From NCBI GenBank assembly GCA_018829185.1, contig JAHJUI010000019.1, forward strand, positions 5,757-69,756: a stretch of 64,000 nt of DNA. The letters run 5' to 3'. The notes beneath the pieces are model-generated. The model saw only the letters and a program-made list of their open reading frames with translations, searched no databases and was not told the origin of the DNA. The DNA is from Nanobdellota archaeon (GTDB lineage: Archaea > Nanobdellota > Nanobdellia > SCGC-AAA011-G17 > PNOQ01). The translations under genes were made by a program, and so were the position numbers. Positions 1 to 64,000 of the stretch are shown piece by piece (within the stretch, counting starts at the first letter, position 1; every line of letters begins with the position of its first letter).

Positions 1-405
1 CTGGAAATCCAGATCTGTCTCTTAATATCCCTGGGCTTTCTACTTCTGGTGAATCTATTAAGGGGGTTTCATATGTTATTCCTTCTAGGCTGCCCATTAC
101 TCTTCCTATGGCCTTTCTTGCTTCTTCTGTTTGTTTAACATCTTTATCTTCATTTGGCCCATATCCTGAACCTCTATAAAAAATAGCATGCTTTTTTTCG
201 GCATTCCAAATAAGTTCTCCCCCAGCAAAGGGTCCATTGTGCGTTGTTGATGGGGTTTTTTGTTCTGCCCACCCGCGAATTCCTATTCCAAAATGATTTT
301 CGCTAAAAGATCCTATAAAGAGTAAATATCCCCCATCTAAAGAAGCTGTCACCCACTTATATTGTCCACTTTCCTTGTCTAATATTTCTTCTTTTAATCT
401 CATAA
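1..405 (-). CDS. hypothetical protein (5' partial in window; start codon at 405-403)
   Basis: Open frame on minus strand running off the window start, not in the ORF track because it is truncated. My translation begins MRLKEEILDKESGQYKWVTASLDGG... No recognised motif. Confidence 0.35.
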
Positions 406-443
406 AAATGGAAATCTAAAGAGATATAAAAGGTTTTTGAAAA

Positions 444-567
444 TGGCCCGGACCGGATTTGAACCGGCGACCTTTATCGGAATTTCTTCTCTCGATGTCT
501 GCCAAGTCTGGTTATCAGTTTCACCCTCAATTGAGTCGAGTGCTCTACCAGGCTAAGCCACCGGGCC
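444..567 (-). tRNA. intron-containing tRNA (124 nt; isotype unresolved, candidate anticodon-loop CTCAATT)
   Basis: Minus-strand read: GGCCCGG-TG-GCTT-AGCCTGGTAG-AGC...GCCGG-TTCAAAT-CCGGT-CCGGGCC-A. Acceptor stem is 7 perfect bp, the D-arm and the T-loop TTCAAAT are canonical, discriminator A is followed by TTTT. Helix CTCGA/TCGAG encloses 41 nt (loop plus roughly 34-nt intron) and 22 nt lie between it and the T-arm, so there is a long insert or a second intron. Confidence 0.7.
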
Positions 568-608
568 AATAAAAAAGGTAGTTTGAAAATTGTTTAAAAA
601 GGTTTCTA

Positions 609-1025
609 TTAAGAAGTATTTTCCATTAATTTAGAATTCAAAAAATCGATTTGGTTTTCACAGTTTTTTAAATTTTCCAAAAAAATATTTATTTCTTTAT
701 TTGTGTTTTCTATTTCCTTTTCATGATAGTTTATATATTGGTTGTGGTGATCTCCTATTTGTTTAACGTGAAAATTTAATTTTAATTCTTGATCATTTAT
801 TTCTTTTATATCTTTTAGTTCATTTATCTGTTCTTTATGATTCTTGATTGCATTGTTATGAAAGTTTATCCATCCTTTATTGTATTCTATTTCTTTTTGA
901 TTATAGCCTAATAAAAGTTTTAATCTTTCTATCTGATTATTATAAAATTCTTTCTTTTCTTCTTGTTTTTTCTTTTCTTCATTTAGATATCTTCTTCTTT
1001 CTGATTGGTCTTTTTTATCTTTCAT
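609..1025 (-). CDS. Lys/Glu-rich coiled-coil protein, hypothetical
   Basis: ORF track. Low-complexity K/E/N-rich heptad-like sequence. Its stop overlaps the start of the upstream receiver gene (ATGA at 1022-1025). Confidence 0.4.
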   Translation of the reverse strand: MKDKKDQSERRRYLNEEKKKQEEKKEFYNNQIERLKLLLGYNQKEIEYNKGWINFHNNAIKNHKEQINELKDIKEINDQELKLNFHVKQIGDHHNQYINYHEKEIENTNKEINIFLENLKNCENQIDFLNSKLMENTS

Positions 1026-1378
1026 AATAGGTACCTCCCCGAAAGAAGTTCTTTTTTAAACAAAAATTCATCTGCTCCAGAAGTTATAGCTTCTTCTTCA
1101 TGGTTCTCCATGCTTATTAAAACTACAAGAGTTGAAGGATCTCTTTTTCTAACTGCTCTAATTACTTCTGTCCCATATTGCAAGGAATTGCCTTTTCCTA
1201 ATTCAAAATCGGTCACAACTGCGTAATAAGGCATGTCTCCACTATTAATTTTCTCTATGGCTTCTTCTGCAGTTTTAACATAATCTACCTTGTATCCTCT
1301 CCTTGAAAAAAGAATTCTAACTCTACCATGCATTTCTTCCATATCATCAACGAACAATATCCTTTTTGTCATTTTCAA
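1022..1378 (-). CDS. response-regulator receiver domain protein (CheY-like, stand-alone)
   Basis: ILFVDDMEEM (acidic pocket), VVTDFEL (phospho-acceptor Asp), later conserved LIS...K pattern. Length 118 aa, typical of a single REC domain. Confidence 0.7.
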   Translation of the reverse strand: MKMTKRILFVDDMEEMHGRVRILFSRRGYKVDYVKTAEEAIEKINSGDMPYYAVVTDFELGKGNSLQYGTEVIRAVRKRDPSTLVVLISMENHEEEAITSGADEFLFKKELLSGRYLL

Positions 1379-1490
1379 TCTGGATCGTAGGTTTTTCTTT
1401 CATAATCCAAGTCTTCTTGGATTTTTGTTTTTTTTATTCTCTTTACCATAACCAAATAACACATAGAAAAGTATTTAAACGATAGTAGTC

Positions 1491-2225
1491 ATGTTACATA
1501 ACAACAAAATGCTAAAAGAATTTGGTCTAACAAACACTGAAGAAGGGGTGTATTTGATTTTACTTAAACTTGGATCTTCTCCTGCTGCAAGTATAATTAA
1601 AAAGACTCAATTACACAGAACAACTGTTTATGACGTTCTAGACCGGTTAATTGAGAAGGGTTTAGTAGGTTATATTGTCCAAGATAAATTAAAACATTAT
1701 TCGGCTACTGGTCCTTCAAAATTTTTAGATATAGCATTAGAAGAAACAGCGAAAGCGAAAGAAAAGGAAAAATTAGCTAAGGAAGTGATAAAGGAGATCG
1801 GATCTATAAAAGAAGAGCAAAAAGTAAAACAAATTGCCCAAATATTTGTTGGAAATAAAGGACTTAAAACAATTATGAATGATATAATAGAAACTGGTAA
1901 AGATTTTATGATTCTTGGAGCAGGTGGAAGATTTAAGGATGAGCTCCCAGTTTATACAAAACATTGGGCCAACCAACGTAGAAAAAAGAACATAAGAGCG
2001 AAAATAATTTTTACAGAAGGTTCAGATGCTCCAAAATGGGAATTAAATGAAATAAAGTTTATTCCAAAGATGTATCAATCTCCTACAACTACTCACATAT
2101 ATGGTAATAAAGTTGCTATTTTTATCCAAGAAGACCCAATATTAATAATTTTGATAGAAGGAGAAAATGTAGCTAAAGGATATAGGAATTATTTTAATCT
2201 GCTTTGGAAATCAGCTAAAAAATAA
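1491..2225 (+). CDS. TrmB-family transcriptional regulator
   Basis: N-terminal winged-HTH (EEGVYLILLKLGSSPAASIIKKTQLHRTTVYDVLDRLIEKGLV) followed by a TrmB-like C-terminal sensor region. Confidence 0.55.
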   Translation: MLHNNKMLKEFGLTNTEEGVYLILLKLGSSPAASIIKKTQLHRTTVYDVLDRLIEKGLVGYIVQDKLKHYSATGPSKFLDIALEETAKAKEKEKLAKEVIKEIGSIKEEQKVKQIAQIFVGNKGLKTIMNDIIETGKDFMILGAGGRFKDELPVYTKHWANQRRKKNIRAKIIFTEGSDAPKWELNEIKFIPKMYQSPTTTHIYGNKVAIFIQEDPILIILIEGENVAKGYRNYFNLLWKSAKK

Positions 2226-2696
2226 CTATCTCATCATACTTAACAAAGGTGGGACTACATCCTTTAAAATTAATGTGCTTAACCATGCTAAAAGCAAAAG
2301 GCTTAAGATAGTGAATGAGATAACTATAACATAAACTTTCTTTTTATCCATGTTTAATATATTTGCTAATAAAACCGAACTTAAAACTCCTCCTCCGGGA
2401 AAAGGATATAATGCTAAAAGAGCTACCCCCCATATTCCATGTTTCTTAAGATTTATGAAAATTCTTTGTTTCTTTGTTCTTTTGATCATATTTCTTTTAA
2501 ATCTGTTTAAGAATTCTATTTTACAAGTTGTTAACCCATATAGATAATAAACAATCGGAATTTGGGCAATTTCCCATATCATTGCTATTAGAATTACAAG
2601 GTAAAAAGGAAAACCAAGGGTTAAACCATAAAGAATAGATAATTTTTTTCCTAGTGTCATTTCGACTGCTAGTATACTTAGTGGTTTCCAGAGCAT
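2226..2696 (-). CDS. integral membrane protein, hypothetical
   Basis: Several hydrophobic helices and a GGG motif. No catalytic motif recognised. Confidence 0.4.
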   Translation of the reverse strand: MLWKPLSILAVEMTLGKKLSILYGLTLGFPFYLVILIAMIWEIAQIPIVYYLYGLTTCKIEFLNRFKRNMIKRTKKQRIFINLKKHGIWGVALLALYPFPGGGVLSSVLLANILNMDKKKVYVIVISFTILSLLLLAWLSTLILKDVVPPLLSMMR

Positions 2697-2732
2697 ATGG
2701 TAAACTTATTTTGTTTGTTTTTAAGTTTTTCT

Positions 2733-3251
2733 TTAAACCAAGGTTATTTCGATAATCTTTATTTCTTCTAATGGTTTGTCTGCAGAGTCTTTTTCTACTT
2801 TACTTATTGCATCAACTACATCCATTCCTTCGATAACCTCTCCAAAAACTGGATGTTTTGTATCTAAGAAATTATTATTTGCTGTGTTTATGAAAAATTG
2901 ACTTCCGCCAGTGTTTGCACCTGAGTTTGCCATTGAAATTGTTCCTCTCTTATTGCTATTGTGATCTATAAACTCGTCTTCTATGTTGTATCCTGGTCCG
3001 CCCATTCCTGTTCCAGTTGGATCTCCGCCTTGAATCATAAAGTTTTCAATTACTCTGTGGAATATTACTCCATTGTAAAATCCTTCGGAAGCTAATTTTT
3101 TAAAATTTCCTGCTGTGATTGGCATATCATCATGAAGTTTGATTTTTATATCACCCATTGTTGTTTTCATAAGAACTGTGTTTGACATTTTACATCCTCC
3201 CATTGGTAGTATTAAAAGTACTATGCAAATTATTATTAATATGTTTTTCAT
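2733..3251 (-). CDS. peptidyl-prolyl cis-trans isomerase, cyclophilin type (secreted/lipoprotein)
   Basis: FHRVIENFMIQGGDPTGTGMGGPGY and GTISMANSGANTGGSQFFI are cyclophilin signatures. N-terminal signal peptide with Cys (LPMGGC). Confidence 0.85.
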   Translation of the reverse strand: MKNILIIICIVLLILPMGGCKMSNTVLMKTTMGDIKIKLHDDMPITAGNFKKLASEGFYNGVIFHRVIENFMIQGGDPTGTGMGGPGYNIEDEFIDHNSNKRGTISMANSGANTGGSQFFINTANNNFLDTKHPVFGEVIEGMDVVDAISKVEKDSADKPLEEIKIIEITLV

Positions 3252-3320
3252 AGTTTTGTTGAAATTAGTTTTTTTATAAAGTTTATGTTTTTTAATTATT
3301 TTGGAAGAAAAATGATTTAT

Positions 3321-3872
3321 TTATCCGAATAGATTGCTAAGAAATTTCATAAACTTAGTCCATAAACTTCCAGATATACACTCGCTATTAATGCATAAAT
3401 TACTATCGCACTCAAAATTATTATCGCAAACAAAATCTGCTTTTTTCTGAACAATGAACTCTTGTTCATCTGAGCAATAATTACCAGATTTTCTATACCC
3501 AAAAGGGTAACATTTCTTATTCAAAGGGCACCCTTGACAAATTAAAATCTCTTCTTCTTCATCAATGTCTTCAGGGAGTTCAACGGGTTCTTCTTCAGGA
3601 ACTAATTTTATACAAGCTCCATCTTCACAACCATTTGAACATTCAATTGCTTTTATTTGTTGAAAATCATCTTCACAATAATACTCATAGACTTGATTTG
3701 CCATTTGCATCTCGCCACAGTGGTCTTCAAGTTTTTCACCATTCCATAGAATGCTTCCTTTTTTGTAAAAATCTACTCCAGCTTCATTATCAATGCAATC
3801 CTGTGCAGATACAAACACAGCTAAGCTAAGCAAACTTAATATTGCAATTGACAGAATTATTTTTTGTTTCAT
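3321..3872 (-). CDS. secreted cysteine-rich protein, hypothetical
   Basis: Signal peptide (MKQKIILSIAILSLLSLAVFVSA) and more than 20 Cys in CxxC / C-x-C patterns. Confidence 0.4.
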   Translation of the reverse strand: MKQKIILSIAILSLLSLAVFVSAQDCIDNEAGVDFYKKGSILWNGEKLEDHCGEMQMANQVYEYYCEDDFQQIKAIECSNGCEDGACIKLVPEEEPVELPEDIDEEEEILICQGCPLNKKCYPFGYRKSGNYCSDEQEFIVQKKADFVCDNNFECDSNLCINSECISGSLWTKFMKFLSNLFG

Positions 3873-3981
3873 TTTAATATATATAATTGGAAAAGGGTAT
3901 AAAAAGCTTTTTATTTAAGGTAACCAAGATTTTTTATCTTTTTACATTATAGAAAAGCAAAGTTTTTATAAATTTTATGTT

Positions 3982-4827
3982 TTAATTTAATTCTTTTAGT
4001 ATGATTTTTAATTCTTTTTTACCTATTCTTTTTAAATTATGTGTTTCAATTGCATTAACAATTGATTTAATGTATGAATATTCCTTGCTTAGATGCTCTA
4101 AATGTTTTTTATAAATTGATTTTGGTGGTGGCCTAATTAGAGTAAAAATAACTGCTTCTACTAAATTTTCTGCAAAATAACTTTCCCATTCTGAATAATT
4201 TGTATGTTTTTTATATAAATGGGATTTTTCTTCAATTTCATTCTTCATATCTTTAAACAATTTAGTTTGAAAAAAATGAGAAAATTCATGACAAAATATG
4301 TGCTTTATCATATTTTCATATTTGTTAAGTAAGTTAATGGTTATTATATTTTTATTCTTAAACATGTATAGATGTCCACCATTTACAAATGGGTTATTAA
4401 TTATAATCATTCCCCTTGGTTTCTTTATTTTCCAAACTGATGACACTTTAGTTACAAGCGGGAAAATTAATTTTTGATTGTTTTTAATACGATTTTTTTC
4501 TATTGTTTTAATTTTTTTAAATAATAGATCAAAATTATTTCTTTTATAAAATTGTTTAACATAAGGTATAAACTCTTTTGATAATTTAATATCGAATTTA
4601 TCTGTTTTATTTAAAGATTTAACTAATTCAAATGTTTTTAAATTTTTAATTAATAACATATGTCTTACTAACTTTGAATGATGAAAATTTATTTTGTTGG
4701 TTTTAGATATTTTGATAGCTTTACTTACGTATTTGGTTATCTGATTTTTTGGGACTTCATAACCACAAGACATTAATGCAGAATAAGCTAAAACTAATTT
4801 TTTTGAATTTTTGAATAAAATTTTCAC
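3982..4827 (-). CDS. putative HExxH zinc metallopeptidase-like protein
   Basis: FCHEFSHFFQ (HExxH) in the C-terminal half. Otherwise no recognisable family. Confidence 0.35.
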   Translation of the reverse strand: MKILFKNSKKLVLAYSALMSCGYEVPKNQITKYVSKAIKISKTNKINFHHSKLVRHMLLIKNLKTFELVKSLNKTDKFDIKLSKEFIPYVKQFYKRNNFDLLFKKIKTIEKNRIKNNQKLIFPLVTKVSSVWKIKKPRGMIIINNPFVNGGHLYMFKNKNIITINLLNKYENMIKHIFCHEFSHFFQTKLFKDMKNEIEEKSHLYKKHTNYSEWESYFAENLVEAVIFTLIRPPPKSIYKKHLEHLSKEYSYIKSIVNAIETHNLKRIGKKELKIILKELN

Positions 4828-4966
4828 ATAATGGGTTTGATATTTGTTTTTATAAATCTTATGGCAGCCAAGATTTTTTATCTTTTAATTTGTCTGGTAA
4901 GTATTTTGTCATAACATAATTTAATCCATGTTTAGCTAAAGCTTGTTGTTTTTTAAATTTTTTGGT

Positions 4967-5114
4967 TTAACATCGGAATTTAACGGTTCCGAAACCTTGC
5001 AGGTTTCTCCACCCAAATCGCCTTCGGAGACTTCGTTAAATTCCTGTTAGTTTCTTCAGAATACTTGGAAGGATTGATTTTTAGTGCAACGATGCCGTAG
5101 GCAAAAAATCAAAG
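4967..5114. repeat. structured repeat module A, copy 1 (hairpin with ATTTAAC...GTTAAAT ends, then TGTTAGTT and ...GCAAAAAATCAAAG)
   Basis: ttaacatcggaatttaacg [49-nt centre] cgttaaattcctgttagtt ... tagtgcaacgatgccgtaggcaaaaaatcaaag. Related copies at 12742-12941 and 13711-13857. The 11-bp outer stem is ggaatttaacg/cgttaaattcc. Confidence 0.6.
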
Positions 5115-5159
5115 TAATTTCAGGGGCGTATTCAATCAAGCGAACACAGTGAGCAATCA

Positions 5160-5340
5160 AGAATAAGCATCAAGGGGCAATTTTCGTCCGTTCGTCGTTC
5201 GTGGGGGAATTCCGTTTTTTGCTTCTTTTTTTTAAAAAAGAAGATTTTAGAGGGGGCTTTTATTTTGGTTCTTTTTCTAAAAGAACGGGTGGGAGAGAAG
5301 CGAGGGCGGGAAGTTTGGGGCGAGAAAACTATTTTCCGAT
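5160..5340. repeat. repeat module B, copy 1 (GC-richer; palindrome cttcttttttttaaaaaagaag)
   Basis: Inverted, diverged copy of 12543-12735. Shared blocks agttttctcgcccc, aaaagccccctc, cggaattccccc, aaaattgcccc and cccctgaaatt lie in the same order with similar spacing. Confidence 0.5.
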
Positions 5341-5342
5341 AT

Positions 5343-5352
5343 ATTTATAAAT
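5343..5352 (+). promoter_or_regulatory. candidate archaeal TATA box (tttataaata) about 26-35 nt upstream of the 5378 start
   Basis: Identical 10-mer tttataaata also sits at the same spacing upstream of the TBP gene (32974-32983). Confidence 0.35.
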
Positions 5353-5377
5353 ATTTGATTATATTTGTATTAGTAAT

Positions 5378-6292
5378 ATGACAATCTTCAAAAACTCAAC
5401 TAATAAACTCAACAGAATTAAACAATTATCTTTTAAGTTAGAGAAAGAGATTCAAGATTTGACAGAGAAAAATTTAAGTGATATTTTTGGATTACAAATA
5501 GTTAAATCAGAATTTTCTTTAAATGGATTAAGAATAGATACTCTTGCTTATGATAATGAAAATAATAGTTTTGTTATAATTGAATATAAACGAGATAAAA
5601 ATTTTAGTGTTATAGATCAAGGGTATGCTTATCTTTCTTTAATGCTTAATAACAAAGCAGATTTTATTTTGGAATATAATGAGAATTGCGATAGAAATTT
5701 GAAAAGAGAAAATGTTGATTGGTCGCAATCAAGAGTTTTATTTGTTTCTCCTGCTTTTTCAAAATATCAACAACAAGCGATTAATTTTAAGGATTTGCCT
5801 ATTGAATTGTGGGAAATATCAAGATATGAAAATGATTTAATCCAATATACAAGATTAAGGTCGCATGAAAATTCTGAATCAATAAACAAGATAAGTAAGA
5901 AAAGCGATGTTGTTGAAAAAGTAAGCAGTGAAGTAAAAGTTTATACTGAAGAAGACCATTTAAGCCATTGTTCAGAAGAAATTAAATCACTATATAATGA
6001 ATTAAAAAATCAAATTCTATCTATCGATGAAAATATTGAAGTAATTCCAAAAAAGAAATATATTGCGTTTAAATCAGATAGAAATTTTGTAGATATTTTG
6101 CCACAAAAAAGTAAAATAAAGTTTTGGCTTAATTTATCTAAAGGACAGCTTAAAGATGTTGATTCAATCGCAAGAGATGTTTCAAGCGTTGGTCATTGGG
6201 GAAACGGAGATTATGAAGTTTCATTCTCAAATTCTGAAGAATTGCCTGTTTTACTATCATTGATTAAACAAAGTTATGAGAAAAATAAATAG
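5378..6292 (+). CDS. hypothetical protein with N-terminal PD-(D/E)xK-like nuclease fold
   Basis: RIDTLAYD...SFVIIEYKRD gives a D...(E)xK arrangement. The C-terminal ~120 aa (IAFKSDRNFVDILPQKSKIKFW...GHWGNGDYEV) looks like a separate uncharacterised domain. It is the first gene inside the repeat-flanked island. Confidence 0.45.
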   Translation: MTIFKNSTNKLNRIKQLSFKLEKEIQDLTEKNLSDIFGLQIVKSEFSLNGLRIDTLAYDNENNSFVIIEYKRDKNFSVIDQGYAYLSLMLNNKADFILEYNENCDRNLKRENVDWSQSRVLFVSPAFSKYQQQAINFKDLPIELWEISRYENDLIQYTRLRSHENSESINKISKKSDVVEKVSSEVKVYTEEDHLSHCSEEIKSLYNELKNQILSIDENIEVIPKKKYIAFKSDRNFVDILPQKSKIKFWLNLSKGQLKDVDSIARDVSSVGHWGNGDYEVSFSNSEELPVLLSLIKQSYEKNK

Positions 6293-6300
6293 GGGTTAAA

Positions 6301-6450
6301 ATGGATTCAAAAAATATCACATTGCGAGTAAATTCTAAAGTTTATGATAGATACAGAGAACTTTGCAAGAAGAAAGGCTTATTAGTTTCTAGGCAGGTTG
6401 AAATAATGATGGAAGAACAATTAAAAAAAGAGGATGGAAACAATGAGTAA
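6301..6450 (+). CDS. small ribbon-helix-helix (CopG-like) protein, 49 aa (not in ORF track)
   Basis: My translation: MDSKNITLRVNSKVYDRYRELCKKKGLLVSRQVEIMMEEQLKKEDGNNE. A beta-strand (ITLRV) followed by two helices is the RHH pattern. Its stop overlaps the start of the RM gene (ATGAGTAA at 6443-6450). Confidence 0.5.
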   Translation: MDSKNITLRVNSKVYDRYRELCKKKGLLVSRQVEIMMEEQLKKEDGNNE

Positions 6451-9400
6451 AGAAAATTCTCTTTTCAAAGAAGCTACAATTAAAAGATTAGTTTCTAATG
6501 TTAATTTAACTGCTAAACATAAAAAAGCCGTAAACAAATGGTTAGATTATTTTAATAGTGGAAAATTAGAAAATGAAAAACAAGCATATATAGAATTTGC
6601 TAACATCATTCTTAGAGATTTATTAGATTATGACATCAGTCTTGAAGGTCTTAAACACGAAGAAGAAAACATAGAATTTTTATTTAAGAAAGATGGTAAT
6701 AATCTTATTTGTTTTGAAGCAAAAGGAGCAAAGACTAAAGACTTATGGGCTTATCAAGGAAGAGATAAAAAATCAAGAGAAACTCCAGTTAATCAAATAA
6801 ATTCTTATTTGTATGATAAAATAATTCCATTTGGCATTTTAACAAATTATAGATTATTTGTTTTATTTGATCGTAATGAAGGCAGTAAAAAATATCATCT
6901 AATTGATTTTACAGAATTAACTAAAGAAGATAAACTAAAAGAATTTATTGCTCTTTTCTCAAGAGAACAAGTAGAAAAAGGATTTATTACCGAAGTAATC
7001 CAACAATCCATTGTTGAAGAAAGAGAATTTACTAAAGAGTTCTATAAATTATATCACGAAACAAGGTTAATGCTAATTAAAGAATTTGAAGAAAATTCAG
7101 GGATTAGTAGAGAGGCTTCTGTTCATTTTGCACAATTATATCTTAATAGATTAATGTTTGTATTTTTTGCAGAAGATACTGGAAAAATTGATAAGAGAAT
7201 TATAGAAGAGAGGGTTATCAAAACATTAGATAACATTCATCTATTTTCATCAAATTCCTCAAATATTTCCAATGTTTTAGTTGGCTTGTTTAATGACTTG
7301 GATAAAGGAAGTGATTTTCCAGTTAAATTATTTGGGTTTAATGGTGGTTTGTTTAAACATCCAATTCCGCCAAAAATATTTTTTAAAGACTTTAGAGATG
7401 ATAAATTTTTCAAAGATGTAAATCAAAACTCTAAACTAAAGAAGAAAGAATTAGAATTAAACGACAATGAAAAAGAAGTATTTCACAAATACAAAAATAG
7501 GATTAGTCCAGTAATAAAAAATATTTTGATAATGGATTCTTTTGATTTCAATTCTGAAGTTAATGTAAATATTTTAGGTCATATTTTTGAGCAATCTATT
7601 TCCGATATTGAAGATTTGAAGACTGACAAAAGTTCTCGAAGAAAGAAAGAAGGAATATTTTATACTCCTGAATACATTACTGACTACATTTGCAGAAATA
7701 CAATTATAACTTATTTATCTAAGAAAGGAATTAATTCAGTTCCTGAATTAATAAAAGAATATGCTGAGAACATTGAAGAGTTGGAAGAGAAGTTTAAAGC
7801 AATTAAAATATTAGATCCTGCTTGCGGTTCTGGTGCATTCTTGATTAAAGCTACTGATATTATGCTTGAGATTTTCAGAGCAATTCAAGAGTTTAAGCAA
7901 AGCGAAGGAGAATATGAAGCAAAAAAAGGATTAAAAAAGAAAAGCAATGCAAAAGGACAATTAGTATTAGAAAAATGGAATGAAGAAGCAGAAGCAAGAG
8001 AAATAATCGAGAATAGTATTCATGGAGTAGATATTAACGAAGAATCTGTTGAGATAACAAAACTTTCTTTATTCTTAAAGATGGCTAGAAAGAATAGAAA
8101 GCTTACAGATTTATCAAATAATATAAAACAAGGAAACAGCTTAATCAATGATTCAGAAGTTGCAGGAGACTTGGCATTTGACTGGGATAAAGAATTTCCA
8201 TTCAAGTTTGATGTTGTTATTGGGAATCCTCCGTATGTTTTTGCAAGAGAAAAAGTATCTCAAGAAGAAAAAGATTATTATAAAAAATATTATGATTCTG
8301 CTGATTATCAGGTGAACACCTATCTGCTTTTTATCGAAAAAACAATAAGTCTATTAAAAGATAATGGAACTTATGGTTTAATTGTTCCAAATGCTTGGTT
8401 AATGGTTTATTCTGGAAAAGGATTAAGAAAGTGCATATTAGACACTTGTAAATTAAACCAGATAATAAATTTAGAGGGTTTTTCTTTTGATGATGTAAGT
8501 GTTGAAACAATAATTATACTTGCAGAAAAGAAAAAAACTGATAAAAGTACTTTTAAGGTATACTTAAACAATGGAAAAGAGTTCGTATTTTCTCATAAAA
8601 AAAATCAGTCTGAGTTCACTAAAAGTAAAGGTTTTGAATTTAAAATTTTTTCTGATGAAACTAGCACATCATTAACTGAAAAAATAAAGAATGGTTCAGT
8701 TATTCTTGATTCAATTGTACAGATTAAAGCAGGATTGCAAGCATACGAAAAAGGAAAAGGTAATCCCAAGCAATCTGCTAAAGATGTTAAAGAAAGACCA
8801 TATGATTATAATTATAAGTTTGATTTACAAACACACAAATATCTTGATGGTAAGGATGTAGGTAGATATTTTGTTTCTTGGTCTGGACTATATTTAAAAT
8901 ACGGCGAACACTTAGCAGCACCAAGAACTTTTAATTTATTTGATGGTAAGAAAATTATAATCCGAGAAATAACAGGGAGATATCCTAAAAGCATTATTGC
9001 TACATATAGTGAGGAACTATATCTATATAATAGGAGTAATATTGCTATTATTGAGAAAGAAAATAAAAAAATATCATTAAAATATATATTATCTGTTCTT
9101 AACAGTTCTTTAATTTCTTATTACTTTATGAAAAATACTGCAAAGTCGGTTAGAAAGATGTTTCCAAAGGTCATTCTAAAAGATTTACGATTATTTCCGT
9201 TTAAAGAGCTTAATATAGAAGAGCAAAAACCATTTATAGAGAAAGCAGACTTAATGCTAAATCTGAACAAAGAATTCTATGACAAAAAGGATAAATTCTT
9301 CAACAGAATAAAAAAGTCTTTTAATTTAGAAAAATTAAACAAGAAACTTGATTCTTTCTATGAATTGGAATTTAATGATTTTGTTAAAGAAATTGAAAAA

Positions 9401-9589
9401 TTAAGCAAAAAGAAACTTTCATTAAAAGAACAAGACGAATGGGAAGATTACTTCAATGAATATAAAAAAGATTTATCAAATTTAAAGAACAATATTGAAA
9501 AAACTGACAACGAAATTAATCAGATGGTTTACAAACTATATGGTTTATCTAAAGAGGAGATACAGATAATTAAGGAGAGTTTGAGATGA
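6434..9589 (+). CDS. type IIG restriction-modification enzyme (N-terminal PD-ExK endonuclease, gamma-class N6-adenine methyltransferase, C-terminal target-recognition region)
   Basis: LLDYD...ICFEAKGAKTKD (D...EXK) at the N-terminus. ILDPACGSGAFL (SAM motif I) and VVIGNPPYVFAR (motif IV, NPPY) in gamma order. About 450 aa follow the NPPY motif, enough for a TRD. Size of 1051 aa fits MmeI/Eco57I-like single-chain enzymes. Confidence 0.8.
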   Translation: METMSKENSLFKEATIKRLVSNVNLTAKHKKAVNKWLDYFNSGKLENEKQAYIEFANIILRDLLDYDISLEGLKHEEENIEFLFKKDGNNLICFEAKGAKTKDLWAYQGRDKKSRETPVNQINSYLYDKIIPFGILTNYRLFVLFDRNEGSKKYHLIDFTELTKEDKLKEFIALFSREQVEKGFITEVIQQSIVEEREFTKEFYKLYHETRLMLIKEFEENSGISREASVHFAQLYLNRLMFVFFAEDTGKIDKRIIEERVIKTLDNIHLFSSNSSNISNVLVGLFNDLDKGSDFPVKLFGFNGGLFKHPIPPKIFFKDFRDDKFFKDVNQNSKLKKKELELNDNEKEVFHKYKNRISPVIKNILIMDSFDFNSEVNVNILGHIFEQSISDIEDLKTDKSSRRKKEGIFYTPEYITDYICRNTIITYLSKKGINSVPELIKEYAENIEELEEKFKAIKILDPACGSGAFLIKATDIMLEIFRAIQEFKQSEGEYEAKKGLKKKSNAKGQLVLEKWNEEAEAREIIENSIHGVDINEESVEITKLSLFLKMARKNRKLTDLSNNIKQGNSLINDSEVAGDLAFDWDKEFPFKFDVVIGNPPYVFAREKVSQEEKDYYKKYYDSADYQVNTYLLFIEKTISLLKDNGTYGLIVPNAWLMVYSGKGLRKCILDTCKLNQIINLEGFSFDDVSVETIIILAEKKKTDKSTFKVYLNNGKEFVFSHKKNQSEFTKSKGFEFKIFSDETSTSLTEKIKNGSVILDSIVQIKAGLQAYEKGKGNPKQSAKDVKERPYDYNYKFDLQTHKYLDGKDVGRYFVSWSGLYLKYGEHLAAPRTFNLFDGKKIIIREITGRYPKSIIATYSEELYLYNRSNIAIIEKENKKISLKYILSVLNSSLISYYFMKNTAKSVRKMFPKVILKDLRLFPFKELNIEEQKPFIEKADLMLNLNKEFYDKKDKFFNRIKKSFNLEKLNKKLDSFYELEFNDFVKEIEKLSKKKLSLKEQDEWEDYFNEYKKDLSNLKNNIEKTDNEINQMVYKLYGLSKEEIQIIKESLR

Positions 9590-10320
9590 ATCAGGATATT
9601 TCTCAAAAAATATTTCAGCAAGCAATAGATTTATGGATTAAACCTGAAATGGATAAAAGAAAATCTTTGAAAAGATTGCCAAAAGATTTTAAATTAAGAA
9701 GTGCTCAAATATTGTTTTCTTTGGATAGAGGTTGGAATAAGGTAAGGCTTAATGAAGAAGTTAAAGCAGTTGCTAAATGCAAAATCAATTGTGCAAAAAA
9801 TAAAGGAGATGCAATTTATGAAAAGGATATAGATGAAATTGAATCTATTAATCTAACTGAAAAAGATCCAAATTGTGCGCATATCACTTTATTATTATTT
9901 AAGAATAATTGGGTAATTTCATTTGATTTTGCATATAATAAGAAAAGAATTAAAGAGCATATAGATGTAGCTAAAGAATTTTTTGAGAGTGCCAAAGATA
10001 ATCTAGAAAAGAAGAGATTAAGACCATTTTTTGAAAATTCTTTTGCTTGTGCAGAACTTTCAGCAAAGGCTGTTTTACTTCAATTGCCAGATAAAGAGAT
10101 TTTACAAGGTAAGGATCATTCAACGAGAATTAATAAGTTTAAAAACTGGGCTAGTTTAGGCAATGTTAAACAAGAGCATTCAGAGATATTAGAAAGACTG
10201 AATCAACTCAGATCTTCTGCAAGATATTTATGTTCTACTGAATTTAAGAAAGAAAAACCAAAAGAGATTATATCTAAATTAAGCGAAATGATAAATTTTG
10301 CAGAGAGTAGGATAAAATGA
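9586..10320 (+). CDS. hypothetical protein, all-alpha C-terminal half (RM-linked)
   Basis: ATGA overlap with the RM gene at 9586-9589. No catalytic motif is confidently recognised. The C-terminal region (SAKAVLLQLPDKEILQGKDHSTRINKF) is helical. Confidence 0.45.
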   Translation: MNQDISQKIFQQAIDLWIKPEMDKRKSLKRLPKDFKLRSAQILFSLDRGWNKVRLNEEVKAVAKCKINCAKNKGDAIYEKDIDEIESINLTEKDPNCAHITLLLFKNNWVISFDFAYNKKRIKEHIDVAKEFFESAKDNLEKKRLRPFFENSFACAELSAKAVLLQLPDKEILQGKDHSTRINKFKNWASLGNVKQEHSEILERLNQLRSSARYLCSTEFKKEKPKEIISKLSEMINFAESRIK

Positions 10321-11099
10321 GTGATTTTCAACAAGTAAAAAATGTGGCAAAGAATTTTGTTAAAGAAAATAAAGAGTTTTTTGATAGATTTGAGAATGAA
10401 ATTGATGATTTGACTATTGGCAATTATTTTGATTTGTATTTGGGTAGTAAGGGAATCACTGCATTGAACACTGAAACAGAATTTGATAAGATGTATGATG
10501 ATGCTTTAGAAAAATTTCATAATGATAAAGAAAATTTACAAGATATAGAAAAATTGTTAATAGAGTTTCTTGATTTCTTAGTTTGGTTAAAAAAACAACA
10601 GGTCATTTTTAATGTTGACATTTCTGAACGTAAACAGTTACATAAAAATGCACTAGAGTATTCCAACACAATTAATAGAATTTATTTGAACAAAAATCTG
10701 GATGGAAAAGATAAGATTGAGATTTTGCTATTTTATTATTGTTCTCTTCAAGAGATATTTAAGAATGTTGTTCAAGAAGAACTGCTTTTGAATATTTGGA
10801 AACAAGGAAAAACTGATGTTTGTGATTTAAGAAAGAAACATATACAATTAGGTGATTTCAAAAATATAATTGAGAAATATGAAAAAAATAACAAACTATC
10901 GGATGGAATAAATAAGATATTTGATGTTGAATTAAGGAATAAAACACTTCATGCTGATTATTCTGTTAATAATGATGAAATTAAATATGGTTCAAAAAGT
11001 TTAAAAATAACTGATTTACAAAATAAAATAATTAAATTAGGAGTAAGTTTGCAGTTTTTTGTTTTATTTTACCTAAGACTATTTAAGGAATCTGATTAA
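10317..11099 (+). CDS. putative HEPN-domain protein (RNxxxH motif), Abi-like
   Basis: DVELRNKTLHADYSVN carries R-N-x3-H, the HEPN RNase signature as in the AbiD/AbiF (Abi_2)-type families. ATGA overlap with the upstream gene at 10317-10320. Confidence 0.5.
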   Translation: MSDFQQVKNVAKNFVKENKEFFDRFENEIDDLTIGNYFDLYLGSKGITALNTETEFDKMYDDALEKFHNDKENLQDIEKLLIEFLDFLVWLKKQQVIFNVDISERKQLHKNALEYSNTINRIYLNKNLDGKDKIEILLFYYCSLQEIFKNVVQEELLLNIWKQGKTDVCDLRKKHIQLGDFKNIIEKYEKNNKLSDGINKIFDVELRNKTLHADYSVNNDEIKYGSKSLKITDLQNKIIKLGVSLQFFVLFYLRLFKESD

Positions 11100-11100
11100 A

Positions 11101-12543
11101 ATGGCTCATCTCCTGACTAAATCTAAATATATGCAAGGACAACAATGTCTTAGATTATTATGGCTTTCTACAAATAAACTTCTTCCTGAAAAAACTATTG
11201 CTGAAAAGCAAAAGCTTGAACAAGGGCATGAATTTGAAGAATATGCTCATAAATTATTTCCTGATGCTGTAAATCTTGCTGAATTGGGATTCAATGAAAA
11301 TTTAGAAAAAACTAAAGAGTTAATAGAACAGAAAAAGATAATTTTTGAAGCAGGATTAAAAGTTGATGATATGTTTTTGAGAGCTGATGTTTTAGAGCCA
11401 ACAGAAAACGGCTGGAATCTATATGAGATTAAAGCATCCACAAAACAAAAACCTGAACATATCCCTGATTTAGCTTTTCAAAAATTTGTTTGTGAAAAAG
11501 CAGGATTAAACATAGAAAAAAGCTTTGTCTTACACTTAAATAAAGAGTTTATCAAAAATGGAAAGATAAACTCTAAAGAATTATCAACAATAGAAGAAGT
11601 TACTGAAAAAGTAAATCTTATTGATGATGTTGAGAATAATTCTAAATTATATCTTGAAATAATGAATTCAAAAGAAAAGCCTGAAATTTTAATCTCTAAA
11701 AACTGCAATTCCCCATATCCCTGTGCTGTTAAAAAAGATTGTTGGGGAACTTTACCAAAAAATAATGTTTTGCATTTGACAAATTGGAGAGTTTATTGGA
11801 ATCTTTTTGATGATGGAATTATTGACTTAAAAGATGTCCCAAAAGGCACAAAACTAACTCCAAAGGATGAAATCATCTTAGAAGGAGAAACCCAAGAAAA
11901 AATAATGATTTCAAAAGAACATATTAAACATTTTCTGAATTCTTTAAAATATCCTCTTTGTCATTTGGATTTTGAAACTTTTGATACTGCTGTTCCGATT
12001 TTTGATAAATCAAGACCATGGCAAAAAATGCCATTTCAGTATTCTGTTCATATTCAGCCAGAAAATGGAGAAATTATTCATTATGAATATTTAGCTGAAG
12101 ATGGAGAAGATCCAAGACCTAAACTTCTTGAAAATCTAAAAGAACATGCAAAAGGTTCAGGAAGTGTTATAGTTTTTAATAAATCATTTGAAATAAATGT
12201 CTTAAACAAATTAGCAGAAGATTTTCCAGAGCATAAAGATTGGATTCAAAATGTTTTAGACAGAATTATAGATTTAGCTTTTCCATTTCAAAGTTTTTAT
12301 TATTATAATCCATCTCAAAAAGGAAGTTATTCAATAAAGAAAGTCTTACCAGCAATTACTGGAAAAGGGTATACTGGCTTAGAAATTGGGAATGGTGGAG
12401 ATGCAAGTGCATTATATTTTTACAGCCATGTAAAAAAAGAGATTGATGGAAAAGAAGATATAAGAAAAAATCTCTTGAAATATTGTTGTTTAGATACAGA
12501 AGGAATGGTTTGGATTATTGATGAATTAAGGAAGTTAGTTTGA
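11101..12543 (+). CDS. Cas4/RecB-like PD-(D/E)xK nuclease with Cys cluster, fused to a DEDDy-type 3'-5' exonuclease domain (DUF2779-like architecture)
   Basis: N-terminal half: GQQCLRLLW (first Cys), RADVLEP...NLYEIKASTK (D...ExK), AFQKF, CNSPYPCAVKKDC (C-x5-C-x5-C). C-terminal half: LDFETFD (exo I, DxE), VIVFNKSFEINVL (exo II-like), YCCLDTEGM (exo III, YxxxD). It starts 1 nt after the upstream stop. Confidence 0.6.
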   Translation: MAHLLTKSKYMQGQQCLRLLWLSTNKLLPEKTIAEKQKLEQGHEFEEYAHKLFPDAVNLAELGFNENLEKTKELIEQKKIIFEAGLKVDDMFLRADVLEPTENGWNLYEIKASTKQKPEHIPDLAFQKFVCEKAGLNIEKSFVLHLNKEFIKNGKINSKELSTIEEVTEKVNLIDDVENNSKLYLEIMNSKEKPEILISKNCNSPYPCAVKKDCWGTLPKNNVLHLTNWRVYWNLFDDGIIDLKDVPKGTKLTPKDEIILEGETQEKIMISKEHIKHFLNSLKYPLCHLDFETFDTAVPIFDKSRPWQKMPFQYSVHIQPENGEIIHYEYLAEDGEDPRPKLLENLKEHAKGSGSVIVFNKSFEINVLNKLAEDFPEHKDWIQNVLDRIIDLAFPFQSFYYYNPSQKGSYSIKKVLPAITGKGYTGLEIGNGGDASALYFYSHVKKEIDGKEDIRKNLLKYCCLDTEGMVWIIDELRKLV

Positions 12544-12735
12544 GTTTTCTCGCCCCCTCTATAAAAATATCGAACGAAGTGAGTGAAAATGTCCGAAGGA
12601 CTAAAAGCCCCCTCGTTATATTATTTCTTTTTCCGCAGAAAAAGGCACTCTGTCCGTAGGACTCGGAATTCCCCCCGTCGTTTTCGTTTTTAGTTCGTTT
12701 AGTTAAAATTGCCCCCTTCGTTAGCCCCTGAAATT
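12543..12735. repeat. repeat module B, copy 2 (inverted relative to 5160-5340)
   Basis: See 5160-5340. The reverse complement of copy 1 aligns block by block and the copy ends with cccctgaaatt. Confidence 0.5.
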
Positions 12736-12741
12736 ATTGAG

Positions 12742-12941
12742 TTTAACATCGGAATTTAACGAAGTTGAATTTTGAGAGCTGGAGAGAGCCGAGGCAAACC
12801 ACGGCGAGCGACCTCCAAAATTCAATTTGGGTGGAGAAACTTGCAAGGTTTCGGAACCGTTAAATTCCTGTTAGTTGCGTCGGAGCGTAGCGGAGACCGA
12901 GGGATAGTGCAACGATTTTTGCGAAGCAAAAAATCACGAAG
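12742..12941. repeat. structured repeat module A, copy 2 (same outer ends as copy 1; central ~97 nt inverted and expanded)
   Basis: tttaacatcggaatttaacg [centre] cgttaaattcctgttagtt...gcaaaaaatcacgaag. The centre contains atttgggtggagaaacttgcaaggtttcggaacc, the reverse complement of the copy-1 centre ggttccgaaaccttgcaggtttctccacccaaat. Confidence 0.6.
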
Positions 12942-12949
12942 AGTAAGTT

Positions 12950-13660
12950 TTAAGCGGTTGTAACTTTTAATATCTGTTTAACAAAGTAGTCTGGCTCTCG
13001 TTTTCCTCTATAAGCGGGATGTGGTCCAATATAAATAGACTTTCCCATATCTAACAACCTCTTTAATAAAAATTTTTTGTATTTGAAAGAATTGCTCTGA
13101 AATACAATTATATTTGGATTGAAGATTTTGACTTCTTCAATGAAAAAATTTAGTTCAATCTTTTGATCTTGGTGAATTCTATTTTCTCCACCTGTTCTCT
13201 TTTTTCTATTTATTGAAACAAATTTGTAATAGTTTGTTAAAGCAATATAAGATAATGGATTAATTGGAGGTAATTTTTCTTGATATTGCAGTGCTTTCTG
13301 ACAAGATAATATATTTTTGAGGTTGTTCCAATAATTCTGCAAATTAAGATCATCTTTTAGAAAAAATATTGCAGTAAAATATGTTCCTGCGATATGAGGA
13401 TTATGTTTTGATACTGGTTTTTCTTCTATTGCTTGTCTTCTTTCTTCAAAAGATTGAATTCCTCCAATTTTTTCATCTGAACCTATATCTAATCCGACAA
13501 TTAAAATCTTCTTAGAGTTACCATAGTTTGAACCAACATATGGGAAAGTCGGAAATTTAATTCGAGGACTGTTTTTTAAGCATCCAGTTTTTTTATCTAT
13601 ATCAAATTTCTTAAATAAATCTTGATACTCATTTTTTAACTCAGATTGTATCATAATCAA
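12950..13660 (-). CDS. hypothetical protein (weak resemblance to the UDG-superfamily motif pattern)
   Basis: KILIVGLDIGSDE resembles UDG family-4 motif A (h-V-G-E-x-P-G-x-x-E) and GPHPAYRG resembles motif B (HPSP). The resemblance is weak. It sits alone between repeat copies A2 and A3. Confidence 0.35.
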   Translation of the reverse strand: MIMIQSELKNEYQDLFKKFDIDKKTGCLKNSPRIKFPTFPYVGSNYGNSKKILIVGLDIGSDEKIGGIQSFEERRQAIEEKPVSKHNPHIAGTYFTAIFFLKDDLNLQNYWNNLKNILSCQKALQYQEKLPPINPLSYIALTNYYKFVSINRKKRTGGENRIHQDQKIELNFFIEEVKIFNPNIIVFQSNSFKYKKFLLKRLLDMGKSIYIGPHPAYRGKREPDYFVKQILKVTTA

Positions 13661-13710
13661 TTAAACGAGAACCAGACTTTATAATTTTACCGCTTAAAAC
13701 TTATTGCAAC

Positions 13711-13857
13711 TAACATCGGCATTAACAGAAGTCGGCGTAGCCGATTTGGACGAAGAAGTCTGCAAGACTTCGTAGTCTGTTAATGCCTGTTAGTTTCTCC
13801 CGAATACTTGGAGGGATTGATTTTTAGTGCAACGATGCCAAAGGCAAAAAATCAAAG
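13711..13857. repeat. structured repeat module A, copy 3 (covarying stem cattaacag/ctgttaatg)
   Basis: taacatcggcattaacag [centre] ctgttaatgcctgttagtt...tagtgcaacgatgccaaaggcaaaaaatcaaag. The outer stem sequence differs from copies 1 and 2 but stays complementary. The inner hairpin gaagtc-TGCAA-gacttc corresponds to gaaacc-TTGCA-ggtttc. Confidence 0.6.
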
Positions 13858-14050
13858 TTGCAAATTCTCGTTCATATGATTGAGAGGACACTTTAGGACG
13901 GTGGGTTCCGTCTGTAAAACCTATTAAATAATAGAAATTGTTGTTGTATTTTGTCTTGTGAGCCGCCGCCTTTTTTGCTTCTTTTTTTCTAAAAAAGAAG
14001 AGGGGGAGTTTCCGCTCCATCTAAGGAATAAAACACCGCGTAAGGAACAA
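13858..14050. repeat. repeat module B, copy 3
   Basis: Shares ttttttgcttctttttttctaaaaaagaaga..ggggg with copy 1. An inverted copy lies at 18540-18700 with shared blocks ttgcaaattctc, gagaggacacttta (14/14), agaaattgttgt and gtgagccgcc. Confidence 0.45.
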
Positions 14051-14095
14051 TAATGGAAGTTTTGAGTTCTAAATTCATATTTCCTTCTTGCCCAG

Positions 14096-14422
14096 ATGTG
14101 CAACATAAAAAGATTTAAAAAGAACCAAGTAAATATATTTATTATGCCTGATGAAAAAATTGCCAGAGCAATAAAAGCAAAAGTAAGAAGAGAAATGTTA
14201 CAGATACTTTGTCAAAAGGAAAAAATACCTGTTCATGAAATAGCAAATAAATTGAACATAACAGAGTCTTCTGCATCCAAACATTTGAAATTATTGTATG
14301 ATTTAGGTTTTGTAGATTTTGAAGAGAAACATCCAGAAAAATTTTATTTTCTTAAAATAAAAGAAATTAGAGAGCTATTTCAGGTCTATAATAAAATTAT
14401 CAAAAAATTAAGAGGTAAATGA
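14096..14422 (+). CDS. ArsR/TrmB-type winged-HTH transcriptional regulator
   Basis: VHEIANKLNITESSASKHLKLLYDLGFV is an HTH. ATGA overlap with the RuBisCO start at 14419-14422. Confidence 0.55.
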   Translation: MCNIKRFKKNQVNIFIMPDEKIARAIKAKVRREMLQILCQKEKIPVHEIANKLNITESSASKHLKLLYDLGFVDFEEKHPEKFYFLKIKEIRELFQVYNKIIKKLRGK

Positions 14423-15888
14423 AAATGAAAAAAGAACATAAACAATTGCTTAAAACACTTAATGAAAAACAACAAGCTTATGTAAACTTGAACTTGCCTG
14501 ACCCAAAAAATGGCGAGTATCTTCTTACAGTCTTTCATTTAGTTCCAAACGAAAAATTAAATATTTTACAAGCAGCTACAGAAGTTGCAGCAGAATCTTC
14601 TACTGGAACAACCTTTAAGGTGCAGACAGAAACCCCTTTTTCCAGAGAAATGAATGCTCTTGTTTATCAACTTGATTTAAAGAAAAATCTTGTATGGATT
14701 GCTTATCCTTGGAGGCTTTTTGACAGGGGAGGAAATGTGCAGAATATTTTGACATATATTGTTGGGAATGTTTTGGGAATGAAAAAAATAAATACTTTAA
14801 AATTATTAGATGTGTGGTTTTCTCCAGTAATGCTTGAGCAGTATGATGGGCCAAGTTATACAATAGATGATATGAGAAAATATTTGGATGTATATGACAG
14901 GCCTATTCTTGGAACCATTGTAAAGCCAAAAATGGGACTTACTTCTGCTGAATATGCAGAGGTGGCTTATGATTTCTGGGCAGGGGGTGGAGATTTTGTT
15001 AAAAATGATGAACCACAAGCAAATCAGGATTTTTGCCCATACGACAAAATGGTAAGATATGTAAAAAAAGCTATGGATAAAGCTGTCAAAGAAACTGGAA
15101 AGAAAAAAGTTCACTCTTTTAATGTTTCAGCAGCTGATTTTGATACTATGATTAAAAGATGTGAAATGATTAGAAATGCAGGTTTTGAACCAGGAAGTTA
15201 TGCGTTCTTAATTGATGGAATCACTGCTGGTTGGACAGCAGTGCAAACTCTTAGAAGAAGATATCCAGACGTATTTATTCACTTTCATAGAGCAGGTCAT
15301 GGAGGGTTTACAAGACCAGAAAATCCAATGGGATTCACAGTTTTGGTTCTGTCTAAATTTGCAAGATTAGCCGGAGTTTCAGGAATTCATACTGGAACTG
15401 CAGGTGTTGGAAAAATGTCTGGAAAGCCAGAAGAAGATGTTGTAGCTGCGCACAATATTTTAAGTTACATAGCAAAAGGACATTTTTTTGAGCAAAGCTG
15501 GGGAAAGATTCCTGAAAAAGATGAAGATGCTTCGAAGCTCGTTCATGAAGATGCAATTCACCATCTTATTTTAGAAGATGACAGCTGGAGAGGAATGAAA
15601 AAATGCTGTCCTATTATCTCTGGAGGATTAAATCCAATGTTATTGAAGCCGTTTATTGATATAATGAATAATACTGATTTTATTACAACAATGGGGGCAG
15701 GTGTTCATGCTCATCCAAGAGGGACTAAAGCTGGTGCAACTGCATTGGTTCAGGCATGCGAAGCTTATCTTAAAAAAATAGATATCAAAGAATATGCTAA
15801 AGACCATCCTGAATTAGCTGAAGCTATCAAGTTTTTTTCAAAAAAACCAAAGGATGTGGAAGTAGCTGAGGAAACTGAAAAGAGTTAA
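14419..15888 (+). CDS. rbcL: ribulose-1,5-bisphosphate carboxylase, large subunit, type III (archaeal)
   Basis: GGGDFVKNDEPQ (GxDFxKxDE), TIVKPKMGLT (carbamylated-Lys region), FIHFHRAGHGG (HRA.H) and the C-terminal GGL..M.. pattern. No small-subunit gene nearby, consistent with form III. Confidence 0.85.
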   Translation: MKMKKEHKQLLKTLNEKQQAYVNLNLPDPKNGEYLLTVFHLVPNEKLNILQAATEVAAESSTGTTFKVQTETPFSREMNALVYQLDLKKNLVWIAYPWRLFDRGGNVQNILTYIVGNVLGMKKINTLKLLDVWFSPVMLEQYDGPSYTIDDMRKYLDVYDRPILGTIVKPKMGLTSAEYAEVAYDFWAGGGDFVKNDEPQANQDFCPYDKMVRYVKKAMDKAVKETGKKKVHSFNVSAADFDTMIKRCEMIRNAGFEPGSYAFLIDGITAGWTAVQTLRRRYPDVFIHFHRAGHGGFTRPENPMGFTVLVLSKFARLAGVSGIHTGTAGVGKMSGKPEEDVVAAHNILSYIAKGHFFEQSWGKIPEKDEDASKLVHEDAIHHLILEDDSWRGMKKCCPIISGGLNPMLLKPFIDIMNNTDFITTMGAGVHAHPRGTKAGATALVQACEAYLKKIDIKEYAKDHPELAEAIKFFSKKPKDVEVAEETEKS

Positions 15889-15930
15889 TAACAAGATCAA
15901 GTTTTCATAGTTCTTCTTTTTTCTTTATAA

Positions 15931-16482
15931 TTGGTGTTAAGAATGAAAAAAGCAATATTTTTAGACAGAGACGGAACATTAATTGAAGATAGTGGTTATG
16001 CTTATAGAATAGAAGATTTAAAAATTTATCCTGGCGTTGTTGAAGGCCTAAAATTATTACAAAACGATTATTTGTTTTTTATTATAACAAACCAATCAGG
16101 AATTGGAAAAGGGTTCTACACAACAAAAGACTTTCATAGATTTAACAATTCTCTTTTAGAACAATTGAGAAACCAAAATATAAGAATAGAAAGAACATAT
16201 TTTTGTCCGCATATTGGTGATTGTAAGTGTAAAAAACCAAGTACAAAATACATAGAAGAAATTGTTTCTGAGTATAGTATTGATTTAGTAGAATCGTGGG
16301 TTATTGGAGATCATCCCTCTGATATTATTATGGGTAAAAATGCTGGTTGCAAAACAGCATACCTTCTTTCAGGGCATGGCACAAAACATTTTCAAGAGCT
16401 TGAATTAAAAAGAATAAAACCAACAATTATTACAGAAGATTTTTTATCTACTGCTAAATCTATTAGAGAATATGAAAACTAA
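15931..16482 (+). CDS. HAD-superfamily phosphatase, GmhB / histidinol-phosphatase-like
   Basis: AIFLDRDGTLIED (DxDGT motif I), IITNQSG (motif II), CPHIGDCKCKKP (GmhB-type Zn site), GDHPSD (motif IV). Confidence 0.65.
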   Translation: MVLRMKKAIFLDRDGTLIEDSGYAYRIEDLKIYPGVVEGLKLLQNDYLFFIITNQSGIGKGFYTTKDFHRFNNSLLEQLRNQNIRIERTYFCPHIGDCKCKKPSTKYIEEIVSEYSIDLVESWVIGDHPSDIIMGKNAGCKTAYLLSGHGTKHFQELELKRIKPTIITEDFLSTAKSIREYEN

Positions 16483-17512
16483 AATAATCAAAATAAATCC
16501 TGAAAAACTAGAGATATCTAAGGTCAAGATAGCGGCAGAAACTTTGAGAAAAGGGGGACTAGTGGCCTTTCCTACTGAAACTGTTTATGGTCTTGGGGCA
16601 GATGCTTTAAACTCGGAAGCTATTAAAAAAATATTTGAAGCGAAGGGAAGACCTATAGATAATCCATTAATAGTTCATATTGCAGATAAAAAAGAAGTTT
16701 ATAGGTTAGCAAGGGAAGTTCCAAGAGAGGCAGAAAAATTAATTAATAAATTTTGGCCAGGTCCTTTGACTATTATTTTGAAAAAGTCTAATATTGTTTC
16801 AGATATTATAACTGCTGGTTTAGATTCTGTAGCAATCAGAATGCCTAATAATAAAATCGCTCTAACATTAATTAAAAAATCTAAAGTTCCCATAGTTGCT
16901 CCATCAGCAAATCTTTCTGGAAAACCAAGTCCTACAATGGCTGAACATGTAATACAAGATTTATATGGGAAGATTGAGATTATTATAGATGGTGGTGAAA
17001 CAGATATTGGTGTTGAATCTACTGTTCTTGATTTAACTACAAATCCTCCAACCTTATTAAGGCCAGGGGGAGTTGATTTAGAAAAACTAAAAAAGGTTTT
17101 AGGCAAAATTAAGATATATCCAATGGTTAAAGGAAAACAGATAAAGAAAATTGCTGTTAAATCGCCGGGAATGAAGTACAGGCATTATGCCCCAAATGCA
17201 AAAGTGATTTTAGTTGAGGGAAAATATGAACGAGTTAAAAATAAAATTCAAGAACTTACAGATAAATACAAGAAGAAAGGGAAAAAGATTGCTATAATGA
17301 CCACTAATAAAAACTATAATTATAAAACAGGTGTAATAAAATTTATCGGAAAAGATTGTGATGTAATTGCTAAAAATTTATTCAAAACTTTTCGGGAATT
17401 TGATAAAGAAAAAGTTGATTTAATTATTGCTGAAGGAGTTAGTGATAATGGGCTAGGGCTTGCTGTAATGAACAGATTGAGAAAAGCTTCCTATAAAATT
17501 ATATGTATCTAA
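16472..17512 (+). CDS. sua5: L-threonylcarbamoyladenylate synthase (Sua5/TsaC, YrdC domain plus Sua5 C-terminal domain)
   Basis: GGLVAFPTETVYGLGADA and the RPLTII..K...D pattern are YrdC-domain hallmarks. About 140 aa of Sua5-type C-terminal domain follow. Confidence 0.85.
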   Translation: MKTKIIKINPEKLEISKVKIAAETLRKGGLVAFPTETVYGLGADALNSEAIKKIFEAKGRPIDNPLIVHIADKKEVYRLAREVPREAEKLINKFWPGPLTIILKKSNIVSDIITAGLDSVAIRMPNNKIALTLIKKSKVPIVAPSANLSGKPSPTMAEHVIQDLYGKIEIIIDGGETDIGVESTVLDLTTNPPTLLRPGGVDLEKLKKVLGKIKIYPMVKGKQIKKIAVKSPGMKYRHYAPNAKVILVEGKYERVKNKIQELTDKYKKKGKKIAIMTTNKNYNYKTGVIKFIGKDCDVIAKNLFKTFREFDKEKVDLIIAEGVSDNGLGLAVMNRLRKASYKIICI

Positions 17513-17547
17513 AATAAATATAGGGGTGTTAAATATTAATATGCAAA

Positions 17548-18426
17548 ATGAAAAAACATAAAATTTTATACACATCAGATATTCATGGAAATGAAGTTCA
17601 ATATTCAAAACTCATACAATATGCTATAAAGGTATCTGCGGACAGCATTATCATTGGGGGAGATATTGCTCCTAAAGGTGGGGCTATTGAAGATTATATT
17701 GAATATCAGAGAAATTTTTTAGAATATCGTTTACCAGAAATGCTACAACCCTTAAAAAAATATTTACCAAATTCTAACTTGTTTTTAATGATGGGAAACG
17801 ATGATTGTGCAGCTAATATGGATGTATTAGAAAATAGCAAATTGTTTAAAGTTATCCATAATAAAAGAATAAAATTAACAGAAGATTTTGAAATAGTGGG
17901 TTATTCTTTTGTACCAATTACCCCATTTGGAATAAAAGATTGGGAAAAATATGATTTAAGCAAAGTTCCAGCGACTTTGAAGAAAAAATATGCTGAAAGA
18001 AAATTAACAAATTATCGGCTTAATGGAATTAAGAGTATCAAAACCAGATGGAAAATATTTCAGTTTGATTCAGGCATGGAAGTACAAGATTCTATTCAAA
18101 AAGATTTGTCAAGAAAAATATTCAGTAAAAATCCTAAGAAAACTGTTTACATTATCCATTCTCCCCCAGATAATACTAAATTAGATATTGTATCAAATAG
18201 AAATCATGTGGGAAGTATGGCGGTAAGATTGTTCATTGAAAAAGAACAACCATATTTAACTTTACATGGACATATTCATGAGACTGTCGATATTTCTGGC
18301 ACTTTTAAACATAATATCAAAAACACTTTATGTTTAACTTCTGGAAATCATAATGTTGGCGAGCAATTGGCAGTATTAGTTTTTGATTTATATAATCCTC
18401 AAGATGTAAGAAGAATAATTATTTGA
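17548..18426 (+). CDS. calcineurin-like metallophosphoesterase
   Basis: ILYTSDIHGN, IIGGDIAPKG, MMGNDDC, IIHSPP and LHGHIHE are the MPE metal-ligand motifs. Confidence 0.7.
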   Translation: MKKHKILYTSDIHGNEVQYSKLIQYAIKVSADSIIIGGDIAPKGGAIEDYIEYQRNFLEYRLPEMLQPLKKYLPNSNLFLMMGNDDCAANMDVLENSKLFKVIHNKRIKLTEDFEIVGYSFVPITPFGIKDWEKYDLSKVPATLKKKYAERKLTNYRLNGIKSIKTRWKIFQFDSGMEVQDSIQKDLSRKIFSKNPKKTVYIIHSPPDNTKLDIVSNRNHVGSMAVRLFIEKEQPYLTLHGHIHETVDISGTFKHNIKNTLCLTSGNHNVGEQLAVLVFDLYNPQDVRRIII

Positions 18427-18539
18427 TAAAACAGAAAAATTTGCGTGTAATGAAATGAAACCTTTTATCCTAGGTTATGCGAAATTTTAATTTCGTGAGT
18501 TTTTTCTTGGTCGGATAAAAGAAGTTTTTCTGTGAGGAC

Positions 18540-18700
18540 AAAGTCCGAGACTATCTATCACGAAGTGATTAAGGCGGCTCACTTATTTTTTACAACAATT
18601 TCTACAATTTAGGGGCGGGTGGTCGGGGGTTTTAAAGTGTCCTCTCCTATATTTCGTTTTTTTCTTTAAAGTTAGAGAATTTGCAATTGTAACTAACAAG
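18540..18700. repeat. inverted, truncated copy of repeat B plus the terminal TGTTAGTT of module A (aactaaca at 18691-18698)
   Basis: Reverse complement reads ttgttagttacaattgcaaattctct...gagaggacacttta...agaaattgttgt...gtgagccgcc, collinear with 13788-13990. It lies 45 bp upstream of the tyrosine recombinase start. Confidence 0.45.
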
Positions 18701-18743
18701 TTATATAGATAAATTTATATATAATTTAGTTATATAAGGATGT

Positions 18744-19562
18744 ATGGACGAACTTGAGATGTTAAAGGTTGAATTAGACTATCGAGGATTTAGTAACAAA
18801 ACTAAGAAATCTTATACTTTCTTTGTGCATGATTTTCTAAAATATATAAAAAAGGAACCTTCTGATATCAATAAGGACGATATTAAAAATTATATCTCCC
18901 ACTTAATCACAAAGAAAGGATACACTAATATTACTGCAAACTTAGCAATAAGTTCTTTAAAATTCTTTTTTAGTAAAGTTCTAGAAAAGACTATTTGTGA
19001 TAAAATTGAAAGGCCAAAAAGAGAGAAAAATTTACCAAGTGTTTTGTCAAAAGAAGAAGTTAAAAGAATTATAGATTCCGGTAATAATATAAAACATAAA
19101 CTTGTTTTAAAATGTTTATATGGAATGGGTTTAAGAGTCTCTGAGTTAATTGATCTAAAAGTTAATGATTTAGAATTTGATAGAAATATGGCTAAAATTT
19201 CTTCTGGAAAAGGGAATAAACAAAGGTACGTTATGCTGTCTGGAATATTGAAATCTGATTTAATGAAATATATTGAATTGCAAAAACCTGAAAAATATTT
19301 GTTTTCCGGAAGAAAAGGAAAATATAGTGTAAAATCTATACAAAAAATATTTGAAAATGCTGCTAAAAAAGCTAAAATAAAGAAAAAAGCTAGCTGTCAT
19401 ACGTTAAGGCATTCTTTTGCTACCCATTTATTAGAAAATGGAACTGACATTAGATACATTCAAAAATTGCTTGGACATTCTAGATTACAAACTACTCAGA
19501 TTTATACACATGTAGCAGATAGTAAACTAAAAAATATTAAAAGCCCATTAGATGATTTATAA
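18744..19562 (+). CDS. tyrosine site-specific recombinase, XerA/XerCD-like
   Basis: C-terminal catalytic box HTLRHSFATHLLENGTDIRYIQKLLGHSRLQTTQIYTHV (R..H..R/H..Y) with the N-terminal core-binding domain. At 272 aa it is Xer-sized, with no obvious IntI-type extra domain. Confidence 0.8.
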   Translation: MDELEMLKVELDYRGFSNKTKKSYTFFVHDFLKYIKKEPSDINKDDIKNYISHLITKKGYTNITANLAISSLKFFFSKVLEKTICDKIERPKREKNLPSVLSKEEVKRIIDSGNNIKHKLVLKCLYGMGLRVSELIDLKVNDLEFDRNMAKISSGKGNKQRYVMLSGILKSDLMKYIELQKPEKYLFSGRKGKYSVKSIQKIFENAAKKAKIKKKASCHTLRHSFATHLLENGTDIRYIQKLLGHSRLQTTQIYTHVADSKLKNIKSPLDDL

Positions 19563-19607
19563 TTTCATCATTGTGACAAGTGCGCACGCAGAGTTTATAA
19601 AGTCTTT

Positions 19608-20645
19608 TTGCTTATTATCTATATGTATTTTCCTATTGAGCCAAAAATCAATTTAGAAAATTATCTTAATTTATTAATTGATGATAAAATAGACAACAGA
19701 ACAAATTGTCCTATCTGTATTGATGGTATTTCTGAGATTTTAGATAAAATCTATAAAGATTTGAAAGAAAATTATGGGGGTTATTTTCAGAAACTTTTAA
19801 AAAAACATGGATTAATGGGGCTTTATAGTTGGAAAGTTGATAGATATCCTATTCCTATTAGAAAATTAAAAATTCTTTTAAAATTGTGGAAAGAAATTTG
19901 TAAAAAATCTGAAAAAGAATGTGAAGAGTTATATAATAAAATATTTCAAAAAGCTGATTACTTTAGATTATTTAAATCACCATTAAGAATAAAATCTATT
20001 AAAATCTTAGACTCTAAACTGGCTTATTTGATGGGGGTTATCTATGCAGATGGTTCATTAAGAGATATTTGGAGGACACAAAGGAATGAAAAAAGATTTA
20101 GATTTGAATTTTCAATTGTGGATTCCGATAAAGAAAATTTAGAAAGTATAATTAAAATTTTGAATGAAAAATTTAGTATAAAAACTAATGTTAAAAGTGT
20201 ATATGATGGAAGATGGTATCGAATTTTATTTAGTAGTAATGTTTTTCATAGATTTTTAAATAAAGTTTTTGAGATGCCTTATGGGTACAAGAAAGGCAAA
20301 TTAAAAATTCCTGAAATAATAGAAGATTCCCCATTAATTATAAAGAAATATTTTTTGATTGGTTTCATGGATGGTGATGGAACTTGTATACAAAATATTA
20401 AAAGCAAAAATTCTAATTGTGTATCTATTTCTCAATCTAGTACTGAAATCTTATTAGACTTAAAGAAAATTTTAGCAGAGTTGGGATTCAGTTTCAATCT
20501 ATATAAAAAAACTAGGGATAAACATATTTGGTATGTTTTAGAAACAAAAGATAAAAAACAAATTAGAAAATTTTATGAAAAAGTTGGGTTTTTGTATCCA
20601 ACAAAAGCAAGGAAATTAGAATATGTTGTTAAAAATTTAATCTAA
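19608..20645 (+). CDS. free-standing double-motif LAGLIDADG homing endonuclease-like protein
   Basis: LAYLMGVIYADGSL and FLIGFMDGDGTC are two LAGLIDADG motifs about 100 aa apart. No extein or intron context. The true start may be downstream of 19608. Confidence 0.7.
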   Translation: MLIIYMYFPIEPKINLENYLNLLIDDKIDNRTNCPICIDGISEILDKIYKDLKENYGGYFQKLLKKHGLMGLYSWKVDRYPIPIRKLKILLKLWKEICKKSEKECEELYNKIFQKADYFRLFKSPLRIKSIKILDSKLAYLMGVIYADGSLRDIWRTQRNEKRFRFEFSIVDSDKENLESIIKILNEKFSIKTNVKSVYDGRWYRILFSSNVFHRFLNKVFEMPYGYKKGKLKIPEIIEDSPLIIKKYFLIGFMDGDGTCIQNIKSKNSNCVSISQSSTEILLDLKKILAELGFSFNLYKKTRDKHIWYVLETKDKKQIRKFYEKVGFLYPTKARKLEYVVKNLI

Positions 20646-21725
20646 AAACTCTTTTTTCTTAATCTTCTCAGGTAAATATTTTTCAGAAATAAAACTTATT
20701 CCTTTTGAGCTTAATGCTTGTATTTCCACTTTAGCTTTAAATTCTTTTAACATTTTAAATTGCCTCTGCCATGCTTTATTATTTTTAAACCATTGGTAAT
20801 TAGAAATTTGTTTTAGTCTTTTTAAATCCTTTTCATTCATTTTAATAAAATGTTTTTCTAAACCATAATTTGTTACATCATCTGCAGTTATTCCTAAAAA
20901 TTTAACTCCTGGTATTGTTAGCCTTTCAGAAGCATGAGCTAATGCAATTGAACCATATTTAATAACAGAGTAAATATAAATCCCCCATGGATCTAAATCA
21001 GTAAGAACATAAATTGGTAATTTCTCCTCTTCAGATAATCTTTGCAATAATCTTCTTATCCCCCTTGTTGTTTGGCCTTGCGAAGTAACTAAAATGCAAT
21101 TATTTTTCTCCCAGAACTTATCTTCTACTAATCTTTCAAATATTGATGCTTTTTCCATATAAATGATGTATTTTGCATTAACTTTTTTAAATTCAATTTC
21201 ATCTGTGATAGAAGGAATAGACCAACCACCCCTTCCTAGTTTAGACCAATCAATTGCGTCTTCTCCATCTTTGATTATTACTTTTCCAACTACACTGCCC
21301 ATTTTATTTGCAGAGGTATGTAATTGTTCTCTTGAAAGCCCAGTAATAACTTCTAGGTCTTCTATTGCTTTGTCAGATTCTACTTGATCATCTACTAAGT
21401 TAATATTAGTTTTAGGGATAGTTCTCTTAGCCATATAAAAAATTCCTCTTAAATGTTCATGTTTTCCAGTATCAATAAGTTCTTTTTTGATAATTTTTGC
21501 TATTTCAACTGTTTGTAAGAATTTCTTTGCTTGGCCAGTATGAAAGAATTCTCTTGTGCTTTCTTTATTTCCGAGTTTTAATGTATTGCTTTTTTTATCA
21601 TAAACTATGTTATTGATTGTTCTCTGCGGAACTTTCATCTTGGGATTTTTGCCTTTTTTGATTTGACTAACTAAGTCTTTTCCTAAATTTTGTAATTCTT
21701 TTGAGGATTTATTCTTCTTTTCCAT
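20637..21725 (-). CDS. top6A: DNA topoisomerase VI subunit A (Spo11-like)
   Basis: Toprim VLTDLDPWGIYIYSV (DxD), a winged-helix region with the catalytic-Tyr context, and a length of about 360 aa. Confidence 0.85.
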   Translation of the reverse strand: MEKKNKSSKELQNLGKDLVSQIKKGKNPKMKVPQRTINNIVYDKKSNTLKLGNKESTREFFHTGQAKKFLQTVEIAKIIKKELIDTGKHEHLRGIFYMAKRTIPKTNINLVDDQVESDKAIEDLEVITGLSREQLHTSANKMGSVVGKVIIKDGEDAIDWSKLGRGGWSIPSITDEIEFKKVNAKYIIYMEKASIFERLVEDKFWEKNNCILVTSQGQTTRGIRRLLQRLSEEEKLPIYVLTDLDPWGIYIYSVIKYGSIALAHASERLTIPGVKFLGITADDVTNYGLEKHFIKMNEKDLKRLKQISNYQWFKNNKAWQRQFKMLKEFKAKVEIQALSSKGISFISEKYLPEKIKKKEFLD

Positions 21726-23307
21726 TTTCTTTTAAAAGTGAGCTCATGTTTTTCTTTAATAGTTTATTAAGTTTATCTTCTATTTCTGTTTTTTTCTCTC
21801 CACTTAATCCTGCTAATGAACTAGCTAGTTCTGGAATATACCTCTCAAATAAATTTATTCTTTCTTTTTCTTGCTTAGCTCTAATATTTTTTCTTAAATA
21901 TTTTCCAAGTTGTCTACCGCATTCTTGGACTGCTAACCTAATTTCTTTGATTATTTCCGGATAATGTGCAATTGCTTCTTTACTTTCTGATGTAAATGGT
22001 ACCCAAACAGATGCTATGTGTACTGCAATTACTAATGGACCATTGGGTAAATTTCTTCCTGATTGTTGTAAATTATACGCTTTCCAATTTGTTGCTCCGA
22101 CTGATTTTGCTATTGCCCCTGCAGATTGTTGATATAATAATGGAACCCTATTTGCAAACCTCATTAATCTTGCTGGACCCTCTTTGTCTAGATTTCCACC
22201 ATAAGCTAAACAACACTCTATTTGGAATGGAAAGCCTCTGTAAACTGCTGGAGGTCTTGTTATTGAAACATAAAATTCAGCATCAATCTCTTTTTTCAAA
22301 CCTTTTTCCAATAAACTTGCAGATATTGGAGAAAGACAATCTGTTGGAGGGGCAACAAACTTTATTTTTTGTATTGCTTGGAATAAATTTTCTGCTTCTT
22401 GCCTGGCTATTCTTTTTGGTCTTGAACTTGGTTGAAGTTTTGCTTCTTCGCAAACCTCTTTTGCTTTTATTGCTCCAACTCTACAAAATTCAGTTTGTAA
22501 GAAACTTTGCAAGGTTCTTGCATTTGTTCCCTTAAGCATTCTGATAAGAATTCCTAATTCTACTCCTAATGGGTGTGGTTTAATCTGCTTTGGCTCAATT
22601 GGTAAAAGATTCGTGGCTCTTGGAAATTCTACTTTTTCTTCTTCTGGACCTTTATAAGTTATTAAAATGTGGGGATTTGCAATTGCTGTTTGTTTTAAAT
22701 ATTCGAAAACACCTTGTTTTCCTTTTTGATATTTTGCTTCTAATTCTAGTTCTACTTTTGTTCCGTGGTCTTTTTCCCATTCAATTATTTCTTCTTTTAC
22801 TATTTCTGGTTCATTTCTTTGGGTATCTATATGAAGTTCATAATAATGTGCCGGTTTTTTAGGGTCTATTTTAGAAATAATTTTTGTTGGCTTTCCCGTT
22901 GTTAATTGTGCATATAAAACTGAAGCCGAAACCCCAATTCCTTGTTGGCCCCTAGCCATTTTCAATTTGAAAAATTTTGAACCGTATAATAATTTTGCAA
23001 ATATTTTTGGAATCTGTTCTTTTACAATTCCTGGACCATTATCTTCTACTGTTATTCTGAATCTTGTTTCTGCTAATTGTTCTATTGTAACATTTATTTC
23101 TGGGAGGACGTGCATCTCTTCTGATGCATCTGCTGCATTATCTACAAGTTCTTTTACTGTTGTTAACAATGCTCTAACTGGATTATCAAATCCTAGTAAA
23201 TGCCTGTTTTTTTCAAAGAAAGAAGATATAGAGATTTCTCTTTGATCTTTTGCAAGTTCTTCTGCCCTGATTGTTTTTGTGTCTGTAAGTTTTTTTTGCA
23301 TTCTCAA
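21709..23307 (-). CDS. top6B: DNA topoisomerase VI subunit B (GHKL ATPase)
   Basis: Bergerat-fold motifs ELVDNAADA (N box) and DNGPGI (G1), GxG..G, and a transducer domain. Its stop overlaps the top6A start. Confidence 0.85.
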   Translation of the reverse strand: MRMQKKLTDTKTIRAEELAKDQREISISSFFEKNRHLLGFDNPVRALLTTVKELVDNAADASEEMHVLPEINVTIEQLAETRFRITVEDNGPGIVKEQIPKIFAKLLYGSKFFKLKMARGQQGIGVSASVLYAQLTTGKPTKIISKIDPKKPAHYYELHIDTQRNEPEIVKEEIIEWEKDHGTKVELELEAKYQKGKQGVFEYLKQTAIANPHILITYKGPEEEKVEFPRATNLLPIEPKQIKPHPLGVELGILIRMLKGTNARTLQSFLQTEFCRVGAIKAKEVCEEAKLQPSSRPKRIARQEAENLFQAIQKIKFVAPPTDCLSPISASLLEKGLKKEIDAEFYVSITRPPAVYRGFPFQIECCLAYGGNLDKEGPARLMRFANRVPLLYQQSAGAIAKSVGATNWKAYNLQQSGRNLPNGPLVIAVHIASVWVPFTSESKEAIAHYPEIIKEIRLAVQECGRQLGKYLRKNIRAKQEKERINLFERYIPELASSLAGLSGEKKTEIEDKLNKLLKKNMSSLLKENGKEE

Positions 23308-23403
23308 TTGAATTTTCTATGTAGTTTATAAATTTTATTGGTTTGTAGAAATCAAAAGCTTTAAATAATTAACAGGCTTTTTCAACTTAAGGAGGTTATT
23401 AAA

Positions 23404-23958
23404 ATGGATTTATGGTTATGGATTGCAATTGCTGTTGTGGTTGTATTTTTACTATGGCTTTGGGGAATGTATAATCGTTTGATTAGATTAAAAAATAGAG
23501 TTGAAAACGGTTGGAGCCAAATTGATGTACAGTTAAAAAGACGTGCTGATTTAATACCTAATTTGGTGAAAACTGTTAAGGGTTATGTAAAACATGAAAA
23601 AACTGTTTTGGAGAATGTTACAAAAGCTAGATCTGCTTTGGTTAGTGCTAAAAACGTTCCAAGTAAAGCAAAGGCAGAAAATCAACTTACTGGCGCATTA
23701 AAAACTTTATTTGCTGTTGCAGAAGCTTATCCTGATTTGAAAGCTAATGAAAATTTTAAGATGTTACAAGAGGAATTAGCTGGAACAGAGAATAAAATAT
23801 CTTACGCTAGACAGTTTTACAATGATACGGTAATGAGGTTTAATCAGACTATTGAAGTTTTTCCAACAAAGATGTTTGCTAAAAACTTAGGTTTTGGTAG
23901 AAAGCCATTCTTTGAAACTAAAGGGAAAGATAGAGAAGTTGTAAAAGTAGATTTGTAA
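23404..23958 (+). CDS. lemA: LemA family protein
   Basis: N-terminal TM helix followed by YNRLIRLKNRVENGWSQIDVQLKRRADLIPNLV, the LemA signature. Confidence 0.8.
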   Translation: MDLWLWIAIAVVVVFLLWLWGMYNRLIRLKNRVENGWSQIDVQLKRRADLIPNLVKTVKGYVKHEKTVLENVTKARSALVSAKNVPSKAKAENQLTGALKTLFAVAEAYPDLKANENFKMLQEELAGTENKISYARQFYNDTVMRFNQTIEVFPTKMFAKNLGFGRKPFFETKGKDREVVKVDL

Positions 23959-23959
23959 A

Positions 23960-24871
23960 ATGGTTGATATGTTTGATCAAATAGCAAGCAATAAACGTAT
24001 GACTTTCTTTTTATTTTTTATTTTTAGTCTGCTGATACTTATTTTGGGCTTTGTTATTGGTCTGATTTGGGGTAGTTGGATAGTTGGAATAGTCTTTGCT
24101 GTTGTTTTTTCTGTGATTTATGGTTTTATTAGTTATTATTCAGGTGATAAAGCTATTTTAAGTTTGAGTAAAGCTAAAGAAGTTAGCAAAAAGGATGATC
24201 CATTTTTAGTTAATACAGTCGAAGGTTTGGCAATAGCTGCTGGTTTGCCTCAACCTAAAGTTTATGTTATAAAAGAAGATAGTATAAATGCTTTTGCAAC
24301 TGGCCGCGATCCCCAACATGCTACAATAACTGTTACTTCTGGTGCTAGAGAGAAATTAAACAGGCAAGAGCTAGAAGGAGTTATTGCCCATGAGATGAGT
24401 CATATTAAAAATAGAGATATTTTAGTTATGATGCTTTCTGTTATGTTGTTCGGTTTGATTGTACTTTTTAGCCAAGTTATGATTAGAAGTTTCATTTTTG
24501 GGGGTGGTCGAAATAGAAAAAGTTCTGGTGGTGGAGGAATTATTATTTTAATTGCTATTGCTGCTGCTATAATTGCTGCTATTTTAGCTCCTTTATTAGC
24601 CCAAATTGTTAAGTTTGCAATTTCTAGAAAAAGGGAGTATTTAGCAGATGCTAATGGTGCTTTGTTAACCAGGTATCCACTTGGATTAGCTAGTGCATTG
24701 AAAAAAATAAGGGATGATAAAGACAAAGTTGTTGATACTGCAAGCAGAGCAACCGCCTCCTTATATATTGAAAATCCATTGAGACATAAAAAAGAAATTA
24801 ATTTTCTTGATAGATTATATATGACTCATCCTGATATTAATGAAAGAATTAAAAAATTAGAAGCTATGTAA
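23960..24871 (+). CDS. htpX: HtpX-like M48 zinc metalloprotease (membrane)
   Basis: HEMSHIKNRD (HExxH), TM segments, a C-terminal E..L..HP pattern, and the common LemA-HtpX pairing. Confidence 0.8.
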   Translation: MVDMFDQIASNKRMTFFLFFIFSLLILILGFVIGLIWGSWIVGIVFAVVFSVIYGFISYYSGDKAILSLSKAKEVSKKDDPFLVNTVEGLAIAAGLPQPKVYVIKEDSINAFATGRDPQHATITVTSGAREKLNRQELEGVIAHEMSHIKNRDILVMMLSVMLFGLIVLFSQVMIRSFIFGGGRNRKSSGGGGIIILIAIAAAIIAAILAPLLAQIVKFAISRKREYLADANGALLTRYPLGLASALKKIRDDKDKVVDTASRATASLYIENPLRHKKEINFLDRLYMTHPDINERIKKLEAM

Positions 24872-25394
24872 GTTTTTCTTCTTTTTGTTTTTCTAACCAA
24901 ATGTAAACATTTCCGTGTTTTGCGCCTTGGAGTAGTCGTTCAACGGCTTGTTTTGCAAGAATAACATTTAATGCTTCTCCTATAATACAAACTGTTTTAC
25001 CGTAAATTACAATTTCTGTGTCGGTTAAGGTTTCTAATGTTGTTCTGGCTTTACCTTTTGTTCCTATTAATCTTGCTTTTTGTCTCTGTACTGTGTTTTT
25101 TGATTTTCCTACAACATCTGTGATTATAATTATTTCAAATCCATAACCTTCATTCAATAAATTTAATGCTTTATCTGGATTAAATCCTCTTGCTATTGCT
25201 TTTATTATATGTGTTGTTAAGTAAACTTGATAAGAATCTTTCCCTTCTATTGTAACTACTCCTTCTTTAGAGTCTATTGTTAATTTTGTTTGTGTTTCTT
25301 TTTCTACTTGTCTCTTAGTTCTACCTTTTTCTCCTATTAAAACAGCTACTCTCTCCTTGGGAATTTTTACAATTTCCATTTTAGAATTCATCAA
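24864..25394 (-). CDS. KH-domain RNA-binding protein (two KH modules, Dim2/Pno1-like)
   Basis: Two VxIPxxxVxxLIGxKG-like KH cores: IPKERVAVLIGEKGRTK and KARLIGTKGKART. Confidence 0.55.
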   Translation of the reverse strand: MMNSKMEIVKIPKERVAVLIGEKGRTKRQVEKETQTKLTIDSKEGVVTIEGKDSYQVYLTTHIIKAIARGFNPDKALNLLNEGYGFEIIIITDVVGKSKNTVQRQKARLIGTKGKARTTLETLTDTEIVIYGKTVCIIGEALNVILAKQAVERLLQGAKHGNVYIWLEKQKEEKLT

Positions 25395-25734
25395 ATTCAG
25401 ATAATTTTTTTAAGTGACCTTGTTTTTTTAACCATTCCATTTGTGTTGGATTGTATTTATATATGACGTCTCCTTTGGTATTATCTAATTCCCATGGTTC
25501 AATCATTACTATATTATTTTCTCTTACCCATAAAGACCTTTTTAATCTTCCAGGGATTCTGCAAATTCTTGTTTTTCCATCTGAACATGCAACTGACATC
25601 CTTGAAGAACCTAATCTTTGTTTTACAATGCCTAAAAATTGATTTTCTCTTGGTAACCTAACTCTTACAAATGTTGGTTGTTCTGGTTGATTCTTCTTTT
25701 TTTTTATTTTTTTTTGTGGTTTTTTATAAGGCAT
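25381..25734 (-). CDS. eif1a: translation initiation factor 1A (aIF-1A)
   Basis: S1-like OB region RLPRENQFLGIVKQRLGSSRMSVACSDGKTRICRIPGRLKRSLWVRENNIVMIEPW matches the eIF-1A family. Confidence 0.85.
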   Translation of the reverse strand: MPYKKPQKKIKKKKNQPEQPTFVRVRLPRENQFLGIVKQRLGSSRMSVACSDGKTRICRIPGRLKRSLWVRENNIVMIEPWELDNTKGDVIYKYNPTQMEWLKKQGHLKKLSEFDEF

Positions 25735-25767
25735 GTGAGAAATGAAGAATAATGTAGTTTTATAAAA

Positions 25768-26067
25768 CTATTGTTTAAGTCTGAAACAAATTGTTATCCT
25801 ATAAACGTTCTTGCTTGTTTGCCTATCTCTTGTATGCAATGTTTTTGTAACCTTTACTGTTCCGTTAAATTTCTTCTTTAATCGTTTTGTTAAAGTTACT
25901 GCAAATCTTTTTGAAGATAAATATAAGTTAATTCCTGTTTTTAGTTCTTCTTCTTTAACTATATTGCAATCTGAATTTTTTATTTGTTGTAATGCAAATT
26001 CTATTAATGTTTTGTTTATTGGTCTTAATTGTAGAATTGCTTCGTAATACATCTTAATTTCCTTCAT
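25768..26067 (-). CDS. hypothetical protein
   Basis: ORF track only; no motif recognised. Sits between aIF-1A and aIF-2beta. Confidence 0.3.
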   Translation of the reverse strand: MKEIKMYYEAILQLRPINKTLIEFALQQIKNSDCNIVKEEELKTGINLYLSSKRFAVTLTKRLKKKFNGTVKVTKTLHTRDRQTSKNVYRITICFRLKQ

Positions 26068-26380
26068 ATATTTGAGCGTGAGGTATTCTTTTGATTTTCC
26101 TTACTGCTTCCTTATCTAGAACGCCTTGTTTTATTGCAAGGGCTATTGATTTTTTTCCAATTATGTTTATATTTGTTGCTTCTTGTAGAATTACTGCCAC
26201 TTCTTTTTCTGTTTTCTTTTCTCCTTTATAGAATCTTTCTGTTATTTCGATGCATTGTTTTTTATCTTCAAGGGTTTTTCCGATTAAATCTTTGTCACAA
26301 ATTGCAACTACTGTTCTATCCCCTTTTATATGAAATTTTACATACATTTTATATTTTAGCTTTAACTGTGTGACGTGCAC
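26054..26380 (-). CDS. conserved hypothetical protein
   Basis: ORF track only. Overlaps its neighbours in an operon-like arrangement. Confidence 0.35.
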   Translation of the reverse strand: MHVTQLKLKYKMYVKFHIKGDRTVVAICDKDLIGKTLEDKKQCIEITERFYKGEKKTEKEVAVILQEATNINIIGKKSIALAIKQGVLDKEAVRKIKRIPHAQIYEGN

Positions 26381-26759
26381 CGCAAGCAGTACATTCCATG
26401 ATTAAAATTTTATCTTGTTTCTTTAAGATTGTATCTGGTTTTTTACATTCTTGGCATAATACAAAATCTTGTACATATCGTTCTATTTTTGAGTTAATTA
26501 ATTCAGATGAAACTTTTCTTCCTAAAACTAAACGTGTTCCTTCTAAAACTGCTGGTGTTGCTAACTCTCTTTGAAGGTATTTTATTACTTGTGAGCATTC
26601 CCTTCTTAGGGTTGAGCAGATTTGAGTAAAATTAGTTATTATTGTTTTATTTCCTTCTACATGGCCTTTTACTTTGGGTATTTCAAAACGTTCTCTTGAG
26701 TGTGTCGATTCTGGGAGTTCTGATAATGCTTTCTTTAACAGTTTTTTATAGTCTTCCAT
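26349..26759 (-). CDS. eif2b: translation initiation factor 2 beta subunit (aIF-2beta)
   Basis: C-terminal zinc ribbon YVQDFVLCQECKKPDT...CTACGA (C4) and the N-terminal helical domain. Confidence 0.8.
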   Translation of the reverse strand: MEDYKKLLKKALSELPESTHSRERFEIPKVKGHVEGNKTIITNFTQICSTLRRECSQVIKYLQRELATPAVLEGTRLVLGRKVSSELINSKIERYVQDFVLCQECKKPDTILKKQDKILIMECTACGARHTVKAKI

Positions 26760-26784
26760 AATGATTTGGGAGAAATTGTTGTTT

Positions 26785-27912
26785 TTAAAGGTTTTTAATA
26801 TCTATTTTCTCTTTTATTAAGAACTTATCAATTTGTTTCTTTGCTTTTTCTCTTTTTTCATGATGCTCTTTTAAGAATTTTTTAGTAAACTCAATGCATT
26901 GTTTTTTACAATCTCCACAAAGAATCTTTCCAGATTTACATTTTTTCTCTAAATCTTTTGTTTCTTTTAAAGATAAGAAATGATATTTTTGGATTAAGAA
27001 TATTGGACAAATTTCTGGAACTCCACCCAGTATTTTTTGATCTGCTCCAGATTTTAAACCGCCAGTATAAGCTCTTTTTAGTTTTCTTTCTGCTTCTTCT
27101 GGTGAATCTGTTAAAAATATTGCAGTTTCTGGCTTAGACTTGGACATTTTTCCTTCTGGATCTTTTAAACTCGGCAAGAAATTGAATATTAATTCTCCTG
27201 GTGGAACCATATTGGCTTTTTTTGCTATAAATCTAGACAAAAGAATTTGTGGATGCTGATCAAAACCAACTGGAACTGTAGTTATTCTTGGTCCTCCGAA
27301 TTCTTTTATTTGAGGTAATAAGATGTGTGCTTCTTGAACTGATCCTAAATAAAAAAATGAGCCTGGGGTTGAAAGCTCATTAAAGCCAAAAACCCCTTTT
27401 ACTCTATTAAGTGTTAATTTAGTCGATAAATAAATTGCTAAATTGTAAATGTCAGTATAATCAGAATCTATATGTATAAATGTTTTTTGGGGTTCAAAAC
27501 CAAGCGCAATTAGGCTTGGAATTACATCTTTTAATGCTATTTCTCTTGCTTCAAACAATGAGTTTGATTTTTTTGTTATATAGCTTTCATCATTTGAAAT
27601 TGGAATAAAAACATCTGCCCCTTGTTTTTGTAATTCAATTAATTCTTTGAAAATAACTGCATGCCCTAGATGTAATGGCCCATCCGGATTAACCCCCGAT
27701 ATTATTGCTGGCTTTTTCTTTTGTTTTAAAGCATTTATGAATTCGTCAAACTTATGGTGGGCTATCAGAATATCCTTTTTTATTAAATCAGAATCGTATA
27801 TTAAGGAGCTAACATTAGTCAAAGCATATTCTTTTATTTTTGCTTTGTATTCTTTCTCAAGCTTTTCCTTTATTGCTTGTTTTTCTTTTAGTTCTTTTTT
27901 TGACTCTTTCAT
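26785..27912 (-). CDS. trpS: tryptophanyl-tRNA synthetase (archaeal/eukaryotic type)
   Basis: PLHLGH (HIGH-class motif), KMSKSKPETAIFLTDSPEE (KMSKS) and GGVPEICPIFL...ILCGDCKK, which match my recollection of archaeal TrpRS rather than TyrRS. Lys-rich N-terminal extension. Confidence 0.7.
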   Translation of the reverse strand: MKESKKELKEKQAIKEKLEKEYKAKIKEYALTNVSSLIYDSDLIKKDILIAHHKFDEFINALKQKKKPAIISGVNPDGPLHLGHAVIFKELIELQKQGADVFIPISNDESYITKKSNSLFEAREIALKDVIPSLIALGFEPQKTFIHIDSDYTDIYNLAIYLSTKLTLNRVKGVFGFNELSTPGSFFYLGSVQEAHILLPQIKEFGGPRITTVPVGFDQHPQILLSRFIAKKANMVPPGELIFNFLPSLKDPEGKMSKSKPETAIFLTDSPEEAERKLKRAYTGGLKSGADQKILGGVPEICPIFLIQKYHFLSLKETKDLEKKCKSGKILCGDCKKQCIEFTKKFLKEHHEKREKAKKQIDKFLIKEKIDIKNL

Positions 27913-27938
27913 AGTTTTATTAATGAAAAATGAGGTTT

Positions 27939-28442
27939 TTATATCTTTCTTTTGTTTATTTTTTCCAAAAATTTTTTCTTGTGTTTTTGATAAACTTTCG
28001 CATTTCCCTTAGCTAATTTAGTTCCTTGTTTTTTGATTTTAGCATATTCTTTAGTTATTTTTGGATTATTTTTTAGATATTCGACAAAATCGATTGCCCT
28101 TTTAAACTCTTGACTGTTATGAAATGTTAAATGAATATGGACTCTTCTTGTCTTTTTATGATAAGTATAGTCTTTTTCAAAGAATTTTCTTTGCTTACTT
28201 CCACCACTTGGTTTGAATATGTAATCAAATTTTTCTAATTTTTCTTTGGTTTTTTTAATATCTTTTTTGTTAACAGAAATAAATATATCGATAATTCCTT
28301 TTCCCCCTAAACCTGGAATTGCTGTACTCCCAATATGTTTTATTTTGGCATTTTTTGGTAAGAACTTTTTAAGTTTAGTTTTTTCCCTTGTAAACAATTT
28401 AGGAAACTCTGAAGAATATTTTTTAAAAACATATTTTTCCAT
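27939..28442 (-). CDS. GrpB/UPF0157 family protein (nucleotidyltransferase fold)
   Basis: HIGSTAIPGLGGKGIIDIF is the GrpB signature. Confidence 0.6.
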   Translation of the reverse strand: MEKYVFKKYSSEFPKLFTREKTKLKKFLPKNAKIKHIGSTAIPGLGGKGIIDIFISVNKKDIKKTKEKLEKFDYIFKPSGGSKQRKFFEKDYTYHKKTRRVHIHLTFHNSQEFKRAIDFVEYLKNNPKITKEYAKIKKQGTKLAKGNAKVYQKHKKKFLEKINKRKI

Positions 28443-28490
28443 AATTTATTTATAAAAATTGAAGTTTTAAAGGTTTTCCAAAATGTTTAT

Positions 28491-29582
28491 ATGCCAGAAT
28501 TGGGGGCAAAGCATAAATTTATATACCAACGGGCTTTTAAATATTGTATGCATAGCGATTTAAAATCTAAAAAAAATATAGTTATTAATTATATCCAAAA
28601 AAATCCAAATGCTACTTATCAAGAAATTAAAAAAAATACAAAACTAAAGGTGGAAAGGCTTTTTTCTGAGTGTATGAAAGGTGCCTACAAAGCCGCAGGC
28701 ATTCCTTTTTCTAAATCTCTATCTAAAAGGGGTAAGAATAAAATGATTTATGATGTAATCACTTTTATAAGGAAACATCCTGGTTGTACTGTTACTGAGG
28801 TTCAAAATGCAACTAAGGTTTCTATTCCTAAAGTATTTGGATCTATTACCAATGCTTATAAAAAAGCGGGTGTAGAATATCCAAGATTTAGTAAGTTAGA
28901 AGAAGCTTATAAATTCTTTAGAAAAAGTCCTTTATCTAGTTCTGTTGAAATTCAGAAAAGATTTGGGATAAATATTTACAAACATTCTAAGAATATGGAA
29001 GAATTCTGTAATAAGGCTGGTGTTAAATATATTGGGGGTCATAAAAAACGTTTGATTAAATCAAAAAGAAACGTTGTGGACTATATAAAATCTCATCCAG
29101 ATTCTACTCAATGGGAAATCAATAAAAACTGTAAAACTCATGTGCAAGAAATTTTTAAAGGGGGTATAAAAGAAGCTTATAAAAAAGCTGAAATAAAATA
29201 TCCAGAAAAAGCAAGAAAAAACTATGGTGTTATGAATAAAGAAATCAAAAAGAGAGCTCAAGATTACGAAAACAGAATGATAAATATCCTAAAAATAAAA
29301 TTTAATTTTATCAAAAAACAATTAAGAACAAAGTCTGGTATTGCAGATGCTTTAATAAAAATAAGAGACGTAAACTATGTTGTGGAAATCAAAGATTATA
29401 GGTCAAAACCGATATCAATTTCTCAAATAAATCAATTAAATAGGTACATCAATGAAATAGATAATTGTAATAATGGGCTTTTAATATGCAATTTTAAACC
29501 CAAGAAAGATAAGTTTTATATAGGAAATAATAAGATCTCTATAATTACAGAAAAAGACCTTTTAAAGGGGGGCGTAGTTTAA
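28491..29582 (+). CDS. hypothetical protein with tandem ~60-aa HTH-like repeats and a C-terminal PD-(D/E)xK-like domain
   Basis: At least four repeats ending ...(E/G)AYKKAG(I/V)(K/E)YP, followed by DALIKIRDVNYVVEIKDYRS (D...ExK). Its last 15 nt overlap tRNA 29568-29662. Confidence 0.4.
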   Translation: MPELGAKHKFIYQRAFKYCMHSDLKSKKNIVINYIQKNPNATYQEIKKNTKLKVERLFSECMKGAYKAAGIPFSKSLSKRGKNKMIYDVITFIRKHPGCTVTEVQNATKVSIPKVFGSITNAYKKAGVEYPRFSKLEEAYKFFRKSPLSSSVEIQKRFGINIYKHSKNMEEFCNKAGVKYIGGHKKRLIKSKRNVVDYIKSHPDSTQWEINKNCKTHVQEIFKGGIKEAYKKAEIKYPEKARKNYGVMNKEIKKRAQDYENRMINILKIKFNFIKKQLRTKSGIADALIKIRDVNYVVEIKDYRSKPISISQINQLNRYINEIDNCNNGLLICNFKPKKDKFYIGNNKISIITEKDLLKGGVV

Positions 29583-29662
29583 CTTGGCTAGAGCGGTCGA
29601 TTTTCAAAAGAAAAGCCGAAGCTCCAAACCGACTGATCCAGGTTCAAATCCTGGCGTCCCCG
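29568..29662 (+). tRNA. intron-containing tRNA (95 nt; tentatively Glu-UUC with ~21-nt intron at 37/38)
   Basis: GGGGGCG-TA-GTTT-AACTTGGCTAG-AGC-G-GTCGA-TTTTCA[intron]A-CCGAC-TGAT-CCAGG-TTCAAAT-CCTGG-CGTCCCC-G. Acceptor stem has 7 bp with one G-U pair and the T-arm is canonical. Anticodon-stem and intron placement are my inference. Confidence 0.6.
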
Positions 29663-29663
29663 C

Positions 29664-30344
29664 TTATTTTAACAATTTTAAAGTAGAAGTAGTTGGTTTG
29701 AAGATTTCCCCTTCTTTTAGTAAATCTTCAATGATTAAATTAGCTTTTTCTTCTGGTATTTGGGATTCTAAAATAATTTTTGAAAGTTCTGCACCTTTTT
29801 CTCCATCATCTTTTTCTATTAAATTTAATATTTTTTGACGATCTGTTTCAGAAGTTTCTTCTACTGTCTCTTCTTCAACTAATGGTTGAAGCATTTCGGG
29901 TTGTTTTAATTCTAGAACTGGTGTTTCTAGTTTTTGTCTAACCCCAAATTCTTTTTCTAATTCTAACTTTCTGATTTTTTGCCAGGTTGGGTTTTCTACT
30001 TTATTGACTATCTCTGGAACAATATATATTTCTCCCGAGAATTGTCTTGGTCTGCCAATAACTAAAATTGTATCCCCAATTTGAATATCTTGTAATAATT
30101 TTATATCATCTTTCCAAACTTTTACTCTGATTGAAGCAGAACTGTCATCTAATGTAATTGACATATTTCCTCCTTCTTGATTCTCGTACTTCATAATTGT
30201 TGTTGCAATTATGTTTACTCTTGAGACTTTTTTATCTTTTATTTCAATATAATTTGGAGACCATTCTCCTGGGTCTTTTTTATATGGATTACTTATTAAA
30301 TCTGAAATCCAAACTTTGTATGCTGTTTGTCTTTGAATTGCCAT
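29664..30344 (-). CDS. OB-fold nucleic-acid-binding protein (RPA-like?), co-transcribed with MCM
   Basis: VNIIATTIMKYENQEGGNMSITLDDSSASIRVKVWKDD...ILVIGRPRQFSGEIYI is an OB-fold pattern. The acidic C-terminus and 1-nt spacing to the MCM gene also fit. Confidence 0.35.
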   Translation of the reverse strand: MAIQRQTAYKVWISDLISNPYKKDPGEWSPNYIEIKDKKVSRVNIIATTIMKYENQEGGNMSITLDDSSASIRVKVWKDDIKLLQDIQIGDTILVIGRPRQFSGEIYIVPEIVNKVENPTWQKIRKLELEKEFGVRQKLETPVLELKQPEMLQPLVEEETVEETSETDRQKILNLIEKDDGEKGAELSKIILESQIPEEKANLIIEDLLKEGEIFKPTTSTLKLLK

Positions 30345-30345
30345 T

Positions 30346-32370
30346 TTAGATCCTTTGGATAAAACCTCTTTTTGGTTCGAATATTAATCCTTCTCTTTTC
30401 ATTCTTTCTATTGCTTCTTCTACTTTTTCTTCATCTATTCCACGTTCTGCTGCTTCTGCAGAAATATCTTCTAATGGAATCGATTTCATTCCACGTTTTT
30501 CTAAATCATAAATAATTTCTTTTATTGAAACAATTCTTCCACGTTGTGATGCTGGAAGTCCTGTTGAAATTCTATCAATATCTATCTGTCCTGTTTCTTG
30601 ATCCATTCCGACTTTTATCAAACAATATCTTAATAATTCTATCGCTTTTTTTGCATCTCTTTTTGTAACTTTTTTTGAAAGTCTTAATTTTGCTGAAGAT
30701 TCAGAAAGTCTGATTAATGCTTCTAGCTGTCTTGCAGAAATTGGAATTGGTTTTATATCTTCATCTGATTCTTGTCCAGAGTTTCTTAAACTTACATAAA
30801 AATTTTTTATTTCCTCCATCGCACCTTCTGTTAATTCGGGTTTAATTCTTTGTTTGGCATAAGAAATATATTTTCTAAATAAATCTTGATGAATTTCTGT
30901 AACTAAAGTTTCTGGTTTTTGGTGAATCGACAAAACATGTCTTGCAATTTTTTCATCTATATCTTTATTTGGTATGTCTCTGATTGGGAATATTAAATCG
31001 AATCTGTTAATTAAAGTGGGGGGTAAGTCTATTTGGGAAGCTAAGGGCGTATAAGGATCAAATCTTCCTAATTTTGGGTTTGCTGCTGCTAAAACTGTTG
31101 TTTCTGCTCTTAAAGTTGCTTGAATATTAGCTTTACTAATTGTAATTGTTTGTTGCTCCATTGCTTCATGTAAGGCAGAACGATCTTCAGAAGTCATTTT
31201 ATCAAGCTCGTCAATAACACAAATTCCGTGATTTGCTAAAACTATTGCTCCTGCTTCTAAGGCATATCCTTTTAATACATCATCTTTAACTACTGCTGCA
31301 GTAATTCCTGCTCCAGACGCTCCTTTTCCAGATACAAAACGTCCTTTTGGGGCTGCTTTAGAAATAAATTGTAACATTTGTGATTTTCCAGAACCAGGAT
31401 CTCCCACTAATAAAATATGGATGTCCCCTCTTCTAATTACTTTATCTTCCATTATCTTTCTTGTTCCGCCAACTAACTGTAAAAGAAGTGCTTCTTTAAT
31501 TTTCTCATGACCATAAATAGATGGTGCTATTGAAGCAACCATACGACTGTAAAATTTTGGATCTGCTGCAATTTCTTTTATTTCTTTTTCCTCTTCTTTG
31601 GAAATTTCAATTTCTTCAAAGCTTTCTTGAAGTGGTTTTACATAATTTGCATCCATTGCAATTTCAAATCTGGTTAATGTTGCTCCAGAGTGAGAGGTTT
31701 TCGGGATTTCCTTAATTACTCCCACCACCAGTACCTTGCTTCCGGGGGTTGTTCTTTTTTCTAATCTTGGTTCAACTAAATCTTCTTTTAAGAAAACACT
31801 TAGTCTTTTTGGTTGAGAGCCTCCTTCTAAGTTTTCTGGGGCTTCTTCTATCTTTAAGTGTTGAGCATCTACCAAAACTTTCGAGATTAATCTGAATTTT
31901 CCTTTTCTACCACAACTACACCTACTTGGTTCCTTGAATTGTGAATCTAATTGTAAAACTGATATTGTGTTTCCGCAACTAGGGCATTCAAACTTTGCTG
32001 AAACTACTTGTGGTCTAACATCTGATGCTTGCCTTATAATTCCTTCTATGTATACGAAATTTCCTAAATCCACGCTTCTTATATCTCTTATCTGGAGCTT
32101 TGAAGCTACTGGCAAATTACAAAATCTTGCTTTTAATGAAAGGTCTTTTAGAATATCTATTTGAGTTAAGGCAATTTCTGCATTTTGTATTGATTCTGTT
32201 GGCTCTGAAATTATCTGTTCTGCAAGTTCTATGTCGAATTTAGACAATTCTTGAAAGTCTAAAAGAATTGATCTTTCTCCTTTTTCAATGATATTAGTTA
32301 AATTTTTAGAATAAACTGTTTCTATAAAGTCTTTAAACTGTTCTATCTGATTTTGTATGTCTATTACCAT
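30346..32370 (-). CDS. mcm: MCM replicative helicase
   Basis: Zn finger CPSCGN...CSCG, Walker A GDPGSGKSQ, Walker B CVIDELDKM, sensor and arginine finger ISARQLEALIRLSE, and a C-terminal winged helix. Confidence 0.9.
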   Translation of the reverse strand: MVIDIQNQIEQFKDFIETVYSKNLTNIIEKGERSILLDFQELSKFDIELAEQIISEPTESIQNAEIALTQIDILKDLSLKARFCNLPVASKLQIRDIRSVDLGNFVYIEGIIRQASDVRPQVVSAKFECPSCGNTISVLQLDSQFKEPSRCSCGRKGKFRLISKVLVDAQHLKIEEAPENLEGGSQPKRLSVFLKEDLVEPRLEKRTTPGSKVLVVGVIKEIPKTSHSGATLTRFEIAMDANYVKPLQESFEEIEISKEEEKEIKEIAADPKFYSRMVASIAPSIYGHEKIKEALLLQLVGGTRKIMEDKVIRRGDIHILLVGDPGSGKSQMLQFISKAAPKGRFVSGKGASGAGITAAVVKDDVLKGYALEAGAIVLANHGICVIDELDKMTSEDRSALHEAMEQQTITISKANIQATLRAETTVLAAANPKLGRFDPYTPLASQIDLPPTLINRFDLIFPIRDIPNKDIDEKIARHVLSIHQKPETLVTEIHQDLFRKYISYAKQRIKPELTEGAMEEIKNFYVSLRNSGQESDEDIKPIPISARQLEALIRLSESSAKLRLSKKVTKRDAKKAIELLRYCLIKVGMDQETGQIDIDRISTGLPASQRGRIVSIKEIIYDLEKRGMKSIPLEDISAEAAERGIDEEKVEEAIERMKREGLIFEPKRGFIQRI

Positions 32371-32973
32371 GGCCCCAAATTGGGATAACTAGTTCGTTTT
32401 TATAGTTTTATGCAGTTAAGATGATACTTTCATCAATACAAAAATAAGAATTAGTATCAAAATTATGGCTAAAATTAAGACATCGTGTTTGCTTATTATT
32501 CTTGATTTTTGGGATTTAACCACTTTCTTTTTAGTTTTTCTTGGCATGATTTTATTAAGGACTGCTTGTTTTTAAATGTAACTTTTTTGAGAAATTTGAT
32601 AAAAACCGAAAGGTTTATATATAGATGTTACTACTTTTAGGTTACAATGAATCGAAAAAGAACTTGCGGCAAAAAAAGTAGTACGCTTGATAAAATTATT
32701 AATACTGCTAATATAGCTCTAGCTTTAGACGCTATTATTGTTCCGTTCTTAACTGGAAAAACCATTCATGAACATTTGGGGGGCTTCCGCCAGCAAGCGA
32801 TTATAAAGTATTGGGCGAAAGAACAGCCCTAATGGCTGAACAAGCATTATTGGGAATCTCGATGTTGTACATACTTGGAAAATCATTGTATAACAAACGT
32901 TATAAGACCTAATTTTCTCTTGAGAAGTAGCAACTGCCTTTATAAATAGTTTTAAATACCTTTTGGTCCCTCC

Positions 32974-32983
32974 TTTATAAATA
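32974..32983 (+). promoter_or_regulatory. candidate TATA box (tttataaata) 26-35 nt upstream of the TBP start
   Basis: A/T octamer at canonical archaeal spacing, identical to the element at 5343-5352. Confidence 0.4.
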
Positions 32984-33008
32984 AATTATATTCAAGGGGG
33001 TAATTATA

Positions 33009-33551
33009 ATGGCTAAAAAACTAGTTAAAATTGTTAATATTGTTTGTTCCACAAACTTAGAACATGATATACATTTAATCAAATTAGCAGAGACTTTGCC
33101 AAATACGGAGTATAATCCGGAACAATTTCCGGGGTTAGTAATGAGGATAAGAGAACCTAAAACTTCGGCTTTGATTTTTAGTTCTGGAAATGTTGTTTGT
33201 ACCGGTGCCAGATCAATGGCAAAAGTTAAAGAAAGTATAAAACAAATTGTTAAAAATGTTGAAAAAATTGGTATTAAGATTAAAGTTAAACCAAAAATCA
33301 AAGTTCAAAATATGGTTGCTTCGGGAGCAATTGATATGGATTTAAATTTGAATGTTTTAGCAATGAAATTAGAGAATGCGGAATATGAACCTGAACAATT
33401 CCCTGGATTAGTTTACAAATTGCCAGGAACAAGAGCTACATTTTTACTTTTTAGTAACGGAAAAATAGTTTGTACAGGTACTAGATCTGAAGTTAAATTA
33501 AACGAAGCAGTTAGAAAATTGGTCATAAACTTAAAAAAAGTTAAAAAGTAA
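33009..33551 (+). CDS. tbp: TATA-box binding protein
   Basis: Two direct repeats IVNIVCS...EQFPGLV and QNMVASGAIDMDLNL...EQFPGLVY, at 180 aa. Confidence 0.9.
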   Translation: MAKKLVKIVNIVCSTNLEHDIHLIKLAETLPNTEYNPEQFPGLVMRIREPKTSALIFSSGNVVCTGARSMAKVKESIKQIVKNVEKIGIKIKVKPKIKVQNMVASGAIDMDLNLNVLAMKLENAEYEPEQFPGLVYKLPGTRATFLLFSNGKIVCTGTRSEVKLNEAVRKLVINLKKVKK

Positions 33552-33582
33552 GTTTTTTAAATTCTTTTTTATTCCCCTTTTT

Positions 33583-34647
33583 ATGAAAAAGAGGTTAGTA
33601 AGGGGGGTTTTATCTTTATCTTTAATAGCTAGACTGCTTTTTGGGGGGATAGCCAGCGCTGATCCTGCTGAAGGTTGGGCCTATTGTCATCCTGAACATT
33701 CTGATGTTGGAAACTATGGTGTGTTAGTTGAAGGTGAAGGATTTATTGCTAAAAGAGTTCATGATAGAGATACTAAAGAATGGGCTTGGCACATAGAAAC
33801 AAAAGAAGGAGAAGTTATTGGTGATGATGAAAATGAATTAAGAACTTATGCTACAGCTGCAATGACTGCCCAAGTAGCTTATTTGGTTGATACTCATGGC
33901 GTTAATGAACTTGGACAAGGTCTTAGTGATGTTTTAAGAGAAAAAGCAGATACTTTTTATACTTTAGTTGAATTAAACGAAAGATTAGATGATTTACAAT
34001 TTCTTTTTGAATGGGGTAGTAGGTTGGAAGGTCTTTTAGTTGGAGCAAAAATTGTAGAAGTTAATCCTAATTATTCTGAACTTGAAACTCAAATAATTAA
34101 TCGAGTCAATTCTAGTTTCTTTGGAGAGTTTAGAGAATTTTGTATGGCTGATTCCTTGGATCAAGAACTTACTGCGCATGAATTATCTGATTATTTTGAA
34201 GATAAACTTGAAAGTTTTGCAGAAAAGAAAGTTGAAGAAAGTGCTGTAAATCTTAGAAGGGCTGCAAGTATTCTCGAAAGGGATCGAAAGCTATGGAAAA
34301 GTGAAGAGGCTTACAATTTTATAAGAGATTATACGGGTGGACATGTTTATGGACTCGCTTCTCTTAATTTTTTAAAGGGAATTAATGAACATAGAAGTGA
34401 TTGGAGAACTCTTTTAACCTCTTTTTTAGAAAATTTTATTGAAGGTGGAACGGGTATTAATCCCAGGGAATTAATTAGAGATTCTAGTTTCTCAGAATTA
34501 ATTTTTAGCTTGGAACCAAATACATTTGGGAATTTAGAAAGAGAAGTTTTTAATCAAACTAATATTTATAGGGAAATTACTAAGAGATATGATCCTAAGG
34601 AACCAGAAGGTCAAGCTACTTTTTATTTAAGAGAATTAAATCCTTAA
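33583..34647 (+). CDS. secreted hypothetical protein
   Basis: Signal peptide MKKRLVRGVLSLSLIARLLFGGIASA. No motif recognised. Confidence 0.4.
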   Translation: MKKRLVRGVLSLSLIARLLFGGIASADPAEGWAYCHPEHSDVGNYGVLVEGEGFIAKRVHDRDTKEWAWHIETKEGEVIGDDENELRTYATAAMTAQVAYLVDTHGVNELGQGLSDVLREKADTFYTLVELNERLDDLQFLFEWGSRLEGLLVGAKIVEVNPNYSELETQIINRVNSSFFGEFREFCMADSLDQELTAHELSDYFEDKLESFAEKKVEESAVNLRRAASILERDRKLWKSEEAYNFIRDYTGGHVYGLASLNFLKGINEHRSDWRTLLTSFLENFIEGGTGINPRELIRDSSFSELIFSLEPNTFGNLEREVFNQTNIYREITKRYDPKEPEGQATFYLRELNP

Positions 34648-37515
34648 TGATATTTTAAATTTCTTTCCTTTAATTTCATATTCTTTTGATTCTTTAAACT
34701 TTTTATCTTCGAATACTAATTTAGAATTAGTTGTTTTTTGAATTTCATCTGTCCATTCTTTTAATGAGTAATCTGAAACTACCGAAAGCTCAATTTTGTC
34801 TTGTTTTTGCAGACCTGCTTTCTTTCTCATTTGTTGGGCTCTTCTAATTATTTCACGGGCAAAACCTTCTTGTTCTAGTTCTGGTGTAACTTCTTGATCA
34901 AAAACTACTTGGAATTCTTTTCCTTTTTTAATCTCTAATTTTTTAACATTAAGTTTTTTCTGTATCAGTTTTTTTAGTTCCTTTGCAGAACCTAATGTAT
35001 CTATTACTCTTACTTCTGCTAAACTTAATGGCCATTTAACTCCAAGTCCTATTTTTTCCCTTTCTGCTAATCCTTTTTCGATTACTAAAAATGCGGATTC
35101 AAATAAAGCTTCCAATTTTTTATTTATTTTTTTGGGATCTGCTTTTGGCCAATCTGTTAAATGAACAGATTCTTTCTTTTCTATGTCTTTGAAATATTTT
35201 TGATAAATATGTTCTGTTAAGAACGGCACATATGGTGCCATTAATTGTATTACTGTGTAAATTGATTTGTATAAACAATAAACTGCTGCCTGTTTGTTAT
35301 GGCCAGATTCATCTTGAACTCTGTCTCTAATTAATTGAATGTAACCTCTAGATAAATCATTTATGAAAAACTCTTGAACTGAAACCGCCGTTGTATTTGG
35401 ATTGTAAGTTTCTAGGTTATGTGTAGCTTCTTTTACTAACTTATTTAACTTTGATAAAATCCAATCATCTTCTGCTTCAAACTTTTTTGGTGTTTTTGGT
35501 TTCCCTTCTGAGGATTGTGACAAATAATTACAAAGATTGAATAACATTGTTAAATTTCTTTGCATTTCTTTTGACTCGGTGTATCCAAAATTTACATTTG
35601 TTGTTAAATTATGTATAGAATATTGCCACCTTAAGATATCTGCACCTACTTTTTCTACTGCTTCATTAAACCATACTGCATTTCCCCATGATTTGTGCAT
35701 TGGTCTGCCTAGCTCATCATTAACCTTTTCATGGGTTAGGACTGTTTTGTATGGTGGTTTGTTTTCTAATGCTACTGACATGAACAATAAAGAATAAAAC
35801 CATAATCTAATTTGTTCTCTCATTTCCAACACTAATTCTGCCGGGAACCATTTTTTCCAATAAGCTTTATCTTGAATGTAATTTAATGTTGAGTAAGGTA
35901 CAATTCCTGCGTCAAGCCAACAATCTCCTACTTCCGGAATTCTGGTTGCTTCTTTATCACATTTTGAACATTTAATTTTTACATCATCTATCCAGGGTTT
36001 GTGAAGTTCTTTTAGTTTATCGAATCCGCTTGTTGCTACTTTCTTTAATTCTTCTTTTGAAGATATGAATGTTTCATGTCCATCTGGGCAAATCCAAATT
36101 GGCAACGGTAGCCCCCAATATCTTTTTCTTGAGATAGACCAATCTGACATGCTGTCTAACCAGTTTTGCATTAGCTTTCCTGCATGTTCTGGTTGCCAAT
36201 TTACTTTTTCAGCTGCTTTTTTCATTAAAGGACGTATTTCGTCTACTTTGATAAACCAAGAATCAACTAAACGGAATACTAATTCTTCTTTGCAACGCCA
36301 ACAAGTTGGATAACGGTGTGCATAATCTGTTGTTTTGAACAAGAAATTTCTTTTTCCAAGATCTTCTATGACCATTTCTTTTGTTTCTTTTACATGTTTT
36401 CCAGTAAATTGATTAAAATTTTCTATGAAATATCCATTTTCATCCAAAGGAGATATTGCTTCTAATTTTTCTTTTTTACCTAATTCAAAGTCTTCTGCAC
36501 CGCAACCTGGAGCAATATGGACTATTCCTGTTCCTTCTTCTTCTCCCACTAAATCCCAAGCAAGTACTCTGTGTTTTATTCCTTTTTGCGCATCTAGATA
36601 ATCAAAAGGTCCTTTGTATTCTAGGCCTACAAGTTTTTTTCCTTTTAATGTTTCTAGTTCTTTGAAATTTTTTCCTAAACAATCTGTTGTTTGTTTTGAT
36701 AAATATAAAATTTCATTATCTTTCTTTACTTTTACATAATCTAAATCTGGATGAACTGCTGCTGCAACATTGCTTGTTAATGTCCAAGGCGTTGTTGTCC
36801 AAACTAATAAAAATTCATTTTCTTTTCCTTTTATTGGGAACTTTAAATATAATGAAGTGTGCGTCATTTCTTCGTAAGCTTCAATCATTTCATGATGACT
36901 TACTGAAGTTCCACATCTTGAACACCAAGGTTGGACTCTATGTCCTTTGAAAAGCCATTTCTTATCATAACATTTTTTTAATAATAACCAAATATGTTCT
37001 ATATTGTTATCATCCATTGTGTAATAAGAATTCTCCCAATCATTCCATTGACCAAGTCTAATGGACTGATCTGTTATAATTTTAGTGTATTTGTAAACAC
37101 GATTTTTGCAATATTTTGAGAATTTATCTAATCCGTATTTTTCAATATCTTTTTTATTTTTTAGTTTAAGGTCTTTTTCTGCTTCTACTTCAACCCAAAG
37201 ACCTTGACAATCAAAACCGTTTTGCCATCTTTGATCAAAACCTTGCATTGCTTTAAATCTTTGATATACATCTTTTATTGTTCTTCCCCAGACATGGTGG
37301 ATTCCCATCTTATTGTTTGCAGTTATAGGGCCATCTATGAAAGACCAAGGTTTGTTTTTTGAATTTTTTTTTCTTAATTTATCAAAAATCTTGTTCTTTT
37401 CCCAAAATTTCAATATTTCCAGTTCTAATTCGTTTGGGTCGTACATCTTAATTCTGACAGTTTGGTCAATATTTAAAAAGTTTGTTATTGAACTGGATAT
37501 TTGGACATTTGCCAT
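34636..37515 (-). CDS. ileS: isoleucyl-tRNA synthetase (divergent class I signature motifs)
   Basis: GFDCQGLWVE (GWD.HGLP), WCSRCGTSVSHHE (CP1 / zinc region), DWSISRKRYWGLPLPIW (DWCISRQRYWG) and a C-terminal Cys-rich region. The HIGH position reads GIHH and the KMSKS position reads PMHKS. Confidence 0.7.
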   Translation of the reverse strand: MANVQISSSITNFLNIDQTVRIKMYDPNELELEILKFWEKNKIFDKLRKKNSKNKPWSFIDGPITANNKMGIHHVWGRTIKDVYQRFKAMQGFDQRWQNGFDCQGLWVEVEAEKDLKLKNKKDIEKYGLDKFSKYCKNRVYKYTKIITDQSIRLGQWNDWENSYYTMDDNNIEHIWLLLKKCYDKKWLFKGHRVQPWCSRCGTSVSHHEMIEAYEEMTHTSLYLKFPIKGKENEFLLVWTTTPWTLTSNVAAAVHPDLDYVKVKKDNEILYLSKQTTDCLGKNFKELETLKGKKLVGLEYKGPFDYLDAQKGIKHRVLAWDLVGEEEGTGIVHIAPGCGAEDFELGKKEKLEAISPLDENGYFIENFNQFTGKHVKETKEMVIEDLGKRNFLFKTTDYAHRYPTCWRCKEELVFRLVDSWFIKVDEIRPLMKKAAEKVNWQPEHAGKLMQNWLDSMSDWSISRKRYWGLPLPIWICPDGHETFISSKEELKKVATSGFDKLKELHKPWIDDVKIKCSKCDKEATRIPEVGDCWLDAGIVPYSTLNYIQDKAYWKKWFPAELVLEMREQIRLWFYSLLFMSVALENKPPYKTVLTHEKVNDELGRPMHKSWGNAVWFNEAVEKVGADILRWQYSIHNLTTNVNFGYTESKEMQRNLTMLFNLCNYLSQSSEGKPKTPKKFEAEDDWILSKLNKLVKEATHNLETYNPNTTAVSVQEFFINDLSRGYIQLIRDRVQDESGHNKQAAVYCLYKSIYTVIQLMAPYVPFLTEHIYQKYFKDIEKKESVHLTDWPKADPKKINKKLEALFESAFLVIEKGLAEREKIGLGVKWPLSLAEVRVIDTLGSAKELKKLIQKKLNVKKLEIKKGKEFQVVFDQEVTPELEQEGFAREIIRRAQQMRKKAGLQKQDKIELSVVSDYSLKEWTDEIQKTTNSKLVFEDKKFKESKEYEIKGKKFKISLRI

Positions 37516-37568
37516 TTACTTGCACAATGCTTATAAATGTGGCCTAATTCTCAATTGGGAAGGGTAAA

Positions 37569-38519
37569 ATGAGCACAATTTGGACTGAAAAGTACAGGCC
37601 ACAGACTTTTGATGAGATTAAAGGGCAAGATAAAATAGTCGATAGAGTGAAAGCTTTTGTTGATCAAAAAAATATGCCCCATTTGTTATTTGCTGGTCCT
37701 GCGGGGGTTGGAAAGACTACGTTATCCCTAGTTATAGCCAAACAAATGTTTAAAGAAGATTGGCAATATAATTTTCTTGAGTTGAATGCTTCTGATGAGC
37801 GCGGGATTGATATTGTTAGAAATAAAATTAAAGATTTTGCAAGAACTAAGTCTATTAAAGATGTTCCTTTCAAAATTATTTATTTGGACGAATGTGATTC
37901 TCTTACAAAAGAAGCCCAGCAAGCGTTAAGAAGAACAATGGAGAACTACACAAATACTTGTAGGTTTATTTTAAGTTGTAATTATTCAAGTAAAATTCTA
38001 GATCCTATTCAAAGTAGGTGTACTGTTTTTAGATTTAAACCCTTAGAAGAAAAGGATATCAAGGACATCATAAAAAATATTGCCCATACTGAAAAACTTA
38101 AAGTTAGTGATAGTGCAATCAAAGTTTTAATTGAGGTGACTGGCGGAGATGCAAGGAGATTAGAAAATATCTTACAGAGTTGTTCTGTAATCAGTAAAAA
38201 TATTGATGATAATTTAATATTTGATATTGTTAGTGCTGCAAAACCAAAAGAAGTATTAGATATTTTGAAGTGGAGTAGCCAGGGTGAATTCATAAGAGCT
38301 AGAGATCTACTTTTAGATACAATGTTGAAACATGGGCTAAGTGGTTTTGATATTATAAAACAAATACAAAAAGAAATATGGAGCTTGGAGGTAGAAGATA
38401 AAGTAAAACTAAAGATGAGTGAAAAATGTGGAGAAACCGAGTTTAGGATGGTGGAGGGTAGTGATGAATTTTTGCAACTCGAAAGTATGCTTGCTAGTTT
38501 TGCTTTGATAGGAAAATGA
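37569..38519 (+). CDS. rfcS: replication factor C small subunit
   Basis: GPAGVGKTT, LDECD, SRC (IQSRCTVFRF), and sensor 2. Confidence 0.9.
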   Translation: MSTIWTEKYRPQTFDEIKGQDKIVDRVKAFVDQKNMPHLLFAGPAGVGKTTLSLVIAKQMFKEDWQYNFLELNASDERGIDIVRNKIKDFARTKSIKDVPFKIIYLDECDSLTKEAQQALRRTMENYTNTCRFILSCNYSSKILDPIQSRCTVFRFKPLEEKDIKDIIKNIAHTEKLKVSDSAIKVLIEVTGGDARRLENILQSCSVISKNIDDNLIFDIVSAAKPKEVLDILKWSSQGEFIRARDLLLDTMLKHGLSGFDIIKQIQKEIWSLEVEDKVKLKMSEKCGETEFRMVEGSDEFLQLESMLASFALIGK

Positions 38520-39763
38520 ACTTTTTAAAAAATATATTTGGAAAAAAAGAACCTGATGTGGAATTTGTAGATTTAGATGAATTAGATGCATGGTTAGTCA
38601 ATAGGGTTGATATTTTAAAGAATCTTAAGATTACAATTAAGGAATGCTATGATGAAGTTAGAACTTTGATGGAAGAAACAGAAAAGAAATTAGATGTATT
38701 AAGCACAGTTAGTGTTGAGGAAGAACAAGTTCCAGAGAAATTGAAACAAATTGTTAAGGGAAATAGAGATATTTATGTCCAAGGTTGTTCTATCTTATTG
38801 CGGAAACTTGCTCCTCCGGTTATTACTGATTATAAAACTGCTGAAGAGTATATTGAAAAATTTAAAGAAGAAATTAATTCTTTTAATAAAAAGGGTGCTA
38901 GAAATTTTAGTATTGCTCAGAATTTGATTGGTAAGGAATTAGTTAGTATAGTGGACAGTTTAAAGGAAATGATCTTTATTGTTAAGAACTTGAAGAAAAG
39001 GTTAGAAGAAGATAAACCAAAATTACAAGAATATGAAGATGTTTTGACTAAAATAGGGGGATTAAGAAAAGATATTCTATCCTGTAGAGAAAATGAAAAC
39101 TATCAATTAATGATGGTTGAAGAAGTTTCTAGACTTAAGGAAGAACAAGAAAGGATAGAAAGTAAAATTTCTAAACTTAAGAAGAGTAAAGACCTTTTGA
39201 AATTAGAAAATGATAAAGTTAATTTACGGGATATTGAGATTTCTAAACAAAATAAGTTTGACAAAATAATTGATTTATTTTCTAAAGTTGATAAAGCTCT
39301 TAAGAAATATAATAATTTAAATGAAAATGAATTGATTACGGCTTATTTGAAAAGTTCTACTAATGCATTAAAACAGGATAGAGACTTACAAATTGTTGAA
39401 ACTGCTAGAAAAATTAAAACGATGATCGATGATCGGAAATTGGACATAAGTGATGATAAAAGGGTAAGGATTTTAGAAGGGTTAACTAAATTGGACAAAG
39501 ATTCTCTTTATGGATTAAGGATTGCTTTCATTGAAGCCGAAAAAGAGGAAGAAGTTTTAAGGAAAAGAGTTCTAGACAATAAAATTTTAGAAGACATTAA
39601 AGAAGAAGAAATGAGATTAAAGGAAATTAAAGACGAAATAAAAAAAGAAAAAAATAAAGAAATTGAATTTGTTGATCTAGAAAAAGAAAAAATAGAAATA
39701 CAAACCGATATCCTTAGGATGACCGGCACCGAAGTAAAAATTGAAAATGAAGCTTTGGACTAA
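38516..39763 (+). CDS. coiled-coil hypothetical protein inserted between the rfcS and rfcL genes
   Basis: 415 aa, E/K-rich heptad repeats throughout. Overlaps rfcS by 4 nt and rfcL by 23 nt. Confidence 0.45.
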   Translation: MNFLKNIFGKKEPDVEFVDLDELDAWLVNRVDILKNLKITIKECYDEVRTLMEETEKKLDVLSTVSVEEEQVPEKLKQIVKGNRDIYVQGCSILLRKLAPPVITDYKTAEEYIEKFKEEINSFNKKGARNFSIAQNLIGKELVSIVDSLKEMIFIVKNLKKRLEEDKPKLQEYEDVLTKIGGLRKDILSCRENENYQLMMVEEVSRLKEEQERIESKISKLKKSKDLLKLENDKVNLRDIEISKQNKFDKIIDLFSKVDKALKKYNNLNENELITAYLKSSTNALKQDRDLQIVETARKIKTMIDDRKLDISDDKRVRILEGLTKLDKDSLYGLRIAFIEAEKEEEVLRKRVLDNKILEDIKEEEMRLKEIKDEIKKEKNKEIEFVDLEKEKIEIQTDILRMTGTEVKIENEALD

Positions 39764-40946
39764 AAAATATCAACCAACTAAATTGAAGGATGTTCAAGCT
39801 CATGAAAAAGCTATTTATGACTTGAAAGATTATGTTGTTAATTATAAATTTCAAAAGAAAAAAGCTGCCTTGATTTATGGCCCTACTGGTTCTGGGAAAA
39901 CTTGTAGTGTTTATGCTTTAGCAAAAGAAAGTGATTTAGAAGTAGTTGAAATGAATGCCTCTTCTTTTAGAAATAAAGACAATATTAATGAAATCATCGG
40001 TGGATCTATTGGTCAAGCTAGTTTATTTAATAAAGGAAAAATAATTTTAATTGATGAGGTTGATGGTTTAAGCGGGATGAAAGATCGTGGCGGAGTTCAA
40101 GCATTAGTTACTCTTTTGAGTAAAAGCAGTTTTCCAATTATTTTAACTGCTAACGATCCTTGGCAAAGTAAGTTAAGTTCCCTGAGAATGAAATGTAAAA
40201 TGATTGAATTTCAAACTTTGAGTTACATTTCTATTTTTAATGTTTTAAGAAAGATTGCAACTTTGGAGAAAGTAAGAGTTCATGATGATATTTTAAAGAA
40301 GATTGCTACAAGTGTTGGGGGGGATTTAAGGGCTGCTATCTCTGATTTACAAACTTTATCGAGCGGCAAGAAAGTTATTGTTAAGGAAGATTTAGAGGTC
40401 CTTGGTGAAAGAAACAAAAAAGAAAATATTTTTGAGGCTTTGAAAATAATTTTAAAAAGTAAAGATGCTGATGTTGTTTTGGGTTCTTTAGACAATTTAG
40501 ATGAAAATTTTGATGAAGTCTTTTTATGGTTGGATGAGAATTTACCCATTGAATATAAAAATAATTTGGACCTGGCTAGGGGCTTTAATTATTTAAGTAA
40601 GGCGGATATTTTTAGGGGGAGGATTCGTAGATGGCAGCATTGGAGGTTTTTAGTTTATGAAAGGGTATTTTTAACTGTGGGTATTGCATTGTCAAAAGAT
40701 AAGAAATATTTTGGTTTTCAAAGATATAAAAGAACGCAAAGAATTTTGAAATATTGGAAAGCTAAAATGAAGTATGCTCAAAGGAATTCTATTGCAGAAA
40801 AAATTGCTATGAAAATACATAGTTCTTCTAAAAAAGTTTTAAGAGACGAATTGCCTTATTTTAAAATTATCTTTAAAAATAATGGGCAAGATATTGCTAA
40901 AGAATTAGATTTAGATGAGAAAGAAATTGCTTGGTTTAACAAATAG
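39741..40946 (+). CDS. rfcL: replication factor C large subunit
   Basis: WTKKYQP, GPTGSGKT, IDEVDG and the AAA+ lid, in the clamp-loader large-subunit arrangement. Confidence 0.8.
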   Translation: MKMKLWTKKYQPTKLKDVQAHEKAIYDLKDYVVNYKFQKKKAALIYGPTGSGKTCSVYALAKESDLEVVEMNASSFRNKDNINEIIGGSIGQASLFNKGKIILIDEVDGLSGMKDRGGVQALVTLLSKSSFPIILTANDPWQSKLSSLRMKCKMIEFQTLSYISIFNVLRKIATLEKVRVHDDILKKIATSVGGDLRAAISDLQTLSSGKKVIVKEDLEVLGERNKKENIFEALKIILKSKDADVVLGSLDNLDENFDEVFLWLDENLPIEYKNNLDLARGFNYLSKADIFRGRIRRWQHWRFLVYERVFLTVGIALSKDKKYFGFQRYKRTQRILKYWKAKMKYAQRNSIAEKIAMKIHSSSKKVLRDELPYFKIIFKNNGQDIAKELDLDEKEIAWFNK

Positions 40947-40981
40947 AAAAATTAATAAGTTAGTTTAAGTTCTAATTTTTT

Positions 40982-41299
40982 ATGTCTTTAAAAGAGATTC
41001 AAGATGAATTTGATAAGTGGGCACAGAAATGTGATCCCCCTTATTGGAAACCTCATGAAATTATGGCTAGGTTAATTGAGGAAGTTGGTGAACTTGCTAG
41101 AGAAATTAATCACCGGTATGGTCCAAAAAAGAAAAAATCTAGTGAAGAAACAAAAGAAATCGCTGATGAAATAAATGACATTATCATTACTCTGATTTGT
41201 ATGGCTAATTCTCATGGTATTGACTTAAATGAAGCAATGGAAAGAACAATGCAGAAGATAAAGGAAAGGGATACTGAAAGGTTTGAAGCAAAAAATTAA
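40982..41299 (+). CDS. MazG-like nucleoside triphosphate pyrophosphohydrolase
   Basis: EEVGELAREI...EIADEINDIIITLICMA, the EExxE...E..D all-alpha NTP-PPase pattern. Confidence 0.65.
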   Translation: MSLKEIQDEFDKWAQKCDPPYWKPHEIMARLIEEVGELAREINHRYGPKKKKSSEETKEIADEINDIIITLICMANSHGIDLNEAMERTMQKIKERDTERFEAKN

Positions 41300-41324
41300 T
41301 AAATGGCAATAAGAAATTAATTTT

Positions 41325-41558
41325 ATGAACATCACAAAAGACACATTTGAAAAAAGCGTTGTTAAAACATTGAGTTATAGACTTAGTTCTTCTTTGATTA
41401 CCTCTATGCTGATTTATATCTTTACCAGACAATGGAAAATTTCTTTTTTTATTGGCGGAATTGACTTTTTTGTTAAACTAATTTGGTATTATGCTCATGA
41501 GAGGTTATGGAATCATTCTGATTGGGGTGAGACTTTACCTAAAAAAGGTAAAAAATGA
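41325..41558 (+). CDS. small membrane protein, hypothetical
   Basis: ORF track; two predicted TM helices. Confidence 0.3.
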   Translation: MNITKDTFEKSVVKTLSYRLSSSLITSMLIYIFTRQWKISFFIGGIDFFVKLIWYYAHERLWNHSDWGETLPKKGKK

Positions 41559-41592
41559 AAAGTTTTATATTAAATTGAAAACATTCTATTTT

Positions 41593-42930
41593 ATGGCTTA
41601 TAATATAATTGTTGGGAGGACTGAATCTGACAGGAAAAAACTTGGGGAAAGGGGCACTATTTTCTTAGGAAAGGGCTATGTTAAAATGGGCCAAACTACT
41701 TCTTTAAGTAATAATTTGTTTATTGATGTCGCAAGAAGCCACGTAATGCTTGTTAGCGGTAAAAGGGGGACTGGTAAGAGTTGGACTCTTGGTGTAATTG
41801 CAGAAGAATTGAGTAGTTTAGAAACAGAAGTTTCTCAAAATATTGCAACTGTTATTTTTGATACTATGGGTATTTTCTGGACGATGGTTTATCCGAATAC
41901 AAGAGAAGAAGAATTATTAAGAAGTTGGAAGTTGGCTCCAAGACAATTTGACACTGTAGATATTTATACCCCCAAAGGTTATTTTACTGAACAAACAAAA
42001 AGGGGGGTTCCTTCCAAGTTTAAGTTTTCAATTAAACCAAGCGAATTAGATGTTGGTGATTGGTGTAATGTTTTTGGGGTTGAATTAACTGAACCAATTG
42101 GGATCATGATTTCTAGGATTATTGACGGTTTAAAAGAAAAGAAAAATTATGGTTTGGATGATATTATTAAAGATGTTAAAAAGGATAAGAGGACAGACAG
42201 ACATGTTCAAGATGCTGTAGAGAATCTATTTGTTTCTGTTATTGGTTGGGGGTTATTTAGTGACACTGGAACAAAAATAAAAGATATTGTGAAAAGGGGG
42301 AGGGTTAGTGTTATTGATATTAGTTGTTATACCCATGTTGCAGGTAATTGGAGCATTAAGAGTTTAGTTATTGGATTAATTTGTAAAAAATTACTTAATG
42401 AAAGAATTTTTTATAGAAAATTAGAAGAAGTAAAAGCGATAGAAGCGGGAAGAAGTTATTTTGGACTTGAAAGGGGAGATGGGGGTAAACAAGAGATGCC
42501 AATTGTTTGGATTTTGATCGATGAAGCTCATGAATTCTTACCTAAAGAAGGGAAAACTGCTGCTACAGATATTTTAGTGCAATTGCTTAGAGAAGGTAGG
42601 CAACCAGGAATATCTATGGTTTTAGCTACACAACAACCCGGAGAGATTCATAAGGATGTTATGACCCAAAGTGATATTGTAATTAGTCATAGAATTACTG
42701 CTAAGAAGGATATTGATGCTTTGAATAATATGATGCAAAGTTATTTGACCAGCGATATTCAGAGATATATTAATGATTTGCCCAGGTTGAAAGGTTCTGC
42801 TATTATTTTAGATGATAATTCTGAAAGAATTTATCCAATGAGGGTTAAACCAAGAGTTACGTGGCATGGCGGAGAAGCACCAATTAGCGTCCCTGTAAAA
42901 AGAAAGGCTTTACTTGATTTGGGATTATGA
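41593..42930 (+). CDS. HerA-like (DUF87 / FtsK-HerA superfamily) ATPase
   Basis: Start moved to M35 of the tracked ORF, beginning MAYNIIVGRTESD (HerA-type HAS-barrel start). Walker A SGKRGTGKS, Walker B VWILIDEAHEFL, and ATQQPGEI...VISHRIT. Confidence 0.6.
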   Translation: MAYNIIVGRTESDRKKLGERGTIFLGKGYVKMGQTTSLSNNLFIDVARSHVMLVSGKRGTGKSWTLGVIAEELSSLETEVSQNIATVIFDTMGIFWTMVYPNTREEELLRSWKLAPRQFDTVDIYTPKGYFTEQTKRGVPSKFKFSIKPSELDVGDWCNVFGVELTEPIGIMISRIIDGLKEKKNYGLDDIIKDVKKDKRTDRHVQDAVENLFVSVIGWGLFSDTGTKIKDIVKRGRVSVIDISCYTHVAGNWSIKSLVIGLICKKLLNERIFYRKLEEVKAIEAGRSYFGLERGDGGKQEMPIVWILIDEAHEFLPKEGKTAATDILVQLLREGRQPGISMVLATQQPGEIHKDVMTQSDIVISHRITAKKDIDALNNMMQSYLTSDIQRYINDLPRLKGSAIILDDNSERIYPMRVKPRVTWHGGEAPISVPVKRKALLDLGL

Positions 42931-43511
42931 AAAAGGTTTATAACAAAATTTTGGATAAGGCAATACCTTATTATGAAGGGGGGCGTTCTTATGATATTCC
43001 TCAAATTGGGTGGATGTTAAAAGAGGCTAGAAAAATTCTTAAAAAAATTAATTTAAGAGAAGGACTAATTTTTCCAATAATAATTTTACACGATATTGGC
43101 TATTCTGCGGTGGATGAAAAAAATCCAAATGTTAAGGAAATTGGAACAAAGAAAATTCATATGGAAGAAGGGGCAAAAATAGCTGAACAAATTCTTAGGA
43201 AATTAAATTATGACAAAGAGTTTGTAGAAAAAATTGTTTATTATATTTCTGTACATGATAACTGGGTTTTAGGTGATGATGAACCTTTTAAAGAATGCAA
43301 AGAAATGGCTTTGTTTAATGATTTAGATTTTTTAGTGGGGATCAGATCTAAAGAGATGTTTGATTTAAGGGCAGAATCTATGGAAATTGCTCCGTCAGAG
43401 ATGTTTAACTCTCTTTTAAAAGAAGAAAAATTAAAAAGAAGACCATTTTGTTGTAAGGAAACCAAAGAATTATTTAGCCAGTTAATGGGTGATCGGAAAA
43501 AAGAATTATAA
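42927..43511 (+). CDS. HD-domain phosphohydrolase
   Basis: IILHDIGY (H..HD) and a later H...D. ATGA overlap with the HerA-like gene at 42927-42930. Confidence 0.6.
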   Translation: MKKVYNKILDKAIPYYEGGRSYDIPQIGWMLKEARKILKKINLREGLIFPIIILHDIGYSAVDEKNPNVKEIGTKKIHMEEGAKIAEQILRKLNYDKEFVEKIVYYISVHDNWVLGDDEPFKECKEMALFNDLDFLVGIRSKEMFDLRAESMEIAPSEMFNSLLKEEKLKRRPFCCKETKELFSQLMGDRKKEL

Positions 43512-44387
43512 AATTTTAAAATCAAAACGAACTCTGTATTTGTAAGGTGAGAATTTTCCACATTTTTGTATTTTTAGAAGTTTGTATTTTTTTGTGTACT
43601 TTTCTATTTCTTCTTTTCCTGCTTTTGGGATGTCTTTTTCATTTAGGAAAATGTAGAAATGTAATATTCCATTTTTCTTTGTTTTTTTAATTGCTAGATC
43701 TAGGAAACTTTTTCCATGCATGGGATACGGCATTAAAACTCTATCAAATTTCTTTTTTATTTTTGGTAGAATTTCTTTTACATCTCCCTTGTAAAGTTTT
43801 ATGTTTTTGAATTTGTTTAATTTTATGTTTTCTTCTGCATATTTATGCGCTGTTGGATTGATTTCTATTCCAACTATCTCTTTTGGTTTTGAATGTCTTG
43901 CAATTACTAAAGGATATACTGCTGTTCCTGAGAACATTACTAAAACTGATTCTCCTTTTTTTACTTTATTTGCTACTCTAAGTCTTTCTGTGCTAAGTCT
44001 TGGTGAAAAATAACATTTTTCTACGTCTAGTTTAACTTTTATTTCATTTTCTTTGTATAACGTGTGTTTTCTTTTTTCCCCAGCAAGAATCTTTAATTTT
44101 CTTAAACGGTAGATTCCTGAATGTTTTTTTACTTTCTTTGTAATAACTTTTAAATTCTTATGTAGCTTTAGTAAAGTTTCTGCGATTATCTTTTCTTTTT
44201 TTTCTATTTCTGGTTTTATTTCTAAAATCGCTATATCCCCAATTGTATCATAAGCTGAGGGAACTAGGAAAAGTTGCTTTTTTGTTAATTTATCCTTTAA
44301 AGCTAATTTTAGGTCCTGTGATTGCATAATTTTGATTTGTATTTGGGGGTTAAAAATGTTTTGGAAAGATTTATATATTCTGAACAC
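43506..44387 (-). CDS. class I SAM-dependent methyltransferase, Trm5/Taw2-like (tRNA m1G37 / wybutosine family)
   Basis: VLVMFSGTAVYPLVIAR (motif I), IVGIEINPTAHKYAEENIKLNK, and the N-terminal Trm5-type domain. Confidence 0.6.
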   Translation of the reverse strand: MFRIYKSFQNIFNPQIQIKIMQSQDLKLALKDKLTKKQLFLVPSAYDTIGDIAILEIKPEIEKKEKIIAETLLKLHKNLKVITKKVKKHSGIYRLRKLKILAGEKRKHTLYKENEIKVKLDVEKCYFSPRLSTERLRVANKVKKGESVLVMFSGTAVYPLVIARHSKPKEIVGIEINPTAHKYAEENIKLNKFKNIKLYKGDVKEILPKIKKKFDRVLMPYPMHGKSFLDLAIKKTKKNGILHFYIFLNEKDIPKAGKEEIEKYTKKYKLLKIQKCGKFSPYKYRVRFDFKIL

Positions 44388-44399
44388 AGGAAAAATAAT

Positions 44400-45008
44400 A
44401 TGGAAAAAAAGTTTTGGTTGGTGATATTAGCTTTTTTAGTTTGTATCTATTCAGTTTCAGCTTGGACGTTTTATTACGGATATGGATCCGGTAATTTTGA
44501 TATTTTTGGATTTTATCAGCGGTATTATCAATTAATTGATTTAGTTCTTTATTTCTTGTTCTTTAGTGCTATTGCTAATTTGACTATTGGACAAAAATTT
44601 AAGGGCACCGACATGAAATCTGCGAATATTTTAACTGGTGTATTTGGTTTGGTTATGTCTTTGGTTTTAGTATTTTTTGAAACAAATTATTATCGTGGGC
44701 CTTTAATTTTCCAACAAGCTAATGCGTTCTTAATTTTTATTTTGATTGTTTTAGTGTTATTTGCTATAATCGCTTTGACTGGTTTTATAAAAAATGTTTG
44801 GATCGCTGGGGTAATCGGTCTTGGACTTGGCCTTTTAGCTTGGAATAATTTGCAATGGGTTGTTAGTAATAATGGTTGGTATGCTGTAAGTTCTGGTAGT
44901 CTTTATTCTCTTAATTCTTTAAAGAACACTGTTTGGGTTTTTATTTTACTTGCGGTTGCGGTTGCGGGTTTTGCTTTGCAAGGTAGAGGCACAACTCACC
45001 ATCCTTAA
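44400..45008 (+). CDS. polytopic membrane protein, hypothetical
   Basis: Start moved to MEKKFWLV to remove the overlap with the Trm5-like gene. At least five TM helices. Confidence 0.4.
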   Translation: MEKKFWLVILAFLVCIYSVSAWTFYYGYGSGNFDIFGFYQRYYQLIDLVLYFLFFSAIANLTIGQKFKGTDMKSANILTGVFGLVMSLVLVFFETNYYRGPLIFQQANAFLIFILIVLVLFAIIALTGFIKNVWIAGVIGLGLGLLAWNNLQWVVSNNGWYAVSSGSLYSLNSLKNTVWVFILLAVAVAGFALQGRGTTHHP

Positions 45009-46009
45009 AAGTATTTATCTAAAGCGTTTTGACCTTTTTTCTTTCCTGTTAATTTTTCTAGAATTTTATCTATCCTTTCTTGTGAAAAGTCATGATCTAA
45101 GAGAATTTCATTTATTTTGTCTTCGTTTGGGCTTTCCCATTTTAACTGATAATTTTTCATAATTGGCATAGATTTGAAAATTGCGTAAATTTCTTTCCAG
45201 TTAAAATCTGGATTTAAATCTTTGAATAATTTGTCAAATGTTTTGTGTTGTTGAACTAATTTTAAAGCTGTTTTTGGTCCGATTCCTTTTATTCCTCCAA
45301 CATTATAATCTGTCCCTATTAAAATCCCTAGGGCTATTAATTGATCTTGATTTATATTTAATTTCTTTAATGCTTGTTTTAACTCAATCATTTCTGGCGT
45401 TATGTTAATGTATGATCCCCCAACCTTTCTTTTTTGAGAAACTGTTAAGTTAGTTATCATCCTTGGTGAATTGAATAATAAAGTATCAAAATCTGAGCTA
45501 GCTACTGCGTAAACGTCTTTTTTCTCGCAAATGAATGCTGCTTGAGCATCTGATTCAGAAGGTGCTTGGATTACTGGGAGACCAAGTGCTTTTAGAAATT
45601 CTTTTGATTCTTCCATAATTTCTCTGGATAATCTAGTAGACATCTTGGAATATTTTGCCATTGCCTCAGTATTATCTTCTTCTTTTGCTTGTTCTAGTTT
45701 AGTTTCTGCTACTCTTTTTCTATGTTCTCTTTCTTCTTGCTCTTTAATCTTTAATCTTGGTGGCTTTCCATCAAAAACAAAACATGGTTTTATCCCTTTT
45801 TCAATTAAATTAGGTATTCTTGTTGATAGGCCCATTAAATGTGATGTTATTCTTTGTTTAGAATCCATTAATGGAGTTCCATCCATTTGCCTTATTGATG
45901 AAACAAACTGGTAAAGCATGTTAGAAGCATCTACTGCAATTTTCTTTCCTTTTAAATCTTCAAAGGTAATTGCTTTTTTTGGAACTAATTCTGAAAGTTT
46001 AACTCCCAT
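45005..46009 (-). CDS. fen: flap endonuclease FEN-1
   Basis: MGVKLSEL start, XPG-N and XPG-I acidic clusters, the GIKGIGPKTA helix-hairpin-helix, and the C-terminal PIP-like QNALDKYF. Confidence 0.9.
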   Translation of the reverse strand: MGVKLSELVPKKAITFEDLKGKKIAVDASNMLYQFVSSIRQMDGTPLMDSKQRITSHLMGLSTRIPNLIEKGIKPCFVFDGKPPRLKIKEQEEREHRKRVAETKLEQAKEEDNTEAMAKYSKMSTRLSREIMEESKEFLKALGLPVIQAPSESDAQAAFICEKKDVYAVASSDFDTLLFNSPRMITNLTVSQKRKVGGSYINITPEMIELKQALKKLNINQDQLIALGILIGTDYNVGGIKGIGPKTALKLVQQHKTFDKLFKDLNPDFNWKEIYAIFKSMPIMKNYQLKWESPNEDKINEILLDHDFSQERIDKILEKLTGKKKGQNALDKYF

Positions 46010-46092
46010 GCTATTTTAGTAAAAATATTAACTTAAATAGTTTATCATAACAAACTTTATAACTGGGCTCCCTTTTAAAATAATGAAAAGAG

Positions 46093-46746
46093 ATGATAAA
46101 ACATACTTCTTTTGACCACAGCGGAGGATTTTATTTCTATCGTTTACATAATTGGAAGACTGATCAGTTAACAAATGGGTTTCCTAAACTGAAAAATTTT
46201 TTGCATAGTATGTTTGAGGATTGTCCGCATGATTATTTTCATTCTGGACCAAGAGGTTCTGCTTTGAAATTTAGTTTGCATGATGTTGATATGCATCAAA
46301 CTACCGGACATGAAGTTTCTCAACTGACAATTGATGGTTTAGAAGAGAATAGTGAAAGGTATAAGACTGCTCATTCAAAAGTCCAGGTGTTTATGTTGGA
46401 GCATGACGATAAAACTTTAGCTGTAGAAGTGCCAATTTGGTTAAAAGCTAATGAATTAAAGAATTATTCTAATATTTTTAATAGTAAAGAGCCTTTAACT
46501 GGCCATATTGATGTTTTAAGGATGGAAGGAGACAATATTTGGGTTTGGGATTATAAGCCAAATGCAAAAAAAGAGAAATATGCTTCTACACAAGTATTCT
46601 TTTATGCTTTAATGATGAGTAAAAGAACAGGTATTCCGTTAGATCATTTTAGATGTGGGTACTTTGATAGTGCTTATTCCTTTATTTTTAAGCCTGAAAT
46701 GGAGATGCTTAAAATGCCAGAATTGGGCAAATTCCTGGATAGATAA
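46093..46746 (+). CDS. hypothetical protein, possible PD-(D/E)xK fold
   Basis: GHIDVLRMEGDNIWVWDYKPN gives D...D-x-K. The ORF runs into the polB region. Confidence 0.3.
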   Translation: MIKHTSFDHSGGFYFYRLHNWKTDQLTNGFPKLKNFLHSMFEDCPHDYFHSGPRGSALKFSLHDVDMHQTTGHEVSQLTIDGLEENSERYKTAHSKVQVFMLEHDDKTLAVEVPIWLKANELKNYSNIFNSKEPLTGHIDVLRMEGDNIWVWDYKPNAKKEKYASTQVFFYALMMSKRTGIPLDHFRCGYFDSAYSFIFKPEMEMLKMPELGKFLDR

Positions 46747-46777
46747 GGTTTATAAAAGTTTTTTCGTATCTAATTTT

Positions 46778-49231
46778 ATGGTAAATATAAGTTTTTACAT
46801 AACTGATGTAAATTATGAGAATAGAGAAGATAAGGCCTTAGTTCAGCTATTTGGAAGAACTATTGATGGTAAAAAAATATGTGTCTTGACAGACTATGAT
46901 TATTCTTTTTATGTTATTCCTAAGAAAAATATTAAGAAAGTTATGGAGAAGGTTAAGAAAATAGTTGTTATGGGTAAAGAAAAAATCGATTTTGTCAAAA
47001 ATGTTGAAATTATTGATATGAAGTATTTAGGGGGTGATGTTCAAGCAATAAGAGTTTTTATTAGTAATCCAAATGCTGTTAGAGAAATTGCTGAGAGAAT
47101 AAAAGATTTGGATAATGTTGAACTAGTAAAAGAAACTGATTTGAATTTTTATAAAAAATATTTATTGGATAATCAAATTACGCCTTTAGTTTTGACAGAT
47201 ATTGAAGGGGAAGTTTTACTTGATAGGGATGATTTAGATGTAGATTTTGTTGTTAAAGCTAAAAAAATAAAACAAGTTAAAGAAGAATCTTTTGAAAATC
47301 CTAGCATAATTGCTTTTGATTTAGAAATATATTCTCCTGAAAAAAAATATCCTTCTGAGAAAGACCCCATTATTATGTTAAGTATGGTTTCAAATGATGG
47401 TTATCAGAAAGTTTTTACCTGGAAGAAGTTTAAACATAATAAAAAGTATATTGAATTTGTTGAAGATGAAGAAAGTTTAATACATAAATTTAAAGAGGTT
47501 TTAAAAGAGAAAAATCCTGATTATGTTACCGGTTATTTTTCAGATGGTTTTGATTTTCCCTTTTTACAATCTCGTGCAAAAAAATATGGTATTGATTTAA
47601 GATTTAATAATTCTCACTTAAGGATTAATAAAAGGGGGAACTCTGTTACTGCTAAATTAAAGGGAATTGTTCATTTAGATGTTTTCAAATTTATTGGGGG
47701 GATTATGGCTAACTCTTTGAATTTTGAAAATTATAAATTGAATACAGTTGCTAAGGAACTTCTTGGAAAGAAAAAATTAGATGTCAATCTGGATGAACTT
47801 GGAATTGTTTGGGATGACGGGAGCGATAAACTTTTAGAATTTTGTGAGTATAATTTAATTGATTCTCAATTGACTTTAGAATTATGTGAAAAAATATTAC
47901 CTAACTTAAATGAATTAGTTAAATTAACAAATTCCCCGATTTATGATATTTGTAGATCAAGTTATAGTGCTATTGTTGATATGTATTTGATGAGGATGGC
48001 AAAGGAATATAATGAAATTATTCCAAATAAACCCGATCAGGGAGATGCTTCTCTTAGGAGAACTCACACTTATCAAGGAGCATTTGTTTACGAACCAAAA
48101 CCCGGTTTGTATGGCAAATTAGCTGTTTTAGATTTTAGAAGTTTGTATCCTACTATTTTGGTTGTACATAATGTTTGTCCTACAACTTTAACTAATAAAA
48201 AAGGGGGTTATGAATCTCCTGAAATTGTTTTGGAATCTGGTGAAAAGAAAAAATATTATTTTACATCTAAGAAAGAAGGATTTATTCCAAGGGTTGTTAA
48301 GGAAATTATTACTAGAAGGATTAGGGTGAATGAGTTGTTGAAAAAAGATAAGAAAAATCCCATTTTGAAAGCTAGGAGTTATGCTTTAAAAACTGTTGCT
48401 AATGCTACTTCTGGTTATTTAGGTTTCTTTGGTGCTAGATGGTATTGTAGGGAATGTGCTGAGAGTATGACTGCTTGGGGTAGAGAATACATAACTGATG
48501 TTATTGAAAAAGCTGAGAAAAAAGGTTTTGAAGTTATTTATGGGGACACTGATTCTATATTTTTGGTTTTGGGGGACAAAAGTAAAAAAGATACTTTAGA
48601 TTTTTTGGATGAAATTAATAGAGAATTACCCAGTTTAATGGAATTAGAATTAGATGATTTTTATAAAAGAGGACTTTTTGTTTTTAGGAAAGGTGAAAAA
48701 ACTGGTGCTAAGAAAAAATATGCTTTGGTTTCTGAAGAAGGAGAAATAAAAGTTACTGGTTTTGAAACTGTTCGTGGCGATTGGAGTGTAATTGCTCGTG
48801 AAGTTCAGAAAAAGGTTCTTGAATATATTTTGAAAGATAATGATCCAAAGAAAGCTTATGAATATGTTAGAAAAGTTATTGAAAAAATTAAAAGGGGTAA
48901 AGAAGATATGGAAAAAATGATTATTAAAACTCAATTAAAAAGAAAGCTTGAGGGTTATGCAGTAGAGGGCCCACATGTAAAAGTTGCTAGAAAGATGAAG
49001 GCTAAAGGTGAATATGTTGGTCCTGGAATAACTGTCCAATATATTGTTACACCCGGAAAAGGAAATATTGGGAATCGGGCAGAAATTCCAGAAGATGCAA
49101 AAAGTTATGATGCCGATTATTATATAAATAATCAAATCTTACCAGTTGTAGAAAAGATATTTGATGTTTTAGGTCGTGGCAAAGAAGAATTGGTTGGTGG
49201 CAAGAAACAGATGAAGTTGGGTGAATATTAA
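46778..49231 (+). CDS. polB: family B DNA polymerase
   Basis: Start set at MVNISFYITDVNYE. Exo motifs FDLE and YNLIDS, Pol motif A DFRSLYPTI, motif B KTVANATSGYLG, and motif C YGDTDS. Confidence 0.9.
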   Translation: MVNISFYITDVNYENREDKALVQLFGRTIDGKKICVLTDYDYSFYVIPKKNIKKVMEKVKKIVVMGKEKIDFVKNVEIIDMKYLGGDVQAIRVFISNPNAVREIAERIKDLDNVELVKETDLNFYKKYLLDNQITPLVLTDIEGEVLLDRDDLDVDFVVKAKKIKQVKEESFENPSIIAFDLEIYSPEKKYPSEKDPIIMLSMVSNDGYQKVFTWKKFKHNKKYIEFVEDEESLIHKFKEVLKEKNPDYVTGYFSDGFDFPFLQSRAKKYGIDLRFNNSHLRINKRGNSVTAKLKGIVHLDVFKFIGGIMANSLNFENYKLNTVAKELLGKKKLDVNLDELGIVWDDGSDKLLEFCEYNLIDSQLTLELCEKILPNLNELVKLTNSPIYDICRSSYSAIVDMYLMRMAKEYNEIIPNKPDQGDASLRRTHTYQGAFVYEPKPGLYGKLAVLDFRSLYPTILVVHNVCPTTLTNKKGGYESPEIVLESGEKKKYYFTSKKEGFIPRVVKEIITRRIRVNELLKKDKKNPILKARSYALKTVANATSGYLGFFGARWYCRECAESMTAWGREYITDVIEKAEKKGFEVIYGDTDSIFLVLGDKSKKDTLDFLDEINRELPSLMELELDDFYKRGLFVFRKGEKTGAKKKYALVSEEGEIKVTGFETVRGDWSVIAREVQKKVLEYILKDNDPKKAYEYVRKVIEKIKRGKEDMEKMIIKTQLKRKLEGYAVEGPHVKVARKMKAKGEYVGPGITVQYIVTPGKGNIGNRAEIPEDAKSYDADYYINNQILPVVEKIFDVLGRGKEELVGGKKQMKLGEY

Positions 49232-50097
49232 TGGATGATTGGATAAAAGCTGGAGAAATTGCTGGAAAAGCAAGAGACTTTGGAGCTAAGTTAATTAAGA
49301 AAGGGGAGAAATTAATAGTTGTAACTGAAAAAGTTGAAGAAAAAATTTATGAACTTGGTGGAAAGTTGGCATTTCCTACTCAAATTTCTAGAAATGAAGT
49401 TGCTGCACATTATAATGCATTTGTGAATGATGAAACTGTATTTGATAATGATATTGTTAAAATTGATGTTGGAGTACAAATAAATGGTGCTATTGGAGAT
49501 ACTGCAACTACTATTGATTTAACAGGTGAGAGTGAAGCTTTGGTTAAAGCAAGTAGGGACGCTTTGAATAATGCTTTGAAAATTGTTAAACCTGGTGTTA
49601 AATTAAATGAAATTGGGAGAGTTATCCAAGAAACAATTTCTAATGCTGGTTTTGCCCCAATAAGAAATCTTTGTGGTCATGGGTTGGGGGAATATCAAAT
49701 CCATGATAGTCCAAGTGTTCCTAATTTTGATAATGGTGATGAAACAGAATTAGAAGAAGGACAAACAATTGCAATTGAACCTTTTGCAAGTACAGGCTCT
49801 GGAATTGTTGTTGAAGGGAAAGAAAGTGAAATCTATAAATTTTTAGAGAAAAAACCTACTAGGAATCCAATGGCCAGGAAAGTTATGGCTTTTATTGAAG
49901 AAGAATATAATGGGTTGCCATTTGCTAAAAGACATTTATTTAAAAAATTTGGAAATGTAAATTTAGCTTTAAAATTACTTGAAAGGGGGGGAATTTTACA
50001 TCAGTATAATCAATTAGTGGATAAAAGTAAAGGTTTAGTTAGTCAGGCTGAGCATTCTGTTATTGTTGGAAAGAAAATTACTACGAAAATAGAATAG
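49231..50097 (+). CDS. map: methionine aminopeptidase, type 2 (archaeal)
   Basis: Pita-bread fold motifs DIVKIDVG, GDTATTID, HGLGEYQIHD and IAIEPF. Confidence 0.85.
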   Translation: MDDWIKAGEIAGKARDFGAKLIKKGEKLIVVTEKVEEKIYELGGKLAFPTQISRNEVAAHYNAFVNDETVFDNDIVKIDVGVQINGAIGDTATTIDLTGESEALVKASRDALNNALKIVKPGVKLNEIGRVIQETISNAGFAPIRNLCGHGLGEYQIHDSPSVPNFDNGDETELEEGQTIAIEPFASTGSGIVVEGKESEIYKFLEKKPTRNPMARKVMAFIEEEYNGLPFAKRHLFKKFGNVNLALKLLERGGILHQYNQLVDKSKGLVSQAEHSVIVGKKITTKIE

Positions 50098-50130
50098 AAA
50101 AAAAGAAAAAAATTTTGGAGGTGTAAATTT

Positions 50131-52422
50131 TTAACCGAAATAACTTGCTTCTCTTATTGCTGCTCCTCTAGCTGTTCTAATATATTGAGATTCGATTTCT
50201 TTATATTTCTCAATATCTTTTTCGGTTATTGAAGGTGTTACTTTCTTTAATGCTTCTTCAAAGTGTTCCATAGTAACTTCTTTTGCATTTAGATCTTTTC
50301 TTAAGGCTAGCATTGCAGCTTCTCTGCAAACAGATTCTATATCTGCACCTACATGGTTTTGTGTTTTTTCTGCTAACTTTGTTAAATTTACCTCTTTTGC
50401 AAGGGGCATTCCTTTTGTATGTATTTTAAAAATTTCTAGGCGACCTTCTTTCTCTGGAACAGGTGTTAGTAGTAATCTATCAAATCTTCCTGGTCTTAAC
50501 AAAGCTGGATCAATCATGTCTGGTCTATTTGTTGCTGCCATTATTACAACATCATTTAGTTCCATTAAACCATCCATTTCACTAAGTAATTGATTTACCA
50601 TTCTTTCTGTTGCCTGATTTCCCATCCCTTGTCCTCTTTTACCAGCTATAGCATCTATTTCATCAAAGAAAACAATTGATGGTGATGCTTGTCTTGCTTT
50701 TTCAAAGATTTTTCTTAAACCTTTTTCAGATTCTCCTACCCACATGGATAAAAGTTCAGGTCCTTTTACTTGAATGAAATTAGCTTCTGATTCAGCTGCG
50801 ACAGCTTTTGCTAGGAGGGTTTTACCTGTTCCTGGAGGTCCATAAAGCAATATTCCTTTTGGAGGTCTAATCCCCATTCTTTCAAAACTATCAGGATGTT
50901 TTAATGGCCATTCAATTGCCTCATTTAATTCTTGTTTAATTCCTTTTAATCCACCAATATCTTCCCATTTGACATTTGGTTTTTCAACAAGAACTTCCCT
51001 CATTGCACTTGGACGTACTAGTTTTAGTGCGTCTTTGAAATCCCTTTGCGTAATCCTTAGCTTTTCTAAAACCTCTTGGGGTATTGGTTCTTTTTCTTTA
51101 AGTTTTAATTGGGGTAAAATTCTTCTTAATACACTCATTGCTGCTTCTTTTGCTAAAGCAGATAAGTCTGCACCCACAAACCCATGAGTAATTGCTGCTA
51201 GTTCTTCTAGATCTACATCTTTTGTTAAAGGCATATTTCTAGTATGGATTTTTAAAACTTGTAAACGTCCTTTTTTATCTGGAACTCCTATAACTATCTC
51301 TCTATCAAATCTTCCTGGTCTTCTTAATGCGGGATCAATTGCATTTGGCCTATTGGTTGCTCCAATAACAACTACTTGGCCTCTATCTTGTAGGCCATCC
51401 ATCATTGCTAGTAGTTGGGCTACAACTCTTCTTTCAACTTCTCCGCGAGTTTCTTCTCTTTTTGGGGCTATTGCATCTATTTCATCAATAAAAATGATTG
51501 ACGGTGATTTTTCAGATGCTTCTTCAAATATTTTTCTTATCTTTTTTTCCGATTCCCCATAAAATTTATCCATAATTTCTGGTCCATTAATCAAAATGAA
51601 ATTTGCTTCTGATTCTGCAGAAACTGCTTTTGCTAAAAGAGTTTTACCTGTTCCGGGGGGACCATGTAATAAAACTCCCCTTGGTGGTTCTACTCCTAGT
51701 CGTTGAAATACTTCTGGGTGTCTTAACGGTAGTTCTACCATCTCTCTCATTTTTTTAATTTCTTCATCTAATCCACCTATATCTTCATAAGTTACGTCTG
51801 GTACTGCTGAAGAATCTTCTGTTATTTCAACTGCCTTTTGACTTACTTGAATTTCTGTATTTTCTGAAATTATAACTGCTTCTTTAGGGCTTGCATCTGC
51901 TACAATAAACTTTAAAGTTCCCATTGATCCCATAAATCCGGAATCTGACATTAACATGTCGAAGATATCTTCGAAGGGAGAACCTTCCATTGTAGTTCTT
52001 CTTCTTTTTGTTCCACCTAATGAAATAATATCTCCTTTTACAACTACTCTTCCAAGTAATCCGTTTCTAAATACTGCTGGATTTGCTTGAATCATAATTC
52101 CTTGTTGTGCTGGAGCGATTAGAATTTTCTTTGCTTCTTTAACTTCGGCTTTTCTCACTTTTACTGATTCTCCGATTCCTGTTTTTGCATTTCTTCTTAG
52201 AATTCCATCCATCCTGATAACTGCTTCACCAACATCTGTTGGGTAAGCTCTATCTGCAATTCCTACTGTTTTTCTGTTTCCTTCTATTTCAATGATGTCT
52301 CCTGGCCTTATACCAATTTGTTTCATAGTTTGGAGATCTATCCTAACAATTCCTTTGTATGCTTCTTCTTGTAAAGCTTCCATGACTTTTAGTTGAGTCT
52401 CGTTTGGTGTTTTTTTTATCAT
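50131..52422 (-). CDS. cdc48: Cdc48/VCP-like AAA+ ATPase (two AAA domains)
   Basis: N domain followed by two GPPGTGKT Walker A boxes, two DEID Walker B boxes, and SRH regions. Confidence 0.9.
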
Positions 52423-52784
52423 TTTTCTTTCCCCCTATCTTTCTTAAAAAATAATGTTAGTTTTCCTGGTTCTTGTAATGACATATGAATCATCTTATCC
52501 ATTTCTTTTTCTATTTGTCTGAATTTTTCTTCAAATTCAATAATCTCTCTTGGTATTGTTACTGAAAATGAATTTCCAACCATTCTCAATTTTACTTGAA
52601 AATCTCTGTTTTTTAATGTTATAAAGTCTTGATATTCTTTTAGATCTAATGGGTGTAGCCATTTTTTTCCGCAACCAGGACATTCTAATGCCCTGACTTT
52701 GAAACCATCTTTTAATATTGTTACCTTTTCTGTTTTTTTTCCGCATTTGTTGCAGAGTATCTCGTTTTCAAACATATCTTCCAT
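52419..52784 (-). CDS. zinc-ribbon protein, hypothetical
   Basis: CNKCGKK...CPGCGKK (C4). Start moved to MEDMFENE. ATGA overlap with the cdc48 start. Confidence 0.4.
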   Translation of the reverse strand: MEDMFENEILCNKCGKKTEKVTILKDGFKVRALECPGCGKKWLHPLDLKEYQDFITLKNRDFQVKLRMVGNSFSVTIPREIIEFEEKFRQIEKEMDKMIHMSLQEPGKLTLFFKKDRGKEK

Positions 52785-52982
52785 TTTGTGTATACTTCTT
52801 GTGTATACAGGAAGTATATAAATATTTCGGTTCTGTGGGCTTTGCACTAAAATCAGTCCTTTTTAAGTGCGAGGTACTCTTTTGCACATTTATTAAATTC
52901 AATCTCAAGACCAAGCTCGAAGACGTTTTATCTTAAATTAATCTTTAGAAAACTATAATAACAAATTGATTTCTACAATTGT

Positions 52983-53636
52983 ATGAGAATAAGTTCTGGG
53001 AGTAAAGATATTGATAATTTTCTTAATGGGGGCTATCTTAATGGAGAAGTAAACATGATCTATGGTCCTGCTACTTCTGGAAAAACTACTTTTTGTTTAA
53101 TGACTGCTTTACATTTTGCAAAAGATAAAAAAGTTTTATATATTGATACTAAAAATTCTTTTTCTGTTGAACGAGTTAAACAAATTAACGACGATGAACG
53201 TTTATTAGATAATATTATAGTAAAAAGAGTAGATAGTTTTGATGAACAAGAAAAACTTATTGAAGAACTACCAAATATTGTAAAAAATAAAATAAAATTA
53301 GTAATCTTAGATGTTTTAGATATGCATTACAGATTTGTTTTAAGGGATGAAGAAGTTAAATTAGTTAATGCTAGAATGGCTCAACAATTAGTAAATTTAA
53401 CTAGGCTTGCAAGAAATAATAATATTTTAGTTTTAGTCACAAATGGTGTTTATGAAGATCTAAAAGAAAGGAAAGCTACCATGATTGGTGGAAAAATGGT
53501 TAGGAACTGGCCAAAACTTTTGATTCAGTTAAGACAAAATGAGCAAAAAGAAGCTGTTTTAGAGAAAGATGAAAACTTTGAAAGTGAAAGAATTATTAGT
53601 TTTAAGCTTGTAAACGAAGGAATTGAAGTTCTTTAG
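52983..53636 (+). CDS. radB: RadB/KaiC-like RecA-superfamily ATPase
   Basis: MIYGPATSGKTTFCL (Walker A), LVILDV (Walker B-like hydrophobic-D), at about 217 aa. Confidence 0.6.
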   Translation: MRISSGSKDIDNFLNGGYLNGEVNMIYGPATSGKTTFCLMTALHFAKDKKVLYIDTKNSFSVERVKQINDDERLLDNIIVKRVDSFDEQEKLIEELPNIVKNKIKLVILDVLDMHYRFVLRDEEVKLVNARMAQQLVNLTRLARNNNILVLVTNGVYEDLKERKATMIGGKMVRNWPKLLIQLRQNEQKEAVLEKDENFESERIISFKLVNEGIEVL

Positions 53637-53672
53637 AAAGCTTTTTAATAGTTTCTGCCTTCCCGCGTTTAT

Positions 53673-54728
53673 ATGGATAATAACCCAAAAAAATTACTTA
53701 AGGTATCAGAAGGGAAAAAGGTTGCTATATTCCCCCATAAAGATCCAGATGGTGATGCTCTAAGTGCTGGGTTTGGATTACAAAATGGGATTTATAGAAA
53801 AAATGGAATTGAATCTGTAATTGTTCATTTTGGAGTTATTTCTACTGCCGAAAATCAAAGACTTTATTCTGCATTAAGTAAAACTCATCCTAATCTTTTT
53901 GTTGCATATGATCCAAATACTTTTAATCCAGGAGATTATGGGTTTTTTATAGGCGTTGATACAGCTGGAAATCTACTCCCTGAGGGAATTAAATTGAATG
54001 GTGCCATAGACCACCATGGAGATGCTTATAAAGAAGGAGATTTTAAAGAATTTGAATATTGCGATGTAAGGAAACCAAGTGAAATTAAATCTGCTTCATC
54101 TATTGTTGCGCTTTATATGAAGAAACTTGGAATTGAATTGAGTGTAGATGATGAATTAGATATTTTAGTTGCTACTGCATTAAGTGTAGGTATTGAAATG
54201 GATACTGCACGTTTAATCAATCGGACTTCTTTAGATTTAGAGGCCTTAGGTTTTGTTGAACCCATGGTTGACCAATCTCAAAGAAAAAGGATATTGAAGG
54301 TTGAAAAACCTAAGCAAGTTGCATTGGCAGAGGCAGAAGGAGTTTTGAATAGTACCCAAGTAGGAAGTTATGTAATTAGTTCTGTTTTAAGAAGACCTAA
54401 AAATGACAGAGCTATTGTTTATACTGCTAATAGTTTATTGTTAATGGAGGGGGCTAGTTGTTCTCTTGGTCTCGGAATTTTAGAAGATGATGATCTTCTG
54501 GGAATTGCAGTAAGAACTGATGATGACCATAAATTAAAAGCAAGCGACATTGCTGCTTGGTGGGGTGGTCAGGGAAAAAATTACGAAGCCTGGGCCACAG
54601 TAGATTTACGTTTCTTTAAAGATCTAACTGGGAAGGGTTCTGATAAAAAATTGGAACAATTATGTATGGAGGCTGTAGTTGGTAGAGTTAAAAGAGAGAC
54701 GGGAGAACGAGAATCTAAAGATACTTAA
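53673..54728 (+). CDS. DHH-family phosphoesterase (NrnA / RecJ-like core)
   Basis: HKDPDGDALSAG (motif I), GVDTAG (III), AIDHHGD (DHH). Confidence 0.65.
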   Translation: MDNNPKKLLKVSEGKKVAIFPHKDPDGDALSAGFGLQNGIYRKNGIESVIVHFGVISTAENQRLYSALSKTHPNLFVAYDPNTFNPGDYGFFIGVDTAGNLLPEGIKLNGAIDHHGDAYKEGDFKEFEYCDVRKPSEIKSASSIVALYMKKLGIELSVDDELDILVATALSVGIEMDTARLINRTSLDLEALGFVEPMVDQSQRKRILKVEKPKQVALAEAEGVLNSTQVGSYVISSVLRRPKNDRAIVYTANSLLLMEGASCSLGLGILEDDDLLGIAVRTDDDHKLKASDIAAWWGGQGKNYEAWATVDLRFFKDLTGKGSDKKLEQLCMEAVVGRVKRETGERESKDT

Positions 54729-56776
54729 TCTTTCTTATTCCATTTTTCTTTTGTTTTACAATCATAAGTTAAACACATCTCAAAAGGTCTTTTTCCTTTT
54801 CTGATTACTTTTATTACAGGTAATCCGCATTCTGGACAAACTTTTCCTGTTGCTTGAATCAAACCTTGTGGTAAACTAAATGTTGTTTTACATTTTGGAT
54901 AACCATCGCAAGCTGCAAAGTATTTTTTTGTTTTTTTAGAATATAATATTCTTAAATTTCCATTTTTACATTTTGGACAGGGGCCTAATTGAGAACTTTC
55001 TTTTCTTGTTTCTAGGTTTGCTTCTGAAAGTGCTTTTCCAATTTCTTTTTCTTTTTTCTTAAATTTTTCTAGAATTTTTATTAATATTTTTTTTGCCTCT
55101 TCTAGAATTGGTTTTTGTTTTTTCTTTTTACTCAAAATTTGGTTTAATTCTTTTTCAAAATGGACTGTAAGTTCTTCATCAATTACTTCTGGGCAATATT
55201 TTTCTAATGTATCAATTGTTTTTATTCCAAGTGTTGTTGCTTGTATTGATTGCTCTTTTACATAATTTCTTGTATAAAGTGCATCTAGTACACTAGATCT
55301 TGTTGCTTTTGTTCCAAGATTCTTTGATTCCATTATTTTGATTAAGGATGCGGGAGTATAACGTTTTGGGGGTTGAGTTTGTTTCTCTTCATCTTTTATT
55401 TTTCTTTCTTTTATTTTATCTTCTTTTTTACAATCTGGCATTTCTTCTTCTTTGAATTTGGCAAATCTTCCATAGAATTTATGCCATCCTGGTTCTACTG
55501 TTCTTGTTCCTTGTGAAATGAATTTTTCTTTATTACAATCAATTTCTAATGTTACTGTTTCTCTCTTTGCAGGAACAGAGAACGTTGCTAAGAATCTTCT
55601 AACAATTAAATCATATAATTGTGCTTTCTTTCCAGTAATTTCTTTCTTTTCTCCTGTTGGGTGTATTGCTGGGTGTGCTGGATCGTTTTTCTTTCCTTCA
55701 TTTGGAGTTAAACTAGATTTTAATAGTTCATTACAAAGTTCTTTGTAAGTTGGTTGTTTTGAAACTTCTGAAATTAATTTTTTATAATTTAATGATTTTG
55801 GAAGTTTTTGAGAACTAGTTCTGGGGTATGAAATCATTCCTGCAATATAAAGTTCTTGACCTAATTTTAGAGTTTCTTTTGGAGAAGTTTTTAGACATCT
55901 ATATGCTTCAATTTGCAAGGATGTTAAATCAAATGGTGTTGGTGGTGCTTGGTTAAATTCTTTTTTTGTAATGTCTGATATTTTTGCTTCTTTTCCTTTT
56001 GTATTTTTTAGAATTTTATCTACCTCTGTTTTTTTCTTGAATTTGTCTTTTTTATGTTTGGCTAGAATTGGTTTTTTGTTTAAATCTCCATTCAAGTAAA
56101 TTTCCCAATACGTTTCTGGTTTGAATGCTTGTATTTCTTTTTCTTTGTCTACTATCAATTTTAATGTTGGTCCTTGAACTCTACCAATTGATAATATTTT
56201 AAAATAATTTGTTGTGTTTTTAATTGATAGGGTTAAAGCTCTTGACAAATTGATCCCCCAATAATAATCTAAGTAATGTCTTGTTTCTCCTGCTTCAATT
56301 TGATCGAAATCTAAATGTTTGCTTGCTTTTTCATAACTTTTAATTAATTCGTCTTTTGTTAAAGTAGAGAATTTCATTCTTTTTCCATCTTCTTTTTTAC
56401 AAATGAATTTTAAACAGTTTCTTCCAATAACAGAACCTTCTGCATCGTAATCACATGCTACAGTAAATTCATCAGCTTCTTTTGCTAATTTTTTAAGAAC
56501 ATCAAAATATTTTTTTGTGTAAGCATAATTTTTACCTTTCTTATATGTGGGCGACCAAGAAATGTTAAAAACTGGGTACGTCCAACCATTTTTTTCTGTT
56601 TGATCTAATAAAAATAAGTGACCTACGGCACACCCTACAATAATCTCTTTCTTTTTGTGTTTTAAGGTGTAATAAGAAACTCCTTTTTCTTTATGTGGGG
56701 TTGGTTTTGTATCTGCTAAAGCAGTTGCTACCTTTACCATTGCCGCTGGCTTCTCACAAATTATAAGTTCTACCAT
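54725..56776 (-). CDS. type IA DNA topoisomerase (Topo I/III-like) with C-terminal zinc ribbons
   Basis: Toprim ICEKP...DYDAEGS, active-site GMISYPRTSS (Tyr), and C-terminal CPKCKNG...CDGYPKC / CPECG...C ribbons. Confidence 0.85.
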   Translation of the reverse strand: MVELIICEKPAAMVKVATALADTKPTPHKEKGVSYYTLKHKKKEIIVGCAVGHLFLLDQTEKNGWTYPVFNISWSPTYKKGKNYAYTKKYFDVLKKLAKEADEFTVACDYDAEGSVIGRNCLKFICKKEDGKRMKFSTLTKDELIKSYEKASKHLDFDQIEAGETRHYLDYYWGINLSRALTLSIKNTTNYFKILSIGRVQGPTLKLIVDKEKEIQAFKPETYWEIYLNGDLNKKPILAKHKKDKFKKKTEVDKILKNTKGKEAKISDITKKEFNQAPPTPFDLTSLQIEAYRCLKTSPKETLKLGQELYIAGMISYPRTSSQKLPKSLNYKKLISEVSKQPTYKELCNELLKSSLTPNEGKKNDPAHPAIHPTGEKKEITGKKAQLYDLIVRRFLATFSVPAKRETVTLEIDCNKEKFISQGTRTVEPGWHKFYGRFAKFKEEEMPDCKKEDKIKERKIKDEEKQTQPPKRYTPASLIKIMESKNLGTKATRSSVLDALYTRNYVKEQSIQATTLGIKTIDTLEKYCPEVIDEELTVHFEKELNQILSKKKKQKPILEEAKKILIKILEKFKKKEKEIGKALSEANLETRKESSQLGPCPKCKNGNLRILYSKKTKKYFAACDGYPKCKTTFSLPQGLIQATGKVCPECGLPVIKVIRKGKRPFEMCLTYDCKTKEKWNKKD

Positions 56777-56827
56777 TAGTATAAGGGCAGAAAAAGAAAA
56801 ATATAAAAAGGTTTGTATTTAAGATGA

Positions 56828-57955
56828 TTATCTTAGTTTCCAACTGTCTTCATAAATATTTACTATCTTTCCTTTATTATCTCTATCAATTTTACCAGGA
56901 ATTCTTTCAACAAAATCCTTTTTTATTAGTTTTTTCATATGAAAGGATAAACAAGGAGATTTTATTTTTAAAACATTTAACAAATCTCTTGTTTTTAATT
57001 CTCCTTGTGAAAGCAAGGCCATTATTTCTTTTCTTGCTTCATTATTTTTTCTTTGATTAATTTTATAATTATTAATTTTTCTAAAAAGTTTTTTATCCTT
57101 AATTGGGTGGTTAAAACCAATTTGTTTGTGAAATTTTATTAAATCTGCTTTTCCGTATATCCCATAATAATAGCTTCTCTTGTAGACGTCTCTCTTTCTT
57201 GAACCAATAGTTTTAATCTCGATTTCAAATTCTTTCAAAAATGTTGCCGTGGTGTAAATTAGGTTTTTATTTGTCATTTCAATGCTAATCTCATTATTTG
57301 TAATTGAACCCTCATCATCAAAGATAGCTCTAAGAAACGCTGCTTTAATCTCTCTACTTCCTTTTAAAATAAAATTTGGGATTTTTCCCCTTGAAAAATT
57401 AATTTTTTCTAAGCTTAAAATTTTTCCGGTGATTTTGGGTAATCTTAATCTTGTTGTTCCGTCTAAATTTGTAATTTTCTCTATTTTAAATTTTCCAAAT
57501 ACTTCATAAGAATCTTTCTCAAATTGATTTATTAAAGTTTCATTTTTATTAAAATAATAGATAGAATAATCAAAAATTCCTCCATCCCCCAATAAATGGC
57601 CGATTAGTCTTGCAAGAGTTTTAGATTGTTTTAAAGGAAGTTTTATAGAAATGGGTAAGCCAGATTTTGATGATTTAATAGAAATTACATTTTTTTCTAA
57701 AGCTGTTAAATCAAAAATAGATTGAAATATTTTTAATCTCTTCAAAGACAAAAAAGTGCTCCCTTTTAAAAAAGTCGAAAGAGTAGTTCGGCTTATATCT
57801 TCTTTAAACAGTGTTTTTATTTCTCTTCTAAGAATTTCTTCTTTTCCATAGTTTTTTTTAATTACTTTTTTTATTTTTTGAAGGTAAGGTTTATTTAGCT
57901 TACAATAAAAATTATCTGGTAAATCCAATAATCCTAATTTGAAATTTGACTCCAT
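56828..57955 (-). CDS. LAGLIDADG-type protein with flanking HTH / winged-helix domains
   Basis: LIGHLLGDGGI and LRAIFDDEGSI are two LAGLIDADG motifs. C-terminal IMALLSQGELKTRDLLNVLKIKSPCLSFHMKKLIKKDFV is a winged helix. Confidence 0.5.
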   Translation of the reverse strand: MESNFKLGLLDLPDNFYCKLNKPYLQKIKKVIKKNYGKEEILRREIKTLFKEDISRTTLSTFLKGSTFLSLKRLKIFQSIFDLTALEKNVISIKSSKSGLPISIKLPLKQSKTLARLIGHLLGDGGIFDYSIYYFNKNETLINQFEKDSYEVFGKFKIEKITNLDGTTRLRLPKITGKILSLEKINFSRGKIPNFILKGSREIKAAFLRAIFDDEGSITNNEISIEMTNKNLIYTTATFLKEFEIEIKTIGSRKRDVYKRSYYYGIYGKADLIKFHKQIGFNHPIKDKKLFRKINNYKINQRKNNEARKEIMALLSQGELKTRDLLNVLKIKSPCLSFHMKKLIKKDFVERIPGKIDRDNKGKIVNIYEDSWKLR

Positions 57956-58128
57956 TTTTTATATTTACAATGTAAAATTATTCTTTAGCTATACGTGTAA
58001 TTAGCGTCTTAATTTATAAGCTTTTTGTGCGCGGTTGTCAAGTGTTTTTTTAGATATAACTGCCTTTGGTTCAAATTCATTTAAACTTATGGAAAAGTAT
58101 TTATACATTCAAATTACTAAAAAACATT

Positions 58129-58818
58129 ATGAAATACATGATAATTTTAATTATTGGATTATTGTTAACATCCGGATGTACAATCCTCAATAATGGATCT
58201 GGGGGTAGAGCAACGAGCCTACCGCTTACATTATATATGAAAGAAGCAGGAGGCAGATATGGGAATTCTTATAATGAAATTGCAATAAACCCTGGAGATG
58301 AATTCTCTATTGATATAGAAGCAATGAATCTAGGGGAAGAAGCTCAATATACAATAACTTTTAATCCTGAAGAAGGCATAGAGGCACTTGATCCAACAGA
58401 ATTTGAAACAAACATTGTTTCTAGTCAAGAAAAAGTATTTTTGAAAAGTTTAAGTTTTAGAGCTCCTCTTGAACAAGGTTATTATCGAATTCGAGCATTT
58501 GCTTCAGGTGTTTATCCAAGTGCAGCTTCTTTTTGGGTTTGTGTATCATCAAATACCAACACATGCCCCCCAGAACCGCCTGTTTTAATGGGGTGTGTAA
58601 TTGGAGAGAGTGGAGTTGATACATGTCCCATAGAATATGGATATACCTGTTATGATTCATGGCGTGGGCTGGGGGATGCAGAACAAGAAGGAGATTTAAG
58701 ATGCCATAAAAATTGTGAGACCAATTCTGATTGTTTATATACATATAAAGCTCCAGATTGTGAAAATGTAGAGTTATGGAAGGGAGATTCCTCTGTAATC
58801 AAGAGATTTTGTATTTAG
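58129..58818 (+). CDS. Cys-rich lipoprotein, hypothetical
   Basis: Start set at MKYMIILIIGLLLTSGC (lipobox). More than 12 Cys in the C-terminal half. Confidence 0.4.
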   Translation: MKYMIILIIGLLLTSGCTILNNGSGGRATSLPLTLYMKEAGGRYGNSYNEIAINPGDEFSIDIEAMNLGEEAQYTITFNPEEGIEALDPTEFETNIVSSQEKVFLKSLSFRAPLEQGYYRIRAFASGVYPSAASFWVCVSSNTNTCPPEPPVLMGCVIGESGVDTCPIEYGYTCYDSWRGLGDAEQEGDLRCHKNCETNSDCLYTYKAPDCENVELWKGDSSVIKRFCI

Positions 58819-59061
58819 AATAATCTTGCAAATATTTTCTATTTTAAATGATTTTTAGATATGTTAGACGAACTTTATTTTATGGGGGCTAAGTAAAAAC
58901 TAAAGTGAGGAAATTTCTAATTTTGGCTTAACCCGCTTAGCCCTAATATATTAAACCATATATTGATTGATATATTGCCAGTTGGATGAACAGTTAGGTT
59001 TTTATAGTTTTGACTTAATTTAGTTTCTATGAACAGGGGTAAAAAATAAGTGTGAAGGAAG

Positions 59062-59343
59062 ATGAAGAAAGAAGAGTTTATTAAACATGCCTGCGAACAA
59101 GTTCTGCGTTTCACGCAAGTTAAAAAGTGGGATGACCTTTCAGAAGAGCTGAAAGTACAGCTTGGTTTTAATATGGGGGCGATGGCACTTGGTCTTAATC
59201 TTAGCAAAGAAGATGGTTTTCTGGCACTCTCAAATGCTCGCGAGGGAAAGATTTCTATGGAAAAGTTTCATAAACACATACGAGTTATAACCCTCTCTTA
59301 CAAGATTACTGTAGATGAGGGGAAGGTTTTACGACCATTTTAA
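59062..59343 (+). CDS. small hypothetical protein with atypically GC-rich codon usage
   Basis: Uses ctg/gcg/cgc/ggc codons that are rare elsewhere in the window. Flanked by 13-bp inverted repeats (tatattgattgat near 58961, atcaatcaatata near 59397). Confidence 0.35.
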   Translation: MKKEEFIKHACEQVLRFTQVKKWDDLSEELKVQLGFNMGAMALGLNLSKEDGFLALSNAREGKISMEKFHKHIRVITLSYKITVDEGKVLRPF

Positions 59344-59429
59344 TTAAGTTGAAGAAATTATTACAATTCACATCATTTATCGTGTAGGATTATATTAATC
59401 AATCAATATATGTGAGTTAGGCGAACTTT

Positions 59430-60245
59430 TTATTTCTTTTTCGTAGCTATTGCTATAAGAAGAACTAGAAATATAAAAAATATACTTGATAATTCTCCAC
59501 CTACTGCTTCGTCTTCAAAAAGATGGAAAAAGTTTAAAACTACCAATGCAGAAATAATCCCCCCTATAATCGAAGTTTTAAGATCATTAGTATTAGGTAA
59601 TTTTCTTTTATACTGCCAGACTGCAAAGACCAAACTCAAGATTAGAAAGATACTAATTAATAGTCCTAAATTGACCCCTTTTTCCTTTAAAATTAGAGAA
59701 ACTACCGCAAGGACCAGCATAATAATTGATAAGAATATAAATTTATTTTTCCTAACAAAAACGTTGGACATTGATTTTCTTAATGAGACAAATTTTAGGG
59801 TCAAAAGTGTAAAAAAGAATATAAAAAGACCAATACAAATCCAAAAAGCCATATTTGGAAAAACTAAAAATCCAAAAAAACCAACCCCCAAGGAAGTAGA
59901 ATTTACTAAAATTATCCCCCAAACAGATAAAAAAAGGCCCAAAATGCTCTTTTTCCTTCCTTTTATAAAGTGGGTTGCATTAAATCTATTATAATCAAAA
60001 CAGGTACTTACTAAAGTTGCTATCTTTTTGTAATCTAAAAAATAACTTGAAGCCAATAAAAAAATACCCAACAACGAAAATATTAAACCAATCGTTTTTA
60101 TTAGTATATCATTACTTTTTATAACAAAACAAAGGAATAGGGTTAAACCAGTTAACCAGCCCAATATTTTTAAATCATCTGGCCCAGTTAGTTTTTTTAT
60201 TTCTAATTCTATTTTCGTATCAGTTTCAATCTCAGTTTTTTCCAT
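59430..60245 (-). CDS. polytopic membrane protein, hypothetical
   Basis: At least six hydrophobic helices; no motif. Confidence 0.4.
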   Translation of the reverse strand: MEKTEIETDTKIELEIKKLTGPDDLKILGWLTGLTLFLCFVIKSNDILIKTIGLIFSLLGIFLLASSYFLDYKKIATLVSTCFDYNRFNATHFIKGRKKSILGLFLSVWGIILVNSTSLGVGFFGFLVFPNMAFWICIGLFIFFFTLLTLKFVSLRKSMSNVFVRKNKFIFLSIIMLVLAVVSLILKEKGVNLGLLISIFLILSLVFAVWQYKRKLPNTNDLKTSIIGGIISALVVLNFFHLFEDEAVGGELSSIFFIFLVLLIAIATKKK

Positions 60246-60344
60246 ATTGAAACAGGATATGGAAAAAATTAATAAATCTATCCTTTATCTCCAAACCCCT
60301 TCAAAACATTTATATGCAAGGTTCGTCTAACGTACATTTTAGAA

Positions 60345-60947
60345 TTAAATTTCTAAGATTTTTCCTTTTCTTCCAACATTTATGACTCTAGTTTTTCCTA
60401 CTTTCTCTTCTATGCCTTCTGCTTCATGTACGTGTGAACAAAGAAGAAAATCTGGTTTGAATTGATCTATTGCTTTTTTTACTGCTTTACTTCCGGAGAT
60501 TACCCCTCCAAAAGTCATGCTGGTTCCTGCCGGATGTTCATGAGTCACCATTATTGTCTTTTTGGATTTTTTTGCCTTTTCAAAACTTTTCTTTAATGCA
60601 TTAAAAGTTTCTCTTTCTGAAATAAAGTTTGGCCCTACTTCATTTGTTCCGCCCGCCCCAAAAATTGCTAGGTCCTCATATTTAACATAATAACCATGGA
60701 TGTTTTTTATACCATAGAATTCAGCTAAAAAATCTGTTGTTGCAAAACTATCATGATTTCCAGGAACAATTAGTACTTTTTGTTTATTTTTCTTAAATGG
60801 TGCTATGATTCCTTTTGTTGGTTCATCAAACCAAGTTAAATCTCCACATAGTATAACTAAGTCTACCTTTTCTTTTTTTGCCTTAGAAGCTAAACTCCTA
60901 GCTAAGAGAGTATCTCCATGTATATCCCCTGCTGCAAGTATTTTCAT
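60345..60947 (-). CDS. metallophosphoesterase (YfcE/MJ0936-like)
   Basis: MKILAAGDIHGD, ILCGDL, VPGNHD, GGT...H.H. Confidence 0.75.
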   Translation of the reverse strand: MKILAAGDIHGDTLLARSLASKAKKEKVDLVILCGDLTWFDEPTKGIIAPFKKNKQKVLIVPGNHDSFATTDFLAEFYGIKNIHGYYVKYEDLAIFGAGGTNEVGPNFISERETFNALKKSFEKAKKSKKTIMVTHEHPAGTSMTFGGVISGSKAVKKAIDQFKPDFLLCSHVHEAEGIEEKVGKTRVINVGRKGKILEI

Positions 60948-61008
60948 TTTAAAAATGAGTAAATAAGTACTTTTATAATGTTTTTGGATTTAAGAAAAAA
61001 AGAAAAAG

Positions 61009-61287
61009 TTATTGTGTGATGTTGTGTTTCTTTTCGAACTTTTCGGCGCATTCTTCAGAGCAGAATCTACGTAGTTCTCCATCTAATTCTTGTTCTACTA
61101 CTTCGTCGGTTAATATCTTCTTACAATTTGCACACTCCGCCATGCTGCCCTCTTCTTCATATCCTTTCATGAAACCTTCTTCCACTTCATCTATTTCATC
61201 TGATTCTTCTGCTTCTTCTAGCGGTCGGTCATCGTAGATTTCATCTTCTACCATCCCTAAATCTTCATCTTCTGCTATTTTTAGCAC
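61009..61287 (-). CDS. acidic protein with C-terminal zinc-ribbon / TRASH-like Cys motif
   Basis: AECANCKK...CSEEC. The N-terminus is D/E-rich. Its start overlaps the serS stop. Confidence 0.35.
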   Translation of the reverse strand: MLKIAEDEDLGMVEDEIYDDRPLEEAEESDEIDEVEEGFMKGYEEEGSMAECANCKKILTDEVVEQELDGELRRFCSEECAEKFEKKHNITQ

Positions 61288-62554
61288 CCCCTATTTTTTT
61301 AATGTTGAACATGTATTTTTGTAATACTGTTGGAACTTTAATTGATCCATCTTTTTGTTGGTAATTTTCTAAGATTGTGACCATTGCTCTTGAAGTTGCT
61401 AATGCTGTGTTGTTTAACGTGTGTAAGGTTACTCTTTCTCCTTTTTTATTTAAGACTTTTATATTTAATTTTCTTGCTTGGTAATCTGTACAGTTAGTTA
61501 AGGAGCCAAGTTCTTCATATTGTTTTGTTGTTGGTCTGTAAACTTCTATATCGGAACTTTTAGCTTTCCATAATGCAAGATCTCCTTCACACATTTCATT
61601 AATTCTATGTGGAAGTTTTAATTTCTTGAACATTTCTTCTGTATTTTTAGATAGTTCTTCATAATATTTGTAAGAATCTTCTGGTTTACAGAAAATGAAT
61701 TGCTCTACTTTGTTGAATTGGTGTGTTCTCCAAAGTCCTTTTTCATTAATTCCATGTGCCCCTATTTCTTTTCTGAAACACATTGTGTATGAGAAATACT
61801 TTTTTGGTAATTGATCTTCTGGAATTGTTTCATTCATATGCATTGCGAGCATTGAATATTCACTTGTACCGATTAATGAAAGATCTTCTCCATCAATGTT
61901 GTAAATAGAATTGAATAACGTTACAGTGTCTGTTGATGCGGCTAAAACTTCTTTCCTTAACATCAAAGGTGGTTCTATGTAGGTGTATCCTTTTTTATGC
62001 ATGAATTCTATTGCAAATTGAATTAAAGCTTGATTTAATAATGCTAATTCTCTTTTTAAGAAATAAAAACCATTGCCTGTTGTTTTAGCAGAAGTTTCAA
62101 AGTCTCCTATGCCAAGATTTTCCATTAACTCTACGTGTGTTTTTGGCGGGAATGAAAGTTTAGTTGGTTTTCCCCATTTTCTTATTACTTTATTTTTACT
62201 TTCATCTTTTCCTTTCGGAACTGATTTATGAATTATATTTCCTACTTTGATTAAAAGCGCATCTCTTGATTTTAATTGTTCGTTTGCTTGGTCATCTAAC
62301 TTATTTATTTTCTTAGCTACATCTTGCATTTCTTTAATCTTTTTAGCTGCATCTTTTTTGTTTTTCTTTAGTTCATTTATCTCAAGAGAAACTATATTTC
62401 TTTTATGCTTTAACTCTTCAACTTGTTTTGTTGTTTTTCTCCACTTTTCATCTAATTCAAGAATTTCATCAACGTAATTTGTCAGATGACCTCTCTTTTT
62501 TTCAGACTCTTTTACAAGTTTGGGGTTTTCCCTAAGAAATCTTATGTCAAGCAT
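61265..62554 (-). CDS. serS: seryl-tRNA synthetase
   Basis: N-terminal coiled-coil arm (MLDIRFLRENP...), class II motif 2 (FRKE.G.HG...RTHQF) and motif 3 (GSLTNCTDYQARKL). Confidence 0.9.
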   Translation of the reverse strand: MLDIRFLRENPKLVKESEKKRGHLTNYVDEILELDEKWRKTTKQVEELKHKRNIVSLEINELKKNKKDAAKKIKEMQDVAKKINKLDDQANEQLKSRDALLIKVGNIIHKSVPKGKDESKNKVIRKWGKPTKLSFPPKTHVELMENLGIGDFETSAKTTGNGFYFLKRELALLNQALIQFAIEFMHKKGYTYIEPPLMLRKEVLAASTDTVTLFNSIYNIDGEDLSLIGTSEYSMLAMHMNETIPEDQLPKKYFSYTMCFRKEIGAHGINEKGLWRTHQFNKVEQFIFCKPEDSYKYYEELSKNTEEMFKKLKLPHRINEMCEGDLALWKAKSSDIEVYRPTTKQYEELGSLTNCTDYQARKLNIKVLNKKGERVTLHTLNNTALATSRAMVTILENYQQKDGSIKVPTVLQKYMFNIKKIGGAKNSRR

Positions 62555-62652
62555 ATTTTTGATACTGAAAAGGGGTTATTTAAGGTTTTTGATATCCCAA
62601 TCTATATTTATTGCATTAACTTTATAAACAATAAATTCCAACTTCTTCCTGT

Positions 62653-63147
62653 ATGATTGAAATTAAAATCATTGGAAGGGGTGGAATGGGGGCTGTTACT
62701 GCTTCCCAAATATTGGCTAAAGCTGCTTTTTTTGATGAGAAATATGCTCAAGCTTTTCCTAATTTTGGTATAGAGAGGTCTGGAGCTCCAGTGTTTTCTT
62801 TTGTGCGAATTGATGATAAGCCAATTAATTTAAGAGAACAAATTTACAACCCCGATTATGTTATTGTTTTAGATTCTAGTTTGTTTAATGTTTTAGATAT
62901 TAAAGGAAAAGAAATGTTAGTTAATAGTTCAAAGAAAATAAAAAATGCTAAAACTGTTGATGTTACTCGGATTGCAATGGAAACTTTTGGTAGACCAATT
63001 GTAAATACTGCTATTCTTGGTGCATTTGCAAAAATAACTAAATTAGTTTCAATAGCTTCTTTGTGTAAGGCTGTTGAAGAAACTTTTGATGGGGATTTAG
63101 TTGAAAAAAACAAAGAAGTAATGAGGAAAGTTTATGAAAAAAGTTAA
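62653..63147 (+). CDS. porG: 2-oxoacid:ferredoxin oxidoreductase gamma subunit (PorG-like)
   Basis: IRGRGGQGAVTAS-type start (IIGRGGMGAVTASQILAKAA), at 164 aa. Confidence 0.75.
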   Translation: MIEIKIIGRGGMGAVTASQILAKAAFFDEKYAQAFPNFGIERSGAPVFSFVRIDDKPINLREQIYNPDYVIVLDSSLFNVLDIKGKEMLVNSSKKIKNAKTVDVTRIAMETFGRPIVNTAILGAFAKITKLVSIASLCKAVEETFDGDLVEKNKEVMRKVYEKS

Positions 63148-63388
63148 TATGGCTGGAATTGTTGACGAACCTGGAAGTACTGTTAAAAATAAAACTGGTG
63201 GATGGAGAACAAAAAAACCAATTAGAGATGTAAAAAAATGTATTAAATGTATGAAATGCTGGTTGTATTGTCCAGATATTGCTATTGATGAAAAGATAAT
63301 AACTAATTATGATTATTGTAAGGGGTGCGGTATTTGTGCTGAAGTGTGCCCAGTTAAATGCATTAAAATGGAGGATGAAAAAAAATAG
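63134..63388 (+). CDS. porD: 2-oxoacid:ferredoxin oxidoreductase delta subunit (2x[4Fe-4S] ferredoxin)
   Basis: CIKCMKCWLYCP and CKGCGICAEVCP, overlapping porG by 14 nt. Confidence 0.8.
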   Translation: MKKVNMAGIVDEPGSTVKNKTGGWRTKKPIRDVKKCIKCMKCWLYCPDIAIDEKIITNYDYCKGCGICAEVCPVKCIKMEDEKK

Positions 63389-63488
63389 TAAACGTCTTTT
63401 AATACTTATTATATTCAATCAGAAGTCGGGTTAAATAAAAGCGCTTGCAAACGATAAAATTATAAACAACAAGAATTCTTTATGCATT

Positions 63489-64000
63489 ATGAAAAAAGAG
63501 AATTATGTTGGATCAAAATTTTCTTTTGGACGTCCTGAAGTTTGGATTCCAACATCTGAAGAAGATGCACAAAAAGAAATTCCGTTTTTAATTAAACTTT
63601 TTAAAAAATATGGAGAAATAAAAACAATTCTAGATGTGGGTTGTGGTATGGGAAGACATCTTGCTCTCTTATCAAAAAAAGGCTACAAGTGTGAAGGTGT
63701 AGAACCCCATCCAAAAATGATTGAATATGCAAAACAACACTATCCAGACGTTTCTTACAAAGTTAATGGCATGCAAAATATTAATTATAAAAATCAATTT
63801 GATGCCATTATGTGTATATTTAGTATAATTGTTTTTAATAAATCTAATGAAGAAGCAATGAAAACATTTAGGAACTTCTATCGTGCTCTAAAAAAGAATG
63901 GGATTTTAATTCTTGAAACCTTTAATTGTATAAATTGGATTTCTAATCCTTCTTTTAGAAAACAATTTGAAGAAATAGATAAACAAAATAATGAAAAAGT
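63489..64000 (+). CDS. class I SAM-dependent methyltransferase (3' partial, not in ORF track)
   Basis: My translation: MKKENYVGSKFSFGRPEVW...ILDVGCGMGRHLALLSKKGYKCEGVE (motif I GxGxG) ...DAIMCIFS. It runs off the window end. Confidence 0.55.
   Translation, partial: MKKENYVGSKFSFGRPEVWIPTSEEDAQKEIPFLIKLFKKYGEIKTILDVGCGMGRHLALLSKKGYKCEGVEPHPKMIEYAKQHYPDVSYKVNGMQNINYKNQFDAIMCIFSIIVFNKSNEEAMKTFRNFYRALKKNGILILETFNCINWISNPSFRKQFEEIDKQNNEK

Follow-up and report, generated by a model that had tools for sequence, protein, structure and literature searches.

A XerA-linked array of gene cassettes headed by folded repeats looks like an archaeal counterpart of integrons in DPANN archaea

Organisation of the locus

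The window, that is, the whole 64-kb stretch of DNA that was analysed, contains three copies of a structured repeat, three gene cassettes and, downstream of them on the same strand, the tyrosine recombinase gene xerA. As a sequence-only reading of this DNA had claimed, the repeats lie near positions 4967, 12742 and 13711, all on the + strand, and no copy beyond these three was found in the window. One element heads each cassette, and the three copies mark the three units of an array (4972-18697) placed between the chromosomal half-sites TTTTGGTTTAAC and AAGTTATATAGATA, the latter end being 46 nt upstream of xerA. Each unit is formed, in this order, by the helices P1, P2 and P3, an inverted repeat, the cargo, a second inverted repeat and a box (ATTGNNNNTAAC).

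The left half-site (4960-4971, + strand), which may be the left arm of a xerA-linked dif-like site, is identical up to TAAC in strains with a different array, and the array of the window starts after C4971. Copy 1 of the element (4972-5114, + strand) is preceded by this chromosomal box and is made of P1 (4967-5050, with a TC bulge at 4973-4974), P2 (5053-5073) and P3 (5074-5112, with the bulge AGTGCAACGAT at 5083-5093). It heads cassette 1 (5115-12735, + strand), whose terminal inverted repeats are TAATTTCAGGGGC (5115-5127) and GCCCCTGAAATTA (12724-12736) and whose ends share further G-rich blocks. Its cargo codes for a DUF5655/NucS-like protein, a type IIG restriction-modification protein (1051 aa), a HEPN protein, an unknown protein and a DUF2779/Cas4-like nuclease, and the same end modules carry other cargo in another locus (L115). 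The unit closes at its 3′ end with the box ATTGAGTTTAAC (12736-12747, + strand).

Copy 2 (12748-12943, + strand) has a long P1, an extra interior hairpin and a type 2 tail. The short cassette that it heads (12944-13702, unstranded) is delimited by the terminal inverted repeats TAAGTTTTAAGCGGT (12944-12958) and ACCGCTTAAAACTTA (13689-13703), and its single ORF (234 aa, − strand, 12950-13654) gave no family match. The box at the 3′ end of this unit, ATTGCAACTAAC (13703-13714, + strand), is perfectly complementary to the tail start of copy 2 (TGTTAGTTGC). Copy 3 (13715-13857, + strand) carries a type 1 tail and precedes cassette 3 (13858-18685, + strand), with the inverted ends TTGCAAATTCTC..GAGAGGACACTTTA (13858-13900) and TAAAGTGTCCTCTC..GAGAATTTGCAA (18632-18686) and a cargo composed of an ArsR-type regulator, the RuBisCO large subunit, a HAD hydrolase, Sua5 and a metallophosphoesterase. 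At the terminal site (18686-18712, + strand), the box that ends unit 3 (ATTGTAACTAAC) gives way to the chromosomal right half AAGTTATATAGATAA, and C18697 is the last base of the array. No integrase or transposase domain was found in the cassettes of the window, and copies 1 and 3 are both preceded by genes on the opposite strand.

The repeat family and its arrays

The outer stems occur as previously quoted: copies 1 and 2 have ATTTAAC/GTTAAAT and copy 3 has ATTAACAG/CTGTTAAT. The conserved TGTTAGTT is present in all three copies. The tail ..TAGTGCAACGATGCC..GGCAAAAAATCAAAG, which had been attributed to each of them, is found in copies 1 and 3 but not in copy 2, which ends in ..GATAGTGCAACGATTTTTGCGAAGCAAAAAATCACGAAGAG. 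Copies outside the window, which the earlier reading had called for, were obtained by searching a genome collection with an exact 21-base pattern, and 114 loci were recovered, nearly all of them in DPANN archaeal MAGs (Woese-, Pace-, Aenigm- and Nanohaloarchaeota); the viral contigs searched with the same pattern gave no match. Across the family, elements measure 140-230 nt and have a G+C content above the 30% GC background, and some copies are followed by a T5 run. The TGCAA loop is conserved, with a second TGCAA loop carried by P2-P3, and the bulge AGTGCAACGAT is invariant in every copy recovered, although by construction, as it is part of the search pattern.

In all 26 loci with several copies, the copies lie on one strand, with gaps of 82-7753 nt between them. 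Cassettes begin immediately after ..AG and extend up to the box, and their perfect inverted repeats of 10-17 nt vary in sequence from one cassette to another; subterminal inverted repeats, with repeated G-rich blocks, are often long. Under strict parsing, an anchored inverted repeat of at least 10 nt was found in 7 of 21 adjacent pairs (about 11 by eye), as compared with 1.2% of random pairings. A given tail type accompanies the cassette to its right, and the box the one to its left. The pairing of box and tail has a mean of 4.06 of 5 within their own cassette (n=9), as opposed to 2.96 of 5 within one element (n=56) and 3.0 for random pairs.

The end modules of the cassettes are conserved across phyla and their cargo differs. 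The latter consists of accessory and defence genes, in cassettes of up to 7.6 kb that may hold several genes (five or six are possible) with their own promoters, and its orientation is nearly random (40 ORFs co-oriented, 30 opposite). Among these 70 ORFs between elements there was no integrase, transposase or Rep. A likeness of TAGTGCAAC to TAGTATTAC, at which circular Rep-encoding single-stranded DNA viruses are nicked, was considered and set aside, as no Rep gene was seen.

Fold, covariation and strand preference

The proposal that selection acts on the structure of the repeat is supported by the comparison of 25 distinct copies. In these, 90.5% of the cells of P1, P2 and P3 are paired, as against 35-58% when the partners are slid, and 16 pairs are doubly changed (101 cells); none of 500 shuffles reached any of the covariation measures. 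Covariation was scored on an explicit structure and an ungapped alignment, which replaced RNAalifold, as the latter returned no pairs from a mixed tail alignment in which the two tail types were misaligned. Additionally, each copy folds better than its own shuffles (z = -2.8 to -5.4).

The fold has a preferred strand. Of 45 distinct P1s, 42 fold better as the + strand, as do 71 of 81 tails, and G.U pairs, which amount to about 6% of all pairs, number 116 vs 23 between the strands in P1 and 97 vs 37 in the tails. Among GC-closed hairpin loops, the C-GNA-G triloop was counted 52 times, vs 7 for its complement, and neither GNRA nor UUCG loops were enriched. A TC bulge is conserved between the basal and the upper arm of P1. 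The possibility that the flanks of an element pair with each other into a closing stem was considered and discarded, as the complementary partners flank the cassette and not the element. When the junctions of circular cassettes were reconstructed, they folded with DNA parameters as four-way junctions (z = -8.1 and -9.2), the P0 stem being present in them by construction.

XerA and the dif-like site

The product of xerA (18744-19562, + strand, 272 aa) scores 260.7 bits against the NCBIfam XerA equivalog NF040815 (cutoff 220), contains the Pfam domains Phage_integrase and SAM_4, and has the archaeal XerA structures 5hxy and 4a8e as its best solved relatives. The integron-integrase model TIGR02249 gave 238.5 bits, below its cutoff of 265, and matched in two stretches; in the 64 kb of genome seen, this is the only recombinase nearby, and the IntI-specific insertion or domain is absent from it. 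In other loci as well, xerA is the commonest neighbour of the element, being found downstream on the same strand and within a few kb in 12 of the 12 loci where it was seen. Eight of 11 loci have, 19-101 nt upstream of the xerA ATG, a box that follows the end of a cassette; in five of them it is at -98 to -101. When loci were picked by xerA instead, in a metagenome scan that returned mostly high-GC bacterial IntI-like loci, the element was upstream in only 2 of about 20 low-GC loci and, thus, the link with xerA is restricted to a subset of lineages.

A dif-like site can be reconstructed as TTTTGGTTTAAC|AAGTTATATAGATA, with the insertion point TAAC|A 46 nt upstream of the start codon of xerA; as a duplex, the chromosomal target would be TTTTGGTTTAACAAGTTATATAGATA. 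Its putative left arm TTTTGGTTTAAC and right arm TTATATAGATA each agree at 8 of 11 positions with those of Thermococcales dif, TTTGGATATAA (PMC4640148 Table 2) and TTATATCTAAA, respectively, although this is a likeness between AT-rich sequences and an 11-mer arm alone is uninformative in this genome. The centre of the chromosomal site, between TAA and TTA, is 4 nt long, as opposed to 6 in published archaeal dif sites, and a canonical palindromic dif (TTGAATATAA N6 TTATATTCAA) had no match in the window. A dif site next to xerA has been reported for some archaea (PMC5357621).

Replacement of the array between strains

In two independent assemblies of related strains, L199 and L200, the flanks are 98.4-99.8% identical to those of the window, and the whole array is replaced: two unrelated small cassettes lie where the window has three, the entire segment of cassette 3 is missing at the same position, and both junctions fall in the same TAAC|A (..GGTTTAAC|ATCGG.. 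and ..TAAC|AAGTTATATAG..). The suggestion that the repeats are recombination sites is supported by this exchange of arrays between identical junctions, which lie in the basal helix of the hairpin. At the right junction, only TAACA is common to cassette and chromosome. As all copies share ATCGG, the left junction can be placed no more precisely than within TTTAACATCGG and, therefore, homologous exchange between elements could contribute. There are as many elements as cassettes in both strain states (3 and 2), and the array ends in a bare box, as would be expected of an element that is part of the cassette and not of the target.

Assemblies break at the elements. For instance, contigs of 980-1153 nt with only cassette 2 were considered as possible circles and rejected, as they are linear fragments broken inside elements. 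Neither an empty site (TTTTTTGGTTTAAC|AAGTTATATAGATAAA) nor circular cassettes (with junctions such as ..ACCGCTTAAAACTTATTGCAACTAAC|ATCGGAATTTAACGAAGTTGAATT..) were found.

A XerA-linked gene-capture array

We consider that these observations are best explained, with a probability of roughly 0.65, by a XerA-linked gene-capture array, similar to integrons or to IMEX elements, in which each repeat is the recombination module of one mobile cassette. In this model, the cassette units would sit head to tail at a single chromosomal dif-like site, and the host XerA would cut at the TAAC in the basal helix of P1 and swap strands of a circular cassette with those of the chromosomal site. The site carried by each cassette is likely to take its fold as single-stranded DNA, and the folded + strand would be the substrate of the recombinase. 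In it, the box is predicted to pair with the tail start to form a 10-bp arm, the conserved TC bulge would occupy the central region, and the second arm would come from the variable upper stem of P1, a form that resembles the attC sites of integrons and the folded attP(+) of phage CTX. Once a cassette is circular, its two terminal inverted repeats may pair, producing a four-way junction of P0, P1, P2 and P3. As for P2-P3, our guesses are that they could constitute a binding site for an accessory factor or a signal for single-strand replication. Some further observations fit this model poorly: cassette 3 contains Sua5, a housekeeping gene and an unusual passenger for a dispensable cassette; G.U pairs are a feature of RNA more than of DNA; and the near-random orientation of the cargo is unlike that of integrons.

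The repeats had previously been read as attC-like. They appear to work like attC sites, as they separate gene cassettes in same-strand arrays that adjoin a tyrosine recombinase gene, but membership in the integron family is supported neither by the recombinase, a XerA equivalog that lacks the IntI-specific insertion, nor by the boxes. The fit of ATTTAAC/GTTAAAT to RYYYAAC/GTTRRRY, correctly noted for copies 1 and 2, does not extend to the family, in which, of 49 distinct copies, the consensus is followed by the inner boxes in only 12 and by the outer 5′ box in 15, and never by the invariant outer 3′ GTTAGTT. Moreover, the exchange point is the outer TAAC|A and not the inner ATTTAAC/GTTAAAT.

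Alternative explanations

It is very improbable that the repeats are canonical attC sites in an integrase-less cluster of the kind reported for archaeal MAGs. Archaeal integrons have been reported, also in Nanoarchaeota (PMC9668308), and hairpins between cassettes, two of them with the right consensus, would be expected from such a cluster; the consensus is nevertheless followed by a minority of the family only, the elements are 140-230 nt long and possess a conserved P2-P3 tail, the 272-aa recombinase is a XerA without the extra domain, and the cassettes, of up to 7.6 kb, are multi-gene, have their own promoters and are of mixed orientation. The least improbable of the alternatives, although still unlikely, is a family of structured non-coding RNAs (small RNAs or cis-acting leaders or trailers) located at cassette borders by chance, with a structure under selection as RNA. 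The earlier reading had allowed for a small RNA or a terminator, and this option is favoured by the strong covariation, the abundant strand-specific G.U wobble pairs, the T5 run after some copies, and a G+C content that exceeds the background as in many archaeal RNA genes; the conserved TGCAA loop hints at a tertiary contact or at a site for a protein, and the invariant AGTGCAACGAT bulge points in the same direction, with the reservation that it was searched for. Against it, searches of the window and of both regions with Rfam 15 yielded no match at the elements, whether gathering thresholds were applied or E values up to 10 were admitted; no promoter is conserved, what lies on the left being the end of whichever cassette comes before; and the loops are of the DNA type, C-GNA-G triloops instead of GNRA or UUCG. 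Additionally, the opposite-strand genes before copies 1 and 3 exclude read-through from the neighbouring upstream gene, and an RNA would leave unexplained the exchange points in the basal helix, the cassette inverted repeats that abut the element and its fixed place by xerA.

The cassettes might also be non-autonomous transposons with terminal inverted repeats that insert at a fixed distance from a target element, as Tn7-like transposons do at attTn7, a reading that we regard as improbable. The terminal and often long subterminal inverted repeats, the repeated G-rich blocks and the end modules conserved across phyla around different cargo are all what such elements would show. There is, however, no transposase in the 70 cargo ORFs; the inverted repeats vary by cassette class and, thus, one transposase could not recognise all of them; no target-site duplication is visible at the junctions; and elements equal cassettes in both strain states, the array ending in a bare box with no spare element. 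Even less probable is an ordinary hypervariable island reshuffled by homologous recombination between dispersed repeats, without a dedicated system. Elements do share stretches of identity of 20-80 nt that could support homologous exchange, and assemblies break at them, but the TAACA shared at the right junction is all that cassette and chromosome have in common there, the position of the junction relative to xerA is conserved across distant lineages, and neither the strand specificity of the structure nor the inverted repeats particular to each cassette would be accounted for.

Comparison with known systems

The preferred reading, a XerA-linked capture array, places the system close to integrons in several respects. 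In both, promoter-independent gene units form same-strand arrays split by hairpin sites defined by structure and variable in sequence; the point of exchange is in a basal helix at ..AAC, with conserved extrahelical bases on one strand; the array adjoins the gene of a tyrosine recombinase closely related to IntI; and the cargo is rich in toxin-antitoxin, defence and accessory genes, the arrays varying by strain. Unlike in integrons, the recombinase is a housekeeping-type XerA lacking the IntI insertion and encoded downstream on the same strand, not divergently. The site is longer, at 140-230 nt, with two added conserved helices and an invariant bulge (the bulge being in the search pattern), and the cassettes have terminal inverted repeats, their own promoters, mixed orientation and up to five or six genes. 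Long P2-P3 tails and cassette terminal inverted repeats are both foreign to attC sites, whose consensus is not conserved in the element family.

Similarities are also found with the IMEX (integrative mobile elements exploiting Xer) that use dif (the CTX, TLC and VGJ phages of Vibrio and LME-1 of Legionella), which have no integrase of their own, sit in tandem at a host Xer site and keep an intact right half-site at one end of the array. No recombinase was seen in the window cassettes or the 70 ORFs, and the junctions are at TAAC|A of a putative dif whose halves resemble Thermococcales dif arms in AT-rich sequence. In CTX, moreover, the attP(+) substrate is a stretch of about 150 nt that folds as a single strand into a hairpin, bulged in its central region, and undergoes a single strand exchange; here, the + strand is favoured in 42 of 45 P1s, a TC bulge lies between the arms and triloops of the DNA type dominate. 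By contrast, the present host is archaeal, with XerA as its single recombinase, the units are small gene cassettes and not phages or plasmids, and the folded site is intact at every junction and belongs to a family conserved across phyla. The archaeal XerA/dif dimer resolution site has similar arms (8/11 and 8/11 with Thermococcales dif) and, in some archaea, the same proximity to xerA, and differs in its centre of 6 nt instead of 4 and in that the putative site described here is occupied by cassettes. Finally, the pdif modules of Acinetobacter plasmids are likewise discrete gene modules bounded by Xer-type sites in varied contexts, although pdif sites are plain 28-bp duplexes in alternating orientation, whereas those described here are long, folded and in one orientation. 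In the literature searched for archaeal IMEX elements, DPANN cassettes and DPANN structured RNAs, nothing describing this system was found, and the array looks like an undescribed archaeal counterpart of integrons.

Possible significance

DPANN archaea have tiny genomes, in which traits acquired by lateral transfer, form III RuBisCO and defence systems among them, are patchily distributed. If our reading is correct, the cassette array beside xerA would be a concrete vehicle for such transfer, and it would explain why assemblies break at this locus. It would also extend integron attC recombination and the exploitation of Xer through folded single-stranded DNA to Archaea, in new forms, and would point to more than one origin of integron-like gene capture from recombinases of the Xer type. 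A broader version of the idea, which we put forward tentatively and at somewhat less than even odds, is that of an undescribed platform shared by several DPANN phyla, in which XerA would insert and excise cassettes at its own dif-like site via a folded single-stranded four-way junction, and which would have evolved in parallel to integrons and would move defence, toxin-antitoxin and RuBisCO genes between lineages. The system is small (a 150-nt site, a 28-nt target and a 272-aa recombinase) and, thus, directly testable in vitro.

An inverted stem in copy 1

The inner hairpins gaaacc-TTGCA-ggtttc and gaagtc-TGCAA-gacttc are present as quoted earlier. They had been taken as covariation between copies, but much of the difference between copies 1 and 2 inside the hairpin reflects an inversion. 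The stretch 4975-5018 is reverse-complementary (98%) to 12825-12868, the P1 interior of copy 1 being inverted with respect to the family. A regular switch was considered and rejected, as the inverted form occurs only in copy 1 of the window and in one other locus (L057), of about 64. The breakpoints of the inversion fall exactly at ATTTAAC| and |GTTAAAT.

Anatomy of the element

The folded repeats picked out by the sequence-only reading are real, and they belong to a family of folded, probable recombination modules, conserved across phyla. In DPANN archaea these modules organise arrays of gene cassettes at a XerA-linked site, in a manner reminiscent of integrons or of IMEX (integrative mobile elements exploiting Xer). 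The finding is more interesting than was visible from three copies, and one of the cassettes in the window carries RuBisCO. No account of this cassette system was found in the literature searched, which is no proof that it is unpublished.

All three copies lie on the + strand and each follows a box of 12 nt, ATTGNNNNTAAC: copy 1 occupies 4972-5114 (box 4960-4971, a chromosomal half-site), copy 2 12748-12943 (box 12736-12747) and copy 3 13715-13857 (box 13703-13714). They are richer in G+C than the window background, and the 64 kb hold no further copies. From 5′ to 3′, the order is box, the helices P1, P2 and P3, and a terminal AG. At the base of P1, TAACA pairs with TGTTA and is followed by a conserved TC bulge, above which an upper stem of 10-12 bp varies by compensatory change. 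The interior of P1 is variable and branched, and a hairpin within it presents TGCAA in 41 of 45 distinct copies, versus 9% in shuffles. P2 is a short hairpin preceded by the motif GTT, while P3 has a lower stem broken by the bulge AGTGCAACGAT, the same in all recovered copies (the bulge was part of the search pattern), and an upper stem capped by a C-GAA-G triloop.

The motifs quoted in the sequence-only reading are all present in the three copies. Its conserved tail holds for copies 1 and 3, copy 2 having a different one, and additional tail types were found in related strains. Much of the difference in the hairpin interior, which had been taken for covariation, is an inversion: read in reverse complement, the interior of copy 1 matches the interiors of copies 2 and 3 (98% over 44 nt), with breakpoints exactly at ATTTAAC/ and /GTTAAAT.

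Each element displays TGCAA, whose core TGCA is self-complementary, in two places, in the loop of the P1 interior hairpin (4991-5007, 12838-12856 and 13753-13769) and in the P3 bulge (5083-5093, 12906-12916 and 13826-13836). In the second element of strain L199, an assembly of the same species, the two modules are exchanged in place. The two motifs could possibly make a loop-loop contact or form a dimeric protein site. In other loci, the P1 hairpin is interrupted by an IS-like element that carries a transposase C-terminal ORF (L041, 3640-3900, - strand; also L018, L059 and L104). Its junction, ..GGGACGGCTTCC/CCTGTTAGTT, is identical in four unrelated MAGs, which suggests that the insertion sequence targets the hairpin.

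Family, covariation and strand preference

An exact-match search of one-genome-per-species contigs, with a pattern that covers two motifs of the tail, recovered 114 loci, nearly all in Woese-, Pace-, Nano-, Aenigm- or Nanohalo-archaeota MAGs and many of them at contig ends. Since the pattern held two motifs invariant, the family is wider than the sample. The claimed covariation of the stems was borne out when 25 distinct copies were aligned without gaps, a linker standing in for the variable interior: the named structure is 90.5% paired, versus 35-58% with slid partners, 16 pairs are changed on both sides (101 cells), and none of 500 shuffles reaches any measure. The covarying pairs comprise all four of P2, 5/9 of lower P3 and 6/17 of P1.

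The fold is also strand-specific. The + strand is the more stable in 42/45 distinct P1s, by 7.3 kcal/mol on average, and in 71/81 tails, and G.U-type pairs are more numerous on it than on the complement (116 vs 23 in P1, 97 vs 37 in the tails). The inverted interior of copy 1 of the window accounts for its place among the three P1 exceptions. Of the GC-closed hairpins, 52 have C-GNA-G triloops, versus 7 with the complementary form, and neither GNRA nor UUCG tetraloops are enriched. Mini-hairpins of the d(GCGAAGC) type are exceptionally stable in DNA and far less so in RNA. Together with the triloop counts, this hints that the fold may be used as single-stranded DNA.

Cassettes and arrays

A tail profile gave 143 copies within the fetched loci. 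Wherever a locus holds two or three copies, all are on one strand (26/26 loci), with gaps of 82-7753 nt, mostly 0.5-4 kb. The DNA between elements starts directly after ..AG and stops directly before the next box, and its two ends form a perfect inverted repeat of 10-17 nt, in a sequence specific to each cassette; an anchored inverted repeat of at least 10 nt is found in 7/21 adjacent pairs under strict parsing (about 11 by inspection), versus 1.2% in random pairings. A cassette unit consists of element, left inverted repeat, cargo, right inverted repeat and box. Tail type tracks the right-hand cassette and box the left-hand one, and a box complements the tail start of its own cassette at 4.06/5 positions (n=9, a small sample), versus 2.96/5 for its own element's tail. 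The same end modules (100-240 nt) turn up in different phyla around unrelated cargo.

The 70 cargo ORFs, of mixed orientation (40 vs 30), include nucleotidyltransferase/HEPN pairs, NUDIX proteins, radical SAM or viperin-like enzymes, type IIG restriction-modification, MetRS, peroxiredoxin and encapsulated ferritin, and no integrase, transposase or Rep is among them. The window holds a third cassette, which the sequence-only reading had missed. Its left end, TTGCAAATTCTC..GAGAGGACACTTTA, directly follows copy 3, and its right end, TAAAGTGTCCTCTC..GAGAATTTGCAA (18632-18686), is followed by a box (18686-18697), AAGTTATATAGATAAATTT.. and then xerA. Inside this element-bounded cassette lies a gene for the RuBisCO large subunit (14419-15888).

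RuBisCO genes also adjoin elements in two further MAGs (L055, 4349-5608; L066, 6747-7985). Cassette ends in the window carry G-rich blocks (GGGGCAATTTT, GGGGGAATTCCG and GAGGGGGCTTTTA, at 5215-5290, 12600-12650 and 13965-14000) that alternate with T-rich palindromes such as TTTTTGCTTCTTTTTTTCTAAAAAAGAAG. Such G-rich/T-rich end modules recur across phyla beside unrelated cargo and are possibly terminators or protein sites.

Strain comparison and the insertion site

Assemblies of the same species were recovered by exact look-up of the peptidyl-prolyl isomerase and XerA proteins of the window. Several (L195, L197, L198, L201, L204 and L207-L211) have the array as in the window, and two independent assemblies, L199 (JGI) and L200 (ENA), have a different array state. 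Between flanks that are 98.9-99.8% (left) and 98.4% (right) identical to those of the window, the latter two hold 1.2 kb consisting of two small cassettes unrelated to those of the window, each with its own element of a different tail type, its own inverted repeats of 14-17 nt and its own box; the RuBisCO-bearing cassette 3 is wholly absent at this position. The whole array has been replaced at TAAC/A, and the junctions agree to the base between the two states (left, ..AAATTTTTTGGTTTAAC/ATCGG..; right, ..TAAC/AAGTTATATAGATAAATTTATA..), with TAACA as the motif common to all junctions. In both states elements equal cassettes in number (3 and 2) and the array closes with a bare box. These junctions and counts assign each element to the cassette on its right and make the box the 3′ end of a cassette.

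The unoccupied site would then read TTTTGGTTTAAC/AAGTTATATAGATA. A Thermococcales dif site, for example, is TTTGGATATAA-TGTACC-TTATATCTAAA; the reconstructed site is like it at 8/11 positions on each arm, with a centre of 4 nt instead of 6 (PMC4640148 Table 2).

Linkage to xerA

A tyrosine recombinase is the most frequent neighbouring protein family (12 loci), and in 12/12 of these it lies downstream of the element on the same strand. That of the window, xerA (18744-19562), scores as a member under the XerA equivalog model but not under the integron-integrase model, and its closest solved structures are archaeal XerA. In 8/11 xerA loci a cassette end followed by a box precedes the start codon by 19-101 nt, and five of the boxes stand at -98 to -101. 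According to a review, xerA/dif modules occur in some archaea (PMC5357621). In the reverse search, from xerA, about 20 low-GC metagenome loci yielded the element only twice, and the system is thus confined to some lineages.

DPANN-like lineages without the element have a related site, the palindrome ATAAC-TA-GTTATATG, upstream of xerA. In four such loci (L116, L122, L125 and L133), CGATAAC-TA-GTTATATGCG lies about 120 nt upstream; this motif resembles the right half of the terminal site of the window and is a candidate for the native site of XerA. High-GC metagenome contigs with IntI/Xer-like recombinases often begin just 150-220 nt upstream of the gene (L123, L145, L148, L152, L155, L157, L165, L167, L169 and L177), and bacterial integron arrays are probably where the assemblies break. 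Directly 3′ of xerA in the window is a free-standing LAGLIDADG-type ORF of 345 aa (19608-20645, +), kept in all strains of the species seen.

Proposed mechanism and alternatives

XerA may exchange strands at TAAC, either joining a cassette circle to the chromosomal site or acting on two boxes, which would excise a cassette. Pairing of the box with the tail start in the circle would give a 10-bp arm, G(A/C)AACTAACA / TGTTAGTT(T/G)C; the central region would then contain the TC bulge, and the second arm would be the upper P1 stem. This two-arm layout resembles that of integron attC sites and that of the folded attP(+) of phage CTX. Pairing of the inverted repeats of the cassette would close a four-way junction, and reconstructed circle junctions do fold as four-way junctions with DNA parameters (z = -8.1 and -9.2; the outer stem is given by construction). 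The inversion breakpoints of copy 1 are the inner TAAC and GTTA, and truncated forms, ATTGNNNNTAA/TTCCTGTTAG, occur in other loci; occasional recombination at secondary TAA(C) cores might produce both.

The other explanations rank lower. That the array is a canonical integron would account for hairpins between cassettes, and copies 1 and 2 match the consensus, but the array fails both the IntI test and the attC-consensus test. A structured RNA would suit the G.U pairs; however, the element lacks a conserved promoter and matches no Rfam family, even at E up to 10, and an RNA would leave the junctions, the cassette-specific inverted repeats and the fixed site unexplained. Inverted repeats and conserved end modules are also what a transposon with terminal inverted repeats would show, but there is neither a transposase among the cargo ORFs nor a target duplication, the repeats vary between cassette classes, and the ratio of elements to cassettes is at odds with it. 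Homologous reshuffling alone could draw on the stretches of identity shared by elements, yet it leaves unexplained why the right junction shares no more than 5 bases and why its position is conserved.

Host and other features of the window

With a G+C content of about 30%, the window is, as judged from its genes, of DPANN-type archaeal origin, because it has tRNA genes that seem to carry introns and exact-protein matches to contigs of Nanoarchaeota-type MAGs. Two tRNA genes matched by Rfam and missed by ARAGORN (444-567, -, 124 nt; 29568-29662, +, 95 nt) are consistent with archaeal tRNAs with introns. A 660-nt segment (3303-3962), inside which lies a 183-aa ORF without a family match (3321-3872, -), is missing in strain L199, where the flanks are otherwise 99-99.8% identical. 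Finally, a direct repeat of 108 nt (50629-50736 and 51451-51558; 76% identity, 822 nt apart) sits within a 763-aa ORF (50131-52422) and is probably an internal protein repeat.

Follow-up and report, generated by a model that had tools for sequence, protein, structure and literature searches.

A probable integron-like, XerA-linked array of three gene cassettes in a Nanobdellota archaeon

Gene cassettes and their boundaries upstream of xerA

In the 64-kb stretch of DNA analysed here (the window), which derives from a Nanobdellota archaeon (DPANN), positions 4971-18696 comprise three gene cassettes stacked upstream of xerA, a gene for an archaeal XerA-type tyrosine recombinase (18744-19562, + strand). 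Cassette 1 carries a defence island on the + strand (5378-12543), delineated from ORFs and domain matches, that encodes a PDC-S18/DUF5655 protein (5378-6292), a type IIG restriction-modification (RM) protein (6434-9589), a HEPN protein (9586-10320), an unknown ORF (10317-11099) and a DUF2779/Cas4-like protein (11101-12543). The initial annotation listed six island genes of defence-like character; that character is borne out by the domain matches, while the sixth gene is only a 49-aa call (about 6301-6450), leaving the total at five to six. Cassette 2 holds one ORF without a family match on the - strand (12950-13660; ORF236, for which an exact-protein look-up returned no record), and cassette 3 encodes ArsR (14096-14422), form III RuBisCO (14419-15888), HAD (15931-16482), Sua5 (16472-17512) and metallophosphoesterase (17548-18426) proteins. 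Cassettes can be multi-gene and reach 7.8 kb, with cargo in either orientation relative to the repeated element that separates them.

This element, designated A, is a structured unit of about 160 nt with an attC-like hairpin (P1) and two further hairpins, P2 and P3, the last with the bulge AGTGCAACGAT. Its copies lie at about 4964-5115, 12736-12944 and 13703-13858, and a covariance model run with filters off recovered exactly these three in 64 kb, all on the + strand and within 9 kb. The body of A1 (4971-5115, with P1 at 4969-5049 and an 11-nt P3 bulge) scores 94.6 bits against model R1 and is further defined by covariation and fold; A2 (12736-12944) is a type II variant scoring 30.3 bits, and A3 (13703-13858) a type I copy scoring 100.1 bits. 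Each of the anchors TAACATCGG, CCTGTTAGTT and TAGTGCAACGAT likewise occurs three times in the window, on the + strand every time. Spacings are 7.8, 0.9 and 4.9 kb here, in one orientation, and 0.15-7.4 kb at other loci. A permuted A-like element lies inside cassette 3 (~18440-18560).

The A modules had previously been read as two inverted copies closing the island from either side. They are instead direct repeats, and that reading overlooked A3 as well as the half-site at 18686-18697. P1 is near-palindromic, and its interior is flipped in A1, where it adopts the 'flop' orientation, relative to A2, A3 and most relatives; together these two features produce the apparent inversion (44 nt, 98%). 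Direct repetition of A is the geometry expected for site-specific excision and integration; of the two modules, only B is a terminal inverted repeat.

The inverted B repeat itself is confirmed. Its motifs AATTTCAGGGGC, (A/G)GGGGCAATTTT, GGGGGAATTCC, GAGGGGGCTTTT and GGGGCGAGAAAACT each have exactly two occurrences in the window, collinear and on opposite strands (5116-5330, +, and 12543-12735, -), with intervening spacers unequal in length and sequence. As initially noted, the repeats are GC-richer than their surroundings (0.36-0.46 vs 0.19-0.30) and the last island stop at 12543 abuts the right copy. B1, the left terminal inverted repeat (TIR) of cassette 1 (5115-5330, +), shares its first base, a T, with the last base of A1, and is followed by a TATA-like box at about 5340-5353; B2', the right TIR (12543-12735, -), ends one base before the ATTG of A2. 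The two share the 13-nt exact inverted match TAATTTCAGGGGC at offsets of -1/-1. The central part of B2' has a close homolog upstream of an A element at another locus (L026).

The same arrangement recurs in the other two cassettes. Cassette 2 and its TIRs occupy 12944-13702, with TAAGTTTTAAGCGGT at 12944-12958, its complement at 13688-13702 (a 15-nt exact inverted match, offsets -1/-1) and a second pair further inward, whereas the TIRs of cassette 3 (13858-18685) lie at about 13858-13950 and about 18592-18685, begin with TTGCAAATTCTC and contain a 12-nt exact inverted match, again at -1/-1. In many cassettes, including all three here, the TIRs span from the last base of one A to the first base of the next, flanked by the ...AG and TTG... 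of A. An exact inverted match of at least 12 nt was found at the ends of 10 of 18 evaluable cassettes, seven of them in perfect register, while 4% of controls reached 9 nt. The remaining eight cassettes have no terminal inverted repeat, possibly owing to undetected A variants between model matches. TIR sequences are cassette-specific; what is conserved instead is their complementarity and their exact register with A. A general rule that reversed B modules precede A was considered and rejected, as GGG runs dominate the strand of A on both of its sides.

Conservation, fold and strand polarity of element A

A genome scan for A returned 78 matches, 77 of which are A copies, nearly all in DPANN metagenome-assembled genomes (MAGs); the scan was an exact match to 22 nt, which are therefore invariant across the 77 copies by selection. 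No match was found in the viral contigs scanned. Type II relatives were present at 14 further loci beyond the window. Wherever a locus has at least two A copies they lie on a single strand, as seen at 19 scan loci (including L036), in the window and at two more loci (L085 and L091).

The hairpins are strongly supported by covariation, which indicates that the fold is under selection. In P2 and P3, 96.4% of cells pair, and compensatory changes are seen at 11 of the 16 pairs; in the P1 stem the values are 98%, a percentage inflated by the selection of partners for complementarity, and 8 of 11. Within the window, the P1 stem of A3 (GGCATTAACAG/CTGTTAATGCC) is compensatory relative to those of A1 and A2. 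RNAalifold gave no structure on a mixed alignment of types I and II, and structures were then supplied by hand on type-specific alignments. P1 reads, in order, R'' (xxxTAAC), a 5-nt spacer, L'', a variable tip, L', a spacer and R' (GTTAGxx). This layout resembles that of published attC sites from archaea and bacteria, which are imperfect hairpins of the form R''(RYYYAAC)-L''...L'-R'(GTTRRRY) with an unpaired spacer and extrahelical bases. AAC/GTT cores are present in P1, its L stem covaries and it has a TC bulge; its spacer lengths and L-box sequence differ from those of published attCs. A P1 detector that allowed one mismatch gave 9 matches per shuffled 64 kb and was too noisy, so only zero-mismatch matches were used.

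At paired positions in A, G.T outnumbers A.C by 39 to 9, and the loops are mostly C-GNA-G and T-GCA-A triloops, with only three GNRA and zero UNCG loops. The G.T excess and the triloops may be read as the signature of a single-stranded, DNA-like fold, with loop statistics that would be compatible with RNA too. A could be a family of structured noncoding RNAs or a cis-regulatory RNA, with the inverted repeats bringing the 5' end of a cassette transcript into pairing with its 3' end, in the manner of archaeal processing stems, and both the covariation with its G.U-type strand bias and the G-rich modules found after A, on its strand, in 45 of 54 informative cases are compatible with such a role. 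We nevertheless regard an RNA as quite improbable. Rfam returned zero matches at the gathering threshold for the window and 20 loci, and zero at E<=1 in 4700-14300; no conserved promoter precedes A, because the variable inverted repeat abuts it directly; B1 precedes both the TATA box and the leaderless start of the island and would therefore fall outside its mRNA; the triloops are of the GNA rather than the GNRA or UNCG kind; and cargo genes run in both directions relative to A. Nor would an RNA explain the strain breakpoints and the linkage to xerA described below. Other candidate identities did not hold: adjacency to rRNA or tRNA genes was rejected after checking 20 loci, and an ORB-like replication origin and a K-turn/L7Ae motif were dropped, as the motifs are not conserved across variants and orc1/cdc6 is not adjacent.

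GC-rich hairpins in an AT-rich genome, built from modules that recur in varied combinations and at which assemblies break, also recall a mosaic of selfish or regulatory palindromes such as BIME/REP elements or the GC clusters of yeast mitochondria, turned over by homologous recombination in a variable and perhaps terminus-proximal region, with xerA a mere neighbour. The initial annotation had itself allowed that the repeats might be generic terminators or REP-like elements. However, A occurs only three times in 64 kb, in one array; its strand polarity is strict, it lies on one side of xerA only, the half-site there holds a fixed position, TIRs that differ by cassette and keep exact register with A are foreign to BIMEs, and the covariation implies a selected fold. 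We consider a mosaic of this kind unlikely.

Linkage to xerA and replacement between strains

The 272-aa XerA protein passes the NF040815 model (recomb_XerA_Arch; 260.7 bits, cut-off 220) and falls below the cut-off of the integron integrase model TIGR02249 (238.5 bits against 265, in two separate stretches), and its best PDB matches are XerA structures (5hxy and 4a8e). It is a XerA-type recombinase without the IntI-specific domain. Xer homologs were found at eight scan loci and at the sister-strain locus L084, each downstream of A and on the same strand. Reciprocally, among eight xerA-centred loci picked by sequence length only, A-type elements are present upstream, on the xerA strand, in five of the six with upstream sequence and downstream of xerA in none; the other two contigs stop 49 and 169 nt upstream of the gene.

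Between the array and xerA lies a short site, X (18686-18735, +; ATTGTAACTAA^CAAGTTATATAG...), whose motif ATTG-N4-TAAC occurs in about 15 of 17 loci, against a background of 0.26 per 220 nt, and in eight loci (seven by scan, L037 by eye) stands at exactly -58 relative to the start of xerA. AT-rich palindromes follow the motif, with arms not conserved between genomes, and no dif-like duplex site was recognised in A. The position of X as the recombinase-proximal half-site suggests that it is an attI-like insertion site beside the recombinase gene. At the opposite end of the array stands an outer chromosomal half-site, GGTTTAA (4964-4970, +), which lacks the ATTG found at the internal sites in the P1 comparison. 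Crossover would fall at TAA^C throughout: at 4970|4971 on the left end, at 12746|12747 in A2, where the first 11 nt (ATTGAGTTTAA) would belong to cassette 1 and the remainder to cassette 2, at 13713|13714 in A3 and at 18696|18697 in X.

These same sites mark a difference between strains. In the sister strain represented by L084, whose flanks are 98-99.8% identical to the window, positions 4986-18684 are replaced by two small cassettes, both likewise with TIRs adjoining A. Flank identity ends at GGTTTAA with divergence within A1, and the left breakpoint falls in the P1 hairpin of A1; the right one falls in the X half-site, where the N4 differs and the sequence is identical from TAAC onward. A further locus, L095, represents a third variant, and three same-species contigs (L080, L081 and L083) are identical to the window. 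L084 lacks the island, and the polymorphic unit is the whole 13.7-kb array (4986-18684), not 5.3-12.6 kb; the opposite prospect, relatives with the same genes and no repeats, was not encountered. This is the one informative strain polymorphism found, and because the swap involves all the cassettes at once, the L084 state could also have arisen by homologous recombination, or by replacement, between conserved flanks. No circle-junction or empty-site read that would attest excision directly was recovered, and L036, considered as an excised circle, was rejected as such on finding that its two ends are different A copies.

The island had been described as a transposon-like or recombination-delivered cargo element. 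Delivery by recombination, bounding repeats and the lack of an internal transposase all hold, and the geometry of a TIR transposon does not. Non-autonomous TIR transposons, with cargo between inverted repeats, moved in trans by a transposase from another locus and targeted to A boundaries, would account for the many cassettes bounded by perfect 12-16-nt TIRs with longer imperfect extensions and for an island without a recombinase inside. Transposases recognise conserved ends, however, and here the TIR sequences vary by cassette while complementarity and the A register are conserved instead. A target-site duplication outside 4967 or 12941 is not visible (left flank ...AAATTTTTTGG, right flank AAGTTTTAAGCGG...), the island proteins contain no transposase domain and no transposase lies near the array within the 64-kb window; these points together with the cassette-specific TIRs leave a classical TIR transposon unsupported. 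The strain breakpoints moreover fall in A and X, away from the TIR tips, and transposition would leave both the consistent polarity of A and its linkage to xerA without an explanation. On balance such transposons are an improbable source of the array.

A possible cassette platform in DPANN archaea

Taken at the level of this locus, window 4971-18696 is probably an integron-like, XerA-linked array of three cassettes in which the defence island is cassette 1 and B1 and B2' are its inverted-repeat pair. More tentatively, archaea of the Woese-, Pace-, Nano- and Aenigmarchaeota type may harbour an undescribed XerA-run analogue of the integron, in which a composite site of ~160 nt together with the TIRs turns one DNA strand into a four-way junction, one arm of which is attC-like, and with which strains swap defence systems and form III RuBisCO operons. 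A literature search for this architecture found no description.

Each cassette consists, in order, of an A body, an inverted repeat peculiar to that cassette, a cargo that brings its own promoters, the complementary partner of the repeat and ATTG-N4-TAA; the array is anchored directly upstream of the xerA promoter. In the proposed platform, excision and insertion would proceed by site-specific recombination at TAA^C, at the base of P1, following the AAC/GTT core logic of integron attC and attI, with XerA as the putative catalyst and the folded single-stranded + strand as its candidate substrate. Half-site X, 48-58 nt upstream of xerA, would be the point of entry for new cassettes. Within an excised circle, a reconstituted A would lie between the two inverted repeats, which would zip into a long stem and leave A as a four-way junction with its attC-like hairpin; the predicted folds of the hypothetical circle junctions take this form of a stem plus A, with 89, 40 and 62 inter-arm pairs (the last for cassette 3). 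Alternatively, the inverted repeats might draw two flanking A sites together in single-stranded DNA. This cassette model assigns no role to the conserved P2 and P3 hairpins or to the reversal of the P1 interior in A1, and XerA may perhaps be only a housekeeping dimer resolvase beside a variable region.

Sedentary chromosomal integrons and CALINs resemble the array in several respects: a tyrosine recombinase gene transcribed away from a same-orientation array with a half-site beside that gene, cassette sites that form imperfect hairpins, with AAC...GTT boxes that do not vary, inner stems that covary, bulged bases and a tip that differs in length, an implied strand-specific folding, and rapid turnover between strains of cassettes with defence-related or unknown cargo. 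The IntI-specific domain, which reads the extrahelical bases of attC, is missing from the XerA-type recombinase here, and the hairpin is one arm of a ~160-nt element with two more hairpins and an invariant 11-nt bulge. Integron cassettes are mostly promoterless, single-ORF and expressed from Pc, whereas those described here can be multi-gene (up to 7.8 kb), lie in either orientation, have their own TATA boxes and carry TIRs of 12-200 nt adjoining the sites. An ordinary archaeal integron or CALIN, with P1 a canonical attC and a true IntI encoded elsewhere, would fit the layout of P1, which is like that of published attC sites including one from Nanoarchaeota, and CALINs are known from Pacearchaeales and Woesearchaeales (Ghaly et al. 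2022, PMC9668308). Even so, it is very unlikely: the recombinase next to the array scores below the cut-off for integron integrases and above that of the XerA equivalog, P1 forms part of a larger conserved element (P2/P3) and is accompanied by cassette TIRs, both absent from integrons, and two of the three spacings (7.8 and 4.9 kb) exceed the CALIN criterion of at least two sites in one orientation less than 4 kb apart (PMC9668308). The A motifs are also absent from the supplementary sequences of that study that were searched.

Elements that exploit Xer recombinases offer a second comparison. As in IMEX such as CTX-phi and in the pdif modules of Acinetobacter, a host Xer recombinase would insert and shuffle integrase-less modules in tandem at one site, and CTX-phi integrates as a folded single-stranded hairpin (attP). 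Dif-like sites are 28 bp long, with 11-bp arms and a 6-bp spacer, but no such 11-6-11 duplex site was recognised here, where each site is a long structured element; the sites at the two ends of a pdif module point in opposite directions, in contrast to the direct repeats of this array. The platform described here is also located at the xerA promoter, and the dif sites of Thermococcales do not adjoin xerA (PMC2958812). REP/BIME and pneumococcal BOX elements are similarly modular, GC-rich, hairpin-forming and intergenic; they are dispersed genome-wide, without gene cassettes or a fixed polarity relative to a recombinase gene, unlike the one array in 64 kb found here. Tycheposon-type islands of Prochlorococcus reportedly hold tandem cargo modules at a hotspot with repeated attachment sequences, many without an integrase, and their repeats are said to be partial tRNA genes created by integration. 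Each cassette here has instead a complete, individually diverged structured site and its own TIRs.

Little is understood of how DPANN archaea, which are host-dependent and have tiny genomes, gain and rearrange their accessory genes. The A element provides a ready marker for locating further arrays of this kind, and A arrays explain the recurrent assembly break beside xerA in DPANN MAGs. If the proposed platform is real, it would give these organisms an integron-like route to fast gene turnover, encompassing defence genes, RM systems and a RuBisCO operon. It would also mean that attC-type recombination of folded DNA can dispense with the IntI-specific domain or use some other accessory structure, and would inform the question of how integron integrases arose from Xer-like ancestors.

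The defence island is one cassette of a strain-variable array

The RM/defence island that the initial annotation described as bracketed by terminal inverted repeats is the first cassette of a three-cassette array anchored on a XerA-type tyrosine recombinase gene (xerA, 18744-19562, +), and this array differs wholesale between near-identical strains. The gene content of the island is as originally described, with PDC-S18/DUF5655, type IIG RM, HEPN and DUF2779/Cas4-like genes together with an uncharacterized ORF, the final stop codon ending at 12543. The inverted-repeat reading is correct for the inner modules, B1 (5116-5330, +) and B2' (12543-12735, -), in which five G-rich motifs, each occurring exactly twice in the 64-kb window, lie in the same order on opposite strands, separated by spacers of unequal length in the two copies. 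It does not hold for the outer modules, copies of a structured element of about 160 nt (A). For each of its three anchors (TAACATCGG, CCTGTTAGTT and TAGTGCAACGAT) the window has three occurrences, invariably on the + strand, which gives the copies A1 (~4964-5115; type I), A2 (12736-12944; type II) and a third copy, A3 (13703-13858; type I). A1 and A2 share a 44-nt, 98% "inverted" match because hairpin P1 of the element is long and near-palindromic and its interior is flipped in A1. The same P1 interior orientation, opposite to that of about 40 other copies, is seen at 4986-5033 in A1 and in locus L042, with the flanking parts of A remaining direct. Nor is A a generic operon-end element, the alternative that the initial annotation had raised, since a covariance model of A (R1) run with filters off recovers only three copies in the whole window.

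Contigs of the same strain are identical to the window. The sister-strain metagenome contig L084 matches it at 98.8% over 3963-4985 and at 98.3% over 18685-24039, with the intervening 13.7 kb (4986-18684) exchanged for 1.15 kb in which an A-type element stands in front of both of the small ORFs present. The predicted presence/absence polymorphism is thus borne out for the island, but the polymorphic unit is the whole 4986-18684 stretch rather than 5.3-12.6 kb, as the second cassette's ORF236 and the ArsR-RuBisCO-HAD-Sua5-phosphoesterase genes are missing together with the island. The left breakpoint lies inside the A1 hairpin, identity extending through GGTTTAACATCGG, and the right breakpoint falls in X, a half-site upstream of xerA (ATTGTAACTAAC in the window versus ATTGAATATAAC in L084, identical from TAACAAGTTATATAG on). 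Breakpoints at these places are consistent with crossover at TAA^C, which would delimit cassettes C1 (4971-12746), C2 (12747-13713) and C3 (13714-18696). Unusually, A1 has no ATTG, which would be expected were the outer half-site of the chromosome to make up its first bases. Locus L095 represents a third variant and is divergent upstream of 18586. Outside the array, L084 is also missing a 660-bp segment (3303-3962) that holds an ORF for a Cys-rich, signal-peptide-like protein of 183 aa (3321-3872), with an alignment overlap of ~35 nt at its bounds.

The window itself has a GC content of ~29% and encodes a form III RuBisCO, and its relatives are DPANN MAGs. Rfam matches to tRNA at 444-567 (-) and 29568-29662 (+), of 124 and 95 nt where the model has 71 nt and missed at both places by ARAGORN in bacterial mode, are probably intron-containing archaeal tRNA genes.

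Fold and distribution of element A

Element A is a widespread selected fold outside Rfam, a search of which returned no matching family. An exact-pattern search, run on a single genome for each species, yielded 78 loci, from which L003 was rejected as a chance match in bacterial coding sequence. The remaining 77 belong nearly all to Woese-, Pace-, Nano-, Aenigm- or Nanohaloarchaeota MAGs, of which a few are probably mis-binned. The layout begins with ATTG-N4-TAACA-TC-[stem ... variable tip ... stem]-CC-TGTTAGTT, which includes a TC bulge, and continues through hairpin P2 and hairpin P3, the latter carrying an invariant 5' bulge AGTGCAACGA(T), to a terminal AGT. Across 42 type I sequences, 96.4% of P2/P3 cells pair and 11 of the 16 pairs show compensatory changes, a number equalled in none of 500 shuffles; in the inner stem of P1, whose partners were picked by complementarity, 98% of cells pair and compensatory changes occur in 8 of its 11 pairs. 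Paired positions contain 39 G.T but 9 A.C combinations, and therefore one strand is the folding strand. The loops of 160 hairpins are mainly C-GNA-G and T-GCA-A triloops, GNRA occurring only three times and UNCG never. Such GNA/GCA triloops are a mark of stable DNA mini-hairpins, for example d(GCGAAGC), and not of structured RNA. Type II is represented by A2 (...GGGATAGTGCAACGATTTTTGCGAAGCAAAAAATCCCGAAGAGT), and a third, more divergent type ("TGTTATAC") is without the P3 bulge motif. A conserved, circularly permuted A-like element, in the order 3' half of P1 plus (T)GTTATGC, hairpin, TCGGATAAAAGAAGT (the 5' half of P1), lies upstream of xerA at 18440-18560 in the window, at ~5290-5400 in L051 and at ~3700-3800 in L054.

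Polarity, xerA linkage and cassette ends

Every locus with at least two copies of A carries them on the same strand, without exception (19 scan loci together with the window, L085 and L091). NF040815 identifies the ORF downstream of the array as an archaeal XerA equivalog (score 260.7, cut-off 220); an integron-integrase model stays below its own cut-off and matches in two separate stretches, and the protein accordingly lacks the IntI-specific domain. XerA homologs were found in eight pattern-derived loci and L084, invariably downstream of A and on its strand. The linkage is also seen reciprocally at eight loci centred on XerA homologs of 51-75% identity and selected solely because their contigs are long. 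Six of these have usable sequence upstream, and in five (L085, L086, L087, L089 and L091) A-type elements lie upstream of xerA and on its strand, at least five copies in the case of L091. None has one within 10 kb downstream. In two large contigs the sequence upstream of xerA ends after 49 and 169 nt. Directly upstream of xerA is X, ATTG-N4-TAAC followed by an AT-rich palindrome, which stands precisely at -58 in eight loci and elsewhere within 150 nt in the majority of the others, against a background of 0.26 per 220 nt. L088, with X and no upstream A, may be an empty platform.

Directly downstream of xerA is a free-standing LAGLIDADG-type ORF (19608-20645, +, 345 aa) with intein/homing-endonuclease-like matches, kept in L084, L093 and L094. 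In L030, a XerA homolog reduced to its C-terminal catalytic half (3041-3472; residues 123-271) stands directly downstream of A and may represent a truncated or disrupted xerA. Independent assemblies break within A or just upstream of xerA (the end of L082 at window 5004, the starts of L079 and L094 at window 13797 and 18725, the starts of L090 and L092, and both ends of L036), and the contigs that carry XerA homologs are in many cases just 1-5 kb long; these break points are likely a systematic cause of DPANN MAG fragmentation at this locus.

Comparison of the sequence right after each A with that right before the next revealed cassette-specific inverted repeats running from the last base of one A (AG|T...) to the first base of the next (...A|TTG): TAATTTCAGGGGC in C1, which is the B1/B2' pair, TAAGTTTTAAGCGGT in C2 and TTGCAAATTCTC in C3, where the right member ends at X. 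These repeats are general to the arrays, with comparable pairs in L016, L025, L027, L040, L054, L057 and L065 and in both L084 cassettes (TTTTGGCTTGGCTTTT and TATTTTTAATGGC). An exact match of at least 12 nt is present in 10 of 18 evaluable cassettes, seven in perfect register, while 4% of mismatched controls reach 9 nt; cassettes that fail the rule may hold undetected A variants between model matches. Imperfect extension carries the repeats to 60-215 nt. As their sequence varies while complementarity and register are kept, they behave as a helix and not as a protein-binding end sequence. DNA-parameter folding of modelled circle junctions (IR'-A-IR, closed at TAA^C) gives a long stem closing A in a four-way junction, with 89 inter-arm pairs in C1, 40 in C2 and 62 in C3.

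Relation to integrons and possible mobility of the cargo

Published attC sites read xxxTAAC, 5-nt spacer, L'', variable tip, L', spacer, GTTAGxx (PMC9668308 Data S9), and P1 resembles the aligned sites in layout, although its spacers and L boxes are unlike theirs. Viewed from xerA outward, the arrays further resemble integrons in a recombinase gene whose transcription is directed away from the array, in the half-site beside this gene, and in [cargo-site] units whose sites each have the G^TT/AA^C core at their distal end. They differ in having a XerA-type recombinase that lacks the IntI domain and a hairpin set within a larger conserved element, and in cassettes that bear their own terminal inverted repeats and are large, self-promoted and in either orientation. 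Archaeal integrons and CALINs are known, including in Pacearchaeales and Woesearchaeales (PMC9668308); A motifs were not found in the supplementary sequences compared from that study, a result that does not separate those CALINs from these arrays. The dif sites of Thermococcales do not adjoin xerA (PMC2958812), and literature searches found no published description of the present architecture. We propose that XerA would catalyze cassette recombination, cleaving at TAA^C in sites that fold as a single strand, by way of a circular cassette intermediate; the empty site after cassette loss would read GGTTTAA^CAAGTTATATAG. This model offers no explanation for P2/P3 and the invariant bulge, for the interior of P1 being flipped in A1 and L042, or for the permuted element at 18440-18560.

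The cargo extends beyond the island. In Aenigmarchaeota MAG L087, the cassette nearest xerA, between a divergent A and X, is a two-gene RM system (7256-9863; N6/N4 methyltransferase and XcyI-like endonuclease), a second defence cassette in such arrays. The form III RuBisCO large-subunit gene (14419-15888) lies with ArsR, HAD, Sua5 and phosphoesterase genes in the repeat-bounded cassette 3 (13714-18696), missing from L084, and an RbcL 82% identical adjoins A in an Aenigmarchaeota MAG (L047, 6750-8000), which suggests that RuBisCO travels as cassette cargo. A PDC-S18 homolog in L062 (1440-2600) is 84% identical and shares its promoter and final B sub-module (Bm4-Bm5) with the window gene; before it stand a type II A and outer modules unlike those of the island, and its genomic surroundings are unrelated. 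This suggests that cassettes or cassette modules recombine between arrays.

Follow-up and report, generated by a model that had tools for sequence, protein, structure and literature searches.

Type IIG restriction-modification (RM) enzymes of the MmeI/Eco57I type (IIL) are self-sufficient: a single chain combines an N-terminal EAK nuclease with an MmeI-type spacer, a methyltransferase of the gamma class and a TaqI_C-type domain, and relatives swap specificity modules. Links to RM operons, taken as multi-pronged defence, are on record for RhuM and for at least 16 HEPN clades, and a 2hsb-type HEPN family was noted as clustering with such operons (Anantharaman et al. 2013, PMC3710099). In PrrC-EcoprrI and the other RM-linked HEPN loci described there, HEPN-type genes lie inside RM operons or close them, at times together with RhuM, and DNA restriction is proposed to come first, with RNA cleavage in reserve (PMC3710099). 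The fusion of a Cas4-like nuclease to a DEDD exonuclease is catalogued as Pfam DUF2779 (PMC3985635, PMC13621843).

The window analysed here, 64 kb of DNA from a Nanoarchaeota (DPANN) genome, contains a six-gene + strand operon (5378-12543) led by a ribbon-helix-helix (RHH) gene. It resembles the RM-linked HEPN loci in its arrangement, but differs from PrrC-EcoprrI in its archaeal (DPANN) host, in having a type IIG rather than a type Ic RM system, in the absence of an ABC-ATPase fusion, and in its two unrelated HEPN-type proteins in tandem, one without the catalytic histidine and the other from an unannotated family. The earlier note on this DNA held that the combination was not a described system; that view is not supported, since layered defence by HEPN and RhuM genes linked to RM operons was published in 2013 (PMC3710099) and the nuclease fusion is already known as DUF2779. 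On balance, the locus is probably best read as a self-sufficient IIG core with accreted, independently mobile accessory defence genes on one cassette.

Components of the operon

Table 1. Positions of the operon genes and flanking elements within the window.
Feature	Position	Strand	Description
X site (attC-like)	4969..5115	+	TAACA, 2-nt bulge, 11-bp stem GGAATTTAACG/CGTTAAATTCC, TGTTA
Inverted repeat, left arm	5115..5329	+	Degenerate; five G-rich blocks
g0, 304 aa	5378..6292	+	PADLOC candidate defence protein PDC-S18; PADLOC E 2.5e-134, full length
g1, 49 aa	6301..6450	+	Ribbon-helix-helix protein
g2, 1048-1051 aa	6434..9589	+	Single-chain type IIG RM enzyme
Swapped specificity module	8238..9220	+	Inside g2, just past NPPY through the TaqI_C domain
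g3, 244 aa	9586..10320	+	Beta domain fused to UPF0332-type HEPN domain
g4, 260 aa	10317..11099	+	Rare all-helical protein
g5, 480 aa	11101..12543	+	DUF2779: Cas4-like PD-(D/E)XK nuclease with four conserved Cys, plus DEDDy 3'-5' exonuclease domain
Inverted repeat, right arm	12544..12736	-	Begins one base past the g5 stop codon
X' site (attC-like)	12745..12940	+	Orientation as X

The five + strand ORFs described previously were verified at the same coordinates, and all of their overlapping or abutting junctions were reproduced: the g1 stop codon (TAA, 6448-6450) overlaps the g2 start (ATG at 6443, or 6434), ATGA overlaps join g2 to g3 (9586-9589) and g3 to g4 (10317-10320), and a 1-nt gap (11099 to 11101) separates g4 from g5. 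That description was accurate for the five-gene run but overlooked the cassette boundaries and a sixth gene, g0 (PDC-S18), which lies 8 nt 5' of g1 in the same operon. The genome is 91% coding and tight junctions are common there, with a gap of at most 10 nt in 16 of 35 same-strand neighbour pairs outside the cassette; the probability of five such junctions in a row by chance is approximately 0.02. Such a run argues for co-transcription, not functional hard-wiring, and the spacing suggests that the accessory genes are transcribed together with the RM gene.

The order of domains in g2 is a putative N-terminal EAK nuclease, an MmeI helicase-spacer, a gamma-class N6-adenine methyltransferase and a TaqI_C specificity domain. 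Matches in Pfam (Eco57I 9.7e-42, N6_Mtase 6.6e-23, MmeI_Mtase 2.4e-16, TaqI_C 1.9e-19 for target recognition on the same chain, MmeI_hel 9.7e-08 for the spacer) and PADLOC (REase_MTase_IIG 2.5e-72) bear out the assignment of the 1051-aa protein as a DNA enzyme of MmeI/Eco57I type IIG; no further methylase or S gene is present among the operon ORFs. Unlike described enzymes of this type, g2 is preceded by an RHH gene and trailed by accessory genes. Motif I (DPACGSGAFL), motif IV (NPPY) and EAK are invariant across six homologues. The nuclease domain gave no Pfam match in the profile search; an acidic residue lies 12-13 residues upstream of EAK. The EAK part of the previously proposed nuclease motif stands, whereas the aspartate chosen with it is not conserved among the homologues, and the first acidic residue is, from the alignment, probably the E of IEFLF. 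Assignment of g2 as a BREX or DISARM methyltransferase (PglX, DrmMI) was rejected, with an NCBIfam PglX score of 112 bits against a cut-off of 500 and no PglZ and BrxC, or DrmA and B, partners in the operon.

The specificity module of g2 cannot be aligned as DNA with that of the related loci L012 and L013, while the remainder of the cassette is approximately 92% identical. Protein identity drops across the module from 94-100% to 19-35% and then returns to 87-92%, and the L013 module resembles that of a further locus, L006. Judging from these alignments, the module is exchanged between relatives, an active diversification.

Upstream, g0 matches the PDC-S18 model end to end and carries DUF5655 (E 4e-17), with a weak NucS-like PD-(D/E)XK match at its N-terminus. 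PDC-S18 is a candidate single-gene system only, while here g0 is an optional first gene of an operon, missing in L006, L015 and L018, whose operons otherwise match; none of the papers in the literature collection searched mentions PDC-S18. The profile matches of g1 are weak (RelB/RepB-type, RelB/DinJ). Copies 70-96% identical to g1 head related operons, an RHH gene comes first in most architectures, and g1 is probably the operon regulator.

In g3, an N-terminal helix and six-stranded beta domain (residues 1-117) precede a classic four-helix UPF0332-type HEPN domain (residues 119-243; Pfam PF05168, E 2.5e-10). Its invariant motif, L-R209-x-S-A-R213-Y214, places a tyrosine at the usual position of the catalytic histidine, giving R-x4-Y in place of R-x4-6-H, while H178 in the HEPN domain and H99 are invariant. 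Since the canonical catalytic histidine is missing, g3 may bind RNA or regulate instead of cleaving. The g4 family is very rare, with 14 cluster representatives among 1.8 billion. Its invariant signatures are E-L-R-N-K-x-x-H-(A/G)-D and LLFYYCSLQEIFKN; R207-N-K-x-x-H212, a HEPN-like R-x4-6-H in which R is followed by a polar residue, is invariant across all 16 family members and sits at a helix start in the structure model. A HEPN fold is probable for g4. The HEPN label, previously placed on g4, was sound as regards its R-N-x3-H motif, but the secure HEPN protein is g3, hitherto listed as an unknown gene. Neither g3 nor g4 has an ATPase domain, and both were rejected as PrrC/RloC anticodon nucleases.

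The last gene, g5, matches PF11074 (E 7e-43) and PADLOC Cas4 (3e-07). In agreement with the Cas4-like core and DEDDy triad read from it earlier, the catalytic residues and cysteines are each at least 97% conserved in 41 sequences (C16, D96, E109-x-K111, C202/C208/C214, D290-x-E292, N360...E364 and Y461-x3-D465). A CRISPR-associated Cas4 was rejected, with no repeat array within the 64-kb window and a Pfam Cas_Cas4 score (17.8) below the cut-off (22.7). The two-nuclease architecture, the conserved catalytic residues and the Y in place of h are shared with the MMSYN1_0389/UU173 family, although all four Fe-S cysteines are retained in the archaeal subfamily, against two in the Mycoplasma protein.

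Cassette boundaries and a nearby recombinase

The operon lies on a cassette bounded by the attC-like X and X' sites. The X stem encloses two hairpins, and a 3' extension that is conserved (TAGTGCAACGAT...AAAAATCA) follows TGTTA; compared with every other copy, X has its interior inverted. Six X-type copies fold alike, with compensatory changes in the stems, and their cores agree with RYYYAAC/GTTRRRY at 5-7 of 7 positions when scored by eye. Against an expectation of 0.07, a custom scan for attC-like sites gave three in the window, and related arrays had 2-4. Inside the boundaries, a conserved region 5' of the operon comprises the inner part of the left arm and a TATA-like TTTATAAATA at approximately 5344-5353, together a putative promoter, and the inner 49 nt of the right arm (12565-12613) are 94-95% conserved behind RhuM in L001 and L015.

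The cassette varies between strains, being missing or different in relatives, and has a lower G+C content (0.271 versus 0.306). Cassettes are gained or lost by recombination at the core site, and strain differences break exactly at the TAACA core: homology to the L013 cassette stops at the X' core (12744-12748), the window and L013 diverging at the TAACA of differing downstream sites; L002 holds a 1055-nt cassette with TAACA on both flanks; and homology between L001 and L003 breaks between CTAAC and ATCG.

The arrays recall integrons, archaeal ones included (Ghaly et al. 2022, PMC9668308): their hairpin sites keep shape rather than sequence, the cores are of the AAC...GTT form, every site of an array points the same way, cassettes are gained, and homology breaks off, precisely at the core, and the cargo consists of defence genes. 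The window differs in the size of its cassette (7.8 kb, six genes, its own putative promoter region), in the inverted interior of one site and in its recombinase. The latter (18744-19559, 272 aa) scores 260.7 as XerA_Arch (cut-off 220) and 238.5 as integron integrase (cut-off 265), and a XerA-type gene occurs nearby in three non-syntenic genomes. IntI4 (2a3v) is matched in two segments, as would fit the lack of an IntI-specific insertion; with the integrase score below the cut-off and the IntI-specific additional domain not found, an integron integrase was rejected. We entertain, as a speculative and rather doubtful proposal, an integron-like DPANN platform with working X sites that moves entire multi-gene defence operons such as this 7.8-kb RM/HEPN/HEPN/DUF2779 set instead of one gene at a time, its XerA-type recombinase, lacking the IntI-specific insertion, also flipping the interior of a site. 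If true, the platform would be a counterpart, driven by Xer, of integrons or pdif modules and would explain defence-gene shuffling by tiny symbiotic archaea.

Modularity of the accessory genes

Three diverged lineages share the five-gene order (window/L020, L012/13 and L006/7/17/23). The persistence of overlapping codons in all three, while the IIG enzyme has diverged to 52% identity between the window and L006, would suit an obligate integrated system in which IIG works as a single machine with DUF2779 and the two HEPN-type proteins, the downstream proteins being required for or controlled by the IIG enzyme; the reappearance in L054 of g3, a variable gene and g5 as a triplet points the same way. 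However, g3, g4 and g5 are 84%, 66% and 62% identical in the same comparison, and such unequal divergence points to a mosaic history. MmeI-type enzymes need no partners, family sizes are 10- to 100-fold apart (cluster counts of >207 for g3 and 17 for g4), and several architectures have g4 but lack IIG, g3 or g5. The g4 gene lies downstream of PstI-type M and R genes in L021, behind a 32%-identical IIG and followed by Bro-N in L004, behind IIG and followed by RhuM in L015, and, with no RM gene, directly behind RHH and followed by RhuM in L001. In L018 it remains intact behind an IIG remnant (approx. 12 + 18 codons), a deletion scar, and the RM-less form is present on 22 contigs. IIG, g4 and g5 accompany g3 in one of 27 full-length species loci and are missing from the other 26. 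Each accessory gene is thus far commoner without the others, and g4 outlasts the loss of IIG, which contradicts the idea of a hard-wired set. The neighbourhood data largely refute an integrated system, and we regard one as improbable.

Accessory genes recur in terminal positions of type I, IIP, IIG and III RM operons. Elsewhere g3 lies beside type I and type III systems, the commonest families within two genes either side being ResIII (6), Methylase_S (4), DEAD (4), SWI2_SNF2 (3), N6_N4_Mtase (2) and HSDR_N (2). In a small sample of five DUF2779 contexts not selected via g4, g5 closes a type III operon in L053, comes directly behind HsdR in L057 and stands between g3 and an SNF2/Mrr set in L054. 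As the final gene of several types of RM operon, g5 has a context not described in PMC3985635 or PMC13621843.

The minimal Mycoplasma cell JCVI-syn3.0 has a quasi-essential DUF2779 member, so a repair role is possible. Together with the many tight junctions of this compact genome, this lends some support to a coincidental co-transcription, in which housekeeping genes (DUF2779 for DNA repair, HEPN for RNA processing) merely share an operon with the RM gene. Against this, the cassette that holds g3, g4 and g5 varies between strains and is lower in G+C, at other loci these genes are found next to RM systems, Fic, RhuM, Mrr, SIR2 and mobile-element genes, and the rarity of g4 is incompatible with a core function. 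The downstream products belong to nuclease or RNase-like, defence-type families, and their homologues adjoin RM genes at other loci, so both checks for a housekeeping origin came out in favour of defence; we consider coincidence very improbable.

Toxin-antitoxin cassettes stabilise arrays in integrons, and the operon could likewise be an addiction module, with RHH as an antitoxin-like repressor and g4 and/or g3 as the toxin, serving mainly to stabilise the cassette and array rather than to sense infection. RHH and g4 form the most constant pair across architectures, overlapping (ATGA) in L001 in the classic antitoxin-toxin layout; RHH matches RelB/DinJ, if weakly, and among the annotated functions of archaeal integron cassettes toxin-antitoxin genes rank first (PMC9668308). 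Yet that layout is confined to the L001 type, in most architectures RHH and g4 lie 3-4 kb apart with other genes between them (3.9 kb in the window), and no RHH was detected in L004. An RHH gene heading an RM operon equally fits a controller-type regulator, as in L021, where an RHH-like ORF precedes the PstI-type RM genes. We view an addiction module as unlikely.

Proposed layered defence and its implications

As the helper genes are interchangeable and the operon sits on a swappable cassette, the locus is better seen as a new mix of known defence parts than as a new five-protein machine. A composite of RM and an abortive-infection module, already suggested in the earlier note, is the best reading and fits the layered defence proposed for RM-linked HEPN loci (PMC3710099). 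On the model of PrrC-EcoprrI and the HEPN analysis of 2013, the IIG enzyme would methylate self DNA and cut unmodified invading DNA, DUF2779 would degrade or process the resulting ends on both strands, and g3 and g4 would be latent RNA-targeting back-ups that halt translation once restriction is blocked or overwhelmed, with RHH autoregulating the operon.

Three little-known families, the beta-domain HEPN protein g3, the very rare R-N-x3-H protein g4 and the widespread DUF2779, thereby gain a concrete context that can be tested, as adjuncts to all types of restriction system. To our knowledge, little is known of immunity in DPANN archaea, and restriction-plus-RNase layered defence, mainly bacterial so far, is extended to them here. 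The cassette boundaries provide direct comparative evidence that whole defence operons are exchanged site-specifically in these genomes.

Part identities and a swapped specificity module

All five + strand open reading frames that an earlier note described as a hard-wired defence operon are present at the positions it gave, and its junctions were borne out: the ribbon-helix-helix (RHH) stop overlaps the start of the type IIG restriction–modification (RM) gene at 6443–6450, ATGA overlaps lie at 9586 and 10317, and a 1-nt gap lies at 11100. The description was nevertheless incomplete, as a sixth gene (g0) stops 8 nt upstream of the RHH gene (g1) and belongs to the same operon as g1–g5, and the HEPN assignments of g3 and g4 required correction. 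The genome is 91% coding, and junctions as tight as the operon's five occur in 16 of 35 same-strand neighbour pairs outside the cassette, so that the run of five argues for a single transcript rather than for functional interdependence. The window is archaeal and AT-rich (~30% G+C), and sources label the homologues Nanoarchaeota. Rfam gives two tRNA matches, 124 and 95 nt long for a model of 71 positions; these suggest introns and are probably intron-containing archaeal tRNAs. ARAGORN, run on the window, reported no tRNA and missed both.

For the g0 product (304 aa), PADLOC gives a full-length match to its candidate PDC-S18 (E 2.5e-134); there are further matches to DUF5655 and, weakly, to NucS-like proteins, and a literature search for PDC-S18 found no paper. 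The g1 product (49 aa) is a small RHH protein whose profile matches are weak throughout. The type IIG call for g2 was upheld by Eco57I, N6_Mtase, MmeI_Mtase, MmeI_hel, TaqI_C and PADLOC REase_MTase_IIG, and its EAK, DPACGSG and NPPY motifs are invariant across six homologues. A BREX or DISARM methyltransferase was rejected, with scores well under the cut-offs and partner genes absent. The enzyme is a mosaic. Its DNA is ~92% identical to that of the related locus L013 apart from the specificity module, where the proteins are 19–35% identical; the L013 module is instead similar to that of the distant L006 enzyme. The specificity module has been swapped between otherwise ~92% identical cassettes.

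The secure HEPN protein is g3 (HEPN244), previously labelled an unknown gene. It carries the motif L-R-x-S-A-R-Y, with tyrosine in place of the canonical histidine, and an additional N-terminal domain of helix and β-sheet. For g4 (260 aa), to which the HEPN label had been given, the R-N-K-x-x-H signature is invariant, but no profile search, including PADLOC and PHROGs, returned a match and a Foldseek fold search found nothing; g4 is a probable, not a proven, HEPN protein. Its family is tiny: it has 17 clusters within a set of 5.8 billion proteins, and an HMM searched exhaustively against 1.8 billion recovered 14 representatives. The two were rejected as paralogues or as a HEPN pair, since they share no mutual profile similarity and each is mostly found without the other. 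Finally, g5 belongs to Pfam DUF2779 (E 7e-43), with all of the residues named earlier conserved. Its fusion of Cas4-like and DEDD nucleases is known from the literature, although uncharacterised; JCVI-syn3.0 has a member that is quasi-essential (PMC3985635, PMC13621843). A CRISPR-linked Cas4 was considered and rejected, as there is no repeat array within the window.

Modularity and linkage to restriction–modification

The five-gene order recurs in three lineages: the window (with the identical L020), L012/L013, and the group L006, L007, L017 and L023, in which the IIG protein falls to 52% identity with that of the window. Yet g3, g4 and g5 behave as modules, mostly occurring separately, and the claim of a hard-wired system does not survive. 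The g3 family comprises more than 207 clusters, and only one of 27 full-length species-representative loci has the IIG gene, g4 and g5 together with g3. In 26 loci, 92 genes fall within two positions of g3, and the families most often represented among them are ResIII, type I S subunits, DEAD-box helicases, SWI2/SNF2, N6_N4 methylases and HsdR. Members of the small g4 family follow the methylase and endonuclease of a PstI-type system in L021; in L004 the gene stands between an IIG enzyme of 32% identity and a Bro-N protein, in L015 between IIG and RhuM with no g3, and in L001–L003 immediately after RHH and before RhuM, with no restriction gene. In L018 an intact g4 homologue follows an IIG deletion scar, in which ~12 first and ~18 last IIG codons are left after RHH.

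The g5 family is widespread, with more than 1,700 close relatives. Five of its contexts were not chosen through g4, and in four of these restriction-type genes stand beside it; the five are the last position of a type III operon, directly after HsdR, between g3 and an SNF2/Mrr set (L054), next to a type II methylase, and in a conjugative-element-like region. On bacterial plasmids its neighbours are a mixture of nucleases and helicases. The order in L054 is HEPN244, an unrelated 227-aa gene, DUF2779, an SNF2 helicase, a 570-aa gene and an Mrr-like nuclease; the 227-aa gene was rejected as a divergent g4 (no match at E up to 10, no Pfam family).

These neighbourhoods contradict an obligate five-protein machine. 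An RHH/g4 addiction module is possible, the two genes being neighbours in L001. Housekeeping genes merely sharing an operon are unlikely, as g4 is rare and the context varies between strains.

attC-like sites and cassette exchange

The operon is bracketed by two inverted-repeat arms, which in turn lie between attC-like structured hairpin sites (X sites). In the right arm an inner stretch of 49 nt is 94–95% conserved in L001 and L015, above coding DNA, and an Rfam search of the flanking elements found no known RNA family at E up to 1. Each X site runs from TAACA through a 2–3-nt bulge, a 10–11-bp stem, a variable hairpin, a conserved hairpin (GAAGTCT-GCA-AGACTTC) and a closing stem to TGTTA. 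Six copies fold independently to one shape (z −4 to −6), with compensatory changes in both stems; MAFFT alignments put the stems in the wrong place, so direct scans and independent folds were used to read covariation. A strict pattern scan found three sites in the window, four each in L001 and L002, two each in L003 and L012 and none in 17 other loci, against 0.07 expected in the shuffled window. Within any one array the X sites all point the same way. In the first window site the interior is the reverse complement of that of every other copy, and it looks as if recombination between the inverted TAACA/TGTTA ends had flipped it.

Coordinates of features in the window and related loci
Feature	Sequence	Position	Remark
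tRNA match	window	444–567	− strand
tRNA match	window	29568–29662	+ strand
g0	window	5378–6292	+ strand
IIG specificity module	window	8238–9220	
IIG specificity module	L013	3230–4140	
PDC-S18 relative	L055	8001–8897	IMG/VR contig
PDC-S18 relative	L056	238–1137	IMG/VR contig
IIG deletion scar	L018	3674–3770	between RHH and g4
HEPN244 to Mrr-like nuclease	L054	312–7696	
X sites	window	4969–5115; 12745–12940; 13712–13860	outside the arms
First X site interior	window	4986–5033	
X sites	L001	89–262; 2140–2221; 8608–8687; 11974–12111	
X site	L002	12166–12274	
X sites	L012	124–198; 739–835	
X site	L013	about 7665–7729	
Left arm	window	5115–5329	degenerate inverted repeat, ~200 nt, five G-rich blocks
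Right arm	window	12544–12736	degenerate inverted repeat, ~200 nt, five G-rich blocks
Partial left-arm hairpin	window	13971–14001	near third X site
236-aa ORF	window	12950–13660	− strand
ArsR-like/RuBisCO-like pair	window	14096–15888	
XerA-type recombinase	window	18744–19559	
XerA-type recombinase	L013	9077–9883	
XerA-type recombinase	L001	15700–16527	
340-aa ORF	window	19623–20642	

In each of three independent comparisons the break falls exactly at the TAACA core. Homology between the window and L013 stops at the TAACA of two different downstream sites; L001 and L003 are 99.99% identical until CTAAC/ATCG (the slash marking the break) and unrelated past it; and L002 carries a 1055-nt insert, bounded by TAACA, that consists of one X-like site and a 154-aa ORF. 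A transposon with terminal inverted repeats was rejected: the arms are real, but the cassette holds no transposase and homology breaks at the X cores outside the arms. A viral or proviral origin was likewise rejected: a PHROG scan of g0, g1, g3, g4, g5 and the neighbouring 236-aa gene gave no match, and searches of the viral collection IMG/VR for g3, g4, g5 and the X core came back empty. Only g0, among the operon genes, has relatives in IMG/VR, on two contigs at ~50% identity.

Flanking genes are unlike among the window, L013 and L001, with the exception of a XerA-type tyrosine recombinase 1.4–6 kb from the cassette in each. Pairwise identity among the three recombinases is 37–46%; the NCBIfam XerA/integron-integrase cut-off is exceeded in the window and narrowly missed in L013 and L001, and all three fall under the classical integron-integrase cut-off. 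Integron cassettes are known in Nanoarchaeota (PMC9668308). The likeness here lies in the cassette layout, the X sites being called attC-like from pattern and fold, whereas the window cassette is 7.8 kb with six genes and the recombinase appears to lack the IntI-specific insertion.

Several neighbouring genes were also recorded. The 236-aa ORF stands alone between two X sites, resembling a single-gene cassette; searches of Pfam, NCBIfam, PADLOC and PHROGs found nothing for it. The third X site and the partial left-arm hairpin copy are followed directly by an ArsR-like winged-helix gene and, overlapping it (ATGA), an ORF read by eye as a form III-type RuBisCO large subunit. Just past the recombinase, weak matches of a 340-aa ORF to intein-containing proteins suggest a free-standing Hint-like domain.

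A proposed layered defence around restriction

The best-supported reading is a restriction-centred operon with accreted, interchangeable accessory defence genes. The earlier interpretation is supported as far as it joined restriction to accessory defence genes linked to RM systems, and fails as to a hard-wired system. Many HEPN clades and RhuM have been proposed as RM-operon-linked, multi-pronged defence on the PrrC–EcoprrI model, and the 2hsb-type HEPN family is noted to cluster with RM operons (PMC3710099); the window operon fits this scheme. Restriction would act first, DUF2779 may then degrade or process the cut ends, the HEPN-type proteins would provide an RNA-level back-up, and the RHH protein would presumably regulate the operon. 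Rather than a hard-wired system of a new kind, the locus is a new variation on known kinds, with RM-linked HEPN layered defence carried on an attC-like-bounded cassette. The most useful leads are the cassette-exchange sites and the possible role of DUF2779 and of both HEPN-type families as accessories to restriction in general.
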